A stretch of 55,953 nucleotides of DNA. Origin: a virus (Duplodnaviria > Caudoviricetes). Location of the stretch: positions 1-55,953 of IMG/VR virus record IMGVR_UViG_3300009136_000007. One strand, 5' to 3'. Shown here piece after piece: positions 1 through 55,953 of this stretch; position 1 is the first letter of the stretch; the number at the start of each line of letters is the position of its first letter. The notes beneath the pieces were generated by a model. The model did no database searches. It had not been told where the DNA came from and was given only the letters and a program-made list of their open reading frames with translations. The position numbers and the translations under genes are program-made.

Positions 1-9
1 ATCAAAGAG

Positions 10-152
10 TGGCCGTAATAAGTTTGCAAGAAATATATAGAAAAGAAGAGCGAAGTGCAGAGTTTCTACGGAGTGCTATACACAAGGTGCATTACCTTGA
101 GTTTGTTGTAGGACGGAGTCTACTCTTCCGATTCTATTTCAAGATCAGGCCA
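10..152 (-). ncRNA. Candidate structured non-coding RNA (~143 nt) or structured 5' leader
   Basis: Minus strand folds into a closing helix (UGGCC/GGCCA; AUAGAA-GGAAGAGU/GCUCUUCU-UUCUAU) enclosing several hairpins (CAAGGU/ACCUUG, GUAG/CUGC, GAC/GUC). G-U pairs favour the minus strand. It begins just downstream of the class E motif at 166-197. Confidence 0.5.
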
Positions 153-165
153 ATATGTTTTATTA

Positions 166-197
166 GATTATCTTACGAGTGTAGTAGTTAGTCTGTA
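166..197 (-). promoter_or_regulatory. Putative early promoter, class E (variant copy)
   Basis: Minus strand TACAGAC-N4-TACTA-N9-GATAATC, same spacing as the copies at 470, 51217 and 55485. Confidence 0.55.
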
Positions 198-418
198 ATT
201 AATACAGATCTAACACTCACTGGAATACTACTTGAAGATGTATATGATTTATACTTTTCCCAGCAATTCATAGCATTTAGCTTTTCTTTCATAACTTCAT
301 ATGCTTCATCATGCGCATACTTCGCAGTCTTTCCATTCTTGAATGTTACTTCAATAATAGTGTTAGTGTTGATTAGAGATTTTCTGACTAAGAATCTTTT
401 TGATTGTAGAGTTTTCAT
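188..418 (-). CDS. Hypothetical early protein (76 aa)
   Basis: Clean ORF with AT-rich leader, directly downstream of the class E motif at 470-501. Confidence 0.75.
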   Translation of the reverse strand: MKTLQSKRFLVRKSLINTNTIIEVTFKNGKTAKYAHDEAYEVMKEKLNAMNCWEKYKSYTSSSSIPVSVRSVLITD

Positions 419-469
419 AAGTAAAATATTTAAAGTTATTATTAAGTTAGTATTAATTAGTTACATAGA

Positions 470-501
470 TATTATCAATGTGATATCGTAAAAAGTTAGT
501 A
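470..501 (-). promoter_or_regulatory. Putative early promoter, class E
   Basis: Minus strand TACTAAC-N4-TACGA-N9-GATAATA, intergenic, about 50 nt upstream of ORF 418. Confidence 0.7.
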
Positions 502-686
502 TAAAAAAAGATAAATAAAATGTTAAAAAGATATTGTGTAATGTATTGGAAATCAAGTATATATATGCAAAAATCTTAAAAAACAAGGGGGGCCCGTAAT
601 TTGAAAACGTAAAAGGTAAAACGCTGAAAACCAGGAAGTTAGGGGGCAACGCTATGGTTCCCTATATCTAATAAGTTTTAAAAACA

Positions 687-731
687 GTGACATAAGCCTG
701 TTAAGGTTATATAGTAAGGGGCTATTGTCAC
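687..731. repeat. Imperfect 45-bp palindrome (operator/origin-like), copy 1
   Basis: GTGACATAAGCC...GGCTATTGTCAC; homologous to the inverted copy at 54091-54134. Confidence 0.7.
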
Positions 732-767
732 ACTTTTAGTATTGTTAAACCGTAGTTGCAAGAACAA

Positions 768-796
768 GTAAATAACCGCTTTTTCGTGTAAGTATA
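768..796 (+). promoter_or_regulatory. Putative late promoter, class L
   Basis: GTAA-N16-GTAAGTATA at the head of the structural arm. Confidence 0.6.
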
Positions 797-822
797 TAAT
801 GTATAACACTAACATTAATACT

Positions 823-1419
823 ATGGCTTATAAAAAAGAAAGTCCGATATACATGTATGCTAATACAAATAGTATGGACGAAAAAAACAAAGTTGGACCT
901 AAGGTAGGTGGTTCAGTAAGTGGTAAAACATTTTCAAAGAAAAGAATACAGGAATACAAAGATAGAAACTGGGCTATGGATCACACGACCCATTCTGCAA
1001 TTGCAGCCCCAAAACCACCACAGGCAAAGAACAATATTACGCCGACACCATATTTTCCTGATAACAAAGCTAAAACCCCTGAAACTAAAGCTACTAAAGT
1101 CGAAGCTACTGAAGTCAAAGCTACTAAAGGTTTGGTAAAGCAAAAAGCTAAAGCTATTGAAACTGTAAAGTCAACAAGTATAACAGGAGTAGCTCAAAGA
1201 CCAAAAGCAGAGTCTATTAAGTTAGCGAGCCCAAAGCAAGGATTAGTAGGTAAAAAAGATACAATAGTCAAATCAAAGGCTCCAAAATCTACAAAACTTA
1301 CTAGATCTCAGAAATTAAGAGCTAAGGGAGAAGAGGCTTTAGCTAGTGGTAATAAATTAAAAGCTAGAAGAATCAGAAAAAGATACGATAGAGCAGTTGC
1401 TCGTGAAGCTAAAAAATAA
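823..1419 (+). CDS. Lys/Ala-rich basic protein (histone H1-like composition), probable virion core protein
   Basis: ORF 799-1419; ATG 823 preferred because it lies downstream of the class L motif. Contains SPIYMY and a 15-bp tandem repeat (KATKV/EATEV) at ~1081-1129. Confidence 0.7.
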   Translation: MAYKKESPIYMYANTNSMDEKNKVGPKVGGSVSGKTFSKKRIQEYKDRNWAMDHTTHSAIAAPKPPQAKNNITPTPYFPDNKAKTPETKATKVEATEVKATKGLVKQKAKAIETVKSTSITGVAQRPKAESIKLASPKQGLVGKKDTIVKSKAPKSTKLTRSQKLRAKGEEALASGNKLKARRIRKRYDRAVAREAKK

Positions 1420-1424
1420 TAACG

Positions 1425-1697
1425 ATGGGTAAACAGAAGTTATCACCTAAAGCTTCAGCAGCTAAAAAGAAACGCGACTTAGCAGCAGCTAATTCAGATG
1501 ACAGGAAAGCTAAAAGAGCTGACAGTCAGAAGAAGCGTAGAGAAGCTACTAAAAAGCATGGTGCAAACTGGCTGAAAGGTAAAGACTACGATCACAACAC
1601 CGGAAAATTTACATCGGCAGCTCACAACAGAGGCGGGACACAGTGTAGGAGTAAAAAAGATGGTACAAAAGCAGAAAAGAAACAATCAAGAAAATAA
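1425..1697 (+). CDS. Small basic protein with a minimal HNH-like motif
   Basis: KGKDYDH...HNRG motif; very Lys/Arg-rich. Confidence 0.6.
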   Translation: MGKQKLSPKASAAKKKRDLAAANSDDRKAKRADSQKKRREATKKHGANWLKGKDYDHNTGKFTSAAHNRGGTQCRSKKDGTKAEKKQSRK

Positions 1698-1700
1698 GAC

Positions 1701-3080
1701 ATGGCAGATATATCAACATACAGAGTAGTCACACCGAAAGCTAGTGACATAGTACTAGGTACACAAACCTACAAAGCTACCGATCCTAACCCTATTATAG
1801 GTAACCCAACAGTTAACTTCACAGTATCGTCGCTATTAAGTTCAGGTATATCTAGTTATATAAATGGTACAGTTAATACTATACCGATATTCACTAGTAC
1901 AAACGTTATAGGTGATTCTATAATAACTCAAAACGCTAGTAAAATAGGTATCGATGTTACAGTACCTAGTTATAAGCTATCTGTACAAGGAGATATTTCA
2001 TTAGTTGGCGGTGGAGAAAACTACGGTATACTATCACCAATTAGTCAGGGTATGCAAATCGCTGTAGGAGATGGGGCAAGTGTATCAACACCTCTAGCTA
2101 CTTTCGACGGGGTAAACCAAAGAGTAGGTATTGGAACTAATACACCAACACAAAAATTGCATGTTAATGGTGCTGCTAGAGTAACTGGTGGGTACTACGA
2201 CTCTAGTAACTCACAGGGAACTTCTGGTCAAGTCCTATCTTCCACTGGTACTGCAACTAGTTGGATAGATGGTTCAGCAATACCAGGTGCTTTATCTGGC
2301 TCTGGAACCGTTAACCGTGTACCTCGATTTACAGGTTCAGATATTTTAGCTAATGGATCTATTTTAGATAATGGTACAAACGTTTCTATAAGAGACACAT
2401 CTAATTCCCCCGGCTCTAATGTTTTAACAGTTAGCTCACAGCTAGGTGTTGGGTACGATGGTATATTTATAAAAGATCCTTTTGCTGGTACAAACCGTTT
2501 TGTTAGCTCTAATAACCCAATGTTGTCACTAGGTACTTCTACAGATAACGGTGCTACCGCAGCTATTTATTTAGGTAAAAGCGCTACAGCTGATGGGCAA
2601 GATGCTAAGATAGAGTACAACACCGCATCTGGTAGCTTTGGTAGCTTAAGTGTTTTCTTCAAAGGGCAAGGAACGTATAGAAAGCACCTTGAATTCGGTA
2701 ACATTAGCTCTTCTACTCCTAGATCAGTATTCTTTGGAAATGTTGGTATAGGCACAACTTCACCTGCATCACCACTAGATGTAACTGGAGCTGTAAAAGT
2801 AAGAGGTCAGATTGAGGTACTTGCTGGGAATAATAAAGTTTTACAACTTTTCTCTTCAGGAGGAACTGCAGCTTATATAAACACTGGAAGTTCTGGTGGA
2901 ATTATTCAGTTTGGAGCGCCTGCTTCAAACGTTACTAATATTAATGTTCAGGGTACATCATCTGCTGAAGAATTAGAAAGCACAGTATCTGCTAACGGTT
3001 TAATACTTAAATCACCAGACGGTACTAGATACAGAGTTACAGTAGCAAACGGAGGGACGTTGAGCGTTTCCGCAGTATAA
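1701..3080 (+). CDS. Tail fibre protein
   Basis: G/S/T-rich, with xVGIGTxxP repeats, GTxNxxPxFT repeats and C-terminal LKSPDGTRYRVTVANGG. Confidence 0.85.
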   Translation: MADISTYRVVTPKASDIVLGTQTYKATDPNPIIGNPTVNFTVSSLLSSGISSYINGTVNTIPIFTSTNVIGDSIITQNASKIGIDVTVPSYKLSVQGDISLVGGGENYGILSPISQGMQIAVGDGASVSTPLATFDGVNQRVGIGTNTPTQKLHVNGAARVTGGYYDSSNSQGTSGQVLSSTGTATSWIDGSAIPGALSGSGTVNRVPRFTGSDILANGSILDNGTNVSIRDTSNSPGSNVLTVSSQLGVGYDGIFIKDPFAGTNRFVSSNNPMLSLGTSTDNGATAAIYLGKSATADGQDAKIEYNTASGSFGSLSVFFKGQGTYRKHLEFGNISSSTPRSVFFGNVGIGTTSPASPLDVTGAVKVRGQIEVLAGNNKVLQLFSSGGTAAYINTGSSGGIIQFGAPASNVTNINVQGTSSAEELESTVSANGLILKSPDGTRYRVTVANGGTLSVSAV

Positions 3081-3100
3081 ATTAAATAAAACATCGATAA

Positions 3101-3805
3101 ATGCCAATAATTAGTTCTTATCCATATGATATAACGATTCAAGACAACGATGCTTGGATAGGTACTGACTCTACTAATAGGCAAACCAAACAGTATACTG
3201 CTAAAGCTGTAGCTAACTACCTAAACACTAATGGTAAGGTTTCAGTTGGTGGTCAAATGGTATATAAATTTTCTACCATACCATTAAATGAGTTTGGTAC
3301 TTTTGCTTTACCATCTGGAGGAGGTAGCGGAACAGGTTTTTCTGCGATATCTACATTAAAAATATCAATAACAGAAAAATCGGGGCAAAATGTTGTACCT
3401 TGGTTAGAATACTTGGTGGGTGATCAGGTATTGATTAGTTCCCAAGAAGAGGTTGGTTCCTTTGGGCATTACACGGTTTTATCTTACTCAGTAGATTCAG
3501 GCAATAGCTCTTTCTACAGTTTAGAGCTAGGCTATATAGGGGGCAACGGAAATATAATAGCCGATAAATATTACGACATTATTAATTTTGCTTTATCAGG
3601 TGACTCCAGCGATAAAACATTTGTGTATAACCAGGGCACGCCTTCAGCTGTTTGGACCATACAACATAACTTAGGTAAATTTCCTTCAGTAACAGCTGTA
3701 AACTCAAACAACATACAGGGTTTCGGAGAAGTACAATACATAGACTCAAACAATTTAACAATAACTTTCTCAGCAGGCTTCTCAGGTAAGGCCTACCTGA
3801 ATTAA
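3101..3805 (+). CDS. Tail fibre anchor/adaptor protein
   Basis: N-terminus paralogous to ORF 1701 (ISSY...D...GT...T); C-terminal WTIQHNLGKFPSV domain. Confidence 0.7.
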   Translation: MPIISSYPYDITIQDNDAWIGTDSTNRQTKQYTAKAVANYLNTNGKVSVGGQMVYKFSTIPLNEFGTFALPSGGGSGTGFSAISTLKISITEKSGQNVVPWLEYLVGDQVLISSQEEVGSFGHYTVLSYSVDSGNSSFYSLELGYIGGNGNIIADKYYDIINFALSGDSSDKTFVYNQGTPSAVWTIQHNLGKFPSVTAVNSNNIQGFGEVQYIDSNNLTITFSAGFSGKAYLN

Positions 3806-3824
3806 ACTAAAAAAAACAAAAAAA

Positions 3825-5246
3825 ATGGCAATTAACTTTTTAAACAGCATTGATCTTAATCAACTAGAGTTGATTCACGCAGCAATAGAAAACCAAGCTA
3901 CAGATGCTCTCGCTGGTACCGGTGTAGACGGTCAACTGTATTACAACACAACTGATAACGACTTAAAAGTATGGACTGGCTCAGCGTGGTCTACAATCGT
4001 AACAACTGGATCTGGGGATGCAGTAGAATCTATAACAGGAGGTGATGGTATTGCTGTAACTGGTACAGCTGCCGTTCCTATAGTAAGCGTAGATTATGCA
4101 GCAGGAGCTGATAACTTAATTTCCGCAGCAACATTATATTCAGCTGGTACGATTCCAGTAAGTGCATACACGCCATATATTTTAGTATCCAATGATACCC
4201 CAGGTGTTGCAAATGACGAGGTTCTAAAAATAAGACTTCAAAACATACCACTTGATCGCTTTGGAGTTCCAACGAACAACGTGGCTTTTAACAGCAAGAA
4301 AATAACTGGTTTGGCGGACCCAACAGGTACTCAAGATGCTGCTACTAAAGCTTACGTCGATGCTGCTACAGTTGGTGGTCTTATTTATCAAGGAGGATAC
4401 AATGCTAGTACCAATGCTCCAAACCTAGATACAGCTGTTAGTATATCAGCACTTGGTAGCGGTAGTGGATCATTCACCGGTACAGTAGGTACTTCAGGTG
4501 GTTCTGGGGTTGGAATGACCGTGTTTGCTCAAACAAATGCATCTGGTGCACTGGTTTTAGCTAGAGTAGTTAACGGTGGTACTGGTTATACAGCTGGTGA
4601 CACAATACAAGTTGTAATAACAGGACACACGGGCCAAGGCATAACCGTTAGTTCTGTACCTATTGCTAATATTGAAGTAGGATGGACTTACACTGTAACA
4701 ACTGGCGGTTACTTTTACAATGAATTAGTAGCACCTGGTGATGTGCTTATAGCGGAGGTTAACGTTCCTACAGAGCAAGATGCTTGGACTAAGGTACAGA
4801 ACAACATCGACTTAGCTTCTTCTGTTCAAGTAGGTATTGGAAACGTGGTAACTGGATCTAGTGGAACTATAACTGCTCCGTACACGAATGGTACAGCTGC
4901 ATTAGATGTTGTTGATTCAAATCCTTCTCAAAAAGGTGCTGTTATCGTTGCTGGTGGAACTGGTATTGGTGTTACTTATTCAAGTGGTACAGCTACTGTT
5001 AATTTAAATAAAATATCATTCACTAACACAGGGCCAGCAACAATAGGAACAAGTTACGCTATACCTGGTTCTACTCACCTTTTAGGAAACGACTCATCTA
5101 TTATAATGGTTCAATTAGTAGAAGTTGCAACAGGTGAAACAGTACATGCGGATGTAACTAGAGGAGCTACTGGGTTAATAACCATAACGTTTGCTGAGAA
5201 TCAAGCGGTTAACGCTTTCAGAGCTTTATTACAGAAAATAGTATAA
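3825..5246 (+). CDS. Tail fibre protein
   Basis: G/T/S/V-rich with KITGLADPT..QDAATKAYVD, a trimeric fibre neck motif. Confidence 0.8.
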   Translation: MAINFLNSIDLNQLELIHAAIENQATDALAGTGVDGQLYYNTTDNDLKVWTGSAWSTIVTTGSGDAVESITGGDGIAVTGTAAVPIVSVDYAAGADNLISAATLYSAGTIPVSAYTPYILVSNDTPGVANDEVLKIRLQNIPLDRFGVPTNNVAFNSKKITGLADPTGTQDAATKAYVDAATVGGLIYQGGYNASTNAPNLDTAVSISALGSGSGSFTGTVGTSGGSGVGMTVFAQTNASGALVLARVVNGGTGYTAGDTIQVVITGHTGQGITVSSVPIANIEVGWTYTVTTGGYFYNELVAPGDVLIAEVNVPTEQDAWTKVQNNIDLASSVQVGIGNVVTGSSGTITAPYTNGTAALDVVDSNPSQKGAVIVAGGTGIGVTYSSGTATVNLNKISFTNTGPATIGTSYAIPGSTHLLGNDSSIIMVQLVEVATGETVHADVTRGATGLITITFAENQAVNAFRALLQKIV

Positions 5247-5266
5247 TTAAAATTAAATAAAATTAA

Positions 5267-7567
5267 ATGGCAATAAAATTCTTAAATACTGTTGATACTG
5301 ACGTTGCTTTTGTTTCTAAAGGTGGAAGCTATAGCGCCACAATTGATACAAAAACAGACGTTGCTATCTCGGTGCTTCAAAATAATAAAATTTATAGCGA
5401 AACATCAAGTGGTTACTTGAGAAATTTAATGTACCATGATTCAAATGGATCTATTCAGATTGGCCAAGATGGTACGGCGTTAATAACTGATATAATTATG
5501 AAGCCAGGTACTTCTGGTAACGTGATTTTTAGAACACAAAGCAACTCAGAGACAGTGCGTATCAGTAGTAACGGCAACGTCGGGATCGGAACGACTAGTC
5601 CTGGGTCTAAATTAACTGTTGCCACTTCCATGCTATCTGGAGGAACGGATTTTGATTTTTTACAATTAGCCTTTAACGGTGGATGGATTGGAAATGTAGG
5701 GGGTTTAGCAGCTATTAACTTTACTGACAGTATAACATCAACCAATACAGTAGGAAGAATTGGCGTTACATATACCGGAAGTCAAGGTAAGTTTGTAGTC
5801 ACAGATTTATATTCTGGAGGATATGGTGCAAGCGGCGACGTTTTTACAATACAAGCAGATGGTCAAACCTATATTAAAGGTAACGTAGGTATCGGCACGA
5901 CTAGTCCTAGCCAAAAACTTGAAGTCGACGAAGGATATATAAACGTTACTGGTGCTGGAACATCACATGGGTACGAACTAGAAAGAGATGGTTTTGATAC
6001 ATATAGGCTTAGGCATTTAGATGGTGGACTTACTATATATAATAGTACTGACGCCAGAAAAGAAATGACATTTGACGGCGCTGGCAACGTCGGCATCGGG
6101 ACGACTAGTCCTTCGCAAAAACTAGAAGTTAGTACTGACGCAGAAATAGTTTCTAAATTCGTAGGTAATACAGACGACGGAACAGGCTTTGTTGGAGCTG
6201 TTGTAGAAATCGAAACAAATAATGACGCTAGGGGTAGGGGTATATATCTAACTCATAGGGATAGTAGTGATACTAGCGATAGCGAGTGGTATATGGGAAC
6301 ACCTTACAATGGAGGTGGTCTTAGTATTGGTAATGCAGCTTATGGCACATCGGTAAACTCAGCTACAGGACCAGCCCATAAAGACCAGTCAAAACTATTT
6401 GTTACAGAAGCTGGCAACGTTGGGATCGGGACAACTACTCCTGATGCGAAGTTAGATATTTCTCAAGGCGCAGGAGGAACAGCACAAAACGTTATTAATT
6501 CTGGTGAAGTAGCTTTTAGGTTTTCTACTAAAGTAGAAGATACTAGTATTAATACAGCTGTATTTAGACAAGGCATATACTATAATAATGTTGAAAACGC
6601 AACAATAGCTTTTTATAGAGGAAGTAGCACTGTTGGTGGTTTCTTGACATTTACCACAAATAATGGTAACGAAAGAATGCGTATCACCAGCGCAGGTAAC
6701 GTCGGCATCGGGGATACTAGTCCTAGTTACCCGTTAGCGGTAAATGGAACTTCTGCTGCTAATAAATTCTACGTTCCTAACGTTACAGCCACAACCGCTT
6801 GGGCATTTCAAGCTAGAAACAGCGCTAACACAGCAGACAGCGGATTATATTTTGAAAACGGAGACGCTCAATTATTACTTAGAGATGATTCAAATAATCT
6901 TAATGTTAGAATAAATGCAGATACTAATAGCTACATTAATGGAGGTAGCTTAGGTCTAGGAACTACCAGCCCTAACTTGAAACTTGATGTAATATCGGGA
7001 ACCAATAATGGTATTAGAATATCAGCAACAGATACTACTAGTAACTGGAGAGATATTGACATAAGATCATACGTATCGCAGGCTCAGGCAAATGCTTTGC
7101 CAGACGGGTCAGCCATATACACTACAAACCCAGCGTCTCAAACAGAAACGGCTTTTTCTAAATTTGGTGGATTAGTTCTTCAAGGTAGAGATGACGGTAA
7201 CTCTAGTTTCGCTATTAGATTAGGTAACGGTAATGGCTACGCTACTAGAATGTTCATGGGCGCAACTGGTGCTACTGTTTTTTCAAATACGGTTACAGCT
7301 ACAAATTTCATATTATCCTCAGATGAAAGACTAAAAGAAAATGTTGAAAAAGTATGTGATAATAGAGTTAAAGCAGATTGGAAAACTTTTGAATTAAAAA
7401 CAGAAAAAGGAGAAAAAAGATACGGAGTTATAGCTCAAGAGCTAGAAGAAAACCATCCTGAATTTGTTAAAACAGACGATGAAGGCTTTAAGTCAGTAAA
7501 GTATATAGATTTATTAATCGCTAAGATAGCTGAGTTAGAAGCAAGATTAGAAAAACTAGAAAAATAA
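5267..7567 (+). CDS. Tail fibre with C-terminal intramolecular chaperone (Peptidase S74)
   Basis: Six GNVGIGTTSP-type repeats; SSDERLKENV autocleavage motif, GVIAQE and a terminal coiled coil. Confidence 0.9.
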   Translation: MAIKFLNTVDTDVAFVSKGGSYSATIDTKTDVAISVLQNNKIYSETSSGYLRNLMYHDSNGSIQIGQDGTALITDIIMKPGTSGNVIFRTQSNSETVRISSNGNVGIGTTSPGSKLTVATSMLSGGTDFDFLQLAFNGGWIGNVGGLAAINFTDSITSTNTVGRIGVTYTGSQGKFVVTDLYSGGYGASGDVFTIQADGQTYIKGNVGIGTTSPSQKLEVDEGYINVTGAGTSHGYELERDGFDTYRLRHLDGGLTIYNSTDARKEMTFDGAGNVGIGTTSPSQKLEVSTDAEIVSKFVGNTDDGTGFVGAVVEIETNNDARGRGIYLTHRDSSDTSDSEWYMGTPYNGGGLSIGNAAYGTSVNSATGPAHKDQSKLFVTEAGNVGIGTTTPDAKLDISQGAGGTAQNVINSGEVAFRFSTKVEDTSINTAVFRQGIYYNNVENATIAFYRGSSTVGGFLTFTTNNGNERMRITSAGNVGIGDTSPSYPLAVNGTSAANKFYVPNVTATTAWAFQARNSANTADSGLYFENGDAQLLLRDDSNNLNVRINADTNSYINGGSLGLGTTSPNLKLDVISGTNNGIRISATDTTSNWRDIDIRSYVSQAQANALPDGSAIYTTNPASQTETAFSKFGGLVLQGRDDGNSSFAIRLGNGNGYATRMFMGATGATVFSNTVTATNFILSSDERLKENVEKVCDNRVKADWKTFELKTEKGEKRYGVIAQELEENHPEFVKTDDEGFKSVKYIDLLIAKIAELEARLEKLEK
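5573..6724 (+). repeat. Five dispersed 30-bp repeats encoding GNVGIGTTSP
   Basis: Copies at 5573, 5879, 6083, 6413 and 6695; approximate consensus GGYAACGTCGGSATCGGGACGACTAGTCCT. Confidence 0.85.
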
Positions 7568-8133
7568 TGAGTGTACCTAATACAACAACATTCGATTTAC
7601 AAACAGTTGTAAATGTAGTGAATTCAACAACAGATGATTTAGTTGATTGTTTTGCAGACGCTGTAGCTAGTAAGTTTGACTCTAACTATGGGCCTGGAGA
7701 TGAAAGCAATTTGTTGCAATTTAGAAATTATGATGCTGGAACAACAAATACCTTGGTAATCTCTACACAAAGTATCGGGGATTTTAATTACGCAAATATA
7801 GGTAATTTTAGCGATGGTACTCAAACTATTAGTTACACATGGAAGTATGTTCAAAAAATATCTGGTACTGGAACTGTTACTATTAGTTACGATGGTGTAG
7901 CAAGGGCTGAGGGATATACAACACCTACTATAACTGGATCTATAAATCAAATAGGAGGTAGTAATACCGCTGGAAGATTTTTTCCTCGTAACACTTTTGA
8001 CATTTCGCCAACTAACAGCGATTGGGAAGCGGAATTTGAGTTCACCTTACTTATAACAACATATGATACAGTTCCAACAAGTCCAGATAATAAAACAACT
8101 TTTACTACTTACATTGGCGATGCGCCGCAGTAG
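7567..8133 (+). CDS. Putative fibre-tip adhesin
   Basis: Translationally coupled (TAATG) to the S74 fibre; short N-terminal docking segment followed by a beta-rich domain. Confidence 0.55.
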   Translation: MSVPNTTTFDLQTVVNVVNSTTDDLVDCFADAVASKFDSNYGPGDESNLLQFRNYDAGTTNTLVISTQSIGDFNYANIGNFSDGTQTISYTWKYVQKISGTGTVTISYDGVARAEGYTTPTITGSINQIGGSNTAGRFFPRNTFDISPTNSDWEAEFEFTLLITTYDTVPTSPDNKTTFTTYIGDAPQ

Positions 8134-8159
8134 CTTAATAAATAAATAAATAAATAAAA

Positions 8160-8510
8160 ATGGCAATTACTTACAAATGGGATATCCCAACAATGAATGC
8201 TCACATTCAATCACAAGGTGAAGACAATGTAATCTACACAGTGCATTACAGATACACAGGTTCTGAAGAATCAAATGGTAAAACTTATTCATCAACTAAT
8301 ATTGGTACTCAAAGCTACACTTACGAAGCTGGAACTCCTTTTACGCCTTACGAAAACACTGAAGCTTTTGAAGCTATAGTTGTCGGGTGGTTAGAAAGTT
8401 CTTTAGATGTAGATCAAATGCAAGCTACTATAAATGCAGACATACAGTCTCAAATCGAGCCAGTTAACGAAGATTTGTATTTTACTTGGCAAAACCCACC
8501 AAGCGTGTAA
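8160..8510 (+). CDS. Tail-fibre-associated small acidic protein (assembly chaperone-like)
   Basis: MAITYKW...VIYTVHY...FTPY..W pattern; last gene of the fibre cassette. Confidence 0.6.
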   Translation: MAITYKWDIPTMNAHIQSQGEDNVIYTVHYRYTGSEESNGKTYSSTNIGTQSYTYEAGTPFTPYENTEAFEAIVVGWLESSLDVDQMQATINADIQSQIEPVNEDLYFTWQNPPSV

Positions 8511-8535
8511 AAAAGAGTAATTTCAAGTGATGATA
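8507..8535 (+). promoter_or_regulatory. Putative late promoter, class L
   Basis: GTAA-N16-GTGATGATA, 35 nt upstream of groEL. Confidence 0.65.
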
Positions 8536-8569
8536 TAAATATATCAATTAAATTAAATCAAATTAAATT

Positions 8570-10126
8570 ATGTCAGACAAAATTGTCAAAAACCTCAATT
8601 TTGGGGAAGACGCCAAGACAACGGTGTTTAAGGGAATAAAAAAGCTAACAAAAGCTGTTAGCTCTACTTTAGGGGCTAGTGGTAAATGCGTTATCTTAGA
8701 AGATGGTAGTGGTAAACCAGTTATCACCAAGGACGGTGTAACAGTTGCTGACTCAATAGTCTTGCTGGATCCTGTGGAAAACATGGGAGCAACTCTTCTA
8801 AAAGAAGCAGCTAGAAAAACAGTTAAAGAAGCTGGTGACGGAACAACTACAGCTACCGTACTTGCTCACTCAATACTTAAGCAAGCTTACAAACTAGACA
8901 AAGACTATAACAGCAGAGATTTAAAAAACGGTATTAACAACGCTGTTGAAAAAGTAGTCAAGTACTTAGAGAAAAACTCTATTCAAGTAACAGGTGATAT
9001 GATTGACTCTGTGGCTACTATATCAACAAACAACGATCCAGTTTTAGGTAAGGTTATTGGAGATGCTTTTAGGTCAGTAGGAGAGACCGGAGTGGTTATG
9101 ATGGAGCCAACTAATGAATCTGAGACTTATGTTGACGTTGTTGATGGTGTTCAATACGATAAAGGGTTAACAAATTCTAACTTTGTAACTAACAAATCAA
9201 CAAAAGAAGCTGTGCTTGATAATCCTTTAGTGTTACTAGTAGATTCACCTATTGAAAGTATTAGACAAATACAGTCAGTTCTTGAATATGTTATTAAAAA
9301 TACAAAGTCACTACTTATTGTTGCTGATATAGATCAACCGGTTTTATCAGCTTTAGCCATGAACAAGGTAAAGGGTAATATAAAAGTAAACGTTATTAAT
9401 GCGCCTACTTTTGGTATCAACAAAAAAGATACACTAACGGACTTATCTATGTTAACTGGAGCTACTGTCATCAACGAAGATCTTGGAGATGATTTAGATC
9501 TTATATCGGTAGACAAACTAGGAGAATGTGTTAGAAGTGTAACTGGTGAACAAGATACTATTATACAAATAAAAGAAACACCAGAGGAAGTAAATGAGCT
9601 TATTCGCAAAATTAAAGAACAGCTTGAGACTGAAAAATCTCCTGCAAATGTTATACGACTTGAAACTAGACTTGCACGTTTATCTGCTAAGGTTGCAATT
9701 GTCAAGGTTGGAGCGAACTCAGACATTGAACTTAAAGAAAAAACAGACAGAGTCGAAGACGCTATCTGCGCTACAAAAGCCGCAATCAAAGAAGGTATAA
9801 TCCCAGGAGGAGGTATTGCTCTGCTCAACGCGTCTACATATACAAAAGCTAAAAGCAAAGGTGAAGAAGTTTTACTAGAAGCTATAAAAGCTCCTTACGA
9901 AACTATTCTTTCCAATGCTGGTTTAGAATTAGTTTATCCTGACAAGAAAAATAGAGGGCTAAATGTGGTTACAGGAAAAGACGTAAATATGGTACGAGCT
10001 GGTATTATCGATCCATTACTGGTTACTAAGAGTGCTTTAAAGAACGCGGCTTCAGTAGCTACAACCATACTATCAACCGATTGTGTAATCAATAACTTAA
10101 GAGTAGGAGATGAAAGCAATAGGTAG
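8570..10126 (+). CDS. groEL: Chaperonin GroEL (phage-encoded)
   Basis: ITKDGVTVA, GDGTTT, PGGGIAL and GIIDP motifs; no GGM tail. Confidence 0.97.
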   Translation: MSDKIVKNLNFGEDAKTTVFKGIKKLTKAVSSTLGASGKCVILEDGSGKPVITKDGVTVADSIVLLDPVENMGATLLKEAARKTVKEAGDGTTTATVLAHSILKQAYKLDKDYNSRDLKNGINNAVEKVVKYLEKNSIQVTGDMIDSVATISTNNDPVLGKVIGDAFRSVGETGVVMMEPTNESETYVDVVDGVQYDKGLTNSNFVTNKSTKEAVLDNPLVLLVDSPIESIRQIQSVLEYVIKNTKSLLIVADIDQPVLSALAMNKVKGNIKVNVINAPTFGINKKDTLTDLSMLTGATVINEDLGDDLDLISVDKLGECVRSVTGEQDTIIQIKETPEEVNELIRKIKEQLETEKSPANVIRLETRLARLSAKVAIVKVGANSDIELKEKTDRVEDAICATKAAIKEGIIPGGGIALLNASTYTKAKSKGEEVLLEAIKAPYETILSNAGLELVYPDKKNRGLNVVTGKDVNMVRAGIIDPLLVTKSALKNAASVATTILSTDCVINNLRVGDESNR

Positions 10127-10370
10127 AAATTTAATTATAAAGAAAACAAAAGAAGGGACCACTAAAACTAAAGGTGGTCTACTTCTTGCTGAGTCACACA
10201 GAGAAGATATAAGGTATATAAAAGCTAGTGTAATTTCTATTGGAAGTGACGTGGTTGGCGTAAAAGAAAATGATGACATATTCTTTGATAGACACGCCGG
10301 TCACAAAATAGAAATAGGTAAAGAATCTTATCACGTTATTAAACTAGAAGATATAGTTGTTGTTTTATGA
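10110..10370 (+). CDS. groES: Co-chaperonin GroES
   Basis: KTKGGLLL mobile loop and C-terminal EDIVVVL; overlaps the 3' end of groEL. Confidence 0.92.
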   Translation: MKAIGRNLIIKKTKEGTTKTKGGLLLAESHREDIRYIKASVISIGSDVVGVKENDDIFFDRHAGHKIEIGKESYHVIKLEDIVVVL

Positions 10371-10813
10371 AAAGGCTAGACGCAAGAGACATAAAAGATA
10401 TGAACTTGCTAAAACATTACCGTATAATACGCAAATGGGCCTGTAAAAACAACAATCTAAATGACGCTGATTTAGAGCTTTTAATATATCTTGATTGTAT
10501 GGAGTATTTTTCAAAGCAAGACTTTAAAACCGGCTCTTACTCTTACAGTTGGGATAATAGACGCTGGAACAAACTCTTAAAAGCTGACTGGATAAAAGTA
10601 TGGAGAAAGAGGAATAGAACTACTCAATTATACAATATATATCAAATATCCTTCAAAGGAAAACAGCTTATAAATAGGATGTACAGGACTATGTTAGGCG
10701 AAGAAGATATACCAACTAGTTCAAGAAGAAATAAAATAATAAGCGGTAATAGTTATACGGACAAAGTTTTAACTACAGCCATATATAATGTTAACAACGA
10801 TAAAGAAAGATAA
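10367..10813 (+). CDS. Putative winged-helix DNA-binding protein
   Basis: LNDADLELLIYL...LLKADWI...YQISFKGKQL resembles a MarR-like winged HTH. Confidence 0.55.
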   Translation: MKRLDARDIKDMNLLKHYRIIRKWACKNNNLNDADLELLIYLDCMEYFSKQDFKTGSYSYSWDNRRWNKLLKADWIKVWRKRNRTTQLYNIYQISFKGKQLINRMYRTMLGEEDIPTSSRRNKIISGNSYTDKVLTTAIYNVNNDKER

Positions 10814-10815
10814 CT

Positions 10816-11148
10816 ATGCCTACTTACAAACAAGACTTAAAAGCTACAACAGGCAATGCACCTGCAAAGTATATTGACCCGTTAACTGGACAAGAAATTC
10901 CAGACCAACAATTAACGTATGCTCCACCTACACCTGGAAACCAAATGGGTGTTGCTAAACCACTATTTAATGACTCTGTCGTTAACGCTGGTAATCAAAT
11001 ATTTGGAGGCGTTGATCAAAGACAAAGATCGCTGCAAAACCAATCCGGCGTGATTCAATCTCCTATGTATTTCAAAGATCAAACAGGTGATGGCAAGATA
11101 ACTAGAGCAGATGTTATTAAAGCTAGAGTAGAAGGATATAAAAAATAA
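10816..11148 (+). CDS. Small protein with a C-terminal EF-hand/dockerin-like loop
   Basis: DQTGDGKITRAD motif preceded by SPMYFK. Confidence 0.65.
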   Translation: MPTYKQDLKATTGNAPAKYIDPLTGQEIPDQQLTYAPPTPGNQMGVAKPLFNDSVVNAGNQIFGGVDQRQRSLQNQSGVIQSPMYFKDQTGDGKITRADVIKARVEGYKK

Positions 11149-11160
11149 AAATAAAAAATT

Positions 11161-11361
11161 ATGGCAAAAAAAGTAACAAAAGCTGATACTAACGCCGGAG
11201 GCGTAGTTGGTGAAAACACTATTTGGGACGGACCACTAAGTCAAGTTGGTAGACCACACGGTAAAGGATCTAGTAGCGGATCTAAAGGTATGAAATTAAA
11301 ACTAGCTGATTGTAGTTGTGATTCCTTGAAGGGACCAATTACTCAAAGAGCTAAGGGATAG
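11161..11361 (+). CDS. Small basic hypothetical protein
   Basis: Clean ORF with A-rich leader inside the operon. Confidence 0.7.
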   Translation: MAKKVTKADTNAGGVVGENTIWDGPLSQVGRPHGKGSSSGSKGMKLKLADCSCDSLKGPITQRAKG

Positions 11362-11362
11362 T

Positions 11363-11515
11363 ATGTTTTCAATGGGAGATATAAAATTGTATATGTTAAA
11401 TGTAAGTGCGTTTGCTGTGTCGATGTCTAGTATAGACGTTGTACTTAAATTGACCCTTTTAGCTGTTTCTATCGGTTACACTGTTCAGAAATGGTACAAC
11501 TTAAATAAAAAATAA
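11363..11515 (+). CDS. Small membrane protein, holin-like (50 aa, not in ORF track)
   Basis: MFSMGDIKLYMLNVSAFAVSMSSIDVVLKLTLLAVSIGYTVQKWYNLNKK; two hydrophobic segments and a basic tail; fills the gap exactly. Confidence 0.65.
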   Translation: MFSMGDIKLYMLNVSAFAVSMSSIDVVLKLTLLAVSIGYTVQKWYNLNKK

Positions 11516-11516
11516 A

Positions 11517-11789
11517 ATGGCAAAGTTAGATAAATCTAAAATGGCTTGTAATAAGCCTAAAAAAACACCAAGTCACGCGACTAAGTCTCACGCAGTGAAA
11601 GCTTGCTCCGGTGGTAAGGAAAAAATAATTAGATTTGGACAACAAGGTGTTAGCACTGCTGGTAAACCTAAAAAAGGTGAATCAGCTAAGCAAAAAGCTA
11701 GACGTGCTAGTTTCAAAGCTAGACATGCTAAGAATATAAAGAAAGGTAAAATGTCTGCCGCTTATTGGGCAGATAAAGTTAAATGGTAA
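11517..11789 (+). CDS. Small basic protein (DUF6321-like)
   Basis: KIIRFGQQG...RRASFKARH...SAAYWADKVKW pattern common in marine phages. Confidence 0.7.
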   Translation: MAKLDKSKMACNKPKKTPSHATKSHAVKACSGGKEKIIRFGQQGVSTAGKPKKGESAKQKARRASFKARHAKNIKKGKMSAAYWADKVKW

Positions 11790-11802
11790 AAACAAAGTAA
11801 TT

Positions 11803-11937
11803 ATGTACGGAAAAAAAGAATCACCAGCTAAAATGAGCTACGGGAAATCACCAGTTAAAAAGAAAGGATCTTTCGTTTCTAAACACTGCACACCTACTTC
11901 TCCACTACAAAAGAAAGGTTGTAAAAAGAAGTATTAA
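11803..11937 (+). CDS. Very basic SPxK-repeat microprotein (44 aa, not in ORF track)
   Basis: MYGKKESPAKMSYGKSPVKKKGSFVSKHCTPTSPLQKKGCKKKY; fills the gap exactly. Confidence 0.7.
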   Translation: MYGKKESPAKMSYGKSPVKKKGSFVSKHCTPTSPLQKKGCKKKY

Positions 11938-11938
11938 T

Positions 11939-12244
11939 ATGGCTTTTAAACTTAATCCACCGTTCAAGTGTGATAACACTCCGGTTTACCGAGTAGATAC
12001 AGAGGATGGTGTTCTAGGTTTAGCTAACAACAATGGGACGATACTAATCAATAAGTATTTAAGTCCAGCTAAAGCAAAAGAAGTTATTGACCACGAAATG
12101 GTTCACGTAGATCAAATGAAACGTGGAGACCTGGACTACGATGATAACAACGTATACTGGAAAGGTAAGAAGTACTCTAGAAAGTCTATGGACGAAGGGG
12201 CTAAAAACCTACCTTGGGAAAAAGAAGCGTATAAAAAATCATAA
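11939..12244 (+). CDS. Minimal zincin metallopeptidase, candidate virion maturation protease
   Basis: VLGLA...ILIN...HEMVH...PWEKEA (HExxH plus a distal Glu). Confidence 0.75.
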   Translation: MAFKLNPPFKCDNTPVYRVDTEDGVLGLANNNGTILINKYLSPAKAKEVIDHEMVHVDQMKRGDLDYDDNNVYWKGKKYSRKSMDEGAKNLPWEKEAYKKS

Positions 12245-12255
12245 ACAAAATAAAA

Positions 12256-12540
12256 ATGGCAAAAATTAAAAAACCAAGTAAAACACCTTTTTACAAGACT
12301 GGGCCTATTGACCCTAACCCAAAAGAAAAACAACCAAAAGCTAAAGCAGGTGAAATACCTGGGTTACAGGAGATTAAGCAAAGGTTCAAGGGCAAGTATG
12401 AAGTTACAGCTAAAAAAGGTAAACTTAATAAATATACTTTAACAGATAAGAGTGGTAATTCAGTTTCTTATTCTGCTGGGCCAAAAAGCAAAAAAGAAAA
12501 AAGAACTCTTGCTGACGCTATAAACGAATCAATGAAATGA
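12256..12540 (+). CDS. Small basic hypothetical protein
   Basis: Lys-rich with an N-terminal TPFYK motif. Confidence 0.7.
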   Translation: MAKIKKPSKTPFYKTGPIDPNPKEKQPKAKAGEIPGLQEIKQRFKGKYEVTAKKGKLNKYTLTDKSGNSVSYSAGPKSKKEKRTLADAINESMK

Positions 12541-12941
12541 AAAAAATATTCCAATGGCTTACTGGCGGAGTAATAAAAGAAGTTGGTAATGTTATTGATA
12601 AGCTTACAACAACTAAAGAAGAAAAACTAGAGGCTCAAAGACTAATACAAGAAATATTAGAAAAAGCTGACAGCGAGGCTCAAGCGCAAGTTACTGATCG
12701 TTGGAAAGCTGATATGAATAGTGATAGTTGGTTATCTAAAAACATAAGACCTATGGTTTTGATATATCTAACATTCGTGTTTAGTGTTTTATCTTTTGCA
12801 GATGGTAATATAGGTAACTTTAAAGTAGATGAATCTTACACGCCTATATTCCAATCGTTATTAATAACAGTGTATGGCGCTTACTTTGTTGGCCGTACTT
12901 GGGAAAAAAATAAAAAATCAAGTGATAATAAAAATAAGTAG
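12537..12941 (+). CDS. Holin (3TM/GTA-holin type)
   Basis: SDSWLSKNIRP, two transmembrane helices and YFVGRTWEK. Confidence 0.85.
   Translation: MKKIFQWLTGGVIKEVGNVIDKLTTTKEEKLEAQRLIQEILEKADSEAQAQVTDRWKADMNSDSWLSKNIRPMVLIYLTFVFSVLSFADGNIGNFKVDESYTPIFQSLLITVYGAYFVGRTWEKNKKSSDNKNK
12902..12930 (+). promoter_or_regulatory. Putative late promoter, class L (variant)
   Basis: GGAA-N16-GTGATAATA, 38 nt upstream of ORF 12969. Confidence 0.5.
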
Positions 12942-12968
12942 AAATATAATCAATTAAATTAAATCAAA

Positions 12969-13235
12969 ATGTCAAAAATTAAAAAAGAACAATTAAAAAC
13001 TATTCAAGAGCAGCAGAGTAAACTACAAGGTGTTTTAACTGATATCGGTGTTATCGAAGTACGTAAACACGAAGTTTTACATGCTCAAGCTTTAATTACT
13101 CAAGAAATTGAAGCTACAAAAAAAGAACTTGAAGAGGAGTATGGTGCTATCAATATTAACATGAGCGACGGTTCTTATACTGAAATTGAAGAAAAAGACG
13201 ACTCTGACTTGACAGTAGTTAAATCTGAGGACTAA
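12969..13235 (+). CDS. Coiled-coil hypothetical protein
   Basis: Heptad pattern followed by YG..NI...DG; (TAAAT)n leader. Confidence 0.7.
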   Translation: MSKIKKEQLKTIQEQQSKLQGVLTDIGVIEVRKHEVLHAQALITQEIEATKKELEEEYGAININMSDGSYTEIEEKDDSDLTVVKSED

Positions 13236-13462
13236 TGAACTCTGTAGTTAGAAAAATAAGTATAGGTTCTGATTACAAAAATGATGCAATGCATTACGCT
13301 GTAGGTCAGCAAGTTTACGGGGGTCATACTATATCGGCTATACTGTATTCTGAAGACGACAGCTCTTACAGCATATACATTAAAAAGAAAGACGAGGTAA
13401 TGCCATGGAAGAAGTTTAATTCTAACATGGCTATATCCGTTGAGTATGATCTAGAATATTAA
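13235..13462 (+). CDS. Hypothetical protein
   Basis: TAATG coupling on both sides. Confidence 0.75.
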   Translation: MNSVVRKISIGSDYKNDAMHYAVGQQVYGGHTISAILYSEDDSSYSIYIKKKDEVMPWKKFNSNMAISVEYDLEY

Positions 13463-14067
13463 TGAAAAGTTTATTTGACTTTATCGTAAAACCAATTAAT
13501 AAGAGGTACGATACAGAGGTTAAAGTAGGTGACAAAAGCCTAATAACTAACACTAATACTGAAGACTTTAAAGCCGTAAGTAATAAAGCGATAGTAGTTT
13601 CAACTCCTTCAGCTTATTCAACACCTATAAAAAAGGGTGACGTGGTCATTATACACCACAATGTTTTTAGAAGTTTTTTTGATATTAGAGGCAAACGTAA
13701 AGACAGTAGGTCTAAATTCATAGATGATTTATACTTTTGTTCGCCTGACCAAATATACTTATACAATAGTGACGACACTTGGAATTCTTTTCAAGACCGT
13801 TGCTTTGTAAAACCGCTGTTAGATAACAATGATCTAACGCTGGATAAAGAGAGAAAGCTTATAGGAATACTAAAATATGGTAATAGTTCCTTAGAAGCTC
13901 TTAAAATCGTTCCTGGTGACCTAATAGGTTATACTCCGTATGGTGAGTTTGAATTTGTGATTGATGGTGAACGATTATATTGTATGAAATCAAATGATAT
14001 TGCAATCAAATATGAATATAAAGGAGACGAAAAAGAATATAATCCTAGCTGGGCAAAAAGCGGTTGA
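13462..14067 (+). CDS. Tandem GroES-like co-chaperonin (two domains)
   Basis: Two repeats of F(I)VKP...GD(V/L)(V/I); the second ends EFVIDGERLYCMKSNDI like the GroES C-terminus. Confidence 0.65.
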   Translation: MKSLFDFIVKPINKRYDTEVKVGDKSLITNTNTEDFKAVSNKAIVVSTPSAYSTPIKKGDVVIIHHNVFRSFFDIRGKRKDSRSKFIDDLYFCSPDQIYLYNSDDTWNSFQDRCFVKPLLDNNDLTLDKERKLIGILKYGNSSLEALKIVPGDLIGYTPYGEFEFVIDGERLYCMKSNDIAIKYEYKGDEKEYNPSWAKSG

Positions 14068-14287
14068 GGAATTAATTCAAGTAGCTAAGGAAAAAATAGT
14101 TGACTCAGATGATGATATATCTGCTGATAGATTAAAAAACGCTGCAGCTACAAAGAAGCTAGCTATTTTCGATGCTTTTGAAATACTTAGTAGAATAGAA
14201 GAGGAAGAAAAGCTTTTGGAAGAAAAACCAAAAGATGCTAAACAAGAAAAATCTTTTAGAGGTTTTGCTGAAGGTAGATCTAAGTAA
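14012..14287 (+). CDS. Putative terminase small subunit
   Basis: Small helical protein coupled directly upstream of the large terminase; ATG 14012 preferred over 13994. Confidence 0.55.
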   Translation: MNIKETKKNIILAGQKAVEELIQVAKEKIVDSDDDISADRLKNAAATKKLAIFDAFEILSRIEEEEKLLEEKPKDAKQEKSFRGFAEGRSK

Positions 14288-16512
14288 TGTATAAGCAAAC
14301 GCTAGTACGTACCGTAAAAGATCACATAAAGCCAAAGGTACTCAAAAGAAACAATAGATATAAAAAGTGGGAAAAAGGCTATAACCCTGAGCACGATGTA
14401 GTTATAATAAGTAGCGATGGAACTATAGGTGAGATTATAGAAATTCAAAACTTAAAAATAGCATTACCGTTAAAACCTAAGAACGTTCACAAATGTTCTC
14501 AGGATAAAAAAGATCAAGTTTGGACGAAGTTGGAATATCCAAAAGAACTATCTAAGATAAAGAGTGTTTTTGATTGGGAAAAATATCCAACTGATTTTAA
14601 AGAAGAGTGGTACGAATACATAGACAAAGAGTTTGAAAAAAGAGAAAAAGGTTTTTGGTTTTATAACAATGGTAATCCAACTTACATCACTGGTACTCAT
14701 TACATGTACTTGCAGTGGTCCAAGATTGATGTTGGGGCAGCAGATTATAGGGAATCAAATAGAATATTCTTCATATTCTGGGAAGCTTGTAAAGCAGACA
14801 AGAGGTGTTATGGAATGTCGTATCTCAAGAATAGACGTTCAGGATTTTCATTCATGGCGTCTGGGGAGACAGTTAACATGGCAACGATATCAACGGATTC
14901 ACGGTTTGGGATATTGTCCAAATCTGGCTCCGATGCTAAGAAAATGTTCACAGATAAAGTTGTACCCATCTCTATTAACTACCCGTTCTTCTTCAAACCA
15001 ATACAAGACGGAATGGATCGCCCAAAAACGGAGCTCGCTTATAGAGTACCCGCGTCAAGGCTCACCAGACGTAAACTTAACGAAGGTGAAACCGAGGAGG
15101 AACTAGAAGGATTAGATACAACTATTGACTGGAAGAACACAGGAGACAACTCCTATGATGGTGAAAAATTAAAACTATTAGTACACGATGAAAGTGGAAA
15201 ATGGGAACGGCCAGATAACATACTAAATAACTGGCGAGTTACAAAAACTTGTTTAAGGCTAGGTAGTAGGATCGTTGGTAAATGCATGATGGGCTCAACC
15301 TCTAACGCTTTAGAAAAAGGTGGTGGAAACTTTAAAAAACTTTACTATGCTTCAAATGTCGAAAAAAGAAACCGCAACGGACAGACTAGTTCGGGATTAT
15401 ATAGTTTGTTCATTCCTATGGAATGGAACTACGAAGGATTCATCGATGCTTATGGGCTACCTGTATTCGACAACCCCAAGAAAGAAACTAGAGACCCCAG
15501 CGGTGAAATAATAACTAACGGAGTAATAGAGCATTGGCATAACGAAGTTGAGGGTCTAAAAGATGATCAAGACGGCTTAAATGAATACTATCGTCAATTT
15601 CCTCGAACAGAGGAACACGCTTTTAGAGACGAGGCAAAAGAATCTTTATTTAATTTAACAAAGATATACGAACAAATAGATTACAACGCTGATCTACATA
15701 ACACAGCTACCATTACAACCGGTAGCTTCATGTGGGAAAATGGTGTTAAAGATAGTAGGGTTTTATTCTACCCAAACAAAGATGGTAGATTCAAAATATC
15801 TTGGGTTCCACCAGTTAGTTTACAGAATAGAATAATAGTTAAAAACGGTGTAAAGCACGCGGGTAACGAGCATTGCGGAGCATTCGGTTGTGATAGCTAT
15901 GATATATCAGGTACAGTTGATAAGAGAGGTTCTAACGGATCTCTACACGGCTTAACAAAGTTTTCAATGGAAAACGTACCACCAAACTTATTTTTCTTGG
16001 AATACATAGCTAGACCTCAAACAGCTGAAATATTTTTCGAAGACGTGTTGATGGCTTGTGTATTCTACGGAATGCCTATATTGTGCGAGAACAACAAACC
16101 TAGATTACTATACCACTTCAAAAGAAGAGGTTACAGAGGTTTCGCAATGAATAGACCAGATAAGGTGTATAACAAATTATCTGTTACAGAAAGAGAAATA
16201 GGTGGAGTGCCGAACTCCAGTGAAGATATGAAGCAAGCTCACGCAGCTGCTATTGAAACATATGTAGAAGAAAACGTTGGTAATACACCTAACGGTTACG
16301 GTAACATGTATTTTCAAAGAACATTAGAAGACTGGGCTAAGTTTAACATAAATAACAGAACAAAGCATGATGCTTCTATTAGCTCTGGTTTAGCTATAAT
16401 GGCTTGTAACAAAAACAGATATACTCCTGTGGCTAAAAAAGAATACAAGAAAATAAATTTAGGTATAAAACGATACGATAACAAAGGTACATCGTCAAAA
16501 ATTATAAGATAA
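14287..16512 (+). CDS. terL: Terminase large subunit
   Basis: KNRRSGFS Walker A variant, LLVHDESGK Walker B, GST coupling motif, GCDSYD...HDASIS RNase H-like nuclease. Confidence 0.93.
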   Translation: MYKQTLVRTVKDHIKPKVLKRNNRYKKWEKGYNPEHDVVIISSDGTIGEIIEIQNLKIALPLKPKNVHKCSQDKKDQVWTKLEYPKELSKIKSVFDWEKYPTDFKEEWYEYIDKEFEKREKGFWFYNNGNPTYITGTHYMYLQWSKIDVGAADYRESNRIFFIFWEACKADKRCYGMSYLKNRRSGFSFMASGETVNMATISTDSRFGILSKSGSDAKKMFTDKVVPISINYPFFFKPIQDGMDRPKTELAYRVPASRLTRRKLNEGETEEELEGLDTTIDWKNTGDNSYDGEKLKLLVHDESGKWERPDNILNNWRVTKTCLRLGSRIVGKCMMGSTSNALEKGGGNFKKLYYASNVEKRNRNGQTSSGLYSLFIPMEWNYEGFIDAYGLPVFDNPKKETRDPSGEIITNGVIEHWHNEVEGLKDDQDGLNEYYRQFPRTEEHAFRDEAKESLFNLTKIYEQIDYNADLHNTATITTGSFMWENGVKDSRVLFYPNKDGRFKISWVPPVSLQNRIIVKNGVKHAGNEHCGAFGCDSYDISGTVDKRGSNGSLHGLTKFSMENVPPNLFFLEYIARPQTAEIFFEDVLMACVFYGMPILCENNKPRLLYHFKRRGYRGFAMNRPDKVYNKLSVTEREIGGVPNSSEDMKQAHAAAIETYVEENVGNTPNGYGNMYFQRTLEDWAKFNINNRTKHDASISSGLAIMACNKNRYTPVAKKEYKKINLGIKRYDNKGTSSKIIR

Positions 16513-18918
16513 ATGAAAGTATACACCAATACTAATAGCTCTTTCCCTAGCCAAGTGGTTAGTGATGAAGTTAAAGCAAGCTTAGATTACGGGATTCAAG
16601 TCGCTAGAGCTATCGAAGGAGAGTGGTTTCAAGAGGGTCGTTCTGGAAACAGATATGCTCAAAGCTATAGTAATTTTCACCAACTTAGATTATATGCTAG
16701 AGGTGAACAATCAATAGCTAAATATAAAGACGAGTTATCAATAAATGGAGATTTATCTTATCTAAACTTAGACTGGAAGCCCGTACCAGTTATACCTAAG
16801 TTTGTAGATATTGTTGTCAACGGAATGTCTAACAAGTCATACGATATTCAAACGGTTGCTCAAGATCCTTTTTCTGTAGAACAAAAATCAAAATACGCTA
16901 AAGCTGTTTCTAGAGATGTCAATATGAGACAAACTTTAGAAAACTTCAAGAGTGATCTTGGATTAGATCTATATAATGTTTCAAACCCTAGCGATTTACC
17001 TGCTAGTCAAGAAGAACTAGATCTTTACATGCAGATGAGTTATAAGCAAACTGTTGAGATAGCAGAAGAAGAACTTATAGACAATACGTTGGCTGTAAAT
17101 AAATATGAGCAAACTAAAAAGAGATTAGCTTACGATTTAACTGTTTTAGGGATATGTTCTACTAAAACAAATTTTAATAAAGCCGAAGGTATCAAGGTTG
17201 AATATGTTGATCCAGCTTACATGGTTTATTCGTATACTGAAGATCCAAACTTTGAAGATATTTATTATGTCGGAGAAGTTAAATCAATAACTATTGCTGA
17301 ACTAAAGAAACAGTTTCCAGATATATCCGATGAAGAACTTCAGAAAATACAATCAATGCCTGGTAATTCTCAGTACGTAACAGGCTGGGGTAATTACGAT
17401 TCAAACACTGTGCAGGTAATGTACTTCGAATATAAAACGTATCAAGATCAAGTTTTTAAAATTAAAAGAACAGAGAATGGTTTAGAGAAAGCTATACAAA
17501 AAACAAGTGATTTCAACCCTCCAGTTAACGACAATTTTGAAAGAGTTTCAAGAACTATAGAGGTCTTATATACCGGAGCCAAAGTGCTAGGTAACAATCA
17601 TATGTTAGAGTGGAAGCTGGCGGAGAACATGACGAGACCAATTGCAGATTCTACTAAAGTAGAAATGAACTACTGTATTTCAGCTCCTAGAATGTATAAA
17701 GGTAGAATTGAGTCTATTGTAAGCAGAATAACTGGCTTTGCTGATATGATTCAGTTAACCCACTTAAAACTTCAACAAGTAATGTCTAGGATAGTGCCAG
17801 ATGGTGTTTTCTTAGATATGGACGGTTTAGCTGAGGTTGATCTAGGTAATGGGACAAACTATAATCCAGCAGAAGCGCTTAACATGTATTTCCAAACAGG
17901 TAGCGTTGTTGGTAGATCTTTAACTCAAGAAGGAGGTATGAATGCTGGTAAAGTACCAGTACAAGAATTAGCTTCTTCATCTGGCCAAGGTAAAATACAA
18001 AGTTTAATTGGTACATATGAGTATTACTTAAAAATGATTAGAGACGTAACTGGTCTTAACGAAGCCAGAGATGGTTCTATGCCTGATAAAGATTCTTTAC
18101 TAGGATTACAGAAGTTAGCAGCTAACGCGTCTAACACGGCTACTAGACATATACTGAGTTCTTTATTATATGTAGGTCTTAGAGTTTGTGAAAACATTAG
18201 TTTAAAAGCGGCTGATGTTCTCAAGAACCCTTTGCTTAGAAATTCTTTAGCTAATTCTATAAGCACTTTCAATACTAACACGTTGCAAGAGCTTGTAAGT
18301 CTACAGCTTCATGATTTTGGTATAAGCTTAGAATTAGAGCCTGAAGAGGAAGAAAAAGCTAAATTAGAGCAAAATGTTCAAATGGCTTTACAAACTCAAG
18401 CGATATCTTTATCTGATGCTATTGATATAAGAGAAATAAAAAATACTAAGCTGGCTAATAAATATATAAAGCTTAGACAACAACAAAAACAACAAAGAGA
18501 GCAGGAACAAGCTCAGGCTAATATACAAGCTCAAGCGCAGGCTAACGCTCAAGCTAGTGAAGCTGCTGCTATGGCTGAGGTTCAAAAACAACAAGCTCTT
18601 ACTCAAGAAAAAGTTAGTATAGAGCAAGCTAAATCTCAGTTCGAGATACAGCGTATGCAAACAGAGGCTCAAATAAAAAGAGAGTTGATGGCTGAAGAGT
18701 TTAGCTACCAGTTACAGCTAGCAAAAGCTAGAGCTGACGTAGAGAAAAATAAAGAGTCTGAGATTGAGAATCGCAAGGACGAAAGAACTAGAATACAAGC
18801 TACTCAACAGTCTGAACTTATAGCTCAGAGACAAAACGATGAGCTACCTAAAAACTTTGAATCTGCCGGGTTTGACAACCTCGGTGGTTTTGGACTAGAA
18901 CAGTTCAACCCTAAGTAA
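16513..18918 (+). CDS. Portal protein
   Basis: 801 aa, follows terL; IPKFVDIVVN, DVTGLNEARDG and a Q/A-rich C-terminal helical barrel. Confidence 0.88.
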   Translation: MKVYTNTNSSFPSQVVSDEVKASLDYGIQVARAIEGEWFQEGRSGNRYAQSYSNFHQLRLYARGEQSIAKYKDELSINGDLSYLNLDWKPVPVIPKFVDIVVNGMSNKSYDIQTVAQDPFSVEQKSKYAKAVSRDVNMRQTLENFKSDLGLDLYNVSNPSDLPASQEELDLYMQMSYKQTVEIAEEELIDNTLAVNKYEQTKKRLAYDLTVLGICSTKTNFNKAEGIKVEYVDPAYMVYSYTEDPNFEDIYYVGEVKSITIAELKKQFPDISDEELQKIQSMPGNSQYVTGWGNYDSNTVQVMYFEYKTYQDQVFKIKRTENGLEKAIQKTSDFNPPVNDNFERVSRTIEVLYTGAKVLGNNHMLEWKLAENMTRPIADSTKVEMNYCISAPRMYKGRIESIVSRITGFADMIQLTHLKLQQVMSRIVPDGVFLDMDGLAEVDLGNGTNYNPAEALNMYFQTGSVVGRSLTQEGGMNAGKVPVQELASSSGQGKIQSLIGTYEYYLKMIRDVTGLNEARDGSMPDKDSLLGLQKLAANASNTATRHILSSLLYVGLRVCENISLKAADVLKNPLLRNSLANSISTFNTNTLQELVSLQLHDFGISLELEPEEEEKAKLEQNVQMALQTQAISLSDAIDIREIKNTKLANKYIKLRQQQKQQREQEQAQANIQAQAQANAQASEAAAMAEVQKQQALTQEKVSIEQAKSQFEIQRMQTEAQIKRELMAEEFSYQLQLAKARADVEKNKESEIENRKDERTRIQATQQSELIAQRQNDELPKNFESAGFDNLGGFGLEQFNPK

Positions 18919-18951
18919 GAATAAATTTTAACTATTTAATTATATTATATT

Positions 18952-20157
18952 ATGTCACAAGAAAAGAAAGAGGGAGAGTTCTCTTTAAAAGGTAAAAAAA
19001 CAAAACCTAAAAATTTAGGTGAAAAACAAGATGGACCTATCAAGGTCGATTTATCTACACCAGTAGAGAAAAAAAATGAAGAACAAGAAGTTACCAAAGT
19101 GGTAATTGGTTCAGAAGAAAAACAATCTGAAGAAAATGCCAATACAGAGCAAGAAGCAGCAAACGTGGTTGAAGATCAACGAGCCGGAGCTGTACAAGAA
19201 GTGGGTGAACAAGTATCATCAGGGGAAAGCTCCATTCAAGATGAAAACCCAATTATTCAAGAAATAACAGAAGAAGAAGTAAAAGAAGTTAAGCAAGAAG
19301 TAGAAGAAGCTATTAGAGATAATAAAGTAGCTGGAACTCCTCTTCCTGAAAACATTGAAAAACTTGTTACGTTTATGAACGAGACAGGTGGGACGTTAGA
19401 AGATTACGTTAGACTAAATGCTGATTATTCTAACATAGATAACAATACTTTACTTAAAGAATATTATAGTAAAACAAAGCCTTACTTAGACAGTGAGGAT
19501 GTAAGTCTCTTACTTGAGGATTTTTCATACGATGAAGATCTAGACGAGGAAAGAGACATCCGCAAGAAAAAGCTTGCGTTCAAAGAAGAAGTTGCAAAAG
19601 CCAAGAACTTTCTAGAGCAAACAAAGAGTAAATACTACGACGATATCAAGTTGAGACCGGGCGTAACTCAAGAGCAAAAGAAAGCTACTGACTTTTTCAA
19701 TAGATATAACGAAGAGCAAGGTAAAGCCGAGCAACAACACGAGGCATTTAAAAGCCAAACTAAAAAATTATTCTCAGAAGATTTCAAAGGTTTTGATTTC
19801 AATTTAGGAGAAAAGAAATTTAGATATGGTGTAAAAGATCCTAGTAAGGTTGCAGAAAACCAATCAAACATTAACAATATTGTAGGAAAGTTTCTTGACA
19901 ATGACGGTAATGTTAAAGATCCGACTGGTTATCACAAAGCTATGTACGCCGCTGCTAACGTAGATACTATTGCTAATCATTTTTACGAACAAGGAAAAGC
20001 CGATGCTGTCAAACAAGTAATAGACGGTTCAAAAAATCCAAGTCAAACTGTAAGGCAAGCGCCTCAAACAGGTTTTAAAGATGGTATCAAGGTAAAAGTG
20101 TTAGGTGAAAACACTCTAAGTTCATCGAAACTAAAGATTAAAAAAATAAAAATTTAA
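18952..20157 (+). CDS. Scaffolding protein
   Basis: Acidic disordered N-terminus and helical C-terminus, between portal and capsid genes. Confidence 0.7.
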   Translation: MSQEKKEGEFSLKGKKTKPKNLGEKQDGPIKVDLSTPVEKKNEEQEVTKVVIGSEEKQSEENANTEQEAANVVEDQRAGAVQEVGEQVSSGESSIQDENPIIQEITEEEVKEVKQEVEEAIRDNKVAGTPLPENIEKLVTFMNETGGTLEDYVRLNADYSNIDNNTLLKEYYSKTKPYLDSEDVSLLLEDFSYDEDLDEERDIRKKKLAFKEEVAKAKNFLEQTKSKYYDDIKLRPGVTQEQKKATDFFNRYNEEQGKAEQQHEAFKSQTKKLFSEDFKGFDFNLGEKKFRYGVKDPSKVAENQSNINNIVGKFLDNDGNVKDPTGYHKAMYAAANVDTIANHFYEQGKADAVKQVIDGSKNPSQTVRQAPQTGFKDGIKVKVLGENTLSSSKLKIKKIKI

Positions 20158-20175
20158 CATTTAAAATTATTCAAA

Positions 20176-21600
20176 ATGGCATTAAACAATGCATTCGGTT
20201 CAATTAAGCCGAGTCAAAAACAACAATTATTGTCTGACAACTACTTAAGTTTTACAGACGGATCAGGAAACGATTTTGCACAACAATATCTACCTGAAAT
20301 TTACGAACAAGAAGTAGAGCGTTACGGAAACAGAACTTTGTCTGGATTCTTGCGCATGGTAGGAGCTGAAATGCCTATGACTTCTGATCAAGTAGTATGG
20401 TCTGAGCAAAACAGATTGCACGTTGCTTACAACGATGTAACTGTAGCTACTGCTACCACTTTGACCTTTGTACTAGATGCTGCTAATGGAGCTAACTTTG
20501 TAGGGAATGTAATCTCTAAAAATGATACTATCGTAGTTATGGATCCAGCAACTGGAGTTGAAGTAACCGCTTTGGTAACAAGCAGTGTTGATACATCTGC
20601 TACTTTAGCTACTCTTACTGTGGCTACTTATACTGGAGCTAATCTTGCTGCTACTTTCACCGTTGCTGATACTGGACTTAAGATCTTTGTATACGGTTCT
20701 GAGTACGCTAAAGGAACTGGAGATGCTGACATCAAGTCAATCACTCCTTCTTTTACACAATTCTCTAACTCACCTATCATCATTAAAGACAAATACGCTA
20801 TCTCTGGATCTGACGCTGCTCAGATTGGATGGGTTGAAGTTGCTACTGAAGATGGAACTGGAGGATATTTGTGGTACTTGAAAGCTGAGTCTGAAACTAG
20901 ACTACGTTTTGAGGATTACTTAGAAATGTCTGTAGTAGAAGGAACTCTAGCTGCTACTGGATCTGGAGCTTTGGCTGCTGGTAAAAAAGGTACTGAAGGT
21001 CTTTTTGCTGCTGTAAAATCAAGAGGAAATACTTTCTCTGCGTTTGCACCTGCTGCTGGAGATTTGACTGACTTCGACGCTATTCTTAAGAACTTAGACA
21101 CTCAAGGAGCAATTGAAGAAAACATGTTGTTCGTTAATCGTCAACTTTCTTTAACTATCGATAACATGCTAGGCGGAGTATCTGCTGGAGCTAACGGTGG
21201 TGTTGCTTACGGATTGTTTGAAAACTCTGAAGATATGGCACTTAACCTAGGTTTCTCTGGATTCAGAAGAGGTTCTTATGACTTCTACAAAACTGACTGG
21301 AAATACTTGAACGACGCATCTACTCGTGGAGCTGTTGCTGATTCAGGTATCGAAGGAATCTTAGTACCAGCTGGAACTTCTACAGTTTACGATCAAATTT
21401 TGGGAACTAACATCAGACGTCCATTCTTGCACGTACGATACAGAGCATCTCAAACTGATGACCGTAGAATGAAGTCTTGGTTGACTGGATCTGTTGGAGG
21501 AGCTTACACTTCTGATCTTGACGCAATGGAAGTACACTTCCTATCTGAAAGATGTTTATGTGTTCAAGCTGCAAACAACTTCGTATTATTCACTGACTAA
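20176..21600 (+). CDS. Major capsid protein
   Basis: Position, size and strongly biased high-expression codons (GCT, ACT, TTC); followed by a terminator. Confidence 0.88.
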   Translation: MALNNAFGSIKPSQKQQLLSDNYLSFTDGSGNDFAQQYLPEIYEQEVERYGNRTLSGFLRMVGAEMPMTSDQVVWSEQNRLHVAYNDVTVATATTLTFVLDAANGANFVGNVISKNDTIVVMDPATGVEVTALVTSSVDTSATLATLTVATYTGANLAATFTVADTGLKIFVYGSEYAKGTGDADIKSITPSFTQFSNSPIIIKDKYAISGSDAAQIGWVEVATEDGTGGYLWYLKAESETRLRFEDYLEMSVVEGTLAATGSGALAAGKKGTEGLFAAVKSRGNTFSAFAPAAGDLTDFDAILKNLDTQGAIEENMLFVNRQLSLTIDNMLGGVSAGANGGVAYGLFENSEDMALNLGFSGFRRGSYDFYKTDWKYLNDASTRGAVADSGIEGILVPAGTSTVYDQILGTNIRRPFLHVRYRASQTDDRRMKSWLTGSVGGAYTSDLDAMEVHFLSERCLCVQAANNFVLFTD

Positions 21601-21617
21601 TACAAGAGTAAATTACT

Positions 21618-21662
21618 GTAATTCTTACCCTCGTTATATCAACGGGGGTAATTATTACTTTT
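21618..21662 (+). terminator. Rho-independent terminator after the capsid gene
   Basis: GTAATTCTTACCCTCGTT-ATATC-AACGGGGGTAATTATTAC-TTTT. Confidence 0.8.
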
Positions 21663-21687
21663 ATTAACATTTTTATTATATTATATT

Positions 21688-22515
21688 ATGGCAAATCAAG
21701 CTAAAAAAGCAGTAGCTAAAACCGAGGTTGCACCTCAACCAATTACTACAAAAAAAGTAAAAGTAGAACCAGCTAAACCTAGCTGGGAAATTAAAGATAG
21801 AACCTATATTTTAAAAGGTTCGTTTACTCCACTAACATCAACATTACCATCTAGGCATTCTGCTAGATTCCCTTTATTGTGGTTCGATGAAGAAACTGGA
21901 GAACAAAAAGAATTAAGATATGCTACAAATCAAAACTCACCACTAGTAGAAGAACAAAAGGGTGAATCAACACTTGGGCATGTTATATTTAAAAACGGTA
22001 CTTTATTTGTACCTAAACAAAAACAAAATTTACAGAAACTATTATCTATTTACCACCCAGCCCTAAACAAAAAATACTACGAGTTTAGCAAGGTGGAAAA
22101 AGCTGTTGATGATCTTGTTTATTTAGAAATGGAAATTGAAGCTTTAAACGCGGCTAAGTCTATGGATATTGATCAAGCAGAAGCTATATTAAGAGTAGAA
22201 GTAGGATCTGAAGTATCTAAAATGACTAGTAGAGAAATAAAAAGAGATCTTCTTATGTTCGCTAAGAATAATCCAGATTTATTTATTGATCTAGCTAATG
22301 ATGAAAACGTACAACTAAGAAACTTTGCTATTAAAGCAACGGAATCAGCTATAATTAAGCTGTCTGCAGACCAAAGAACATTTGTTTGGGCTTCTAACGG
22401 AAAGAAACTTATGACTGTACCTTTTGATGAGCACCCATACTCAGCTATGGCGGCTTTCTTTAAGACAGATGAAGGCTTAGAAGTTTTCAAGTCTATAGAG
22501 AAAAAGTTTCTATAA
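21688..22515 (+). CDS. Hypothetical head-assembly/structural-region protein
   Basis: Clean ORF downstream of the capsid gene; no recognisable motif. Confidence 0.7.
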   Translation: MANQAKKAVAKTEVAPQPITTKKVKVEPAKPSWEIKDRTYILKGSFTPLTSTLPSRHSARFPLLWFDEETGEQKELRYATNQNSPLVEEQKGESTLGHVIFKNGTLFVPKQKQNLQKLLSIYHPALNKKYYEFSKVEKAVDDLVYLEMEIEALNAAKSMDIDQAEAILRVEVGSEVSKMTSREIKRDLLMFAKNNPDLFIDLANDENVQLRNFAIKATESAIIKLSADQRTFVWASNGKKLMTVPFDEHPYSAMAAFFKTDEGLEVFKSIEKKFL

Positions 22516-22533
22516 CATGTAATACTAATATAT

Positions 22534-22557
22534 AGGAGATCGCTTCGGCGGTCTTCT
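22534..22557 (+). promoter_or_regulatory. cUUCGg tetraloop hairpin (mRNA stability element or weak terminator)
   Basis: AGGAGATCGC-TTCG-GCGGTCTTCT with no U tract. Confidence 0.7.
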
Positions 22558-22583
22558 CTGTATTATAATAAAAAAACTAACAA

Positions 22584-23276
22584 ATGGCAATAAGTGTAGA
22601 CACGGTTTATAAAACAGTCTTATTAATACTAAATAAAGAACAACGAGGCTATATGACGCCTGACGAGTTCAATAAGATAGCTACTCAAGTTCAGCTTGAA
22701 ACTTTTGAAAACTACTTTGAAAGTTTAAACCAACAACTTAGAGTGCCAGATAACGATAGCGAGTATGCTGATCGTATAAAAAATATTGATGAAAAAATAG
22801 CTATATTCAAAAAATATGCAACAGCTAGTTATTCAACAGACCACTTCACATTACCGACAGAACTATATAGATTAGGTACTGTTATTTATAAAGATGAAAT
22901 AGAAGCTCAGTTAATTCAAAGAAACGATCTTCTGTATGTTAACCAATCACCTTTAACCAAACCCACTGAGCAATACCCGTTATATTTATACGAGGACAAC
23001 AAGCTTTACTTGAAGCCCAACGATATACAAGCTAATATCAGTGTGTCTTACGTTAAGAAGCCAGCTGATGTTATTTGGAATTTTGAAATTCCAGCAGGTC
23101 AAAACTACTACCAATACATAGTTAGTGGTTCTCAAGACTTCGAACTAGATGTATCAGAACAACCTGAGGTTATAATAAAGATATTATTATATGCTGGAGT
23201 AGTCGTGAAAGATTACAACCTAGTAAATCTAGCTGCTCAACAAATACAAGCAGAACAAATAAATCAAAAAAGCTAA
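22584..23276 (+). CDS. Head-tail adaptor / tail ring protein
   Basis: LNKEQRGYMTPDEFN and YVKKP motifs; position after the head genes. Confidence 0.7.
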   Translation: MAISVDTVYKTVLLILNKEQRGYMTPDEFNKIATQVQLETFENYFESLNQQLRVPDNDSEYADRIKNIDEKIAIFKKYATASYSTDHFTLPTELYRLGTVIYKDEIEAQLIQRNDLLYVNQSPLTKPTEQYPLYLYEDNKLYLKPNDIQANISVSYVKKPADVIWNFEIPAGQNYYQYIVSGSQDFELDVSEQPEVIIKILLYAGVVVKDYNLVNLAAQQIQAEQINQKS

Positions 23277-23282
23277 TAAACT

Positions 23283-24506
23283 ATGCCTACACCTAATGGA
23301 GGTTTAATAACCGAAAATAATCGTCAGTACTACGCGGGAGCGCAAAGCTTTTTATCTACCGCTAACCAGACAGTATTTGGACCAACAACATTTGATACAA
23401 ATTTAGTTTTTGGTAGCTATAACCCTGTAGAGCCTAACTACTCTTTAAACAATTATAAACTATACACTGCTGCCCCTGGAGATCTCGTGTACACAGAGTA
23501 CACAGCTAACTATAGTATCACTGATAATAAAATAACCTTCGCTACTGGTCTAGCTTTAAATACAGCTGTAGCTGTTCAACTAAAGTCACAAACAGGTGGT
23601 AGCTACGGAAACAAAGATGCGGTTGGAAATACTGTTGAGGAAAACTGGGGATCTTATTCTTATACTAAGCTAAACGACGTTATTAGTAACTTCATGGTTG
23701 CATACGTTGGAACTGGTAAAATAATATCTGACGTAAAAAGAACAGATGTTGTTTTCTTTGCTAAAAGAGCAATGCAAGAGTTTAGCTATGACACACTAAA
23801 AAGCGTTAAGTCGCAAGAATTAAGTATACCACCTAGTTTAAGTGTGCCTATGCCACAAGACTACGTTAATTATGTTAACATGTCTTGGATAGACCGCTCT
23901 GGTATTAAGCATATTATATACCCAACAACGTTAACAAGTAACCCAACAGCTATACCATTACAGGACAGCAGTGGTGTACCAACTCAAGATAACTTTAACG
24001 ATAACACTCAGGGTACCTCTATTACAGAGGAAAGATGGGACACTAACGGAATCGGGGTAATAAACAATCAACTACAAGATGGATCACCTGTGTGGGCTAA
24101 TATATATGGTGGAGGTTTTGGTCAAGGTTTTGCTTGGCAAAATGGCTTCTACGGAATACAACCAGAGGTTAGTCAGATAAATGGTTGGTTTACTATAAAT
24201 GAAAGAGAAAATACTTTTTCTTTTTCAAACGATCTAGTTGACCGTATAATCATTTTAGAGTACATTTCTGATGGTTTAGCTTATGACTTAGATACTAGAG
24301 TCCCTAAGATGGCTGAAGAAGCTATGTATGCTTATATTTTACACGCTATAGTTTCTACTAGAGCTAATCAACCAGAGTACTTAGTACAAAGACTACGTCA
24401 AGAAAAAAGTGCTAAATTAAGAAATGCTAAAATAAGATTATCAAACATTAAACTTGACGAGTTTGTGCAAGTTATGAGAGGTAAATCTAAATGGATAAAA
24501 CACTAG
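23283..24506 (+). CDS. Tail ring/tubular protein
   Basis: MPQDYVNYV and ILEYISDG motifs; position in the tail module. Confidence 0.7.
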   Translation: MPTPNGGLITENNRQYYAGAQSFLSTANQTVFGPTTFDTNLVFGSYNPVEPNYSLNNYKLYTAAPGDLVYTEYTANYSITDNKITFATGLALNTAVAVQLKSQTGGSYGNKDAVGNTVEENWGSYSYTKLNDVISNFMVAYVGTGKIISDVKRTDVVFFAKRAMQEFSYDTLKSVKSQELSIPPSLSVPMPQDYVNYVNMSWIDRSGIKHIIYPTTLTSNPTAIPLQDSSGVPTQDNFNDNTQGTSITEERWDTNGIGVINNQLQDGSPVWANIYGGGFGQGFAWQNGFYGIQPEVSQINGWFTINERENTFSFSNDLVDRIIILEYISDGLAYDLDTRVPKMAEEAMYAYILHAIVSTRANQPEYLVQRLRQEKSAKLRNAKIRLSNIKLDEFVQVMRGKSKWIKH

Positions 24507-24512
24507 AATTAA

Positions 24513-27500
24513 ATGGCTGAGATTAAAAATACTTTTCTAAAGTCTAAGATGAATAAAGACTTAGATGATAGACTTATACCTAATGGTGAGTATCGCGACG
24601 CACAGAATATATCTGTAGGCAAATCAGAGGACGCTGATGTTGGTGCTTTGGAAAACATGATAGGTAATGCTAGTGTAACTAGTATTTTACCTTACGACTC
24701 TAGCTGTGAAATTATAGGTTATTTTTCTGACGCTAGAAATAACAGGATAATAACATTTGTAACTAATTACACTGATCAAGATCCAGCTAGCCCAACGTAT
24801 GTTTCAGACTTTAACACGGCTAATCCTAGTCCACTTAAAGAGTGTCACATATGTGTTTACGACCAAAATAATCCTAATTACCAAAAAGTAGTGAGTGGTG
24901 AGTTTTTGAATTTTTCTACCACTAATAAAGTTTTAGGAGTTAGTCTAATAGAAAATTTGCTGTTTTTTACTGACGATAGAAATCAACCTAGAAAAATAAA
25001 CATTAATACAGCTATAGATAATACTAGTTATTACACTACGGAAGATACTATATCCGTAGCTAAGTATAATCCATATGAGCCTATAAGTTTACTTAAAAAG
25101 GTTGAACAAGAAACAACTGCGGCGTCTTCAGGTGTTGATTCTCTAACTCTGGATGATGCTAGTAATGTTGAAGTGGGAATGATTGTTGTAGCAAAAAACT
25201 TAGATCAAACAGCAGCTATTTCAGGTTCAGACTTTGTCACTGTTGGAGGTAAATCAGGTAACACGGTTACACTAGTCACTCAAGTCGGGGCTACAACCGT
25301 ACCAGTGCAGTATCTTGCTACAGTTAGTGATAATGCTAATGTTACTTTCTTAAAATCTACAATGACTAAAGAAGACCCCTCGACTGGTTGGCCAGGTGAT
25401 CCTGATCTGCTAGAAGAGGAGTATGTAAGGTTTTCTTATAGGTTTAAGTTTGATGACGGTGAGTATTCTATAATGGCACCGTTTACTCAAATAGCATATG
25501 TACCAAAACAAAAAGGTTATTTTCACGAAGGAGACGAAGAAACTGCTTTTAAGTCTACTATTTTAGACTTCATGGAGAATGAAATGAATAACATGGAGCT
25601 ATTGATACCTTTACCATCTAAAGGAGTGGACATAGAGTCTGAATATAAAATAACGTCTATAGATGTATTATACAAGGAATCAGATTCTTTAATTGTTAAA
25701 GTGTTAGAGAGTTTAACTATAGGATCTATACCTTCCGCAAGTTTACAAACTAGCACATACTCTTATCAATATCAATCAAGAAAACCATACAAAACACTAC
25801 CTCAATCTGAGATAATTAGAGTTTACGACAAGGTTCCTATTAGAGCTTTGTCTCAAGAAACTACCGGTAATAGAGTGATGTATGGTAACTTCTACGACAG
25901 ATATTCATCACCGGACTCTATAGATTACTACGTTGGGGCTTTTGCTAGAAACACTAACAACTTCGATTCTTGGGTTGAATACCCAAACCATAATATTAAA
26001 CAGAATAGAAACTACCAAGTAGGTTTTATTTTAGCTGATAAATTTGGTAGACAAACACCTGTTATATTATCACCAGTAGATTTGACTGGTTTAGATGCTG
26101 GTACATTGGAGTTTAAAGGTGGTTCAACTGTCTACAGACCCTACTATGACGGAAGTACTCAACCCAATATTCAACAATGGTTTGGAGATGCTATCCAGGT
26201 AGTTATTAGAAATAAAATATCAAGTGGATTAAACGATAAAAATACTTTAAGCGAAGCTGGTTTATATGCTATTCAATACCAAGATCCTACTTTTTCAGGA
26301 ATTGGTTTTTCTATAGATTCAGCATCATTTACTAATAGCTCTCAAACCCAGTTGCTGTTCACGTTAGACGCTACATACCCTAACAACGCTAGTGTGCCTA
26401 GAGTTGGAGATTACCTAAGAGGTGAATACAGAGACTATGTAAAAGTTACATCGATATCACTATTAGCTGGTAATTACACAGTAGATGCTGATGGAGCTAT
26501 AAACGACTCATACCTATATAAACAATACTTATTAAACGATTTAAAATTTGCTTATACTATAAACCAAATTGGATGGTATTCTTATAAGGTTGTCGTAAAG
26601 CAAACAGAACAAGAATACTACAATGTGTACTCTGCTGGTGCTATGAAAGGTCTTCCATATAATTACGATTCTTTGTCAGTGTCGCCAATTCTTGATGAAG
26701 ATACTTCTTTTATAACTTTACTAGGTGATAACATAAATAAAGTACCTAGAGACTTAACCGAGGTTGGGCCACAGGATAAATCTTTTAGAAGTTCTATAGG
26801 GTTATATGGAAGAGTTCAAAATCATAATGGAAATAATAGTCAGTTTTTTCCAGGTAGAACAACTTTTAACACTACATCAATAGAGGACTTGTTCACGTTG
26901 TTCGATATCAGTAATTTTACAAATAGTTTCAATAACCCTATACCTATAACAAACCCGCTTAATGCTTTTCATGGTTTCTTCAAGTCTGAATCGGATCCTT
27001 TCGTAGCCGAAATAAGTACCTCTAAAGACTCTAATTTACAGTTTGGTGCTAATAACAGTGTTTCAACACAAGCGGGTGGGGCTAACGTTAACGGTAATAG
27101 CGTAACAAATTCAATAACTTTACCAGTCGATACCGTTACTGGTGTCATAGAAATAGGTAGTGTTATAACTACTATTGCAGGTGTTCCGCAGACCGGAACA
27201 GTTGACTACGTTGTTGTTAATACTACAGGTGATTCTAGTCCTACCTTAACGCTTAATAGAGAGATAACATTATCAAACAACGATCCTCTAGTGTTTTCAT
27301 TAGATACATACAAAGATATTGCTACTTTAGCTGTTTTAGAAACACCACCCGTTGAATCCTTGTTGGATATATTTTGGGAAACTACAACTACTGGTTTAAT
27401 CTCTGATCTAAATGAAGATATATTAACTGGATCTGATGCTCCAGTAGGTTTAACTAGTTTAGGTTTTATTTATAAAGAAAATCAAAACCCAAACGGTACT

Positions 27501-29273
27501 GGTATTGGAACTGGTGATACTAATTCACCCTATATAACAGATGCTTTCTTCCCGCTTTCACCAGAAGGAGTTTCATTGCAAAATACACTTTTAAGTAGTT
27601 TTACTGTAACAGATAACAACTCACCAACTAACGACGTAAGCTCGTTCTTTGATGTTATACAAGAAACAACTCCTGGAGCCACGTTTGGTTCGTATAGGTT
27701 TAAGTTGAACTCTAATTCTTATAATTACTTTTCTAATACTTTCGCGACAAGTGGTAGTTATAATTTCTCCATAAGCGTTAAAGACATCAATGGTGATATA
27801 GTTGCTTTACCTTTTACAGGTTCTTTAACTAACATTGACCCATATATATCTCCATTTACGCCACCTATAATTGTGCCCGCTAGTTCACCATTACCTTTAA
27901 TAACGGTAAAGCGAGTAGACGGTTCTAGTGACAGCCTACGAATAGGAGACGTTGGTACTATCGTCAATGGTTCTTTTAGAATAGATGAAGCAGTAAACCA
28001 AGTTGGTGTATTCTTTACTAGTGTACCTCCAGTGCCTGTTAGTAACATACAAAATTCCGTAACTATAAATCACGAAACAGGACTTGCTTTTAGAGGTTAT
28101 GACTGGGCTGAAGGTTATTATGATTTGGATCTAGAAGTAAAAGATGCTTTAGTTTCTTTTTCGTCTGGACAAAATGGTATAGCTTCTCAACCTACAGAGT
28201 CTAGTGGAACAGCAACTAGTATAAACTATGAACAACCTGTTAGAGTTATACCTGGTGATTGCAACTTAGATACTGGTTGCCAGTTTGATCCTGCTAGTGG
28301 AACTAGAGAGCAATCATTCCCAGTCCAGGTGCCTGGAGGAAGGGTTTTTAAAGATTATGGCTGGAGATTTGGTTCTACAACCGGAGGCGTTCCTACTGGT
28401 TTTGTTACTGAAACAGGTAATGTTTCTACTCTTTCCAATGATGGTCTTAAACAAGGTACTGTTTTATTTGATTTAATGGTAGAGGCTGAAAAGAACACCG
28501 CTAATTTAACTGGTTATTTCAAATGGAGAATATGGTATAGATCTAGCAGTTCTAACGCTTGGTCTATAAGTAACGTTATAGATACCAATGGAGTTGATCT
28601 TAATACTAGCAACGGAGAAGTAGGTAATAACAACGGTTGGATTCAACCTGGCGCAAGTAATGATTTTGCATGTGTATCTAGTTCAGCAGGTACCGTTTCA
28701 CAAATACATATACCCGTAGCTTTAATCAAAAAAGGAGAATACTTTATACAAGTTAGAGGCTACAAAGATGTAAACTCTGGATCAGTTACCACTTGGATAA
28801 ACGCTACAGATGCTAACTACCCTACATGTGTACCTGTTAAAAGTACAAATATGATAAGTGGCACTGGTAGAGATGCTGATTGGTTCCAGTACAACTTGGC
28901 TACTACTGGAAATTCAGACACTTCTATATCGTGCGCTGCATCACTAACCGACACTGTTTACGCTAGAACTCCATACTCTCACGTAATGGGTCAGCTGTTT
29001 ACAACTCTTGATTTAACTATTGGTAAAACCGATATTGAAAATTTTGGTGAAAAATACTCTTACGAGTATGCTCCGGATGTTAGTAACACGCTTGGTGCTG
29101 ATATAGCTGCTCAATACGCTGCTGAGTTTATTAGTGATATAAACAATTCTAGCACAGGTAAAACTATACGCGGTGTCGTTAAAAACATCACAGGCATAGA
29201 TAGACTTCCTTGTAATACTTCAGGAGCATATCAAGATTTAGAAGTAAAAGTGTATTACAACACTAATTACTAG
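24513..29273 (+). CDS. Tail nozzle/stabilisation (crAss muzzle-like) protein, N-terminal part with a long beta-rich extension
   Basis: MNKDLDDRL..GEYRDAQN, LLFFTDDRNQPRKIN, RFSYRFKFDDGEYS and RNYQVG..DKFGR motifs. Confidence 0.75.
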   Translation: MAEIKNTFLKSKMNKDLDDRLIPNGEYRDAQNISVGKSEDADVGALENMIGNASVTSILPYDSSCEIIGYFSDARNNRIITFVTNYTDQDPASPTYVSDFNTANPSPLKECHICVYDQNNPNYQKVVSGEFLNFSTTNKVLGVSLIENLLFFTDDRNQPRKININTAIDNTSYYTTEDTISVAKYNPYEPISLLKKVEQETTAASSGVDSLTLDDASNVEVGMIVVAKNLDQTAAISGSDFVTVGGKSGNTVTLVTQVGATTVPVQYLATVSDNANVTFLKSTMTKEDPSTGWPGDPDLLEEEYVRFSYRFKFDDGEYSIMAPFTQIAYVPKQKGYFHEGDEETAFKSTILDFMENEMNNMELLIPLPSKGVDIESEYKITSIDVLYKESDSLIVKVLESLTIGSIPSASLQTSTYSYQYQSRKPYKTLPQSEIIRVYDKVPIRALSQETTGNRVMYGNFYDRYSSPDSIDYYVGAFARNTNNFDSWVEYPNHNIKQNRNYQVGFILADKFGRQTPVILSPVDLTGLDAGTLEFKGGSTVYRPYYDGSTQPNIQQWFGDAIQVVIRNKISSGLNDKNTLSEAGLYAIQYQDPTFSGIGFSIDSASFTNSSQTQLLFTLDATYPNNASVPRVGDYLRGEYRDYVKVTSISLLAGNYTVDADGAINDSYLYKQYLLNDLKFAYTINQIGWYSYKVVVKQTEQEYYNVYSAGAMKGLPYNYDSLSVSPILDEDTSFITLLGDNINKVPRDLTEVGPQDKSFRSSIGLYGRVQNHNGNNSQFFPGRTTFNTTSIEDLFTLFDISNFTNSFNNPIPITNPLNAFHGFFKSESDPFVAEISTSKDSNLQFGANNSVSTQAGGANVNGNSVTNSITLPVDTVTGVIEIGSVITTIAGVPQTGTVDYVVVNTTGDSSPTLTLNREITLSNNDPLVFSLDTYKDIATLAVLETPPVESLLDIFWETTTTGLISDLNEDILTGSDAPVGLTSLGFIYKENQNPNGTGIGTGDTNSPYITDAFFPLSPEGVSLQNTLLSSFTVTDNNSPTNDVSSFFDVIQETTPGATFGSYRFKLNSNSYNYFSNTFATSGSYNFSISVKDINGDIVALPFTGSLTNIDPYISPFTPPIIVPASSPLPLITVKRVDGSSDSLRIGDVGTIVNGSFRIDEAVNQVGVFFTSVPPVPVSNIQNSVTINHETGLAFRGYDWAEGYYDLDLEVKDALVSFSSGQNGIASQPTESSGTATSINYEQPVRVIPGDCNLDTGCQFDPASGTREQSFPVQVPGGRVFKDYGWRFGSTTGGVPTGFVTETGNVSTLSNDGLKQGTVLFDLMVEAEKNTANLTGYFKWRIWYRSSSSNAWSISNVIDTNGVDLNTSNGEVGNNNGWIQPGASNDFACVSSSAGTVSQIHIPVALIKKGEYFIQVRGYKDVNSGSVTTWINATDANYPTCVPVKSTNMISGTGRDADWFQYNLATTGNSDTSISCAASLTDTVYARTPYSHVMGQLFTTLDLTIGKTDIENFGEKYSYEYAPDVSNTLGADIAAQYAAEFISDINNSSTGKTIRGVVKNITGIDRLPCNTSGAYQDLEVKVYYNTNY

Positions 29274-29274
29274 T

Positions 29275-29303
29275 GTAATATATTAATAAAATAAGTGATA
29301 ATA
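29275..29303 (+). promoter_or_regulatory. Putative late promoter, class L
   Basis: GTAA-N16-GTGATAATA occupies the 35-bp intergenic gap. Confidence 0.6.
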
Positions 29304-29308
29304 AGAAT

Positions 29309-30652
29309 ATGTCAGCAACTTTAGAAGTAAAATATTTTAACTCTTTCTGGATAAAGAAGATTAAATCAATAGTCGATGCTGGTAACAACCTAGTAGAAGA
29401 CTTAGTTCCAGGCGCTTACGCAGCAAGCACAGCTACACCTAGCGAAGATTGGTATATTGAAGAATCTAGAATAAGAGGTGGTTACAATAATACCTCTGTT
29501 GACTTTGGTATAAAAGCCTACTTAGTTGAAGAAGAGACGAAACAACAACATAGATTTAACTCTATAATATATTCTGACATATTTAATTCTAGAACAGGAA
29601 TTAATAGAACTAACGTATTCTCTGTAGGTCAAGACATAACTAAATCAGCAGATCCAGCTAACGGTAGTATTCAAAAATTATACGCTGAAGATACTAATTT
29701 AATTTTACTACAAGAAGACAAAGTTAGTAGAGCGTTAATAGATAAAGACGCTATTTACTCTGCTGAAGGAAATGCGGCTATAACATCTTCAACTCAGGTT
29801 GTGGGTCAAATAGTACCTTACGCTGGTAACTATGGTATCAGTACTAACCCAGAGAGCTTTGCTGTCTATGGTTATAGAAAATACTTTACAGATAGAAAAC
29901 GTAACGCTGTTTTAAGGCTATCTATGGACGGTTTGACTGAGATATCTTCTTATGGTATGCAAGATTTTTTTAGAGATGAATTAGGTTCTCTAAACGCTTC
30001 AGATGATATAATTGGAGGTTGGGATATACATAGTAAAAACTATACGGTATCTATACAACAAAATGGAACTTACAAAACTTTAACATTTGACGACAGTGTT
30101 AACGGTTGGACTAGTTTTTTAAGTTTTAAACCTGGTTTTATATTTAGCTTAAATACTTCTTTGTATTCTACTCACGATGGTAAAATATGGCAACATTATA
30201 CTTTTGAAGACAACTCTACTGAAAGAGGTAAGTTTTACGGTGTTTCTAATAACTCAACTGTAACGTTTGTTTTCAATGCTAATCAATCATTAATCAAAAA
30301 CTTTAAAACTATAAACTACGAGGGCGGCAACGATTGGGAGATGCTATCAATGCAAACGTCAACTGACTCTGCTCTACCTATAACTAAAGCTATAAATATA
30401 CTCACTCAAGCTAGTAACTTAATAGATTTACAAAACCAACTATTACAGAATAACTTTAAAGCAAAAGAAAACAAATACTTTGCTAACTTAATAAACAATA
30501 CAATTTCACAACCCGGTGAGGTTCTTTGGGGTCAAGACGCTTCTGGTATCAAAGGTTTCTTTGCTACTGTACAAATGAGTGTTGATAATACCTTGGGTGG
30601 TAAAAAAGAATTATTCGCAGTCTCTACTAATTACGTAGAGTCATCGTACTAA
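29309..30652 (+). CDS. Tail nozzle/stabilisation protein, C-terminal beta-propeller part
   Basis: YGISTNPESFA..YFTD...VLRLSMDGLTEIS..GM propeller motifs; KNFKTINYEG. Confidence 0.75.
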   Translation: MSATLEVKYFNSFWIKKIKSIVDAGNNLVEDLVPGAYAASTATPSEDWYIEESRIRGGYNNTSVDFGIKAYLVEEETKQQHRFNSIIYSDIFNSRTGINRTNVFSVGQDITKSADPANGSIQKLYAEDTNLILLQEDKVSRALIDKDAIYSAEGNAAITSSTQVVGQIVPYAGNYGISTNPESFAVYGYRKYFTDRKRNAVLRLSMDGLTEISSYGMQDFFRDELGSLNASDDIIGGWDIHSKNYTVSIQQNGTYKTLTFDDSVNGWTSFLSFKPGFIFSLNTSLYSTHDGKIWQHYTFEDNSTERGKFYGVSNNSTVTFVFNANQSLIKNFKTINYEGGNDWEMLSMQTSTDSALPITKAINILTQASNLIDLQNQLLQNNFKAKENKYFANLINNTISQPGEVLWGQDASGIKGFFATVQMSVDNTLGGKKELFAVSTNYVESSY

Positions 30653-30669
30653 TATAAAAAAATAAAAAA

Positions 30670-31497
30670 ATGACAGACGTTTTAATCGCACAACTTCCCG
30701 AAGCAGGAGAGTATGTACAAGGTTGGCTTGGAGCAGCTATAGGTATTGGAGGTAGTTTAATTAGCGGTATCTTTGGAGCTAGTAAAGCTAAAAGTCAAGC
30801 TAGAGCAGCAGCTAAAGAAAAAAGAAGACTATCAAGAGAGTTATCTAACTTGGAAGCGAACAGACAACCAGTAATAAATCCATATGAAGACGTGCAAAGT
30901 GTGGCTGGATTAGCTCAAGACTTAAGCGGTAACATGACAAATCCAATGGCTAACTTAGGAGTTGCTACTCAAGCTGCAGAGATGCAAGCTGAAGAAGCTG
31001 ATATGGCTCTAGCTAATACTTTAGATACTATTAGAGCTACTGGATCAGGTGCTGGTGGTGCAACCGCTCTAGCTCAAGCAGCTTTACAAAGCAAGAAAGG
31101 TGTTTCCGCTAGTATTGAAGCTCAAGAGGCAAACAATGAAAAACTAAGAGCTCAAGGTCAACAAGACCTAGAGAGAAGAAAAATGGCTGAACAGCAAAGA
31201 ATTCAAGGTATTGAAATGTCTGAGGCTCAACGACTACAACAAGCTGACGTGTCTGGTAAACAATTCGTTTATGGTGAAACAGAAGCAAGAGAACTAACAG
31301 CTTTAGATAGAAAACAAACTGAGTTAGAAGGTGCTCAAGCTAGAGAGATGGCGGCTAACCAAGCTAGAACAAGTGCTATAACTGGAGCTATTGGTGGAGT
31401 TGCTAAAGGAATTGGAGGTATGGCTAACGCTGGTGCCTTTGGGTCTAAAGTCATGGGTAGAACCTACAAAGAGCAAGTTGAATATGAAAACAGATAA
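30670..31497 (+). CDS. Ejection/DNA pilot protein
   Basis: Gly/Ala-rich hydrophobic helices at both ends with a Q/A-rich coiled-coil core. Confidence 0.7.
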   Translation: MTDVLIAQLPEAGEYVQGWLGAAIGIGGSLISGIFGASKAKSQARAAAKEKRRLSRELSNLEANRQPVINPYEDVQSVAGLAQDLSGNMTNPMANLGVATQAAEMQAEEADMALANTLDTIRATGSGAGGATALAQAALQSKKGVSASIEAQEANNEKLRAQGQQDLERRKMAEQQRIQGIEMSEAQRLQQADVSGKQFVYGETEARELTALDRKQTELEGAQAREMAANQARTSAITGAIGGVAKGIGGMANAGAFGSKVMGRTYKEQVEYENR

Positions 31498-31507
31498 AAA
31501 TACATAG

Positions 31508-33049
31508 ATGAGTTATAGAAATCCAAAACAATTCGTAGACACAGAAACGTCTAAGTACTATAGTAATCTTCAAAAAACTTTTTCTGGTATTACTGATGAC
31601 TACGTTAAACAGTTGAACGCTAGAAGAGCTGCAGAAGCTAAACGTTTAGCAAAAGCAGCTGAAGAAAACAAGAAACTTATAATAGCTCGTAACAAATACG
31701 AAAACGAAACAGGCGAAGACATTAATGGAGCCATAGCTATAAGACCTGACCTATATGATGATGCTGTTAAGAAAAAAATGAGAGGATCAATAGATATTGC
31801 TGCTGATATATCTACAGACATATTTGCTTCTCAAGAGGATAAAACATATCTGCAAAACACAAATGGTCTTAACGAGGTTATGATAAGAGATCAAACTAAT
31901 TTAGCATCATATAAAGAAGAGTTTGAAGAAGCTTCAAGTAAACAAGGCCAAATGGGTGGTTACTCGGTATATAATGATCCTAATCAAACAGCATTTGTTT
32001 CAGCTGTATTAGGAGGTGGTTTAAAAGGTAAAAGTTCTTTTGACTATGATTTGACTAAACCTGGAGGTGCTGAGACTATGTATACATGGACAGGAGAAGG
32101 ATCTAGCGAAGGATATTCATTATCCGGTAGCATGATAGCTGAAATAGCTGCGAATCCAGACAGAGATTTGCTTATTAGAGTTCCAAATGAGGCTGAAAGC
32201 ATGGAACAAACTATAAATATTTTTGGTAGACAAACCGACGAGAAAGGTGACCCAACTGCCGGTGTACAAGAAGATCTTTATGTTGGTCAAAAAGAAAAAG
32301 TTAGAATTATTAGAGATGGAAACAAAGTAATCAAGCAATATTACGAAGAGCCTAATATGGCATTGCTAGGTGATAAAATAAGACAAAAAGTTGTTGCCAG
32401 CGTTGAAGCTTTAAGCTCTAATAAAGACCTTGTTTCTAACGAACAAATAGCTTTGTACAATTGGTTCCAAGACCAGAAACCAGAGGATAAAAACAACCCA
32501 CCAGATTTACGTGGTTTTAATGAATTCAATGAATCTACTCAAGAAGATAGAGATAAGTTTCTAGATCTTTTATCTACTGAGTATTCAACTTACGCTATGA
32601 AGAAGTACTTTACTGGAAACACAGAGCGCACAACAGGCACAGAAGAGGTTGTAGAACCTAAAGAAGAAAAGTTAACAGAAGGCGCAATAAAAAGAAAAAT
32701 AGCAAACGAAACTGCAAAAACCGTTCTTAACGATATGTTTGAAAGTCCTAAGTCTTATTTTAAAGACAGAAGAATAAACGGTAAGAAAGTATCAGACGTA
32801 AGAATTTTACCTTCTACAATAGGTGAAGGTGGTGAAAAAGAAGGTCGTATACTTGAAATTGGCTATGAATCAGGTACTAGTACTAAGGGAGGAGAAAGAA
32901 CTATATTTACAGATGAAATGACTTTTGACCTAGATGATCCTGTTAGAGTTAGAACCCTTATAGATATGTTACCAGAAGGCGATGCTCTTAAAACAGCTTT
33001 AAAGAAATTAACAGTTAACACAGGTAATCTACCAATAACAAAAAAATAA
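31508..33049 (+). CDS. Internal virion/ejection protein
   Basis: Lies between the pilot protein and the giant protein; MSYRNP N-terminus and coiled coil. Confidence 0.6.
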   Translation: MSYRNPKQFVDTETSKYYSNLQKTFSGITDDYVKQLNARRAAEAKRLAKAAEENKKLIIARNKYENETGEDINGAIAIRPDLYDDAVKKKMRGSIDIAADISTDIFASQEDKTYLQNTNGLNEVMIRDQTNLASYKEEFEEASSKQGQMGGYSVYNDPNQTAFVSAVLGGGLKGKSSFDYDLTKPGGAETMYTWTGEGSSEGYSLSGSMIAEIAANPDRDLLIRVPNEAESMEQTINIFGRQTDEKGDPTAGVQEDLYVGQKEKVRIIRDGNKVIKQYYEEPNMALLGDKIRQKVVASVEALSSNKDLVSNEQIALYNWFQDQKPEDKNNPPDLRGFNEFNESTQEDRDKFLDLLSTEYSTYAMKKYFTGNTERTTGTEEVVEPKEEKLTEGAIKRKIANETAKTVLNDMFESPKSYFKDRRINGKKVSDVRILPSTIGEGGEKEGRILEIGYESGTSTKGGERTIFTDEMTFDLDDPVRVRTLIDMLPEGDALKTALKKLTVNTGNLPITKK

Positions 33050-33056
33050 TTAAATT

Positions 33057-36000
33057 ATGTTTGAATTAGAAGGTGAACAATACTCATTAGAGCAAGTAAC
33101 TTCAGCTGCAGATCAATCTAATATGCCTCTTGAAGATTATTTAAAAAAATATAATATTAAAGAGCTAGAGGAAACTGTAGAAACGGTGGAAAAGCCAAAA
33201 GATGTTGTGGAAAAGGATGCAACTGTAACATCGATAGAACCGGAGCAAGCATCCGAGAGTACGGAATTAGAGCAGGTAGATACTTCTTTGGTATCAGAAG
33301 ATCCTGAACCAGTTGTAAGAAGAGGTAGAGCTCAAGTAAGGCAAAAAGAACTCGCTAATAGAAAACAAGCAATAGAGCAAAAAAAGCGTGATGACTTAAT
33401 CGCAGCCGGTATAAAAGCTGAACAATACGAGGAAGCTAAAAAGAACGTAGATGAAACGTTAACTGATGCTGGCTCTAGTATATGGAGCTACTCCCCTGAG
33501 AATATTTCAAATTTATATTCTAAAACAACTGGAGAAGCTCTTGATTACCAAGCTATAGAAAGCATATCTCCAATAGGCTCCTCAATGTCTTATACAGGTG
33601 TTTTTAAGCCTTATGGTAGCTTTTTAACTGGTGGGTTTAGTTACTCTGACTTTGCTGATAACGAAAAAATAAAAGGCATATCTATATCTGAGTTGCAAAA
33701 GGCAGATCAAGCTAACGCTGCTTCTAGTGCTTTAGAAAGTATTTTTGAAGAACATGGAGACAAGTCTGATGAATTTGTTTTAAGTCAAGGACAAGTTATT
33801 TTAAAAGGAAAAGACAAAAAACTTCAAGAACTATACTCTTCTTTAAGAACTTCAAAACCAGAGAACAAGCAACAAATAATAAATGAAATAAAAAAAGTGA
33901 GAGAAGACAACTCGCAAGAGTTGTTTGATATAAATACTGGTAATTTAACTAAGTATGATAAACTGCCTGAAGAGTCTAAAAAACAGTATGACAATATAGT
34001 TGAAAAAGCAGAAGAAAAAGCTTCAACAACAGAAATAGATCAACTAAACAAAGAGCTAACAAATTCTTACTCAAATTTAGTAGGTATATCAAAAAGAATA
34101 TCTAGTTTTATAGATGAAAACGGAGAAGATGAGATAACTAAAAAATCACAAACGACGCCACAGTATTTAGTTAGCGCCGTTAAAGATTTTTTTGGATCTG
34201 AGGAAACTACATATGGAGACTTAAGCAGGGTTCAAGAGATATCTAGAACAGGTGTTCTACCAGAAAACGTAAGTAAAATAAGTGGCGAACATCCATTAGC
34301 TAAAGCGTATAATAAAGCCTTAGAAGAATACGCTATATTAAACAGAGCTGTACAAACAAACACTGATCCGCTTTCAGAAAAACAAGAAGGTTTTTGGGAG
34401 TCAGCTGGAGATGTTTTACTAGAAAAAATAGATATGACTGGTGGTGTTGCGGCGCCTAAGGTAAAAGCCACCGCTAATCAAATATTTGTTGAATCAGTTG
34501 AAAAGGCTGGTTTAGGTAGAATAAATCAAGAAGAGGTTGACGAAGCAGTTTCTCAGAACTGGAAAAGCGTAGTTGGTGGTGGAGCTGTAGATTTAACACT
34601 TTTTGTGGGTGAGGTAGCGTTATTCAAAGGCGGTACAGCTAACAAGATAAGTAAAGGTTTTAAGTACATAGAAAAAACATTTAAAGCTAGTGAAGCTGCA
34701 AAGTCTAGTAAGTTGCTTAGAAAAGCTGGGGACTTTGTTATAAAAGGTATGGATGAAGCTGCTGTTTTTACTGGTCTTGAATCAACGAAAACAAGTCTTG
34801 GCTTGTCCCAACAATCAACTAGAGAACAAGAATGGGCTACGGCTACTTTTGGTTTCGCTTTGGGTGGAGGTAACTCTTTAGGTTCAAGCATTCTTAGAGC
34901 CTTACCAGCTAAAACAATATTTTCACCTATAACAGCTCAATTATCTAAATCAGATCTAGCTAGAAGCGCCGGTAATAGGTTTGTCAACGCTAATGCCGGA
35001 GCGTTTTCTTTTGAGTTTGCTAGAGCTGCAACCGCTGCTTTAGGCGAAGACGAAGAAGGTTATTACGATAGAAACCCAGAAGAGTTTATTAAAGAGTATC
35101 TGGCTGAAGTAGCTAAAATGAGCTTGCTTGGAGCTAAATCTATATTTCACAAGAATGGTGTATATAGAGCCGCCCAAAGAGACATGCGTTTGTTAAACTT
35201 AAACCCTACGTATGTAAATAGAGCTGCTAAAAGAACCGGTATAGATTCTTCATCAATTAAAAAACCTGGTGAAGACACTATAGATCAAATAGACGCTGCT
35301 AGAGCTGACAAAATGTCTGATATAGATGCTAAGCTGAAAACACAGCAAATAACAGGAGAGCAAGCTAAAAAAGAGATAGAAGACGTTAATAAAGACTACA
35401 ATATATTAGAAGCGGAGGTCGAACTAAATTTAGCTAAAAAAAGGTTTGATGCTGAAAGTAAGAGCGCTTTAAAACCAACTGATGAAAGTGTAAGAATACT
35501 TATTCAGAAAATGAAAAAAGGTGATAAATTCAACGATAAAGATAACAACGCTTTAGTTAATACCCCTCTACCTATAATCTACGATAGAATGGGAATAGAC
35601 TCATCTAGTAAAAGTTTAGAAAATAGATGGAATAGAGAGTTTGCTATTGAAGACGTAATGAATAACAATACAGACTTCAAAGCGCCTTATGAGTCAAAAG
35701 AAAGAGCAGATTCTTATAAATTTCTCGATGAAATTTTTGAAATTGGAGGTCAAATACAGCTACTTAAAAAGACGAAAGACAGAAACGAAGCACAAGAAAA
35801 AGAGCTGCAACAGCTTGAAAAAGATTACAAAGTATATGAGCCAGGTGGTTATAAATATGACAAGCTTCAGGACAAGCTAGATCAACTATACTTAAAACAA
35901 AGGTTAGCAAGTAAAGCTCAAGCTGAAGACGTTTTAGGTGCTACGCAGGAAGGTGAATCAGTTTCTGTTAGATCTGCTGAGGATTTCCAGAAGAAGTATG

Positions 36001-39000
36001 AATCTATAAATAAAGACGGGCAAGATGTTAGATCTAGTGATGGTTTTTACGACGCTAAAAATAAAATTTTCTATGTAAACGAACAAGTTGTCGCAGCTAC
36101 TAGAAACACAACCGTTGAAAAACACGAGGTTGGTCATTTTGTATTAAGAGACTCTTTGAAAGATAAAACTGGTAAAGTCACAGATAAAGGTATAAAGGTT
36201 ATAGACGAAGTCTTAAGTGAACTAACTCCTAAGCAAAGAGAAACTGTACAAAAACGTATTGACGATTTTTATAGATATGACGAAAAAGAGATTAACTCTC
36301 TTAGATCTAAACTAAAATCAGCACTTACCGAAGGAAACGCTGAAGAAGCAGAAAGTATAGTTGAAGAAATTGAAAAACTAGAATCTAAACCAAAGAAGGA
36401 AAAAAATAAAAAAGATTACTACGAAGAGTATCTTACTGTGCTATCGGACGCTATAAACGAAAAACAAATAGTATTTAAAGAAAACGTAGGTAACGCTTTT
36501 GAAAAGTTTGTTCCTTTTCTTAGAAAAAGGATGCCAGAACTAGAACTAAATGCTGATACTGGTAAAAATCTATTCGAGCTAATTAAAAGTTATTCTAAAG
36601 GCGAAAAACCTGGTATAGAAGCAGCTAAACAAATGTCTATAGCGGCAGAAGGTAAAGACACTAGCGGTCAAAAAGTTAGTAAATCTACATCTGTAGATTC
36701 TATAGAAAGAAAGTTAGAAGAGCTAGAAGATAAGTATTTTGATCAAGAAATAGATGAGTACCAGTTTGAGCAACAAAGAGATAAACTAGAAAAAGATCTT
36801 GTTAAAGCTGAAGAAGCTACTAAACTAGCTAAAGAAGTTAAGGCTGAGCTAGTAGAAACAGAAACTAAACCAGTAGAGAAAGCTGAAAATGTAGAAAAAG
36901 TAGTAAAAGAGGCTACCACAAAAGTTTTTGAAGCTAAAGAAGTTTCTGACAAAAATAAACAAATAGCAAGAACTAACGATGACATCGTTCAAGAGATGGC
37001 TGATTTGGGAGCTAATAGAATATCAGAAATAAAAGACCCTAAAGCTAAAAAAGCTATAGTTGACAAGTTAGGTGAAAACAATATTGGAGCTGTCACTGAG
37101 CTAGCTAAAAAAGCAGCTGCAACCAGTAGAGATCTACCTATAGACGATAACTTAAAAGTTAACTACGAAGAATTCTTTTTAGGTTTTAGTGAAGAGTTGT
37201 CTGCGCTTATAAACTCCTACAAAGCTAACGTTGACGGCAAGAAAGTTCCTTTTGGAGCTTATATGAACCAAAACCTTAGACTTAGATACGGTAGTATATT
37301 AAACAGGTCTCTAAAAGGTAAGCTTAAAGGTTCTGAAAGCTTGTCTAGCGATAAGAACATAAAAAAAGAGGTTGGATCATTTGTTGAAGAGTCTTCAAGT
37401 GAATCCACTGGTAGAGACGAAGGTAGAGTACTAGAGCAGATAGACGTCAGAAAGTTTGGACCAGCTAAAGATAAAGTTAACGAGATATCTGACATAGTCA
37501 CAGTTGAAGAAGGAAAGAGACCTACATACAAAGAGTTAACTGAGGAGTTTATAGAACCAGTGTCTGTAGAGTTATTCGACGTGCCTGGTAGAAAAATACA
37601 AGGTAAAGCTACTTTAACTGACACTGAAGCTAAGTCTTTGCAAAGATTATTTGTTAGTCCTGACAACGTTAGAAAACTTATAAAAACAATGCCTCCTTAC
37701 AACGTAGCAGGTAGTGAAACTACCATTGGCGAACGAGCAGAGAGTATTGATGTTTCTAAAGACACTAAAGGTAAGTCTATAGGTTTATCCAACAAGTTTA
37801 TAAAACAGTTCTATCAACCAGTCACTAGAGCTATACCTGGTGTCTCTAGCCCGAAAGGTAGAAGTTTAGGTGCTACGAGTCAAGGGCAAGTATACGAGCT
37901 TAAACCAGAGTTTAGAGGTAGAGTATCTAACGAAGCTGTAAAGCAAATTCAGAACAGCGTAGGTGTAACAGAAGCTGGTGTACCTAACGAAAAAATATCC
38001 GCAGCTAACAGAACCAAGTACGGCACCACTTTAACAGGTTTTGCTAAGACTTATATAGCTAATGTCATAAATGTGACAGGTAGATCTAAACAAACTAGCA
38101 AGCAAGAACAAGCAGATACTGGCGCTGGTAAAGCTAGTATTATGTTTAGTAAAACTGCTGAATCAAATGAAGAGTTTTCTAAAAAGTTTAAGTCTAAAGA
38201 AGTTAAGAAACTAGTCGAAGGTAAGTTTGAAAATCTTATAGCAAAAGCAAAGCTACCAGATACAGTAGCGCAGGAGATTAAAAACTTGATAAAAAGTGAG
38301 GATTTAAAACCTATAGAAATGTTTCAGGTTGTTTCAGATATAGCTTCACGGGACTTAAGTTTTACTGCTAAAAGAAGTTTTCAAGAAGGATTAATAACTG
38401 ATTTAATTAAAGCTGAAGGAGGAGACTTTGGATCTGTTCTAGTTCAAAACTTAGGACAAGTTAGAAGAATATTTAAAAAAGAATACGAAGCTATAGGCTT
38501 TGGTACAGAAGTATCACAATTAAAAAAGTCCATAAAAGGTGATAATAAAGAGGTTAGAGACGCTAAAGTTCTTGACTGGTTATTATCGGTATCTAGATCT
38601 GTTAGATCAAGTAGTAATAAGAGTTTATTATACGTTTCTACCAATAAAAAATTATTCGACGCAGAATTGAAAGGTATTCTTGGAAAAGATTCTGACTTTG
38701 AAGCGGTTCAAAAAAAGTTACCTTCTGGAAAAGTAGTATCTTTTATAAAATATAAAGGAAAAGGATTAGAGGGTTTTCAAGATATTACTGAATTAAAATC
38801 TAAAGGTTTTAGAGTTTATGGCGAAAAAGTTTCTGAGCAAGCTGATAAAGCTAGAGAACTTGCTTTAAACAAAATAGATTCACTTAAAGAAAGACTTAAT
38901 AAAAAAGAGATAACTAAGGGTCAGTATGATTCTATGGTTGACTCTTACTTGAGTTTAGTAAGTTTGGATCAAAAAGGTTTAATAAGAAAGATGTCTAAGC

Positions 39001-41378
39001 CAAATGGTGAAATAATAGACGGCTACAGAGCTACTGAACTATACTTGGAGCACAAGATGTCTGCTCAAGAAATAAAAGAGCTATTATCGTCTTACGCTGA
39101 AGGTAAAGTAGAGAAACAAGAAGTACTAGATATTTTAGAGAAAGAAGCATTAGTGAATATAATGCCAAAAGTTTTAGAGAAAAAAATACCTAATTTCGCA
39201 GCAGAAAGAGCAAAAAACCCTAACTACAAAAACTCAGAAGGTTACGAGAGTAAAGAGTATTTAGATGCTTTAGAGCAATATAAACCACTTATCAAAGACA
39301 TGGACGGTAACAGTGTTATGTTTAGTAAGACTCAAAAAGAAGAAAAAGCTAAAAGCTTAGATAGAGCATTTAATGATATTATAGAAAATAAAACAGGTAT
39401 ACCTAGTAAAAAAAGATTTGGTATAGTTGAAGCTACAACTAAAGGCGCTGGTCAAGGTAGACTTAACTTCATTATACCGCCTTCGCAAGAGGACTTTGTC
39501 GGTTTATTATACACCACTCTTGGTAAAAAAGAAGTTGGTGATAGTCAAATGCAATGGTACAAGGACAATTTAATAACTCCTTACGCTAAAGCCATGAACA
39601 AGCTTAGTAAAGCTCGGGTATACATGCTTAACAACTACAAGACGCTTAAAAATCAACTCAATGTAGTTCCTAAAGATCTAGCTAAAAAAGTAGAGGGAAC
39701 TGACTACACTAAAGAAATGGCTGTTAGAGTTTATATATGGAATAAACAAAAAATGGAAGTTCCAGGTATAAGCAAGTCAGACGTTAAAAAATTAAGCAAC
39801 TTCGTTGTAGAAAATGAAAACTTGCAAACTTTTGGTGATCAATTAATAAATCTACAATTAGGCGATGGTTATGTTAAACCAAAAGAAGGTTGGGCAGCTG
39901 GAACTATAACTACGGATATACTTGAAGGTTTAAACACCACAAAAAGATCTAAATATTTAAAAAATTGGCAAGAAAATGCAGACGCTATATTTAGTGAAGA
40001 TAATATGAATAAGTTGCAAGCTGCTTACGGTTTAAACTACGTAAAAGCTATGAAAAACATGCTAGGTAGAATGAAGTCTGGTAGAAACAGAAACTTTCCA
40101 GGTGATAGCGCTACTGGTCGATTCACTGATTGGGTTACAGGTAGTGTTGGTGTTACGATGTTTCTTAACACTAGATCAGCTGTGCTACAAACAATATCTG
40201 CCATAAATTTTATTAATCTTCAAGACAACAATATTTTAGCCGCTGGTAAAGCTTTTGCTAACCAAAAACAGTACTGGAAAGATTTTAGTACGTTAATGAA
40301 TTCAGACTTCTTAAAAGAAAGACGTGGAGGATTACGTATTAATGTCAGCGAGGCAGATATTGCTGATATGGCTAAGAAAGATGGCGCCAAGGGAGCTATA
40401 AGTAAATTACTGCAATTAGGTTTTGCACCTACTCAAATAGCTGATAGTTTCGCTATTGCTTCTGGTGGAGCAAGTTTCTATAGAAACAGGATTAATACTT
40501 ATAAAAAACAAGGTTTATCAGACAAGGAAGCTGAGAAAAAAGCTTTTGAAGATTTTAGAGAAACAGCTGAAGAATCGCAACAGTCTTCTAGAGCCGACAG
40601 AATATCTATGCAGCAAGCTAGTCCAGTAGGAAGATTTGTGTTAGCTTTTGCAAACACCCCAGCTCAATATGCTAGAATAATTAAAAAAGCTGCTAGTGAT
40701 CTTAAAAACGGCCGAGGAGATGCTAAAACTAATATATCTAAGATAATCTATTACGGAGCAGCGCAAAACATACTTTTTAACGCTTTGCAGCAAGCTTTAT
40801 TCGCTACAGCTCTTAGTGATGAAGAGCCTGGAGATGAAGAAAAGGAAAAAAAGTATTTAGGTATTGCTAATGGAATGATGGATTCTTTACTTCGAGGTAC
40901 TGGTATTGGCGGTTCTGTAGTTTCAGTTGGTAAAAACGCTGTTATTAAACTACTTAAAGAGTTGAAGAAAGATAGACCTAAAATGCAAAATGTTGCTTCT
41001 GAATTATTGAAGATATCACCTCCAGTTTCAGGTAAGTATTCAAGACTTGTTCAAGCTGGTAAATCATATGATTGGAATAAGGATGAAATGAGAGAAAAAG
41101 GCTTAAGCTTAGATAACCCCGCTTATTTAGCTAGCGGTAAAGTTATTTCCGCTTTAACAAACATACCTTTAGATAGAGCTATTAAAAAAGCTAACAACGT
41201 TGTTCAAGCTACTACTCAGGATTTAGAAGCTTGGGAACGTATAGCTTTACTAGGTGGTTGGTCTGATTGGGAGCTAGGTATTAAAAAAGATAAAAAAGAT
41301 AAATCTAAATCAAATAAAACTGTAAGAAAATCAGGAGTAATTAGAAAAAAGGTAATAAGAAAAAAAGTAGTAAAGTAA
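33057..41378 (+). CDS. Giant internal virion/ejection polyvalent protein (2773 aa) with zincin peptidase and sigma70 region-2-like domains
   Basis: GFYD...HEVGH...EE zincin; ENNIGAVTELAKK...VPFGAYMNQNLR sigma-like segment; KVSKS, MFSKT and MFSKT linkers; helical, membrane-prone C-terminal region. Confidence 0.8.
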   Translation: MFELEGEQYSLEQVTSAADQSNMPLEDYLKKYNIKELEETVETVEKPKDVVEKDATVTSIEPEQASESTELEQVDTSLVSEDPEPVVRRGRAQVRQKELANRKQAIEQKKRDDLIAAGIKAEQYEEAKKNVDETLTDAGSSIWSYSPENISNLYSKTTGEALDYQAIESISPIGSSMSYTGVFKPYGSFLTGGFSYSDFADNEKIKGISISELQKADQANAASSALESIFEEHGDKSDEFVLSQGQVILKGKDKKLQELYSSLRTSKPENKQQIINEIKKVREDNSQELFDINTGNLTKYDKLPEESKKQYDNIVEKAEEKASTTEIDQLNKELTNSYSNLVGISKRISSFIDENGEDEITKKSQTTPQYLVSAVKDFFGSEETTYGDLSRVQEISRTGVLPENVSKISGEHPLAKAYNKALEEYAILNRAVQTNTDPLSEKQEGFWESAGDVLLEKIDMTGGVAAPKVKATANQIFVESVEKAGLGRINQEEVDEAVSQNWKSVVGGGAVDLTLFVGEVALFKGGTANKISKGFKYIEKTFKASEAAKSSKLLRKAGDFVIKGMDEAAVFTGLESTKTSLGLSQQSTREQEWATATFGFALGGGNSLGSSILRALPAKTIFSPITAQLSKSDLARSAGNRFVNANAGAFSFEFARAATAALGEDEEGYYDRNPEEFIKEYLAEVAKMSLLGAKSIFHKNGVYRAAQRDMRLLNLNPTYVNRAAKRTGIDSSSIKKPGEDTIDQIDAARADKMSDIDAKLKTQQITGEQAKKEIEDVNKDYNILEAEVELNLAKKRFDAESKSALKPTDESVRILIQKMKKGDKFNDKDNNALVNTPLPIIYDRMGIDSSSKSLENRWNREFAIEDVMNNNTDFKAPYESKERADSYKFLDEIFEIGGQIQLLKKTKDRNEAQEKELQQLEKDYKVYEPGGYKYDKLQDKLDQLYLKQRLASKAQAEDVLGATQEGESVSVRSAEDFQKKYESINKDGQDVRSSDGFYDAKNKIFYVNEQVVAATRNTTVEKHEVGHFVLRDSLKDKTGKVTDKGIKVIDEVLSELTPKQRETVQKRIDDFYRYDEKEINSLRSKLKSALTEGNAEEAESIVEEIEKLESKPKKEKNKKDYYEEYLTVLSDAINEKQIVFKENVGNAFEKFVPFLRKRMPELELNADTGKNLFELIKSYSKGEKPGIEAAKQMSIAAEGKDTSGQKVSKSTSVDSIERKLEELEDKYFDQEIDEYQFEQQRDKLEKDLVKAEEATKLAKEVKAELVETETKPVEKAENVEKVVKEATTKVFEAKEVSDKNKQIARTNDDIVQEMADLGANRISEIKDPKAKKAIVDKLGENNIGAVTELAKKAAATSRDLPIDDNLKVNYEEFFLGFSEELSALINSYKANVDGKKVPFGAYMNQNLRLRYGSILNRSLKGKLKGSESLSSDKNIKKEVGSFVEESSSESTGRDEGRVLEQIDVRKFGPAKDKVNEISDIVTVEEGKRPTYKELTEEFIEPVSVELFDVPGRKIQGKATLTDTEAKSLQRLFVSPDNVRKLIKTMPPYNVAGSETTIGERAESIDVSKDTKGKSIGLSNKFIKQFYQPVTRAIPGVSSPKGRSLGATSQGQVYELKPEFRGRVSNEAVKQIQNSVGVTEAGVPNEKISAANRTKYGTTLTGFAKTYIANVINVTGRSKQTSKQEQADTGAGKASIMFSKTAESNEEFSKKFKSKEVKKLVEGKFENLIAKAKLPDTVAQEIKNLIKSEDLKPIEMFQVVSDIASRDLSFTAKRSFQEGLITDLIKAEGGDFGSVLVQNLGQVRRIFKKEYEAIGFGTEVSQLKKSIKGDNKEVRDAKVLDWLLSVSRSVRSSSNKSLLYVSTNKKLFDAELKGILGKDSDFEAVQKKLPSGKVVSFIKYKGKGLEGFQDITELKSKGFRVYGEKVSEQADKARELALNKIDSLKERLNKKEITKGQYDSMVDSYLSLVSLDQKGLIRKMSKPNGEIIDGYRATELYLEHKMSAQEIKELLSSYAEGKVEKQEVLDILEKEALVNIMPKVLEKKIPNFAAERAKNPNYKNSEGYESKEYLDALEQYKPLIKDMDGNSVMFSKTQKEEKAKSLDRAFNDIIENKTGIPSKKRFGIVEATTKGAGQGRLNFIIPPSQEDFVGLLYTTLGKKEVGDSQMQWYKDNLITPYAKAMNKLSKARVYMLNNYKTLKNQLNVVPKDLAKKVEGTDYTKEMAVRVYIWNKQKMEVPGISKSDVKKLSNFVVENENLQTFGDQLINLQLGDGYVKPKEGWAAGTITTDILEGLNTTKRSKYLKNWQENADAIFSEDNMNKLQAAYGLNYVKAMKNMLGRMKSGRNRNFPGDSATGRFTDWVTGSVGVTMFLNTRSAVLQTISAINFINLQDNNILAAGKAFANQKQYWKDFSTLMNSDFLKERRGGLRINVSEADIADMAKKDGAKGAISKLLQLGFAPTQIADSFAIASGGASFYRNRINTYKKQGLSDKEAEKKAFEDFRETAEESQQSSRADRISMQQASPVGRFVLAFANTPAQYARIIKKAASDLKNGRGDAKTNISKIIYYGAAQNILFNALQQALFATALSDEEPGDEEKEKKYLGIANGMMDSLLRGTGIGGSVVSVGKNAVIKLLKELKKDRPKMQNVASELLKISPPVSGKYSRLVQAGKSYDWNKDEMREKGLSLDNPAYLASGKVISALTNIPLDRAIKKANNVVQATTQDLEAWERIALLGGWSDWELGIKKDKKDKSKSNKTVRKSGVIRKKVIRKKVVK

Positions 41379-41840
41379 ATGGGAAAAATAAGCGATCACA
41401 TAACTTTAAAAGAAGGCATTAACTCTTTTACAGCTAAAAGAAAAGGTATAGATAATACACCTAACGAGTACCAAATAACTAATATGTATATTTTAGCCCA
41501 TAAGGTATTTGAGCCTTTACGTAAGTGGGTTGGTGGACCGATAAAAATAAACTCTTTTTTTAGATCACCCGAACTTAACAAAGCTATAGGCGGAAGTTCT
41601 AAGTCACAGCACTGTGAGGGTAGAGCTATGGATATAGATGATGTCTACGGCCACAAGACTAACGCTGAAATGTTTGAATACATAAAAGAAAATTTAGACT
41701 TTGATCAAATGATATGGGAGTTTGGTAGTGATGAAAACCCAGATTGGATCCATGTAAGCTACTGCTCAACAGATGAGAATAGGAAAAGATGTTTAAAAGC
41801 TTACAGAGAAAAAGGTAAAACAAAGTACAAAGTTATATAA
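41379..41840 (+). CDS. Endolysin, Peptidase M15A family
   Basis: SFFRS...N..IGG...SQHCEGRAMD...WIHVS zinc motifs. Confidence 0.9.
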   Translation: MGKISDHITLKEGINSFTAKRKGIDNTPNEYQITNMYILAHKVFEPLRKWVGGPIKINSFFRSPELNKAIGGSSKSQHCEGRAMDIDDVYGHKTNAEMFEYIKENLDFDQMIWEFGSDENPDWIHVSYCSTDENRKRCLKAYREKGKTKYKVI

Positions 41841-42157
41841 TGGGTGCAGAAATTTCAGAAAAATCAAAAGTTTCTTTAGATATAAAAGCGGTTATTGGGG
41901 CTGTAGCTGGTATTATTTCAGTAGCAAGCGTATGGTTTACATTAACAGCGGAAATAGCACAACTAAAGCTAGACATAGTTAGAATGCAAGACGCTGTAAA
42001 GCTAAATGAAGAGTTTAGGATTAAATGGCCTAGAGGTGAAATGGGTGCATTACCTGATGACGCTAAACAAGATTTAAAAATAATATACTTACAAGATGAT
42101 GTCAATCAGCTAAAGTATATCGTAAAAGCACTCGAAATAGATAACGCTAAAAAATAA
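41840..42157 (+). CDS. Single-TM coiled-coil protein (lysis accessory, spanin/holin-like)
   Basis: N-terminal transmembrane helix then coiled coil; coupled to the endolysin. Confidence 0.55.
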   Translation: MGAEISEKSKVSLDIKAVIGAVAGIISVASVWFTLTAEIAQLKLDIVRMQDAVKLNEEFRIKWPRGEMGALPDDAKQDLKIIYLQDDVNQLKYIVKALEIDNAKK

Positions 42158-42161
42158 AAAT

Positions 42162-42317
42162 ATGAAAACACCATTATACGCAAAGATTAGTGGAGCTTGT
42201 AAAACAGCTGCAAAGAAGAAGTTTAAAGTTTGGCCAAGTGCTTACGCTTCCGGTTGGGGAGTAAGATGTACTAAAGCTGGAGGTCCAAGTAAGTTTGGTA
42301 GCAAAAAGAAAAAGTAA
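42162..42317 (+). CDS. Small basic protein (51 aa, not in ORF track; DUF5872-like N-terminal part)
   Basis: MKTPLYAKISGACKTAAKKKFKVWPSAYASGWGVRCTKAGG...; TAATG coupling to the next ORF. Confidence 0.7.
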   Translation: MKTPLYAKISGACKTAAKKKFKVWPSAYASGWGVRCTKAGGPSKFGSKKKK

Positions 42318-42583
42318 TGATTACACCTTTATTTAAGAAAAGCAAAGTAAAAGGAGGAGGTACCAAGAAGGTATGCTTACCTGCAGCTAAAGTCAGATCA
42401 ATGAGTAAAGCTGAAAAAGAGAAAGTTATTAGATCTAAGCAGACAGCTGCTAAATCAGGTAAGTATAAAAGATCTAGTAAATCAAACGTAAAAGGCGCTC
42501 GAAAGAAAGGAGCTACGCTACGTGACTGGTTTGAAAAAGAAAACTGGGTAAACGTAAGAACAGGTGAAGCCTGTGGAAAATAA
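42317..42583 (+). CDS. Small basic protein (DUF5872-like)
   Basis: KVCLPAAK and LRDWFEKENWV...G..CG motifs. Confidence 0.7.
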   Translation: MITPLFKKSKVKGGGTKKVCLPAAKVRSMSKAEKEKVIRSKQTAAKSGKYKRSSKSNVKGARKKGATLRDWFEKENWVNVRTGEACGK

Positions 42584-42634
42584 AAGGAACAAACATTAAT
42601 AGGCGTACCATACCTAAAAGTTCCTGTAACCAAG

Positions 42635-42664
42635 AAAGGGCCCTCGTATTGAGAGCCCTTTTTT
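42635..42664. terminator. Probable bidirectional terminator between the convergent arms
   Basis: AAAGGGCCCTC-GTATT-GAGAGCCCTTTTTT. Confidence 0.75.
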
Positions 42665-42743
42665 AGCATACATGTGTATAGCATACTGAGTTTTTTATGC
42701 ACATTGGTTTTTATATGTATCAAAAAGTCATAACTTTTGGCCT

Positions 42744-44465
42744 TTAGCCATCACAAGCTAGGCAATCTTCATTCATAGCTTTTGCAGCAATATCCCCACG
42801 TAGTACAGATTCAGTTCTAGTATAGTACAATGTTTTAACTCCTTTTTTCCAAGCATCGAAATGAACTTTGTTTATCCATTTAGGAGTTGCTTCTGATGGA
42901 AAAGCTAAGTTTAAACTAACAGACTGATCTATGTATTGTTGGCGTAGACCAGCTTGGTTAACTAGCTCTAATTGATTTATCTCTTTAAAAGTTTTAAATA
43001 TTTCTTTTAAAGGTATATCGTGATCACCAATCAACACTTTGTCTAAAGCGTCTATATCCTGTACTGATCCTCCATCTTCTAGTATTTTACTCCACACTTC
43101 AGAGGTATTTAATCCAGCATCTTCTAAGCATTGCTCTAATGTAGGATTCTTTCTAATGAAGGTACCTTTAGCTGATTGCTCTGTAAAAACGTTAGCTGCC
43201 CAAGGTTCAATACCAGGGCTTACGTTTCCTGAGAGTTTGCTATTACTGACGGTAGGAGCAACGGCACGCAAATGAGTGTTACGCATACCAGTACCAGAAC
43301 ACCAAAGAGGCTCGCCATAACTTTCAGCAAGATCCATAGAAGCTCTTTCACTTTCGATTTTAAGCTGCGAAAAAATCTTCCTAGTCTCAAACTGAGCAAG
43401 TAGACCTTCGAAAGGAATACCCTTTTCCTGCAAATAAGTGTGCCATCCGAGGACACCAAGTCCAAGGGCTCGTCCTTTTTGAGCAGAACGAATACTGTTT
43501 TCGAAACCTCTAAGACCTTTGGCTCTCTGAATAAATTCCTCCATAACCCCATCAAGAAACCAAGTGGCGTCGTATATAAGATTAGTATCTTTCCATTCTT
43601 CATATTTAGCTAGATTTAACGATGATAAGCAGCATACAAAGCTATGTGACTCATCTGTATGTAATGTTATCTCACTACAGATATTAGTCATATGTACTTT
43701 TAGTCCGTTTTCTTTGTAAGCTGGCGGATTAACTTTATTCGTATTTCCCTTAAAGAGGATGTAAGGCTCGCCAGTTGCTTTGCGCTTTTGTAACAACTTA
43801 CCCCAGCGCTTTCTAGCATCAACATCTCCTGCTTCAAGTCTTCGCATGAACTTATCACCAACGACAGCGCATTGGTGTATATTAAGGGATTGCCTGTTAA
43901 CATCTCCTTTTGGTTCTCTAATTTCGAGCCATTCTTCAAAATCACCGTGCTCAATATTGATATTAACGCTTGCTGCGCCTCTGCGGACTGATCCTTGATT
44001 AGTGGCAAGAATTGTTGAGTCGTAGATCTTACAAAAAGGGACAACTCCATCGCTTGTTCCATTACCTGTTATTTTAGAGCCAGCGGGTCTTATTTGATTA
44101 ATTCCGATACCAACTCCACCGCCGTGCTTCGCGAGTAGCATCATTTCTAAATTCTTACCACCAATGTCTTGTATTGAATCTGCTACATCAATACCAAAGC
44201 AGCTAATAGGTAAACCTCTATCTGTACCCGTGTTTGATAACACTGGGGAAGCTAAGCAAAGCCAGCCTTTCCATATGTGATCAAAAAACGTTTCCGCTAA
44301 CTCAGGCCTGGAAAGCCTACGAGCGACAGTGCTAGCAACACGACGATAAGCATCACGAGGAGATTCACCGTCCAGAAGATAACCGCCCCCGATGGTTTTT
44401 TTATACACTTCAGTATCTCCCCAACCAGGGAAATCTTTTCCTTTAATCCATTCATTGTTCCACAT
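42744..44465 (-). CDS. nrdA: Class I ribonucleotide reductase alpha subunit (no ATP cone)
   Basis: PISCF, TNICSEI, CCLSS, APTVS, KTLYY and C-terminal CxxC; 573 aa. Confidence 0.95.
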   Translation of the reverse strand: MWNNEWIKGKDFPGWGDTEVYKKTIGGGYLLDGESPRDAYRRVASTVARRLSRPELAETFFDHIWKGWLCLASPVLSNTGTDRGLPISCFGIDVADSIQDIGGKNLEMMLLAKHGGGVGIGINQIRPAGSKITGNGTSDGVVPFCKIYDSTILATNQGSVRRGAASVNINIEHGDFEEWLEIREPKGDVNRQSLNIHQCAVVGDKFMRRLEAGDVDARKRWGKLLQKRKATGEPYILFKGNTNKVNPPAYKENGLKVHMTNICSEITLHTDESHSFVCCLSSLNLAKYEEWKDTNLIYDATWFLDGVMEEFIQRAKGLRGFENSIRSAQKGRALGLGVLGWHTYLQEKGIPFEGLLAQFETRKIFSQLKIESERASMDLAESYGEPLWCSGTGMRNTHLRAVAPTVSNSKLSGNVSPGIEPWAANVFTEQSAKGTFIRKNPTLEQCLEDAGLNTSEVWSKILEDGGSVQDIDALDKVLIGDHDIPLKEIFKTFKEINQLELVNQAGLRQQYIDQSVSLNLAFPSEATPKWINKVHFDAWKKGVKTLYYTRTESVLRGDIAAKAMNEDCLACDG

Positions 44466-44468
44466 ATA

Positions 44469-44747
44469 TTATTTAAAAAATAGCATGGCATAAGCCATCA
44501 TTACATTTAGGTTAACTATCACTAAGTTCCATTGTTTAGCTACAAATACTTGAGGCAAGGAAAATAATCCAGCCATGAAATATATAACTAAACCAGGAGT
44601 GTCTGGTAACATATGAGGAGCAGTTACAAAAAAACCAGTCCCCATATACCCAAGCCTATTTGCTATCCTCTCCGAAGGAGTTAGCTTCCTCTGTTTTACC
44701 AGACTCTTCAATAGCTTTATTTTTAAGCTTTTCGATTGCTTCTTCAT
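44469..44747 (-). CDS. Small membrane protein (start uncertain)
   Basis: Two to three hydrophobic segments; overlaps the upstream ORF by about 90 bp. Confidence 0.6.
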   Translation of the reverse strand: MKKQSKSLKIKLLKSLVKQRKLTPSERIANRLGYMGTGFFVTAPHMLPDTPGLVIYFMAGLFSLPQVFVAKQWNLVIVNLNVMMAYAMLFFK

Positions 44748-44895
44748 AATTTGGCATTAATTTAATCGTTTCTAATGTACCTACAGATAAGTCTTTTAGA
44801 TACGCGTTTTCGTCTAGTAGTTGTTGAACAACTCTTATGAGCGCTTCTATTTTCTTTTCTAGCAAATCAACTCTACTTTGTTTTTGTCCTGTCAT
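44656..44895 (-). CDS. Coiled-coil hypothetical protein
   Basis: A-rich leader and heptad pattern. Confidence 0.7.
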   Translation of the reverse strand: MTGQKQSRVDLLEKKIEALIRVVQQLLDENAYLKDLSVGTLETIKLMPNYEEAIEKLKNKAIEESGKTEEANSFGEDSK

Positions 44896-44912
44896 TTTTT
44901 ATAATTTATTTG

Positions 44913-45881
44913 TTACCATATATCTTCGAAATCTTCTCCTTCGTTTGCTTTTGAATAATCTGTTGGGCGCATCGCGAAAAAATCAGTATGAGTAACCCCG
45001 CCGGTAAGATGGTAGAACCAATCAAGATTAGCTGCTGCTTTTTCGTCATACGGGAAATACGATCCCAAGTCGACATAACCAAGCTCCACAAGTTTTTCAT
45101 TTGCGCGTTTTTTTATAAAATGTTTTAAATCACTGGACTTGATACCTTCAATGTCACCCATCTCAAACATCTTGTCGATATACTTTGCTTCTAATACTAC
45201 CATTGTTTCAGCAGCTTTAATTATATCTTCTCTACACAAGCTTTGTAACTGTGAATCTTCTTCACACATGTGTCTGAATAATTGGCAACCCATTTTACTA
45301 TGCAACGACTCATCTCTTACAGACCACTTCATTTGTTGACCTATACCTTTTAAAAGATTTCTCATTTGAAAAGAATATAGTACAGCAAAAGCAGAGTAAA
45401 GACTAACACCTTCTGCAAAAGCACTAAATACAGCAAGAGAACAACCAATACCACGATGATTATTTCCTTCATACGCAACCAAGTTATCAAAACGTTTAGC
45501 CGTCGCAGGCTCGTGTAAGAAAGCTTCATAGTCTTCAAGTCCTAATGTTTCGTTTAAGTAACTATAAGCTACTGCATGAATAGTCTCTTGTGATCCAAAC
45601 ATCATAGCCATTTGTTGAATCTCGTGTTTAGGAAACCATCCCACTACCTTCTGAGTCCAGTAGTCTGATACCGCACATTCAGTTTGAGCAAAACCCAGTA
45701 GTATATTACCTACTAAGCTTTTTTCTTTATCAGTTAGCTTTTCGTTCCAGTCTTTAACATCTCCAGACATTGATATTTCTGTGTGCAGCCAAAATGCTTG
45801 TGCTTGCTTCATCCAGCCTTCTGTAAAATACTCTGGATATTCAAAAGGTTTGTACGCTACGCGCTCATCAAACAATCCCAT
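44913..45881 (-). CDS. nrdB: Class I ribonucleotide reductase beta subunit
   Basis: QTE, ETIH..AY, AEG.. and DESLH metal ligands; C-terminal DFF..RPTDY. Confidence 0.95.
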   Translation of the reverse strand: MGLFDERVAYKPFEYPEYFTEGWMKQAQAFWLHTEISMSGDVKDWNEKLTDKEKSLVGNILLGFAQTECAVSDYWTQKVVGWFPKHEIQQMAMMFGSQETIHAVAYSYLNETLGLEDYEAFLHEPATAKRFDNLVAYEGNNHRGIGCSLAVFSAFAEGVSLYSAFAVLYSFQMRNLLKGIGQQMKWSVRDESLHSKMGCQLFRHMCEEDSQLQSLCREDIIKAAETMVVLEAKYIDKMFEMGDIEGIKSSDLKHFIKKRANEKLVELGYVDLGSYFPYDEKAAANLDWFYHLTGGVTHTDFFAMRPTDYSKANEGEDFEDIW

Positions 45882-46030
45882 TATTTATCTACTTCAATAG
45901 CTATATCAATAAATGGCATATATATCACATGTGTGTTATATGTTTTTTCCTCGTATGTTCTAAATCCTAGCAATATGCCCGGGTATAAACCCAGAGATAT
46001 AGCCCATCCTTTTTTCTCATTAACTTCCAT
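45881..46030 (-). CDS. Hypothetical 49-aa protein (not in ORF track)
   Basis: MEVNEKKGWAISLGLYPGILLGFRTY...; TAATG-coupled to nrdB. Confidence 0.6.
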   Translation of the reverse strand: MEVNEKKGWAISLGLYPGILLGFRTYEEKTYNTHVIYMPFIDIAIEVDK

Positions 46031-46196
46031 AAACTTTTATATTGTATTTGTTATGTATTTCTACTAATTCTTTATAAATCATTTTACCCCTAACGTCAAT
46101 AGTCCACTTTATCCATTTTTCTATTTGACGTTCAGCATACTTTTCCCTTGCTAATCTCTTTGCTTCGAAAGGATTAATCTTACGGTCTCGTCGCAT
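46020..46196 (-). CDS. Hypothetical 58-aa basic protein (not in ORF track)
   Basis: MRRDRKINPFEAKRLAREKYAERQIEKW...; fills the gap in the operon. Confidence 0.55.
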   Translation of the reverse strand: MRRDRKINPFEAKRLAREKYAERQIEKWIKWTIDVRGKMIYKELVEIHNKYNIKVYGS

Positions 46197-46624
46197 TCTT
46201 TTTGGTTTTGTGGTTTGTACAGTGTTGTGTTTGGAAACTGTCTCATTACTAATTGTTTAAATAGCTTCCAGCGCATAGGGAAAGATTCATTAGCTCTACC
46301 TTTTGTTTCTATTATAAAATCCTCACCGATAAAATCCGGTGTATACTTTATAGGTAGTATACGTTTGCAGCCTCTGTTCTTATATTCACCTTTTCCGTTT
46401 GACTGTCTCTCATAAACCTCGTTTTCAAAATGAAAGCCGTTAAGCAATACAAAAGTTTCTCCTTCGTATTTAGATTTAATCTTAGCTTTTTTTAGAGCCA
46501 TATACATATACTTCTCTAGGCCAGACGCAAAGTTAATACCATCATATGATACCTTCTTTGCTTGTACTGGTCCTTTCTTTTTAGATCTTCGTTTCTTAAA
46601 CATAACCTTTTTATTTATCTCCAC
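46151..46624 (-). CDS. PD-(D/E)XK endonuclease, T7 endonuclease I-like resolvase
   Basis: FASGLE...YE...YTPDF...IIETKG. Confidence 0.85.
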   Translation of the reverse strand: MEINKKVMFKKRRSKKKGPVQAKKVSYDGINFASGLEKYMYMALKKAKIKSKYEGETFVLLNGFHFENEVYERQSNGKGEYKNRGCKRILPIKYTPDFIGEDFIIETKGRANESFPMRWKLFKQLVMRQFPNTTLYKPQNQKECDETVRLILSKQRD

Positions 46625-46997
46625 CTAATATGATGTCACCTGGGTACATCCTCTGTGGCTTAGAATAATGTTTACCTGTGTTACCATTTTGTGCGATAAC
46701 TTTCATTCGTTCTTCATCTTCTTCAAAAGCATGTGCATTACAAGGAGCTACTGGTTCTGAACGTTTAAGCATAGCTTCTTCAATCTCATCAGATAAACAA
46801 CGTTTAGCAGCTTCAATATAAAGCAAAGCATCCATCAACTCTTCTTGAACATCAACAAGAAAACGATTAAGATCTTTTTCCTGGCCTTCAATCTCTTCCA
46901 TCATTGTGGCACCATATTTTTCTTGACCAATTAAACTACGTTGATCCATTTTCTTTAATACAGCTAATACAATTTCATCTTTAGTGTCTATTCTCAT
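46611..46997 (-). CDS. Putative all-alpha NTP pyrophosphatase (MazG-like)
   Basis: GQEKYG and QEELMDALLY (EExxD) motifs. Confidence 0.55.
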   Translation of the reverse strand: MRIDTKDEIVLAVLKKMDQRSLIGQEKYGATMMEEIEGQEKDLNRFLVDVQEELMDALLYIEAAKRCLSDEIEEAMLKRSEPVAPCNAHAFEEDEERMKVIAQNGNTGKHYSKPQRMYPGDIILGGDK

Positions 46998-47767
46998 TTT
47001 AAATTTCTTTTAATAAACGTTCCATTTTTCATTGATCCTTTTCTATCTTTGATCTCATCGTAAGCGCTTGTTATACAGTCTTCTACTTTCATCTGCTCTA
47101 AGTGAGCTAGATTAGTTACAACGACTATAATATCGCCAATAGCATCTTTGATCTCTGCTTTATCGTTCTTGAGTATACCTTGAGCAAGCTCACCTACCTC
47201 TTCAACCAGTTTAGCAAACTGCGTTTTAGAATCACCAGAATTGTATATTCCACGAACTTGAGCCCAGTCTCTTATTAAGTCAAAGACATTTACTTCATTA
47301 GGCTCGTAAAAGCTTTTTTGTTTATCAACATTTAACTCCATTAGCTTTTTGTTATATACAAAACACCTGTTATTGTTAAACATAGAAGTTACAGCGTTTT
47401 TATATACCTCTTTGTAGTTCTCTTTAGTTAATTCGAACTCACCGAAAGTTGTCTTCCATTTAAAACCTATAGCGTCCTCAAGACGATCTTTTAGTTTTTT
47501 TAACGGCATTGGAAACGTAGTTGTTTGGTCTGTTATATTTATCTTCATTTCATTAGATTTAATTAAATTTTTATAGCTTTGTCTGTCAACTTTGTAGCCG
47601 TAAGACTTTTGAAGTTCTATTTCCATGTTAGATACCTTGTCGATATCGTCGCTAGTAAGTAGAACTTCGTATTCGTCTGGAGCATAACCTTGTTGCTCCG
47701 TAACCCTGCTATTAAGATTACGTGTTACACCTATCTTTTTACCTGGTATGTGATATAAATAATACAT
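46994..47767 (-). CDS. Fusion of a GIY-YIG-like N-terminal domain and a MazG-like pyrophosphatase
   Basis: YYLYH...KIGVT..L..R...E at the N-terminus; KLVEEVGEL...EIKDAIGD...AYDEIKDRKG at the C-terminus. Confidence 0.8.
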   Translation of the reverse strand: MYYLYHIPGKKIGVTRNLNSRVTEQQGYAPDEYEVLLTSDDIDKVSNMEIELQKSYGYKVDRQSYKNLIKSNEMKINITDQTTTFPMPLKKLKDRLEDAIGFKWKTTFGEFELTKENYKEVYKNAVTSMFNNNRCFVYNKKLMELNVDKQKSFYEPNEVNVFDLIRDWAQVRGIYNSGDSKTQFAKLVEEVGELAQGILKNDKAEIKDAIGDIIVVVTNLAHLEQMKVEDCITSAYDEIKDRKGSMKNGTFIKRNLK

Positions 47768-47769
47768 AG

Positions 47770-48420
47770 TTAAATTTTATCGTTATACAAATGTAGATTA
47801 TGTGCGTGATGATAATACCAACCCGTCTCAATAGACAGCCTGTCTGCAACCATTTGTTGCAATGATGCAAACTGATACTGATCATTACAGAAACCGTACC
47901 AGAGATCATTAGAACGCATATAAACAGACATACAGAGTTTGTTATCTACAATGCTAAATTGAACTGCATATGTACACGGAGTATCGTATGTGTATTTATG
48001 ATGTTCTTTAGCATCGTATATACTTATAGCTGCATGTCTTGTGTCTGGGTTTTCCCTCAGTTTATTTACTACATACTCTAATTGATGATCTCTTTGCCAT
48101 TGATAACCATAGTTAGAATTAACTTCACCGTGCTTATCCGCCATACGTTTCCATATAGGAGGTATACTGCCGTTTAATTCACCCAGCTTGCTAATATTAG
48201 GATCACCAGATAAATACCAAGCCCATTCAGCTGCAGCATATTTTTGATTCCATTTTCTATACCTAGCTTTTATCTGTTTGTCAGATGGGTTGTGGATATA
48301 AAACCCTACGTTAAACAAAGCTTTAGTGTTATCAAAATCTACTCCTTTATTTTTGATCTTGATATACATATAATCAAAAGCCTCACTCGCTGTTTTAAAA
48401 TTACTTTTTGTGCTTATCAT
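47770..48420 (-). CDS. Thymidylate synthase-family enzyme, dCMP hydroxymethylase-like
   Basis: GEVNSNYG, DTPCT and MRSNDLWYGFCND, with Asp at the dUMP/dCMP specificity position. Confidence 0.85.
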   Translation of the reverse strand: MISTKSNFKTASEAFDYMYIKIKNKGVDFDNTKALFNVGFYIHNPSDKQIKARYRKWNQKYAAAEWAWYLSGDPNISKLGELNGSIPPIWKRMADKHGEVNSNYGYQWQRDHQLEYVVNKLRENPDTRHAAISIYDAKEHHKYTYDTPCTYAVQFSIVDNKLCMSVYMRSNDLWYGFCNDQYQFASLQQMVADRLSIETGWYYHHAHNLHLYNDKI

Positions 48421-48646
48421 AATAGTATCTGCAATATTCGTAATACTTCTCCCAAATAGTATCTTTTACGAAAGCTTTTGGGGATCTGTTAGTTACTCCG
48501 TTTATAGTTATTTCTATGCACCAACTACCTTCTCTTAGAGCTAGAGGCGATATGTATATATTATTTCTTATACACCATACGTTAGCCTCGTAGTCTTGTT
48601 TAGTTGGTTTGTACTCACCCATATTAAATGGGCTTCTTTTTGCCAT
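48401..48646 (-). CDS. Hypothetical protein
   Basis: Coupled ORF in the operon. Confidence 0.7.
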   Translation of the reverse strand: MAKRSPFNMGEYKPTKQDYEANVWCIRNNIYISPLALREGSWCIEITINGVTNRSPKAFVKDTIWEKYYEYCRYYYDKHKK

Positions 48647-49029
48647 TAATTAATTATTCTTTTAAACCACGCGTAGTTTTTTCTTTTATTTAAGTACGTC
48701 CACTTTCTTTGATTACTATAAGCTTCTCTCTCGAAAGAAATATTGTAATAAGCTTTCTTAAACGACTTATAAATTATAGATTTAACTAGCCACTCTAATA
48801 CATACAACACGTAAAAAGGTATAACTAATAACTCTTGTTGTTGTTTGATATGTATAGACTCGTGGTTTACAATTCTCTTAGAGTTACCCTTTAAGTATTT
48901 TTCTCTCATAACAACAAATGGATATACAGTTATACCACCTACTTTCATAAATATACTTATACTATTAAGGAACTTGTCATTGTATTTAATAATTGGTGTT
49001 TTCATCTTAATTGTTTTTAACTTTCCCAT
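48646..49029 (-). CDS. HExxH putative metallopeptidase with a hydrophobic segment
   Basis: GITVYPF...NHESIHIKQ...ISFEREAY. Confidence 0.7.
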   Translation of the reverse strand: MGKLKTIKMKTPIIKYNDKFLNSISIFMKVGGITVYPFVVMREKYLKGNSKRIVNHESIHIKQQQELLVIPFYVLYVLEWLVKSIIYKSFKKAYYNISFEREAYSNQRKWTYLNKRKNYAWFKRIIN

Positions 49030-50726
49030 GGCATTTTATCTTCTGATCCTGCTTGTACGTGTGGTAAGAAGCAACCTGATTTTGGCTCCCATTTGAAATG
49101 TGATTCTGCTCCATTTTCCCCAAGGTTTTGGAATTTGACTTTAAGTACTTTGCATTTAACAGTCTTTTCCTCATAATTTCTGTGAACCAGTAAACCATGA
49201 TAAGAAGCATCATACCACTCACCACCACCTTTAATGTTGTACATAGTAGGCTCTTCAATTTTTCCATCTTTATCTTTATACATTTTAGTTGGATGTGCTA
49301 CAATAAATACTAACACGTCATACTTCTTAGCAAAGATTTCAATCTTACTTAAGTATTCCATTGTATACCTATTAACGTCTTCAGTTTTACATTCAGTATC
49401 TCTTACCTTATTGAAAGGATCTATAACTAAACATTTAATACCTTTACGTTTTACTAGCTCTGCACCCTTTTTTAACACTGACTCTAACGTATAACGTTCC
49501 ATGTCTATATGGAAAAAGTTACTGTTACAATGATCAGCTATTTGATTCCATCTATCACTACCAATATCCGCTTTAGTTGGCATACCTTGCCATACTTTAC
49601 GCATTAACTTATGCGCGTGTAAATATGTTGGCACATTTTCCGGCGAAGCAAAAGCTGTTTTCCAACCATAATTCGCATTGTAGCCGACAACCATTTGGTC
49701 GACGAAATCACTTTTACCGGAACTAGGTATACCAGTGACAGTAATAAACTGACCAGTATAAGTTGAAAATATCGAATCAAAATGCTCAAGACCAACTTGA
49801 AACCCTGGCTTGAAGCCGTTTTCAACAAAGTCTGTAATCTCGCCCTCGATATCTCGGAAAGTTGTAACATTTTCCAATGGTACAGGCTTAGCTCCTGATA
49901 TACGTTCTGAAAGTTTTTCTTTACCATGCTTTAATAGGTATTCGTTAGCGTCTTTACAATCTTGAAAGGTAGCTATGTGACATACTTCGGAACCTAACCT
50001 ACGTATAAGCTCTGCTTGTAAAGCTTGACCAGCCTCATCAGAGTCTACTGCTAGTACGATTTTTTCTTTGTCTTCAAAGTAATCTATACAACTATCTAAA
50101 TAGTCAAGATTGTTAGAATTTAATGTTGCACCGTTTGGAACTGAGATCGCGTTAGTTATACCTGCTTCATGCAGAGCTAATACATCCATTTCGCCTTCAA
50201 CGATTACACAGTATTCAAAACCTACAACACTATCAATATTGTAAAATACTTTTTCTGCTCCTTTGTACAGTTTAAAGTTTTTTCTTCCATCTCGGTATTT
50301 AACATTGGTTAAGTTACCACCCATGAAATAATTAAACTTTATTACGTTCTCGGTTTTTTGTGTTTGCGGCATCCATTCAGGACCTTCGGTGACTTTTAAA
50401 TCATCGAGGGTCTTCTTGGAAATACCTCTTGCTTTAAACCAGTCTTCAACTTTAGTACCAGGCTCTTCGTACTTGTAAGCATCAGGTTTTGTATATATTT
50501 TTTCTGAGCTACCTTTACGTTTGTAGGTGTGTAGTTGAAAACTAGTGTTGCAATTGTGACAAGTACCGAGACCACGATCCCAATCATAGGAAGCACATTT
50601 GGCTTTCTGATTCTTGGGTTTCCTGTCGTGAGAACAAACAGGGCATACACCCTGCTTATTACCCTCTTCAAGCTTATGCACATTGAACTCGTCAATTGCA
50701 AACCCATTGATCTCTACTTCTTGCAT
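49017..50726 (-). CDS. Bifunctional primase-helicase (T7 gp4/Twinkle-like)
   Basis: Zn finger CPVC...CHNC, TOPRIM motifs EGEMD, DSDEAG and KDANE, Walker A GIPSSGKS, LVIDP and VAHP. Confidence 0.95.
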   Translation of the reverse strand: MQEVEINGFAIDEFNVHKLEEGNKQGVCPVCSHDRKPKNQKAKCASYDWDRGLGTCHNCNTSFQLHTYKRKGSSEKIYTKPDAYKYEEPGTKVEDWFKARGISKKTLDDLKVTEGPEWMPQTQKTENVIKFNYFMGGNLTNVKYRDGRKNFKLYKGAEKVFYNIDSVVGFEYCVIVEGEMDVLALHEAGITNAISVPNGATLNSNNLDYLDSCIDYFEDKEKIVLAVDSDEAGQALQAELIRRLGSEVCHIATFQDCKDANEYLLKHGKEKLSERISGAKPVPLENVTTFRDIEGEITDFVENGFKPGFQVGLEHFDSIFSTYTGQFITVTGIPSSGKSDFVDQMVVGYNANYGWKTAFASPENVPTYLHAHKLMRKVWQGMPTKADIGSDRWNQIADHCNSNFFHIDMERYTLESVLKKGAELVKRKGIKCLVIDPFNKVRDTECKTEDVNRYTMEYLSKIEIFAKKYDVLVFIVAHPTKMYKDKDGKIEEPTMYNIKGGGEWYDASYHGLLVHRNYEEKTVKCKVLKVKFQNLGENGAESHFKWEPKSGCFLPHVQAGSEDKMPWES

Positions 50727-50753
50727 TTAATTTAATTTAATTTAATTTAATTT
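50727..50753 (-). repeat. (TAAAT)5 leader repeat directly before the primase-helicase ATG
   Basis: TTTAA tandem repeat on the + strand; similar leaders at 5247, 8545 and 12951. Confidence 0.8.
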
Positions 50754-50791
50754 ACTGTTCTTGTAACGAATCGTTTAGTTGCTTCCAAAAT

Positions 50792-50878
50792 TCATTGCTC
50801 TAAGCACTCTGGACATATATCGCAATAATCAAAGTCACACTTAGTCATGACTTCGCCACACATTTCACATTGTTCCAT
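50792..50878 (-). CDS. 28-aa Cys-rich microprotein (zinc-finger-like, not in ORF track)
   Basis: MEQCEMCGEVMTKCDFDYCDICPECLEQ; start overlaps the SSB stop codon (TAATG). Confidence 0.6.
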   Translation of the reverse strand: MEQCEMCGEVMTKCDFDYCDICPECLEQ

Positions 50879-51189
50879 TAGAACGGTAGATCATCTACTG
50901 GTGCTGGCGCTGCTGCTTGAGCTTGTTGAGGTTGATCGTCTCTAGGAGCTGTAGCAACGTTGTCACCGTTAGTCCATACTACTTGAACGTTACCTAAGTA
51001 AGTTTTAGCTGTTTTAGCTTCTCTTTCTTCTTTTGACTGAGCTACAACTATAGGACCTTGGTTACCGAACTGATCAGGCTCGTCGTTTAGTGTAATGGTA
51101 ATTGGTAGATACTTACCTTTTTTACCTTCAATGATCTTTGTTTTATCAATATTGTTAAGATTGATACTTGCTTTAATAATACTTGCCAT
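50878..51189 (-). CDS. ssb: Single-stranded DNA-binding protein
   Basis: Small beta-rich domain, Q/A/P linker and C-terminal DDLPF tail. Confidence 0.75.
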   Translation of the reverse strand: MASIIKASINLNNIDKTKIIEGKKGKYLPITITLNDEPDQFGNQGPIVVAQSKEEREAKTAKTYLGNVQVVWTNGDNVATAPRDDQPQQAQAAAPAPVDDLPF

Positions 51190-51216
51190 AATTTAATTGT
51201 TTTTGTTTGTTGTATT

Positions 51217-51248
51217 TATTATCTTTAGTGATTCGTATTTTGTTTGTA
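51217..51248 (-). promoter_or_regulatory. Putative early promoter, class E
   Basis: Minus strand TACAAAC-AAAA-TACGA-N9-GATAATA upstream of ssb; near-identical to 55485-55516. Confidence 0.75.
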
Positions 51249-51252
51249 TAAA

Positions 51253-51993
51253 CTATAAAGTTTTAGTTACACAATACTGAGCTGGGTTAAAATCTTTGTC
51301 TTTGTAAAATAACCTGTATTGATCTATAGCTTGCTCAACCTTATCTTTACCTCTCTGTAAAAACTGTGGAGAACAATCAAATATACCTATTTGACCACTA
51401 AGCTTATCGACAACTACAAAAACCATATCCATATTAAAATAACTAGAGTATATGTAGGCTTGACTATCATAGTTGTACTCTCTTGCTGAGTAAGCAAACT
51501 TATCTAAGTTAGATGTAGTTTTTAAATCTACTACTAACTTCTGAGTGTTATTAACAATATCAGCTTTTAACTTCCACCATTCGCCACCTAGCTCTAATAT
51601 ACCAGGTATTTCGTACTCAACATCGATATCTTGTATTAAATCTCTACACATGTCGTTAGCCATTAACTTGTCTCTTAAAACCTGTAGCTCATCTGCTTCT
51701 TTTTGTAGGAGACACATTTCACCGCCACTTAGATCTTTATAAACCTTTGAATTTCTAGTAGCAGCTTCTATAATCTTGTATTGCTCTAGCTTATCAGGTT
51801 CAAGGACCAACGTATGAAAGTAACCTCCTTTAATCAAGTTTGGATTACCTGTTATAGGCTTTTTAAAACTCATTGGATCTCTAATCAAAGATCTTATATC
51901 TGAGTTACTTAAGTACTGTTTACCAAAGTCTCCATAATAATCTTCATCATTATCTAATCTTTTTAAGATCTCCTTTTTTTCTTTATTTGTCAT
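51253..51993 (-). CDS. PD-(D/E)XK exonuclease (RecE/DUF3799-like)
   Basis: LSNSD, G..FH..VLEP, KLKAD...VVDLKTT, YDSQAYIY. Confidence 0.85.
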   Translation of the reverse strand: MTNKEKKEILKRLDNDEDYYGDFGKQYLSNSDIRSLIRDPMSFKKPITGNPNLIKGGYFHTLVLEPDKLEQYKIIEAATRNSKVYKDLSGGEMCLLQKEADELQVLRDKLMANDMCRDLIQDIDVEYEIPGILELGGEWWKLKADIVNNTQKLVVDLKTTSNLDKFAYSAREYNYDSQAYIYSSYFNMDMVFVVVDKLSGQIGIFDCSPQFLQRGKDKVEQAIDQYRLFYKDKDFNPAQYCVTKTL

Positions 51994-52517
51994 AAGGTCT
52001 TTAAGGTTGCAGCAGGTATTTCATATTTTCCTTTAATAGCATCTAAACTTCCCCCTGCTTTTAAGAAAGCTTTAGCTTTTTCTAACGCTTGACCCTCTAA
52101 TTTAGGTTTTGCTTTAGCTGTTTTACCGTGACTATTCACGGCATCACTGTCTTGAGTATCATCAATTAGAAATAAATTTCCAAGAGCATACTTTTTTCCA
52201 TAACTAGAAGCACTACCAAACTTCTGAGGCATTTGCATACCTTTCTGATCTAAATCAATACCGACGACAGCAGTCGCGTGTATAGCATTACTTTGACCAT
52301 CAGTTACAGTAGCTTTAGACTCTAATATTGGAAATGGATCCGTAGATATTAATGACTCGCTAATTGTAACTGATACTCCTAACTCTAATAGAAAGGGCTT
52401 TGTTGCTTCAAGAATGTCTTCGGCTGATCTGAAGTTGTATTTACCGAAGGAGTTAAATCTGGATTTTTTAGATTTAAACTTTGTTTGGATAGTAGCTAAT
52501 TTTTCGTTTATATTCAT
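51990..52517 (-). CDS. erf: ERF-family ssDNA annealing recombinase
   Basis: YNFRSAEDIL...QKFGSASSYGKKYALGNLF.IDD..DSD. Confidence 0.9.
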   Translation of the reverse strand: MNINEKLATIQTKFKSKKSRFNSFGKYNFRSAEDILEATKPFLLELGVSVTISESLISTDPFPILESKATVTDGQSNAIHATAVVGIDLDQKGMQMPQKFGSASSYGKKYALGNLFLIDDTQDSDAVNSHGKTAKAKPKLEGQALEKAKAFLKAGGSLDAIKGKYEIPAATLKTL

Positions 52518-52543
52518 TCGTTTGTTTTTAAATTGCTTATTAT

Positions 52544-52572
52544 TATAATTACATATTTTGATTAAGTTTTAC
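52544..52572 (-). promoter_or_regulatory. Putative class L promoter upstream of erf
   Basis: Minus strand GTAA-N16-GTAATTATA immediately downstream of the sigma gene. Confidence 0.6.
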
Positions 52573-52591
52573 GGCTTATTTTGCATTTAAC

Positions 52592-53353
52592 TTAAAGATA
52601 ATCAAGCACTTGCGAGTGATCTACATTATCAATTAGTTTTTGTACTGCCGACTTTTTTAGCTCACTTACACGTACATAATTACTGTTACCTTCTATATTT
52701 AATTCTGCCGCTATTTCTTTAGCAGAATGCTTTTCACAGTCTAAACCGTAACTTAATCTTAATACCTCGTATTCTTTTTCGTTTAGATGTTTTTGCAATA
52801 AACCTTTTAAGTATATATTTAACAACTGTATATTGTAAGGTTCTGACTTATCAGGTATTTGATACATCATATTCTCGTCATCGTCATTAGTAACTTGAGC
52901 GTCTATAGATAAAAATACGGAATTAAAAAACATAGCAACCATTTTTTTATCTTTAGGGTTTTTACGTATCTCATTTAGTTTATGTTCTGGTATACGTATG
53001 TCTCCCCTATTGATGTCTATACGTCTTCTAATGGCTCCTTTTATACGTTTCGACAGAAAGCTTTTCAAAGTTTTTTCTGGATCATCAGACTCAACAACTC
53101 TTAGTATCTCTAATTTGTCAACAGCTTTAACTAAAGCTTCACTACCTATTTGTATTAAATCATTTATAGATAAAACACCTGAAGCTTGCTGTGATGTTGA
53201 AAACTTTCGAGCTAAATTTTCTACTAATGGTAAAAACTTAACTATAAGTTCGTCTCTAGTATACTCGTCCCAGAATTTACCTTCGATATTTACTATAGAT
53301 GTTTTAACATCTTCTTTATATCTGATGTAGTTTTGTATGTTATATTTCTTCAT
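52592..53353 (-). CDS. Phage-encoded sigma70-family sigma factor
   Basis: LPLVENLARKF, DLIQIG..ALVKAVD, RIKGAI and IRIP (regions 2-3); LNEKEYEVLRLSYGL...EIAAEL (region 4). Confidence 0.92.
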   Translation of the reverse strand: MKKYNIQNYIRYKEDVKTSIVNIEGKFWDEYTRDELIVKFLPLVENLARKFSTSQQASGVLSINDLIQIGSEALVKAVDKLEILRVVESDDPEKTLKSFLSKRIKGAIRRRIDINRGDIRIPEHKLNEIRKNPKDKKMVAMFFNSVFLSIDAQVTNDDDENMMYQIPDKSEPYNIQLLNIYLKGLLQKHLNEKEYEVLRLSYGLDCEKHSAKEIAAELNIEGNSNYVRVSELKKSAVQKLIDNVDHSQVLDYL

Positions 53354-53480
53354 AATTAACTGGTAAGTTATTAATAATATCTTGTTCTAGTTTTTCTACT
53401 TTATTTATCAAGTATGTGTTATCTGATTGTACTACTTTTAATATAGTTTTTATTTCCTCTATTCTTTCTAAAGTAGTCAT
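53340..53480 (-). CDS. Hypothetical 46-aa protein (not in ORF track)
   Basis: MTTLERIEEIKTILKVV...; overlaps both neighbours as in coupled operons. Confidence 0.5.
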   Translation of the reverse strand: MTTLERIEEIKTILKVVQSDNTYLINKVEKLEQDIINNLPVNYEEI

Positions 53481-54097
53481 AGTTGCTGATTTAAAAGTTC
53501 TTTTTCTTTCTTAAGTTCATTACTCATGTTTCTATGTATTGTTCTAGCCGAGCAACTAAGTAAATTAGCTAGTCTAGTTATTGTTATTTTTTTACCTAAT
53601 TCATTAATATCTAACATGCATTGATATATATCATCTTCATGTATCTTTTTACTTTTACCGACCATAGCTCCAACTATAATCATTTTTTCCTTGGTAGATA
53701 AACCGCTACCATCTCTGAATATTATTTTTCTTAATTTATTCTTTGGTGGTTGTTCTAAATCTAACATGCTAACCTCATAAACTATACTATTTAAACTATG
53801 TTTATTAATAGTAAAAGTTACAAAGCCAGAGATCTTGTTACAGATATGTTTAGCTAAATCATTAAAGCCGTCAGGATCTAGCTGAGGGTTTAAATACCAT
53901 AAAACCAATAGATGCCATTTTAAACTACGGTATGTAGTTATTTTAGCTTTACTCCTAAACAACTCGTAACATTGATAAGTCCCATCTACGTAGTAACTAC
54001 CCCAAGAATAAACTTCAGTAGGTTTATCTGTTGTAGGACTACGTCTGTAGACTATCTTTCTTCGATGTAAGTATTCTAGGTTTCTTATGTGTGACAT
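53477..54097 (-). CDS. Rep/initiator-like protein (PriCT-like helical domain plus C-terminal HTH)
   Basis: KITITRLANLLSCSARTIHRNM is a clear HTH; the central helical segment is reminiscent of PriCT-1. Confidence 0.55.
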   Translation of the reverse strand: MSHIRNLEYLHRRKIVYRRSPTTDKPTEVYSWGSYYVDGTYQCYELFRSKAKITTYRSLKWHLLVLWYLNPQLDPDGFNDLAKHICNKISGFVTFTINKHSLNSIVYEVSMLDLEQPPKNKLRKIIFRDGSGLSTKEKMIIVGAMVGKSKKIHEDDIYQCMLDINELGKKITITRLANLLSCSARTIHRNMSNELKKEKELLNQQL

Positions 54098-54134
54098 TAG
54101 CCCCCTACTATTTAATATTAGGGGCTGTTGTCAC
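54091..54134. repeat. Imperfect 44-bp palindrome, copy 2, overlapping the start codon of the HTH gene
   Basis: GTGACATTAGCCCC...GGGGCTGTTGTCAC. Confidence 0.75.
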
Positions 54135-54245
54135 AGTTCCTGTTTTATTTAAGTTACAGAAAATAATATTTTCTTTTAAGAAAATTGTTTTAGACTGTAA
54201 TTCTTCCTGTCTTAACTTTTCGAATAATTGTTTTGTTTTACCCAT
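54108..54245 (-). CDS. Hypothetical 45-aa protein (not in ORF track)
   Basis: MGKTKQLFEKLRQEE...; fills the gap. Confidence 0.5.
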   Translation of the reverse strand: MGKTKQLFEKLRQEELQSKTIFLKENIIFCNLNKTGTVTTAPNIK

Positions 54246-54249
54246 TTTT

Positions 54250-54471
54250 TCAAAATGTTATTAGTTTTAATCTTCTATTATATTTAGTTAAAAGCTTTGC
54301 TTTTACCTCTATGTTACCGCTTATGATAGTTATATTCTTGTTGTAACTATATTCGCTTCTTAAAGACGCGTTAACTATCTCGTTATGTAGAGACGTTATT
54401 CTGCTGCTCAGAAACTCTACGTGGTTTGCTTTTCTTTTTTTGTGTTTGTACCTTTGTATTAACCTTTGCAT
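54250..54471 (-). CDS. Basic hypothetical protein
   Basis: ORF within the early operon. Confidence 0.6.
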   Translation of the reverse strand: MQRLIQRYKHKKRKANHVEFLSSRITSLHNEIVNASLRSEYSYNKNITIISGNIEVKAKLLTKYNRRLKLITF

Positions 54472-54953
54472 AATTCGTTGATGTTAGATGGACGTATAAT
54501 TTTCTGCTCATTTTTGTTTCTTATGTTTTGTTTTTCTTGTTCGTAATAATTCCAGTAAGCTAACAGGCTATTGTCACTTACTTTGTACTCTTCAGGCATA
54601 CACTGTGGTGGTTCTGTAAAACCGTTATCAGGCATACCAACAGGCGGTTTAGCCAATGCTTCACGACATTTTTCAATACTCATATGATACTTATTGTATC
54701 TAACTGTGTATTCTTTGCCGATAGCAAGCATGTGCTCATATAACCAGTTGTAATGATGTATACTTTCCCGCACCCAAATTGTAGACGGATGGTTTAGATG
54801 TGCTTTTTTATAAGGTACATTATCTCCATTGTCATATGCGTGATGCGCCGTGCAAAGCATTTGAGCACATTCTAAGATCATTTTGACTTTGTGTTTGTCA
54901 TAGAAGTAGCTAGCAGCTTTAACTGGGTTTGGGTGTAGGTAAAATATATTCAT
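54459..54953 (-). CDS. Pyrimidine dimer DNA glycosylase / endonuclease V family protein
   Basis: MNIFYL...DKHKVKMILECAQML...HLNHPSTIW...EY..RY.K.H...PQCMP. Confidence 0.85.
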   Translation of the reverse strand: MNIFYLHPNPVKAASYFYDKHKVKMILECAQMLCTAHHAYDNGDNVPYKKAHLNHPSTIWVRESIHHYNWLYEHMLAIGKEYTVRYNKYHMSIEKCREALAKPPVGMPDNGFTEPPQCMPEEYKVSDNSLLAYWNYYEQEKQNIRNKNEQKIIRPSNINELCKG

Positions 54954-55177
54954 TATAGCTTTTTAAAGTTAGAGTTGTTAAATATGTATTTATGGAAAGC
55001 TTTGCCAATAGACTTTGCTTTTCTTATTTTCTTAATGATTTTAGGGTTCACATCGTCGTATTCGTATGAAGCTCCGCTTTTATAAAATACTAATAATTTT
55101 CGTGATGCATAAGTATATCGTAGTGATGATACAAAGCTTGATTCAACTCCTAGGTATTCTGTTTTAACTTTTGTCAT
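54953..55177 (-). CDS. KTSC domain protein
   Basis: VESS...Y...L.V.YKSG..YEY.DV...A.SIGKAFHKYI. Confidence 0.88.
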   Translation of the reverse strand: MTKVKTEYLGVESSFVSSLRYTYASRKLLVFYKSGASYEYDDVNPKIIKKIRKAKSIGKAFHKYIFNNSNFKKL

Positions 55178-55464
55178 AATCTTTCTAGTTTATCTATTAA
55201 TTTATTTAGTTTATCGTTTACTTTAATTGCTTTTTCATACTCTTCATTTTCTTCACACTGTGACAATAGCTTGCTAAGATCAGCTATTTCTTGTTGTAGT
55301 ATTTCTTTTTGATCCATACCGAAAATTTTATCACCGTACTCAACCTCAAGACTACCGCCAGATTGTTTTACTTGCTCGATAAATTGCTTATCAAACTCTG
55401 CTTGTCTTGTTAACAACTTTTGGAAAATAATTTCCGCAAGCTTTTCCATTTGTTCTTCTGTCAT
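55174..55464 (-). CDS. Acidic protein with a C-terminal UVR-like coiled coil
   Basis: ENEEYEKAIKVNDKL motif. Confidence 0.7.
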   Translation of the reverse strand: MTEEQMEKLAEIIFQKLLTRQAEFDKQFIEQVKQSGGSLEVEYGDKIFGMDQKEILQQEIADLSKLLSQCEENEEYEKAIKVNDKLNKLIDKLERL

Positions 55465-55484
55465 TTAATATATTTTTATACCTA

Positions 55485-55516
55485 TATTATCCTTTAGTGA
55501 TCGTATTTTGTTTGTA
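55485..55516 (-). promoter_or_regulatory. Putative early promoter, class E
   Basis: Minus strand TACAAAC-AAAA-TACGA-N9-GATAATA, 20 nt upstream of ORF 55464. Confidence 0.75.
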
Positions 55517-55571
55517 AACGTAATTGTTTACTTTTTTATAATTTTGTAAGTATATATGTTTACTTTGCAAA

Positions 55572-55742
55572 TTATTCTTCATAAAAATCTTTTATTGTTT
55601 TAGGGTGGTAACCCATAGCTCTTACTATTTCTATCCATAGCTCATGAAGTTCTTCAAGCTTTACATCTGAATGATCTACTTGAGTAGATATTTCTTTATT
55701 ATAGTAATTTAATGTTATTTTTAATGGTTGTTGTTCGCTCAT
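55572..55742 (-). CDS. Hypothetical 56-aa protein (not in ORF track)
   Basis: MSEQQPLKITLNYY...AMGYHPKTIKDFYEE with an A-rich leader. Confidence 0.65.
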   Translation of the reverse strand: MSEQQPLKITLNYYNKEISTQVDHSDVKLEELHELWIEIVRAMGYHPKTIKDFYEE

Positions 55743-55754
55743 AATTTTATTATT

Positions 55755-55953
55755 TTAGTGAAATATTAATCCTACTTTGTTTGTCTTGTTGAACCACTTT
55801 GTTGCCATTAAGTCAACAGATGAAGCATCAGTATAACCAGCAGATAAAAGATCGCTGACATTAGAAAATATTTTGGTGTGTCTGTGTTTTCTTTCATTTA
55901 CTAAGTGTTTTTGTTTACCTGAATCGCTGAATATAATGTCAAAGTTACTAGGC
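55755..55953 (-). CDS. Partial gene (C-terminus), GP88-family-like protein
   Basis: PSNFDIIFSDSGKQKHL...HTKIF...GY.DAS..DL...KVGLIFH; truncated by the window edge. Confidence 0.55.
   Translation of the reverse strand, partial: PSNFDIIFSDSGKQKHLVNERKHRHTKIFSNVSDLLSAGYTDASSVDLMATKWFNKTNKVGLIFH

What the first reader, a model, noticed from the sequence alone, without database searches (positions are those of the whole stretch)
10..152. Promoter-driven multibranch ncRNA candidate at the start of the early strand
Seen: a comparatively GC-rich stretch with no credible ORF. The minus-strand RNA pairs its ends (UGGCC-UGAU/AUUA-C-GGCCA) and forms a 14-bp helix (AUAGAA.GGAAGAGU/GCUCUUCU.UUCUAU). This closes a junction with 3-4 hairpins and an unpaired CUACAACAAACU tract. 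The predicted class E start (~158) is a few nt before the fold begins. It is not tRNA-shaped. Inference: a phage small RNA, for example an RNAP/6S-like or anti-defence decoy, or a structured leader.
Basis: partly seen in the sequence, partly recalled or inferred. Interest (0 to 1): 0.7.

Follow-up and report, generated by a model that had tools for sequence, protein, structure and literature searches.

The report
Conserved small RNA motif in marine phages
Only the first third of the proposed 143-base RNA is real: a roughly 45-base two-hairpin RNA motif of unknown function, sitting behind an early promoter, that about a hundred uncultured phages of marine Flavobacteria share almost letter for letter.

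Summary
The 143-nt multibranch fold is not conserved. Its 14-bp helix and closing stem borrow their 3' strands from the upstream half of the next early promoter, which the contig end cuts.

What is conserved is window 151..108 on the minus strand, weakly on to about 98. It consists of a hairpin P1 with strong covariation, then an almost invariant 17-nt block and a short tail. A covariance model finds it once in the window (70.9 bits) and on about 105 IMG/VR contigs.

It was absent from three cultured relatives and from 10 near-complete related phage genomes. The only other full copy sits on a contig filed in a Shapirobacteria MAG. G-U pairs outnumber A-C mismatches 242 to 38, which puts the structure on the early-gene strand. 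A promoter-like hexamer lies 7-9 nt upstream in 22 of 96 contexts.

There is no Rfam match, no proof of expression and no consistent terminator. My best reading is an accessory, promoter-equipped early RNA cassette whose product binds a conserved partner. The function is unknown.

The parts
153..198 (-). Early-class (E) promoter-like site ahead of the element. The upstream element matches the family consensus. The GATAAT hexamer lies at 172..167, followed by a 15-nt spacer to the motif. The site overlaps the stop codon of ORF76 (190..188).
   Evidence: Sequence. Consensus of 542 distinct promoter-like contexts. In L002, whose ORF76 is 99% identical, the homologous site is a full-consensus promoter that drives a small ORF instead.
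105..152 (-). Conserved RNA motif, as matched by the covariance model. The strongly conserved part is 151..108.
   Evidence: cmsearch 70.9 bits, E 2.6e-20, the only match in the window. 108 matches in 100 related sources. Contigs of other phages in four sequencing runs match only about 108..151/153 and run on unlike the window on both sides (table 7).
128..148 (-). Hairpin P1. The lower stem pairs 148-144 with 132-128 and includes an invariant U-G pair. The upper stem and loop are variable.
   Evidence: On 90 distinct sequences, pair 8-40 is AU 44, GC 22, GU 17, CG 6, and pair 9-38 is UA 42, CG 33, GC 3, AU 2. None of 500 shuffles reaches the observed covariation score. An independent MAFFT alignment gives the same result. 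Two contigs have a UUCG loop and others have GAAA loops.
114..130 (-). Nearly invariant 17-nt block (CGGAAGAGUAGACUCCG). It could form a 3-bp hairpin GAG/CUC with a 4-nt loop. Only the third loop base varies, G or U.
   Evidence: With the six stem letters left free, a scan found 108 GAG/CUC and 1 GAG/CCC among genuine copies, so there is no covariation. Rare single changes occur in second copies found by the model.
108..113 (-). Tail YCCUAC, conserved at 0.9-1.8 bits per position. Weaker conservation follows, to about window 98.
   Evidence: Information content from 92 contexts. The last three letters can pair with GUA of the block: 94% of cells are compatible, with 5 one-sided wobble changes and no clear double changes.
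83..99 (-). Local hairpin CAAGGU-AAUGC-ACCUUG between the motif and the next promoter. It occurs only in the close clade and has no U-run.
   Evidence: Across 92 contexts, downstream hairpins are no better than shuffles (-5.76 against -5.34 kcal/mol, p 0.35).
72..82 (-). GTATAGCA box, an optional upstream element of E promoters.
   Evidence: One exact match in the window. The box lies within 120 nt upstream of 133 of 542 E-like promoters, with 90 occurrences 30-39 nt upstream. It lies within about 60 nt of the motif in 74 of 92 contexts.
1..29 (-). Upstream half of the next E promoter (TTGCAAACTTATTACGG, 9 nt, GAT), cut by the contig end.
   Evidence: It matches the consensus. In L003 and L005 the same sequence continues into the full hexamer and motif. 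A paralogue of ORF76 follows in the same contigs, fetched also as L045 and L079.
188..418 (-). ORF76, a 76-aa early protein of unknown fold. Members of its family flank the motif in most contigs.
   Evidence: The family is present in 46 of 53 loci, often on both sides of the motif. The AlphaFold model has pLDDT 91.2. There is no Pfam or PHROG match.
460..476 (-). E promoter core of ORF76 (GATAATATCTATGTAAC).
   Evidence: One mismatch to the motif taken from relatives. It lies 41 nt before the ATG.

Best explanation
Window 151..108 (minus strand), weakly on to about 98, is a small structured RNA module. It has a covarying hairpin (P1), then an almost invariant 17-nt block and a short conserved tail. 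It lies at or near the 5' end of a short early transcription unit driven by its own E-class promoter (172..167).

It is an accessory, promoter-equipped cassette, in effect an 'RNA moron', in the early region of a subset of uncultured podophages of Flavobacteriia. It is present in one or two copies and is always co-oriented with the early genes. Closely related genomes lack it or carry something else in its place.

Shown here: conservation, P1 covariation, strand, genomic setting, accessory distribution, and absence from Rfam and from all but one record of the bacterial and archaeal genome collection.

Inferred: that it is transcribed, and that the invariant single-stranded and loop letters are read by one highly conserved partner. 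I think the most likely mode is a trans-acting RNA ligand or decoy for a host factor or defence protein early in infection (about 0.4 of my belief). A cis-acting effect on the transcribing RNA polymerase comes next.
For: A 24-nt pattern from the motif occurs once each on 52 IMG/VR contigs. A looser 17-nt pattern gives 114 stretches, of which 8 are chance hits by the model's score. That leaves 106 stretches on 105 contigs, because L043 and L114 lie on one contig. L040 and L087 were judged by pattern only.

P1 covaries. Six of its 9 pairs show double-sided changes, 93% of cells are paired, 0 of 500 shuffles reach the observed score, and slid controls give 14-51% paired (MAFFT-based).

The structure is strand-specific, with 242 G-U cells against 38 A-C cells. 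All downstream neighbouring gene families lie on the same strand as the motif.

A promoter-like hexamer lies within 30 nt upstream in 31 of 96 contexts, 7-9 nt from the motif in 22 of them. A second promoter class (TGTCAC type) lies within 90 nt in 34 of 96.

The motif is accessory. L002 has a 99%-identical ORF76 and a 96%-identical upstream region, but a small ORF behind the same promoter in place of the motif. Ten of 10 related genomes that are 92-100% complete have no match. The same method found the motif in G001 and G002. Eight sources carry two copies.

Neighbouring proteins have diverged to 28-30% identity, yet the 17-nt block is unchanged. This argues for a conserved partner.

The 20-nt core was sought in 185,579 bacterial and archaeal genomes. 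It turned up only on one contig filed in a Shapirobacteria MAG, which carries the full motif, and in one chance hit.
Against: No transcript was shown. The two RNA libraries that hold the region are kept as contigs and may contain DNA.

The 48 nt is no more stable than shuffles (z -0.18).

The second hairpin shows no covariation, so it may not be a helix at all.

The sequences were harvested with patterns that fix most of the invariant block, so its invariance is partly built in. Independent variation is known only from the variant copies seen.

The alignment A2 is fitted to the model.

There is no consistent terminator after the motif, which is unusual for a stand-alone sRNA gene.

In 27 of 96 contexts my simple rules recognise no promoter, and in some the motif directly follows what looks like coding sequence.

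No protein family within 3 kb co-occurs with the motif throughout, so no partner is in sight.

A single-stranded DNA signal would show the same strand bias.
Confidence: 0.55

Rival explanations
1. Cis-acting nascent-RNA element that modifies the transcribing host RNA polymerase, in the manner of HK022 put. The two stem-loops would fold right behind the promoter, bind RNA polymerase, and make it resistant to pausing or termination across the downstream early genes.
For: It has two adjacent stem-loops. In about two thirds of contexts it lies within 0-90 nt of a promoter-like site. It sits at the head of a long co-oriented array of small early genes. Some genomes carry two copies. It has no terminator of its own. 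Extreme sequence conservation would fit a conserved host enzyme as the partner. For put, the passages read in PMC9378689 describe RNAs of about 70 nt with two stem-loops, lying just downstream of early promoters and acting without a protein factor.
Against: In the window's clade a further promoter follows within about 110 nt, so downstream genes do not depend on read-through. Terminator-like sites downstream are not clearly enriched: 13 against 6.4 +/- 3.1 in window 42000-55953, of which 7 lie on the early strand, and 3 against 2.8 in L048. The motif is absent from 10 of 10 near-complete relatives with the same early-region layout. It is replaced by an ORF in L002. The conserved unit is 45-58 nt rather than about 70 nt.
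Confidence: 0.2
2. DNA-level signal rather than RNA. One form would be a hairpin on one strand plus a specific sequence, read by a replication or priming protein or by a regulator, inside an origin-like region with repeated boxes.
For: A contiguous 17-nt invariant block without covariation looks like a protein-binding site. GTATAGCA boxes, often in tandem, lie within about 60 nt in 74 of 92 contexts. The motif lies in the AT-rich switch region between divergent gene blocks. Contig ends cluster nearby.
Against: G-U pairs (242 cells), among them one invariant pair, are much weaker as G-T pairs in DNA. Two contigs have UUCG loops, which are typical of RNA. In 22 contexts the spacing to a promoter hexamer is fixed. 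Absence from 10 near-complete relatives argues against an essential origin. The boxes belong to E promoters generally, in 133 of 542 contexts. Contig breaks are expected at repeated promoters.
Confidence: 0.12
3. Small self-cleaving ribozyme or RNA-processing signal. A variable hairpin next to an invariant core resembles the layout of small nucleolytic ribozymes.
For: The motif has a variable, covarying stem beside strictly conserved unpaired letters. It has no terminator, which fits an end made by cleavage. It is found in phages.
Against: No known ribozyme model matches at E <= 10 within 105-152. The only ribozyme row is a chance-level hammerhead hit elsewhere, at 654-731. Only one helix is supported. 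The test for a pseudoknot with downstream sequence was negative. Nothing here bears on cleavage.
Confidence: 0.08
4. One reading: a 143-nt multibranch ncRNA (6S-like or decoy) spanning 152..10.
For: The fold exists in this sequence and beats most shuffles (z -2.32, 4 of 200 as good).
Against: Only 2 of 9 motif-bearing loci in the ORF76 set keep the long helix, and both are near-identical relatives. The 3' strands lie in the next promoter's upstream region, one of them inside its conserved upstream element. There is no conservation beyond about 16 nt after the invariant block. Loose ends of foreign contigs fall at 107/108 and 151/153.
Confidence: 0.03

Closest known systems
HK022 put RNAs (putL, putR). 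Passages read in PMC9378689; a mention in PMC9974457.
   Same: Phage-encoded. Two stem-loops. Placed just behind early promoters. One or two copies per genome. No dedicated protein evident nearby.
   Different: No sequence relationship could be tested. The conserved unit here is about 45-58 nt, not about 70. The hosts are Flavobacteriia, not enterobacteria. It is accessory, absent from close relatives. In the window's clade another promoter follows at once. No antitermination was shown.
Abundant early intergenic RNAs of Cellulophaga crAss-like phage phi14:2. Passages read in bioRxiv 10.1101/2020.03.07.982082.
   Same: Non-coding transcripts from the early end of a phage of marine Flavobacteriia. 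Function unknown.
   Different: Those are described as long non-coding RNAs in a crAss-like phage with a virion RNA polymerase. The window's phage belongs to a different group, with a P22-like portal and its own sigma factor, and its giant proteins lack a DFDxD motif. I did not search phi14:2 with the model. The paper's supplementary tables were not available to me.
6S RNA
   Same: A small RNA that could act on the transcription machinery.
   Different: No Rfam 6S match. The conserved unit is about a quarter of the length of a 6S RNA (length recalled, not from a call). It has no long helix with a central bubble.
Phage RNA decoys such as RNA anti-CRISPRs, which are solitary repeat mimics, and pseudo-antitoxin repeats (recalled, not from a call)
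   Same: Small, promoter-equipped, accessory RNA cassettes in early regions that are swapped between related phages.
   Different: No CRISPR-repeat model matches the motif. Its 20-nt core is absent from 185,579 bacterial and archaeal genomes, apart from one contig filed in a Shapirobacteria MAG. It is not a tandem repeat.

Membership tests
Any Rfam 15 family | Score at or above the family's gathering threshold | tested here: not met
   cmscan of window 1-1500 at E <= 10 gave 7 weak rows. The only one touching the motif is 'pan', at 124-217 (-), with 16.7 bits against a gathering score of 36.2 and E 9.5.
tRNA / tmRNA | Cloverleaf or tmRNA architecture detected by ARAGORN | tested here: not met
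   0 genes in the whole window.
6S RNA | Match to a 6S covariance model, meaning a long irregular helix with a central bubble | tested here: not met
   No 6S row at E <= 10. The conserved unit is 45-58 nt with two short hairpins.
HK022 put-type antiterminator RNA | Two stem-loops directly downstream of an early promoter | tested here: met
   P1 is supported by covariation. The second hairpin is possible but invariant. A promoter-like site lies within 0-90 nt in about two thirds of 96 contexts.
HK022 put-type antiterminator RNA | Acts in cis on RNA polymerase to suppress pausing and termination | not testable with these tools
   This needs transcription assays. Counts of downstream terminator-like sites are uninformative.
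HK022 put-type antiterminator RNA | Sequence or structure homology to putL/putR | not tested
CRISPR-repeat mimic (RNA anti-CRISPR) | Close likeness to a CRISPR repeat of the host | tested here: not met
   No CRISPR-DR model hits 105-152. The exact 20-nt core pattern was found in 2 of 185,579 species' genomes. One hit is on a contig filed in a Shapirobacteria MAG and carries the full motif. The other is a chance hit of 19.4 bits. Looser likeness was not tested.
Type III antitoxin-like RNA (tandem repeats) | Tandem array of repeat units next to a toxin gene | tested here: not met
   There is one copy in the window. Where a source holds two copies, they lie 450-1800 nt apart.

The most novel reading that the evidence does not exclude
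The motif is a new class of functional phage RNA in Bacteroidota. It could be a protein-independent RNA that reprogrammes the host RNA polymerase, a put-like mechanism outside enterobacterial phages. It could instead be a trans-acting decoy that disables a conserved host factor or defence. In both cases its invariant 17-nt block would be the contact surface. It would be spread as a self-contained promoter-plus-RNA cassette among marine phages.
Probability: 0.25. Interest if true: 0.8.

Novelty: new variant of a known kind. Interest (0 to 1): 0.58.

Why it matters
Phages of marine Flavobacteriia are abundant, and their early regions are almost entirely unannotated. The motif is short, easy to synthesise and very strongly conserved. 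It has clear covariation in one helix, is not in Rfam, and is carried as a swappable early cassette. That makes it a tractable entry point into how these phages take over a host that lacks the classical Hfq and CsrA small-RNA systems (recalled, not tested here).

If its partner is RNA polymerase, it would extend protein-free RNA control of transcription beyond HK022. If its partner is a defence system, it would add an RNA anti-defence element. Even if the function stays unknown, the covariance model and the promoter consensus found along the way improve annotation of this phage group.

Tried and rejected
Structural ideas tested and dropped:
- Pseudoknot between the P1 loop and the semi-conserved downstream stretch. 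Matched partners give -2.44 kcal/mol and permuted partners -2.60 +/- 0.16. The median rank of the true partner is 0.55. Rejected.
- Long-range helix between GCUAUAC upstream and GUAUAGC downstream. The pairing orientation occurs in only 2 of 92 contexts. Rejected.
- Loop-tail pairing GUAG/CUAC. It is compatible in 94% of cells but shows no convincing double changes, and 18 cells are unpaired at the fourth pair. Left open.
- Terminator after the motif. No better than shuffles.

Searches for relatives, partners and expression that gave nothing:
- Host copy or mimicry. None found.
- Cultured relatives. There was no DNA match for window 1-800. There was no ORF76 homologue. The model found nothing in MW202828, Maribacter phage Panino or Flavobacterium phage elemoF. 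A blastn hit inside a gene of a Flavobacterium myophage has E 0.09 and is chance-level.
- Virion RNA polymerase as the source of an odd promoter. The 2773-aa and 1586-aa proteins lack a DFDxD motif, and the 2773-aa protein has no PDB relative by sequence.
- ORF76 as an RNA-binding partner. The model is confident, but no fold match appeared: Foldseek gave nothing at E <= 0.001 and the best VIA Z was 3.5.
- Co-occurring protein family. None is general.
- Expression. Read laying gave contigs only, and depth cannot show transcription.
- Earlier notes of this scan. None.
- Literature searches found no description of this motif.

Slips: mis-read strands and was redone. One search had a faulty regular expression and was redone. 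One search used a mistyped pattern that cost one scan; its 7 hits are meaningless, and it was redone. The script crashed after printing its statistics. An exact 35-nt search found nothing.

Not used: the metagenome-contig scan, complex prediction, and the protein searches.

Full report
SETTING. The window is an entire IMG/VR virus record: 55,953 bases, classed as linear, and estimated 87% complete. It encodes a P22-like portal, a GroEL-type chaperonin, both ribonucleotide reductase subunits, a Toprim-DnaB primase-helicase and a sigma factor. Its portal finds 87 phage records at below 60% identity, all but one from phages of Flavobacteriaceae: Flavobacterium 68, Cellulophaga 15, Tenacibaculum 2, Maribacter 1. 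The best match is 50.7%. Genes run rightward from about 800 to 42,000 and leftward from 55,953 down to about 42,300. The finding lies at the extreme left end, on the minus strand, just downstream of a 76-aa ORF (188..418). The leftward early block therefore continues across the contig ends.

THE OBSERVATION. The MFE is -33 kcal/mol against shuffles of -24.7 +/- 3.6, giving z -2.32, and 4 of 200 shuffles fold as well. The stretch has 41.3% G+C, against 31.6% for the first kilobase. No frame is credible or conserved. ARAGORN finds nothing in the window. Rfam at E <= 10 gives only chance-level rows.

COMPARATIVE TEST. The neighbouring ORF76 has 35 relatives in IMG/VR. It is 89-96% identical even where ORF76 is 69-80% identical, and in some contigs it sits upstream of that gene rather than downstream. 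The 3' strand of the 14-bp helix is kept only in the two nearest relatives.

A 24-nt pattern from the conserved part occurs once on each of 52 contigs. A 17-nt pattern gives 114 stretches. Eight of these are chance hits with model scores below 20 bits. That leaves 106 stretches on 105 contigs, because L043 and L114 lie on one contig. L040 and L087 were judged by pattern only.

The covariance model R1 was built from 45 distinct sequences. It finds exactly one copy in the window, at 152..105, with 70.9 bits. It finds 108 copies in 100 sources, eight of which hold two copies. Sequence conservation ends about 16 nt after the invariant block, and none is seen upstream.

An independent check comes from four sequencing runs. 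Contigs of other phages match the window only over about 108..151/153 and diverge on both sides (table 7).

ANATOMY OF THE MOTIF. Reading 5' to 3' on the minus strand:
- R-G-C-C-U-G opens hairpin P1. On 90 distinct sequences, its lower pairs show AU 44 / GC 22 / GU 17 / CG 6 and UA 42 / CG 33 / GC 3 / AU 2, next to an invariant U-G pair.
- Six of the nine P1 pairs have double-sided changes and 93% of cells are paired. No shuffle of 500 reaches the observed covariation score, and slid controls pair 14-51% of cells. The MAFFT-based count agrees.
- The top of P1 is free to vary. Most copies have UGAAAUA-type loops. Others have GAAA or UUCG tetraloops, or an entirely different stem.
- Next come two A's and then the block CGGAAGAGUA(G/U)ACUCCG. 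It could form GAG/CUC around a 4-nt loop.
- When those six letters were left free in a scan, 108 of 109 genuine copies still had GAG/CUC. So there is no covariation and the letters themselves are constrained.
- Rare single changes occur in second copies or variants.
- The tail YCCUAC is conserved at 0.9-1.8 bits per position. Its last letters could pair with GUA of the block, which is compatible but unproven.
- A pseudoknot with downstream sequence and a long-range helix between flanking boxes were both tested and rejected.

G-U cells outnumber A-C cells 242 to 38, so the structure belongs to the strand of the early genes. Thermodynamically, the 48 nt is unremarkable (z -0.18).

WHAT THE REST OF THE 143 NT IS. 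Related contigs contain 542 distinct sites of one long promoter-like consensus. It has a TACAAACT-type element, then AATACGA, then about 9 nt, then GATAATATAaaTG. An optional GTATAGCA box lies within 120 nt upstream in 133 of the 542 sites, with 90 occurrences 30-39 nt upstream.

The window carries one such site before ORF76 (476..460). A slightly degenerate one lies before the motif (198..153, hexamer at 172..167). A third lies at 29..1 and is cut by the contig end after GAT. In L003 and L005 this third site continues into the full motif, and a paralogue of ORF76 follows.

The long helix uses the T-rich stretch upstream of it. So the region is a string of short promoter-led cassettes: ORF76, the RNA motif, then an ORF76 paralogue.

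IS IT TRANSCRIBED, AND FROM WHERE? This is inferred, not shown. Of 96 distinct upstream contexts, 31 have the E-type hexamer within 30 nt, and in 22 of those it lies 7-9 nt from the motif. That spacing would put the start at the motif's first G's. A second promoter class lies within 90 nt in 34 contexts. This is the TGTCAC type, which also forms the divergent pair at window 681-745. My rules recognise nothing in 27 contexts, though several of these carry variant sites by eye. The RNA libraries that hold the region are stored as contigs and cannot show transcription. There is no consistent hairpin or U-run after the motif.

DISTRIBUTION. The motif is absent from three cultured or named relatives. 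It is also absent from 10 of 10 related genomes that are 92-100% complete and carry ORF76-family genes. The same procedure found it in two other records.

L002 shares a 99%-identical ORF76 and a 96%-identical upstream region with the window. Behind the homologous promoter it has a small ORF instead of the motif.

The 20-nt core is absent from 185,579 bacterial and archaeal genomes except for two hits. One lies on a 21-kb contig filed in a Shapirobacteria MAG, which carries the full motif (72.3 bits) and is probably mis-binned phage DNA. The other is a chance hit. The motif is therefore phage-specific, accessory and exchangeable, yet under very strong sequence constraint while the neighbouring proteins drift to 28-30% identity.

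MECHANISM. The data support a folded RNA whose unpaired and loop letters are read by something that hardly changes across hosts. I rank four readings:
(1) A trans-acting ligand or decoy made early in infection. This best fits the accessory, cassette-like distribution and the duplications.
(2) A put-like cis-acting modifier of RNA polymerase. This fits the position behind promoters, the two stem-loops and the missing terminator (put features from passages read in PMC9378689). It fits poorly with the next promoter following at once, with the motif's absence from close relatives, and with uninformative terminator counts.
(3) A DNA-level signal.
(4) A small ribozyme or processing site.
None can be settled without experiments.

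NEIGHBOUR GENE. The ORF76 family flanks the motif in 46 of 53 loci, often on both sides. It folds confidently (pLDDT 91.2). It has no Pfam or PHROG match and no solved-structure match. It also occurs without the motif. No other family within 3 kb tracks the motif.

COMPARISON AND NOVELTY. Four full-text searches found no paper describing it. The nearest analogues are HK022 put, by layout, and the unexplained early non-coding RNAs of Cellulophaga phage phi14:2, by host group (passages read; the supplements were not available). I file it as a new RNA motif of a known general kind: a phage early-region structured RNA of unknown function.

CAVEATS. The collection was made with patterns that fix most of the invariant block. 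The alignment A2 is fitted to the model. Related sequences inflate shuffle tests. Expression is unproven.

Noticed in passing
window 460-476 (-), 153-198 (-), 1-29 (-); 542 sites in loci L002-L158: A long, well-conserved early promoter-like consensus: a TACAAACT-type element, AATACGA, about 9 nt, then GATAATATAaaTG. ACGR sits at the expected place in 435 of 542 sites. The region is a string of short cassettes, each with its own copy.
   Followed up: partly
window 72-82 (-); loci generally: An 8-nt box, GTATAGCA, occurs 578 times in 1.24 Mb of related loci. It is often in tandem at 10-11-nt spacing and in either orientation, mostly 30-39 nt upstream of E promoters. It is probably a regulator's binding site.
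   Followed up: partly
window 681-745: A divergent pair of a second promoter-like motif (TGTCAC type), one on each strand, around an inverted repeat. This is the most widely conserved non-coding piece of the switch region, with blastn coverage reaching 91 hits across the related loci. The phage encodes its own sigma factor at 52592-53353 (-).
   Followed up: no
window 572-676 (-): A non-coding leader of about 100 nt after the leftward TGTCAC promoter, with G+C-rich runs. blastn coverage is about 20 hits across related loci. The fold gives z -1.38, which is unremarkable.
   Followed up: partly
window 188-418 (-) and paralogues in loci: The ORF76 family (about 75-120 aa) has invariant F9, R12, Y34, H36, D37, K55, P66 and R70. 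The AlphaFold model is confident, with pLDDT 91. There is no family or fold match, and paralogues usually sit on both sides of the RNA motif.
   Followed up: partly
L002 1877-2160: In a contig whose ORF76 is 99% identical, the RNA cassette is replaced by a small ORF behind the homologous promoter. This is cassette swapping between near-identical backbones.
   Followed up: partly
52 contigs: Contig ends cluster near the motif: 17 of 52 lie within 5% of contig length, where 5.2 are expected, on either side of the motif. The likely cause is assembly breaks at the repeated promoters and variable cassettes. The window itself is cut inside a promoter.
   Followed up: partly
L043/L114 (one 129,537-base contig); L090: The 129.5-kb contig holds two motif copies 62.9 kb apart, scoring 72 and 46 bits. 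It looks like two related genomes joined end to end. A 21-kb contig filed in a Candidatus Shapirobacteria MAG carries the full motif and is probably mis-binned phage DNA.
   Followed up: no
window 33057-41378 (+) and 24513-29273 (+): The 2773-aa ORF has no PDB sequence relative and no PHROG match. The 1586-aa ORF matches only a virion structural PHROG. Neither has a DFDxD motif.
   Followed up: no
window 654-731 (+): A weak hammerhead HH9 row: 17 bits against a gathering score of 52, E 0.61. It overlaps the promoter inverted repeat and I treat it as chance.
   Followed up: no

Follow-up and report, generated by a model that had tools for sequence, protein, structure and literature searches.

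A diverged homologue of sigma70 domain 2 embedded in a giant, probably virion-carried protein of an uncultured phage

Results

The giant gene and its carrier phage

We analyzed a 55,953-nucleotide stretch of phage DNA (IMG/VR record IMGVR_UViG_3300009136_000007, positions 1 to 55,953; hereafter the window), in which one giant open reading frame forms the final gene of the virion block, with an endolysin gene directly 3′ of it (Table 1). The 2773-residue product belongs to no family in Pfam or PHROGs: its sole Pfam row, GvpG at 16.7 bits, lies below the cut-off, no PHROG was matched, and phmmer against PDB sequences returned 0 matches at E ≤ 1. We found neither a D.D.D motif nor a match to any polymerase family or PDB polymerase sequence (Pfam, PHROGs and PDB sequences). 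Hydropathy analysis of the whole protein placed a single segment above threshold, the weakly hydrophobic residues 505-523.

Table 1. Features of the window discussed in the text; positions are those of the window and residues those of the giant protein
Feature	Position	Strand	Residues	Description	Basis
Terminase	14287-16512			neighbour
Portal	16513-18918			neighbour
Virion structural PHROGs	20176-30652			neighbours
Giant ORF	33057..41378	+	1-2773	carrier of the sigma-2-like domain, 2773 aa	single open frame
HEVGH	36123..36137	+	1023-1027	candidate zincin metallopeptidase motif	motif
KVSKS	36672..36686	+	1206-1210	proposed N-terminal linker	present
Sigma-2-like domain	36924..37376	+	~1290-1440	conserved helical family domain, ~150 aa	family alignment, AF2 model, structure search, hhalign, predicted docking
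Companion domain	37419..38156	+	1455-1700	~240 aa, strongly conserved; ends in AD.GAGKS..MFSK	model, no known fold
MFSKT junction 1	38142..38156	+	1696-1700	candidate processing site	motif conserved
Variable cargo slot	38157..39317	+	1701-2087	other modules there in relatives
MFSKT junction 2	39318..39332	+	2088-2092	directly 5′ of the conserved C-terminal module
C-terminal module	39354..41375	+	2100-2773	region of highest conservation in the family
Endolysin	41379-41840			neighbour
Sigma factor gene	52592..53353	-		conventional sigma of the phage with regions 2 and 4; 253 aa	phrog_351, Pfam

Neither the giant gene nor its protein matched anything in a collection of 50,697 phage records (megablast and tblastn), which may lack records close to the window, so that no cultured phage in that collection carries it. 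The protein belongs to a large family known from metagenomes, with 104 giant relatives after clustering at 90% and 140 representatives after clustering at 50%; a search with the single giant protein yielded 6 close loci, which were left out of the later analysis. By terminase, the cultured phages closest to it have Flavobacterium, Cellulophaga, Tenacibaculum and Maribacter as hosts. At the same position, Flavobacterium phage elemoA has a giant CDS annotated as a structural protein. In MW202828.1 and elemoA, the nearest records, the giant proteins show no detectable homology to the sigma-like or the companion domain described below. The carrier is best explained as an uncultured, marine, podovirus-like phage of Flavobacteriia. 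Judging from the position of the gene and from analogy, the giant protein is probably carried in the virion.

Modular architecture of the giant protein

A reading of this DNA made from the sequence alone had proposed that a zincin protease precedes a segment of about 490 residues bounded by KVSKS and MFSKT linkers. For the candidate protease, the motif proved conserved: an HExxH motif is aligned in 15 of 17 relatives and lies upstream of the sigma-like domain in 139 of 158 giant proteins, 156-520 residues away, and the surrounding region matched nothing in Pfam or the PDB. KVSKS is present but unconserved in the 17 aligned relatives and therefore fails as a boundary. For the C-terminal boundary, the alignment agrees with the proposal: an MFSK-type junction is conserved there, and the sequence diverges right after the motif.

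Downstream of this junction, the relatives carry different modules in the same slot. The consensus of the 17 relatives holds a DFDDTLA-containing module, and the relatives P0090 and P0101 carry a Zeta_toxin/AAA_33 kinase domain. An xFSK/xFSQ-type motif also marks the second junction in most of the 17 relatives, and the xFSK motif thus recurs at two module boundaries; its conservation suggests that modules may be released there. The C-terminal module that follows holds most of the invariant columns of the alignment of the 17 relatives. Its nearest Atlas clusters are viral hypothetical proteins (0.98), with clusters bearing LPD39 or LPD38 at 0.93-0.94 serving as leads only. Overall, with its conserved HExxH, swappable cargo and recurring xFSK junctions, the giant protein looks, by its sequence, like a polyvalent-type protein.

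A diverged sigma70 domain 2

The stretch 37041-37316 on the plus strand, in which the sequence-only reading had seen blocks resembling sigma70 regions 2.1 and 2.2-2.4, translates to the peptide it quoted, residues 1329-1420. The conserved domain of the family exceeds this stretch on both sides, with ordered helices at residues ~1298-1429, and its first helix sits at the region 1.2 position of the matched sigma chains.

In sequence libraries (Pfam, PHROGs and HMM searches of PDB sequences), the domain falls below every threshold. At E ≤ 10, PF04542 (Sigma70_r2) matched neither the entire giant protein nor residues 1205-1700 nor residues 1329-1420, and a six-frame scan of the record with the same model at the same threshold matched only 53018-53248 on the minus strand, inside the phage's own sigma gene. 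Apart from that gene, Pfam searches of seven pieces at E ≤ 10 gave sub-threshold noise only, and the family profiles A1, A2 and A3 retrieved chance rows from the PDB sequences, none of them sigma.

Profile-to-profile comparison placed the likeness beyond chance. We aligned domain-only stretches, because MAFFT of whole giant proteins with the short domain split the query over 3,000 columns. With hhalign, the resulting 78-row family paired with a sigma region-2 alignment over 61 columns (score 31.4, P 8.6e-5, Prob 60%), in register with regions 2.1-2.4 and joining exactly the two blocks that had been picked out by eye; the sigma profile was small, with 12 rows, 8 of which came from the phage's own sigma and proteins closely related to it. 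Reversed profiles scored 12.0 and 60 column shuffles at most 18.3. The sequence register agrees with the structural alignment described below, in which model residue 135 pairs with residue 446 of 1sig.

In E. coli sigma70, residues F427, Y430, W433, W434, Q437 and T440 of regions 2.3 and 2.4 serve in melting and recognition of the -10 element; N383, F427 and Y430 line the pockets for its single strand, and W433, W434, Q437 and T440 make the -10/-12 contacts. The best-conserved residues of the family map to N383, F427 and Y430, with F and Y kept and nearly invariant at the latter two (F116 and Y119 of alignment A2). The positions of W433 and W434 hold Q and N, and extension of the hhalign register by hand places L at Q437 and G at T440. 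Region 2.2 binds the core enzyme through D403, Q406, E407 and N409; at these positions the domain has E, L (S in the family), G and S, respectively, and hhalign places about 10 additional residues between helices 2.1 and 2.2 relative to sigma70.

Predicted fold

The AF2 model of residues 1284-1445 reached a pLDDT of 85.0 and a pTM of 0.74. When it was aligned with VIA, a search independent of Foldseek, to 48,161 PDB chains, ranks 1-22 were all sigma domain 2 chains or chains of sigma-containing entries (Z 9.4-6.8), with rmsd mostly 2.4-3.5 Å over 80-105 residues, although helical models can reach Z values of up to ~14 through common arrangement alone. Among these matches were 8hkc_E (Z 9.4, rmsd 3.5, 100 aligned), 8x6g_H (Z 9.2, rmsd 2.6, 91 aligned), 5h6x_B (Z 8.9, rmsd 3.1, 95 of 96 aligned), 4x8k_A (Z 8.9, rmsd 2.5, 99 aligned) and 8b3z_A (Z 8.9, rmsd 2.4, 80 of 80 aligned). 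8vjl_B was an outlier among the sigma rows (rmsd 8.6), and the first unrelated chain appeared at rank 23 (Z 6.7, rmsd 6.4). The companion domain, passed through the same pipeline as a control, gave a best Z of 2.9 and no sigma rows; the pipeline therefore has no default tendency to return sigma.

Foldseek by itself did not settle the matter, with no PDB or BFVD row at E ≤ 0.001. Sigma or holoenzyme entries made up 18 of the 50 PDB rows listed, every one at E ≥ 0.41, and named phage sigma factors made up 7 of the 50 BFVD rows listed, the best at E 0.029. The sequence-only reading would have fallen had no sigma-2 fold emerged from prediction, and on the predicted model that fold was found by VIA. 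We conclude from sequence and model that residues ~1298-1429 are a diverged but true homologue of domain 2 of the sigma70 family, covering regions 1.2 to 2.4, in a new setting.

Predicted docking on the beta' clamp helices

Prediction of a complex with flavobacterial beta' clamp helices had been proposed as a check on the sequence-only reading. As a stand-in for the host subunit, we used residues 215-365 of a Flavobacterium beta' (RPOC_FLAJ1). The canonical contact was predicted in silico with a score of 0.76, compared with 0.44 for the best of 3 controls. Of 80 solved complexes, 58 attained the docking mark that this score passes, as did 2 of 110 mismatched pairs, counts that hold only roughly here because a custom input alignment was used. 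At least 91% of contacts agreed between runs, and the partner pLDDT was at least 75. The predicted interface joins partner residues 49-60 and 88-103, which correspond to regions 2.1 and 2.2, to beta' residues 288-319, the clamp helices. According to this model, the domain would thus dock in the canonical manner through regions 2.1/2.2; the pass may reflect likeness to, or memory of, solved sigma-beta' complexes, and it is silent on affinity.

The companion domain and its pairing with the sigma-like domain

The remainder of the proposed segment of about 490 residues did not prove to be sigma domain 3 or 4. Sigma70_r4 gave no match on the segment at E ≤ 10, and the model of the remainder, although confident (pLDDT 88.3, pTM 0.88), corresponds to a domain of no known fold: the Foldseek probability was at most 0.03, none of the 48,161 chains searched with VIA exceeded Z 2.9, none of the rows was sigma, and nothing in the Atlas rose above 0.75. 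Therefore, the segment could provide at most a sigma2-only factor.

The companion domain comes after the sigma-like domain in nearly all relatives found, and the two occur together or apart. Both modules were detected in 47 of the 158 giant proteins, a set that is biased to these domains because it was retrieved with residues 1205-1700, and the sigma-like module was upstream in every case. In 96 further giant proteins with the companion domain, the upstream 200 residues aligned to the sigma-like family (Prob 94.2, P 1.1e-7).

The phage's own sigma factor and the search for promoters

The window also encodes a conventional sigma factor, which matched phrog_351 (E 3.7e-25), Sigma70_r2 (23.0 bits) and Sigma70_r4 (23.4 bits) and aligns to E. 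coli sigma factors; its protein had no match in the 50,697 phage records. Since the phage has this ordinary sigma gene, the sigma-like domain would not be its sole route to reprogramming RNA polymerase. The class E promoters to which an injected sigma had been supposed to direct the host enzyme were not recovered: a simple 9-mer search of 16 intergenic stretches for a shared motif returned A/T-rich words only.

Discussion

Phages are known to take over host transcription by carrying a polymerase in the virion (N4-like and crAss-like phages, phiKZ), by modifying the host polymerase with injected enzymes (T4 Alt), or, once infection is under way, by producing sigma or anti-sigma factors. Building a sigma domain into a probable virion protein would solve the task differently: only a specificity module would be brought along, and the catalytic core of the host would be borrowed from the start. 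Here, the part of a sigma factor that grips the polymerase is found, in diverged form, within a giant protein, and the phage may therefore bring its own polymerase-steering module.

The analysis shows the homology and the fold, that the modules are conserved and paired, and, in silico, a canonical docking mode. The putative mechanism that follows adds inferred steps: packaging, cleavage, delivery to the cell, binding to the real enzyme and initiation directed by promoters. By analogy, the giant protein would be packed in the capsid and would leave together with the DNA, and its own HExxH peptidase may cleave it at the xFSK junctions. The sigma-2-like module would then dock on the beta' clamp helices of the host core enzyme via its region 2.1/2.2 helices, as the complex model predicts, and, much like T4 gp55, would serve the first phage transcription as a minimal specificity factor of the sigma2-only kind. 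That the module works as an injected sigma is plausible, though not proven, and we place the reading of the module as the cargo of a packaged giant protein, serving as a minimal specificity factor for the first transcription, a little below an even chance. A fuller version is possible but doubtful: a virion-delivered two-domain sigma, in which the new-fold companion replaces sigma 3/4, would be freed at xFSK by the HExxH peptidase and would start early transcription on the host core before any phage protein synthesis. Such a sigma would count as a third strategy, next to virion RNA polymerases and dependence on the host holoenzyme, and judging by how many metagenomic relatives were found, it may be common in marine phages of Flavobacteriia.

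A delivered sigma mimic might instead block the beta' clamp helices against host sigmas and cause early host shut-off, with the phage's own sigma taking over later. The sigma-2 fold and the predicted canonical docking would suit such a blocker, as would the different residues at the W433, W434, Q437 and T440 positions, the lack of a sigma 4 and the separate, complete sigma gene. We regard it as unlikely, since the equivalents of N383, F427 and Y430, which a pure blocker would not need for handling single-stranded DNA, are the best-conserved residues, the few copies in a virion could not titrate thousands of polymerases stoichiometrically, and the obligatory companion domain would be unexplained. 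Less probable again is a helical domain that descended from, or converged on, the sigma-2 arrangement and has no role at RNA polymerase, for example as a structural or packing element. The agreement of the sequence and structural registers argues against it, as do the conservation of sigma-signature residues above all others, the filling of ranks 1-22 by one family at rmsd mostly 2.4-3.5 Å over whole sigma-2 domains, and the margin of the predicted complex over its best control; in its favor, Pfam and HMM searches found no match, the hhalign probability is only 60%, helical models can score well by arrangement, and the QE..N core-binding motif is absent.

Host transcription helps to pull the DNA of T7 into the cell, and the module could likewise be a tether, by which an ejected protein at the envelope captures the host polymerase at the entering genome end so that transcription pulls the DNA. 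We hold this to be improbable. Its location midway in a giant protein encoded at the position of podovirus ejection proteins would fit, and so would the predicted docking on beta'; N-terminal release, moreover, is in doubt, as the search for a conserved junction upstream found none. Yet the whole protein has only the one weakly hydrophobic segment, and the conserved xFSK junctions suggest that the module may be released. To a giant protein that is late, intracellular and unpackaged, with a module that acts within the cell making the phage, such as in late transcription, we give the least credence of all. The giant proteins of the nearest cultured phages, which lack detectable homology, are consistent with it, whereas the place of the gene inside the virion block and before lysis, the annotation of the Elemovirus positional counterpart as a structural protein, and the resemblance of the architecture to modular HExxH-bearing proteins described as injected (PMC5512222) speak against it.

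If true, the reading of the module as injected cargo that serves as a minimal specificity factor would extend the known cargo of polyvalent proteins to a transcription-initiation module, and the tightly coupled companion domain would become a candidate for a new polymerase- or DNA-binding partner. Given which hosts are infected by the cultured phages with the nearest terminases, the finding may be relevant to how abundant marine phages begin infection.

Comparison with known systems

The module resembles sigma70 domain 2 (PF04542; regions 1.2 and 2.1-2.4) in its helical fold, with Z up to 9.4, in its profile register, in the N383, F427 and Y430 residues and in the predicted contact with beta' through 2.1/2.2. 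It differs from that domain by other residues at Q406, E407 and N409 and at W433 and W434, and from sigma70 factors in that it is embedded at about residue 1300 of a 2773-residue protein instead of being free and is accompanied by no sigma 3/4.

A parallel in composition is T4 gp55, the minimal, sigma2-only late sigma, which is a phage factor made essentially of a sigma-2-like domain. Chain F of 7d7d, which we take from the entry title to be gp55, aligned to our model in VIA with Z 7.7 and rmsd 4.0 over 115 residues, and among the BFVD rows listed, those named gp55 or late sigma factor had E values of 0.029-0.6. gp55, which requires gp33 and the sliding clamp, is free and made after infection, whereas the module described here belongs to a protein that is probably carried in the virion, and its partner is another domain, of no known fold.

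The giant protein itself resembles the polyvalent proteins (PMC5512222), which are giant and multi-domain, with an HExxH peptidase-like motif, swappable effector modules and a place in the virion gene block. Many unrelated modules and their swapping among relatives were found here as well (alignment of 17 relatives; P0090 and P0101). For polyvalent proteins, processing by zincin-like peptidases and a jump-start of transcription have been proposed (Iyer et al. 2017, PMC5512222). Unlike them, the giant protein has no match to a Pfam LPD family, LPD38 and LPD39 being leads from the Atlas. The word 'sigma' does not occur in the main text of PMC5512222, and a limited literature search, with word searches in PMC5512222 and PMC7824862, found no virion or polyvalent protein described as containing a sigma domain.

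Finally, the N4-like and crAss-like virion RNA polymerases are also giant proteins thought to be delivered with the DNA for early transcription, and according to PMC5512222, zincin-like peptidase domains are invariably fused to the N4-like polymerases. In contrast to these enzymes, the giant protein gives no polymerase domain match in sequence searches and would borrow the core enzyme of its host.

A sigma region 2-like domain in the giant protein

Overall, we consider aa ~1298-1429 of the 2773-aa giant protein very likely to be a true sigma-2 homolog. The sigma70-like peptide quoted in the sequence-only reading is indeed encoded in this frame (aa 1329-1420). No Pfam or PHROG family matched the whole giant protein, and at E ≤ 10 no Pfam sigma family was found on aa 1205-1700 or on the peptide itself. 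Among all PDB sequences, neither phmmer nor family profiles retrieved a sigma factor, and a six-frame PF04542 scan of the record (E ≤ 10) matched solely another gene, at 53018-53248 (−).

When the 78-row domain family was aligned by hhalign with a small alignment of sigma region 2 (E. coli K-12 rpoD, rpoS, rpoH, and fliA, the phage's own sigma and seven relatives of the latter), the score was 31.4 (P 8.6e-5, Prob 60%, 61 columns), compared with 12.0 for reversed profiles, a median of 9.9 and a maximum of 18.3 for 60 column shuffles, and 8.3 for the companion domain downstream. Exactly the two blocks previously likened by eye to sigma70 region 2 are paired. This register coincides with the structural one (model residue 135 opposite 1sig residue 446) and places N1342, F1399, Y1402, and R1408 at N383, F427, Y430, and R436 of sigma70. 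The positions of sigma70 Q406, E407, and N409 hold L (S in the family), G, and S; Q and N stand in place of W433 and W434. In a 33-row alignment, the top-conserved residues are N1307, L1338, N1341, N1342, L1349, A1353, F1399, G1400, Y1402, L1407, and L1415.

The AlphaFold2 model of aa 1284-1445, built with the 33-row alignment, comprises five helices (pLDDT 85.0, pTM 0.74). Foldseek returned no PDB row at E ≤ 0.001; among the 50 matches listed, 18 were sigma or holoenzyme entries, such as 4x8k_A (prob 0.82) and 8r6r_F (prob 0.89). In VIA-align, a search of 48,161 chains independent of Foldseek, ranks 1-22 were all sigma-factor chains or chains from sigma-containing entries (Z 9.4-6.8; rmsd mostly 2.4-3.5 Å across 80-105 residues), including sigma32, SigB, pro-sigmaK, RpoS region 2, SigA domain 2, the SigE N-terminal domain, sigma28, SigI6, SigW, a sigma70 fragment, Taq sigma A domain 2, and one engineered scaffold whose residue range is Taq sigma A domain 2. 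The first unrelated row was rank 23 (Z 6.7, rmsd 6.4), with further ECF sigma rows beneath. Although helical models can reach Z ~14 through arrangement alone, the result carries weight because the top rows are uniform and often cover the target domain whole (95/96; 80/80). In BFVD, 7 of the 50 matches listed were named phage sigma factors (best E 0.029). The proposed sigma2 fold is supported by the predicted model and VIA-align; the Pfam, PHROG, and PDB sequence libraries contributed no sigma match.

Predicted docking on the beta′ subunit

Modeling with the flavobacterial beta′ clamp helices had been suggested as a check. Complex models pairing the domain with Flavobacterium johnsoniae beta′ (RPOC_FLAJ1, residues 215-365) scored 0.76, 0.76, and 0.74, against 0.44, 0.02, and 0.00 for three controls, with at least 91% contact agreement between runs and a partner pLDDT of at least 75. 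Of 80 solved complexes, 58 attained the docking mark, as did 2 of 110 mismatched pairs; these counts are only a rough calibration here because our own alignment was used. On the domain side, confident contacts fall at residues 49-60 and 88-103, which the hhalign register assigns to regions 2.1 and 2.2, and at residues 134-139; on beta′ they fall at residues 288-319. The predicted docking mode is canonical. Because such complexes have already been solved, the score speaks for likeness rather than for binding by this copy; on the model, we lean towards the module binding beta′.

A probable constant unit with a companion domain

The sigma-like domain is a real, widespread domain. With aa 1205-1700 as the query, 104 giant relatives were retrieved at 90% clustering (1,668-3,656 aa) and 140 representatives at 50% clustering, all unnamed or "hypothetical". 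Two units are conserved, aa ~1290-1440 and the companion domain, which is the better conserved and whose invariant polar residues lie in the motifs GRS.G.TSQ and LKPEF. The companion model is confident (pLDDT 88.3, pTM 0.88), and neither Foldseek (prob ≤ 0.03) nor VIA-align (best Z 2.9 among 48,161 chains) matched it to a known structure, so this domain is not sigma 3 or sigma 4; Pfam Sigma70_r4 gave no hit at E ≤ 10.

Among 158 giants of >2,000 aa, a set biased by its retrieval with aa 1205-1700 itself, HMMs detected the sigma-like domain in 61, the companion in 144, both in 47 (sigma-like upstream in every case), and the sigma-like domain alone in 14. All but one of the 97 companion-only giants form one cluster; with that singleton, P0100, omitted, the 200 residues upstream in the other 96 match the sigma-like family (Prob 94.2, P 1.1e-7, 92 columns). 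By sequence, the two domains probably form a constant unit with two diverged subfamilies.

Carrier architecture and genomic setting

For the zincin protease named in the sequence-only reading, the candidate motif is HEVGH at aa 1023. An alignment of 17 diverse relatives shows HExxH in 15 of them, and 139 of the 158 giants have an HExxH 156-520 aa ahead of the domain. Of the linkers said to bound the segment, both occur, KVSKS at aa 1206 and MFSKT at aa 1696 and again at aa 2088. The MFSK end is conserved: the companion domain closes with AD.GAGKS..MFSK, beyond which sequences diverge immediately. Conservation of KVSKS was not found among the 17 aligned relatives. Most of these carry a second xFSK/xFSQ motif at the start of the C-terminal module, and the average count of M[FL]S[KNERT] per giant is 0.58, versus 0.14 in shuffles. 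Relatives, too, have such motifs at the two boundaries, which makes these motifs candidates for cleavage by the protein's own putative HExxH peptidase.

The slot between the junctions holds other modules in relatives: a Zeta_toxin/AAA_33 kinase domain in two giants (P0090 and P0101) and a DFDDTLA-containing module in the consensus of the 17. No other part of the protein family is nearly as conserved as the C-terminal third, which holds most of the invariant columns among the 17 relatives. The closest Atlas clusters to the C-terminal module are free-standing ~700-aa viral proteins; LPD38/LPD39-bearing clusters are leads only. This module may be an ancestral core carrying attached cargo modules.

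Features of the window
Feature	Coordinates	Strand	Remarks
GroEL-like chaperonin gene	8570-10126	+	phrog_5725, E 8e-136
GroES-like co-chaperonin gene	13462-14067	+	phrog_13932
Large terminase gene	14287-16512	+	
Portal gene	16513-18918	+	
Virion structural genes (run)	20176-30652	+	PHROG families
Giant ORF	33057-41378	+	2773 aa; after virion structural run
Sigma70-like peptide	37041-37316	+	
Companion domain	37419-38156	+	aa 1455-1700, ~240 aa
MFSKT, first	38142-38156	+	S-I or S-V before; module boundary
MFSKT, second	39318-39332	+	S-I or S-V before; module boundary
C-terminal module	39354-41375	+	aa 2100-2773
Endolysin gene	41379-41840	+	next after giant ORF
Conventional phage sigma gene	52592-53353	−	253 aa; phrog_351, E 3.7e-25
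Ribonucleotide reductase, thymidylate synthase, MazG, primase-helicase, exonuclease genes		−	

The window, an entire IMG/VR virus record (55,953 bases; G+C 35.5%), has an estimated completeness of 87%. By terminase, its closest cultured phages are those of Flavobacteriia: the 87 matches comprise phages of Flavobacterium (68), Cellulophaga (15), Tenacibaculum (2), and Maribacter (1), and one uncultured podovirus (62.7% identity). As with the GroES-like gene here, Flavobacterium phage elemoA has a cpn10 gene directly ahead of its terminase. The adjacent ORFs 24513-29273 (+) (1586 aa) and 29309-30652 (+) (447 aa) match different parts of phrog_14478 (positions 1-186 and 923-1257 of 1474), and this large virion protein appears split or rearranged. 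A 47-nt direct repeat (2118-6990, +; 62-100% identity to the reference copy) occurs eight times within ORFs 1701-3080 and 5267-7567. The second of these ORFs matches tail-fiber PHROGs, so the repeats encode a repeated peptide unit of fiber proteins. A ~32-nt repeat with the core GGCT[AG]TTGTCAC, possibly a regulatory site, occurs at 715-746, 54118-54149, and 54561-54592, close to both record ends; two of the three copies are intergenic.

Possible function and comparison with known systems

Given the gene position and architecture, the sigma-like module would probably be delivered to the host cell within the virion protein. We rank first a role as a gp55-like minimal specificity factor, because the family's best-conserved residues correspond to sigma70 residues that we take to line the −10 single-strand pockets, and because the partner domain is obligatory. 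A blocker competing with sigma, or a tether holding RNA polymerase during genome entry, ranks next after the gp55-like factor. The phage also encodes a conventional sigma, which matches Pfam sigma regions 2 and 4 (23.0 and 23.4 bits, both slightly below cut-offs) and aligns to E. coli sigma factors but lacks region 3; therefore, the embedded module would add to the phage sigma, not replace it. This sigma has thousands of metagenomic relatives (at least 8,000 candidates, all E ≤ 0.001), and tblastn found no match to it in a collection of 50,697 phage records.

At an equivalent position, elemoA carries a 3,694-aa giant CDS annotated as a structural protein, with its own HExxH; homology to the giant protein was undetectable in this protein and in the 3,859-aa protein of MW202828.1. 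A limited literature search found no paper reporting a sigma domain within a virion protein or a polyvalent protein, and the word "sigma" is absent from the main text of Iyer et al. 2017 (PMC5512222). The architecture matches the "polyvalent proteins" of that article, for which processing by a zincin-like peptidase, delivery with the DNA, and a jump-start of transcription were proposed; the article also notes that N4-like virion polymerases invariably come fused to a zincin-like peptidase (PMC5512222).

Follow-up and report, generated by a model that had tools for sequence, protein, structure and literature searches.

In the 55,953-nucleotide viral stretch analysed here (the window), a short gene of the thymidylate-synthase family encodes a 216-aa enzyme that carries every published sequence signature of the T4 gp42-type 5-hydroxymethyl-dCMP (5hm-dCMP) synthase. 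An Asp-type enzyme with these residues adjoining a MazG protein suggests that the DNA of this uncultured marine phage probably contains modified cytosine, and we judge it reasonably likely that the phage uses a T4-type pathway that replaces cytosine before replication and is pared down to two core enzymes, a hydroxymethylase and MazG. The initial annotation had placed a probable cytosine-modification module at 46611..48420, and all three ORFs of the module were found exactly within these limits, on the minus strand (Table 1).

Table 1. Features of the predicted cytosine-modification module in the window.
Feature	Coordinates	Strand	Basis or remark
216-aa short thymidylate-synthase-fold enzyme, predicted 5-hydroxymethyl-dCMP synthase (dCMP hydroxymethylase)	47770..48420	-	PF00303, phrog_160, structures, residues, tree
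N-terminal ~155 residues of the 257-aa ORF: T5orf172/GIY-YIG-like unit and alpha/beta domain	47303..47767	-	
MazG nucleotide pyrophosphohydrolase domain (~residues 156-257 of the 257-aa ORF)	46994..47302	-	PF03819, phrog_715, model
128-aa conserved helical-hairpin protein	46611..46997	-	start overlaps MazG stop by 4 bases

The PF00303 profile matched the 216-aa ORF with 99.8 bits (1.9e-28; cut-off 24.3), with ORF residues 54-215 covering profile positions 47-214 of 266, and phrog_160 matched it at 4.5e-41. Among solved structures, matches were obtained to MilA (8.8e-20), gp42 (1.4e-17) and ThyA (1.6e-17). As predicted in the initial annotation, which expected a thyA label, the JGI name for the gene is thymidylate synthase. 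The key residues of the enzyme are E65, S102-x-Y104, R128, D146-x-x-C149, R169, S170, D172, D180, H210 and Y212. The site set of the ThyA family comprises the catalytic Cys146, Glu58 and Tyr94 and the nucleotide-binding Arg166, Ser167, Arg126, His207 and Tyr209, and the corresponding C149, E65, Y104, R169, S170, R128, H210 and Y212 are present, each being shared by 199-200 of the 200 relatives. Counting against the hydroxymethylase reading, ThyA uses R21 and R127 for phosphate binding, but R21 has no counterpart here and the R127 site is His. When the window sequence MRSNDLWYGFCND was aligned to QRSCDVFLGLPFN of E. coli ThyA and MRSNDVVFGFRND of T4 gp42 (HMMER; MAFFT alignment A1), Asp180 occupied the column of Asn177 in E. 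coli ThyA and Asp179 in gp42 with both programs, in agreement with the initial claim of an Asp at the Asn177 position. This residue was kept in 199/200 close family sequences, and Asp stood at the 177 site in all 116 of the nearest 50%-identity cluster representatives used (150 were among the matches listed, 34 fragments of <190 aa were dropped and the 116 of at least 190 aa were retained); because of this retention, Asp at the 177 site is not a chance substitution. The alignment also bore out the proposed resemblance of GEVNSNYG and D..CT..VQ to gp42: GEVNSNYG corresponds to GEINSNYG, and D-TPCT-AVQ to D-FMCT-TVQ. D146-T-P-C149 and S102-N-Y104 were kept in 200/200 relatives, and all signature residues in 80/80 more distant short homologues.

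The enzyme ends 4 residues after HLY, compared with 55 in ThyA and 28 in gp42. This end is uniform, with 195/200 family members stopping 4-5 residues past HLY, and a length of 213-223 aa is conserved in the best 120 homologues. A split or interrupted ThyA was ruled out by the conserved length, by the uniform end after HLY and by the downstream ORFs being conserved proteins themselves. In a phylogeny with ThyA, which had been proposed as a check, E. coli ThyA and the Asn-type dUMP enzyme of PaMx11 both lay outside the 27-row clade (support 98) to which the enzyme belongs.

To assign a product, we compared these residues with the rules published for the family. Asp versus Asn at the ThyA 177 position is described as the determinant of dCMP versus dUMP, and the residue mapping supports the earlier view that this ThyA/gp42 family enzyme is of the Asp type and directed at cytosine. 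A deoxyribose substrate, as opposed to a ribose one, is marked by Arg at the ThyA Arg126 position and Ser at the Ser167 position (Zhao et al., 2016); here the positions are R128 and S170, which align with Lys133 and Ala176 of MilA, so that the residues of a MilA/BcmA-type CMP hydroxymethylase are absent. D-x-x-C together with S-x-Y is a hydroxymethylation signature (Park et al., 2019), and the residue at the ThyA Leu143 site, which is D146 in the enzyme, has been used to separate hydroxymethyl from methyl products. The complete residue set of a 5hm-dCMP synthase (D180, D146-x-x-C149, S102-x-Y104, R128 and S170) is present. The 5-hydroxy-dCMP synthases RB69 gp48 and DLP3 gp80 are related enzymes of this family that likewise have Asp at the 177 site and are acidic at the Leu143 site, but carry the diagnostic Asn in place of ThyA Asp169 (D169N), whereas the corresponding D172 is retained in the window enzyme, in 200/200 relatives and in 116/116 representatives; the enzyme is therefore not of the D169N type. 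While the initial annotation had left the base as 5hmC, 5mC or another C5-modified cytosine, the published residue signatures point to 5-hydroxymethyl-dCMP as the predicted product.

The 257-aa ORF is a real MazG, an all-alpha NTP pyrophosphohydrolase. PF03819 was detected in it with 33.5 bits (5e-08; cut-off 22), phrog_715 matched the MazG domain at 1.5e-29, and the domain was modelled with pLDDT >90, its Foldseek matches having a probability of 1.0. The model of residues 156-257 has the four-helix fold and superposed on 1vmg with Z 9.4 (rmsd 2.6 over 81 residues) and on RS21-C6 with Z 8.2. E189, E190, E193, D208 and D212 are invariant among 47 relatives, and we take them to be the acidic metal-binding motif of MazG. 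A beta-beta-alpha-beta-alpha unit resembling T5orf172/GIY-YIG is probably formed by residues 1-70, in agreement with the secondary structure of the model, and residues 80-150 form a conserved alpha/beta domain. The T5orf172 profile scored 19.0 bits (E 0.002) against the N-terminus, below its cut-off of 20; invariant residues there include Y2, Y5, H6, K10-G13, T15, R21 and E49 (alignment A3). Structural neighbours of the N-terminus in the Atlas were viral T5orf172 and T5orf172+MazG proteins, one of which qualifies for the T5orf172 name. Within the 257-aa protein, the N-terminal ~155 residues gave no match to a solved structure, and hhalign of the 257-aa family revealed no significant similarity to T4 EndoII (DenA; probability 0.6%) or to T4 gp56.

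The claim that two MazG-like proteins follow the enzyme held for the 257-aa ORF (PF03819, Z 9.4) but was not borne out for the 128-aa ORF, which had no family or fold match. Searches of the latter against Pfam, PHROGs and NCBIfam gave no match, and an Atlas search gave no named family. Its profile hit only DCTPP1 among solved structures, through a shared QEELMDALLY-like motif at a non-significant E of 1.8, while hhalign of the 128-aa family was negative against both the MazG alignment (probability 0.7%) and T4 gp56. The model consists of two long helices (pLDDT 67), for which Foldseek and VIA-align returned only generic helical-hairpin matches (Z <=6.7). Conservation is limited to the first ~85 residues, with R20, S21, G24, K27-G29, E35, K41, D49, Q51-E53, D56 and Y60 invariant.

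The order of enzyme, MazG protein and 128-aa protein was kept in related loci, the MazG protein being present in 77/80 and the 128-aa protein in 74/80. This tight, recurrent linkage supports the earlier suggestion that a MazG partner could take away dCTP, and we propose that the MazG domain is a dCTP (possibly dUTP) pyrophosphatase that would feed dCMP to the enzyme. Against a dedicated role, the same MazG subfamily is ~50% identical to the MazG of Paenibacillus, Staphylococcus and other phages, so that having MazG does not by itself mark a phage with modified DNA. At 80 more distant viral loci with a short Asp-type enzyme, the same MazG subfamily lay within 4 kb in 49 and a dUTPase-family gene was found instead in 27; the other 4 had neither, 2 of them being incomplete loci. 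In favour of the cytosine reading, one distant locus (L164) has a T4-type DNA alpha-glucosyltransferase (PF11440, 1.9e-15) next to the short enzyme and MazG. The short enzyme shares an operon with NrdA and NrdB of the phage's own ribonucleotide reductase. Related viral contigs of the group numbered 483 in one scan and were mostly ~58-72 kb, and ATP-dependent ligase genes occurred in 44/80 related loci. No named phage matched the region in a megablast search. The enzyme, MazG and NrdB were not found in Flavobacterium phage elemoA and MW202828.1, which share the terminase; these absences are weak because the two protein searches lacked a positive control.

One of the closest known systems is that of T4. 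Gp42 and the window enzyme belong to one family and share the Cys, Asp at 177, Asp at Cys-3, Ser-x-Tyr, Asp169 and the deoxyribose Arg and Ser, and both are paired with a dNTP pyrophosphatase, the dCTPase gp56 in T4 and MazG here. However, identity to gp42 is ~31%, the window enzyme has 216 aa compared with 246 and falls in a separate short clade, and the window pyrophosphatase is a MazG joined to a T5orf172-like region without detectable similarity to gp56. Enterococcus phage VPE25 encodes an Asp-type homologue with the same signature and 36% identity to the window enzyme, and its DNA is experimentally cytosine-modified, being resistant to bisulfite and cut by PvuRts1I. In VPE25 a dNTP pyrophosphatase gene also adjoins the enzyme gene, but with a dUTPase fold instead of MazG; its enzyme is 281 aa long, and a beta-glucosyltransferase gene, which the window lacks, follows the dUTPase. 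Cytosine-modification modules of such make-up are already known from metavirome work. In these selection studies, PF00303 with Asp177, PRA-PH (MazG-like), dCMP deaminase and DNA ligase domains were linked to cytosine-modified contigs, one of the samples being coastal (MetaGPA; eLife 2021; bioRxiv 2024.12.05.627091). The window and its relatives hold the same domain set, namely Asp177 with non-His at 147, MazG/PRA-PH, ligase and deaminase, which the MetaGPA papers treat statistically. In the passages of these papers that were consulted we found no description of the 213-223-aa clade, the T5orf172-MazG fusion or this phage lineage, and our literature search found no paper joining dCMP hydroxymethylase, MazG, Flavobacteria and hydroxymethylcytosine.

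In the pathway that we favour, the MazG part of the 257-aa ORF product would first convert dCTP to dCMP and PPi, which would deplete the canonical precursor and supply the substrate. Cys149 of the 216-aa enzyme would then attack C6 of dCMP and take the methylene from 5,10-methylene-THF, and Asp146, judging from the residue signatures, would activate water to give 5-hydroxymethyl-dCMP with release of THF. In the third and weakest step, the triphosphate would have to be made by kinases of the host and incorporated by its replicative polymerase, since neither a dNMP kinase nor a DNA polymerase gene of the phage was found. The expected outcome would be phage DNA with 5hmC, apparently unglycosylated. 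The main gap in this reading is that the phage seems to have no dNMP kinase, DNA polymerase or glycosyltransferase of its own. Family scans of the window found no match to any of the three, in line with the initial annotation, which saw no glycosyltransferase or dNMP kinase; likewise, none of them was found among the scanned ORFs without a window homologue in a complete 71.5-kb relative (G001). Apart from the primase-helicase, the only window ORFs with P-loop motifs were structural, family-less or otherwise assigned (endolysin, Erf). Many window ORFs are without any family, and a conserved 206-aa ORF (53477-54097) had no family match. T4, by comparison, has the dNMP kinase gp1 and glucosyltransferases, and published expression assays include a phage dNMP kinase so that such bases enter the DNA. 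The window MazG model also resembles the MazG-like enzyme of cyanophage S-2L (7ody, bound to dGDP; Z 8.9, rmsd 2.7 over 93 residues), which belongs to a 2-aminoadenine gene triad that replaces a canonical base. The S-2L enzyme differs in acting on purines and not pyrimidines, and its partner enzyme is unrelated to the window enzyme. In S-2L it provides the base-modifying enzyme with its monophosphate substrate, and no dedicated phage kinase is known from that pathway either. The initial annotation had further suggested that the final base or pathway may be unusual; nothing was found that points to an unusual final base. A more specific version, which we regard as doubtful, is that an abundant marine Flavobacteriia-type podophage lineage puts bare 5hmC in place of cytosine through a tail-less 216-aa hydroxymethylase and a GIY-YIG-like (T5orf172)-MazG fusion, that without its own dNMP kinase, polymerase or glycosyltransferase it co-opts host kinases and the host replisome, and that the nuclease-like region and the 128-aa protein discriminate against cytosine DNA or replace the missing steps.

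Alternatively, 5hm-dCMP could be an intermediate only, deaminated to 5hm-dUMP or yielding a base decorated in DNA by family-less proteins, so that the final base would not be plain 5hmC. We consider this unlikely, as no such tailoring family was found in the window or in the scanned ORFs of G001, although candidate tailoring genes do occur at distant loci: the DNA alpha-glucosyltransferase at L164, a 5-hmdU DNA kinase domain at L152, and SAM methyltransferases in 5 and PLP-dependent enzymes in 7 of the distant cluster representatives. The many family-less window ORFs also leave room for such proteins, and some metavirome deaminases turn 5hmdC nucleotides into 5hmdU. It is similarly unlikely, in our estimate, that the enzyme is instead a dCMP methyltransferase of the Xp12 type, which would make 5-methyl-dCMP and DNA with 5mC, with some dTTP perhaps arising from the deaminated methylated nucleotide. 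Asp at the Asn177 position is common to dCMP methylases and is present here, but the Leu143 site, which would be hydrophobic in the Xp12 type, is Asp in the enzyme as well as in every one of the 80 distant short homologues. The C-terminal tail, which has been tied to sealing of the site for hydride transfer (Park et al., 2019), is also missing, and the window family scans showed neither a dihydrofolate reductase nor a deaminase. In favour of methylation, ThyA N177D/N229D mutants, as cited in a metavirome paper, methylate dCMP, and 5/7 tested deaminase-linked metavirome homologues made 5mdCMP; a dCMP deaminase gene occurs in 7/80 related loci, and in 6/21 distant cluster representatives a deaminase gene immediately precedes the short enzyme.

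Finally, a functional thymidylate synthase or other dUMP-directed enzyme that boosts dTTP for an A+T-rich genome, with MazG for house-cleaning or dUTP removal and with canonical DNA, is also unlikely: the context would fit dTMP supply too, given that the enzyme is the phage's sole PF00303 gene, in the operon with NrdA and NrdB, in a genome of ~35% G+C, and sources do call the family thymidylate synthase, with the same MazG subfamily common in phages not known as modified, but Asn177, Leu143 and His147 of ThyA are replaced by D180 (Asp in 199/200 family members), D146 and T150, the C-terminal tail is missing, the 27-row clade excludes both E. coli ThyA and the PaMx11 enzyme, none of the NCBIfam ThyA equivalogs exceeds 80.2 bits (cut-offs 108-427; 327 for the one scoring 80.2), and in the metavirome data Asn is found mostly in unmodified contigs and Asp mostly in modified ones.

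If the hydroxymethylase-MazG reading is true, 5hmC would be present in the DNA of an uncultured and widespread marine phage group, which would affect host restriction evasion, enzymatic library preparation and modification-aware sequencing of these phages. The short clade would then represent the smallest natural scaffold for dCMP hydroxymethylation, and a phage without a dNMP kinase would show that the host can supply the kinase step. Since the gene is routinely labelled thymidylate synthase, the annotation of the short clade should be corrected.

The initial annotation placed a probable cytosine-modification module at 46611-48420, and three closely packed minus-strand ORFs do occupy this stretch (see table). 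Solved structures matched the 216-aa ORF nearly equally with MilA, a CMP hydroxymethylase (8.8e-20), and a thymidylate synthase (1.3e-19), followed by T4 dCMP hydroxymethylase (1.4e-17) and E. coli ThyA (1.6e-17). As the annotation had claimed, Asp (Asp180) stands at the E. coli ThyA Asn177 position, both in the structure-search alignments and in a MAFFT alignment of the window enzyme, E. coli ThyA, T4 gp42 and the Pseudomonas phage PaMx11 homologue; in this column gp42 has Asp, and ThyA and PaMx11 have Asn. The PaMx11 gene is named thymidylate synthase in its record, and the homologue in related phage records is named deoxyuridylate hydroxymethyltransferase. The two other gp42-like motifs cited in the annotation were also found in alignments to solved structures. 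In addition to D180, the window enzyme has R128, S170, D146-T-P-C149, S102-N-Y104, D172 and Thr at the His147 site, and it ends 4 residues past the HLY motif.

Features of the window and of related loci
Feature	Coordinates	Strand	Match
GroEL homologue	window 8570-10126	+	phrog_5725, 8.2e-136
GroES homologue	window 10110-10370	+	
Second ORF matching 'co-chaperonin GroES' PHROG	window 13462-14067	+	
2,773-aa ORF	window 33057-41378	+	
128-aa ORF	window 46611-46997	-	
257-aa ORF	window 46994-47767	-	MazG domain
Beta-beta-alpha-beta-alpha unit of 257-aa protein	residues 1-70		AlphaFold model
Alpha/beta domain of 257-aa protein	residues 80-150		AlphaFold model
Four-helix domain of 257-aa protein	residues 156-257		AlphaFold model
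216-aa thymidylate-synthase-family ORF	window 47770-48420	-	Pfam Thymidylat_synt, 1.9e-28; PHROG 'thymidylate synthase' families
164-aa ORF, pyrimidine dimer DNA glycosylase match	window 54459-54953	-	PF03013, 5.8e-07
ATP-dependent DNA ligase	G001:61745-62590		PF01068 + PF14743
Bacteroides phage BF486P2 homologue	L001:5156-5917		
T4-type DNA alpha-glucosyltransferase	L164:1536-2741		1.9e-15
5-hmdU DNA kinase helical domain	L152:1654-2904		2.5e-48

Enzymes acting on deoxyribose substrates are reported to carry Arg and Ser at the positions of MilA Lys133 and Ala176, and cytosine enzymes Asp where uracil enzymes have Asn (Zhao et al., 2016). Hydroxymethylases have been described with Asp or Glu three residues ahead of the catalytic Cys (the Leu143 position of ThyA), with a Ser-x-Tyr pair, and without the C-terminal tail with which ThyA seals its active site for hydride transfer (Park et al., 2019). 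Homologues producing 5-hydroxy-dCMP have Asn at the Asp169 position (Lee et al., 2026). The positions that best discriminated modified from unmodified contigs in selected metavirome DNA were 177 and 147, and Asp177 went with the modified ones (Yang et al., 2021). Since its residues fit the rules of these four papers, the window enzyme is predicted to be a 5hm-dCMP synthase. The Leu143 rule (D146 here) speaks against a dCMP methylase, and the retained D172 against a 5-hydroxy-dCMP synthase. The residue rules also speak against a CMP enzyme (R128, S170), a dUMP enzyme and ThyA itself (D180, D146, tail absent).

D180 is kept in 199 of 200 close relatives (the best 120 database proteins listed plus 80 viral loci), as is each other residue of the T4 gp42-type signature in 199-200 of them. 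When 34 fragments under 190 aa were dropped from the nearest 150 50%-identity cluster representatives listed, all 116 of at least 190 aa had Asp at 177 and at 169, and 113 had Asp at the 143 site. The short length of the enzyme is genuine, because the best 120 homologues listed are 201-236 aa long and 195/200 family members end 4-5 residues beyond HLY. The phylogeny proposed as a check, here a rapid maximum-likelihood tree with 128 rows, placed the window enzyme in a 27-row clade (support 98; 26 rows of at most 240 aa), with T4 gp42 and the VPE25 enzyme in other Asp-type clades and E. coli ThyA and PaMx11 elsewhere on long branches. Bacteroides phage BF486P2 has two Asp-type homologues, one of them inside the 27-row clade; the longer one may differ in function or lack one, since it carries Leu for the catalytic Glu58 and lies on a very long branch.

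Of the two MazG-like proteins originally proposed, the 257-aa protein does contain a MazG domain, and the 128-aa ORF has no family match in Pfam, PHROGs or NCBIfam. The AlphaFold model of the former (mean pLDDT 84) has three parts, of which the four-helix domain matched MazG structures (1vmg, Z 9.4; S-2L MazG-like enzyme, Z 8.9; mouse RS21-C6, also called DCTPP1, Z 8.2), and Foldseek gave a probability of 1.0. Its acidic residues are invariant across 47 relatives. The N-terminal unit scored slightly below the T5orf172 cut-off, and its Atlas structural neighbours are viral T5orf172 and T5orf172+MazG proteins. MazG by itself is non-diagnostic for modified DNA, because the window subfamily is ~50% identical to MazG of many phages without known modification; we infer its substrate in the proposed pathway.

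Among 80 loci taken from 483 related viral contigs, 77 have the 257-aa protein, 74 the 128-aa protein and 75 the gene after it (DUF1064). A second scan, whose query was an alignment of short Asp-type enzymes more distant from that of the window, gave another 80 loci. The full signature is present in every one of their enzymes; 60 of the 80 are <58% identical to the window enzyme and form 21 clusters. Counting Asp-type loci only, MazG lay at most 2.6 kb away in 17/21 cluster representatives (Pfam; ORFs of at least 93 aa), and an HMM built from the window's own MazG domain detected members of its subfamily in 49/80 loci (E 1e-41 or better). A dUTPase-family gene takes its place in 27/80; the other 4 have neither, and two of these stop ~0.4 and ~1.2 kb beyond the enzyme. 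Sequence rules and gene linkage together lend good support to the cytosine-modification interpretation, which would narrow to 5hm-dCMP.

Several other genes stand near the short enzyme in second-scan loci. In locus L164 a T4-type DNA alpha-glucosyltransferase lies beside it; in locus L152 its neighbour is a 5-hmdU DNA kinase helical domain, an odd pairing with a cytosine-directed enzyme. A PALP (PLP-dependent-enzyme) homologue recurs ~1-3 kb upstream in L098, L100, L111, L115, L131, L136 and L155, in most cases with two ~300-aa ORFs without family near the enzyme and MazG; all are candidates for a role in cytosine hypermodification. In 6/21 cluster representatives (L116, L157, L101, L124, L131, L164) the gene directly upstream encodes a dCMP deaminase; some metavirome deaminases are reported to deaminate the modified nucleotide, and this one may do likewise. 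An ATP-dependent DNA ligase occurs in 44 of the 80 related loci (L006-L085) and has no copy in the window; by gene order in G001, a complete relative, that copy would fall just past the window 3' end. An eLife 2021 study lists both its domains among those tied to modified DNA.

An Asp-type homologue sharing this signature (36% identity) is encoded by Enterococcus phage VPE25, where genes for a dUTPase and a beta-glucosyltransferase come after it. VPE25 DNA was reported to resist bisulfite conversion, EcoRI and MspI and to be cut by PvuRts1I (Duerkop et al., 2016). Published metavirome work describes PF00303, PRA-PH, deaminase and ligase domains co-occurring on cytosine-modified contigs.

The window (55,953 bases, the entire IMG/VR record; completeness rating 87%; G+C ~35%) carries a structural and lysis block on the plus strand, including terminase, portal, GroEL/GroES homologues and the 2,773-aa ORF, and a replication and nucleotide block on the minus strand. 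Its large terminase matched 87 named phage records (Flavobacterium 68, Cellulophaga 15, Tenacibaculum 2, Maribacter 1 and one uncultured podovirus at 63% identity), and these matches make a podophage of marine Flavobacteriia the most likely identity. The 2,773-aa ORF has no PHROG or meaningful Pfam match; its G001 counterpart is 3,020 aa (45% identity). The 164-aa ORF suggests that the phage carries a UV repair function.

The window gave no match to any DNA polymerase, dNMP kinase, glycosyltransferase or dihydrofolate reductase family, in agreement with the annotation for the kinase and glycosyltransferase. G001 (71.5 kb, 3,965-base terminal overlap, rated 100% complete) has the window's gene set plus the ligase, and PHROGs matched none of those four enzyme families among its early and nucleotide-region ORFs without window counterpart. 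Primase-helicase, Erf, exonuclease, probable SSB and sigma factor genes are present. Because neither the window nor the scanned G001 ORFs yielded a DNA polymerase or a dNMP kinase, the phage would have to depend on the host polymerase and, if 5hmC reaches DNA, a host or unrecognised kinase would be required. This kinase gap is the main weakness of the 5hmC reading, because published expression assays include an added phage dNMP kinase. The module also has two conserved accessory parts. A literature search, metavirome-paper supplements being outside its scope, found no paper reporting such a module in Flavobacteria phages. This kind of module is already known from T4 and metavirome studies; to it the window adds a new member, unusual in its small size, from a lineage of uncultured marine phages.
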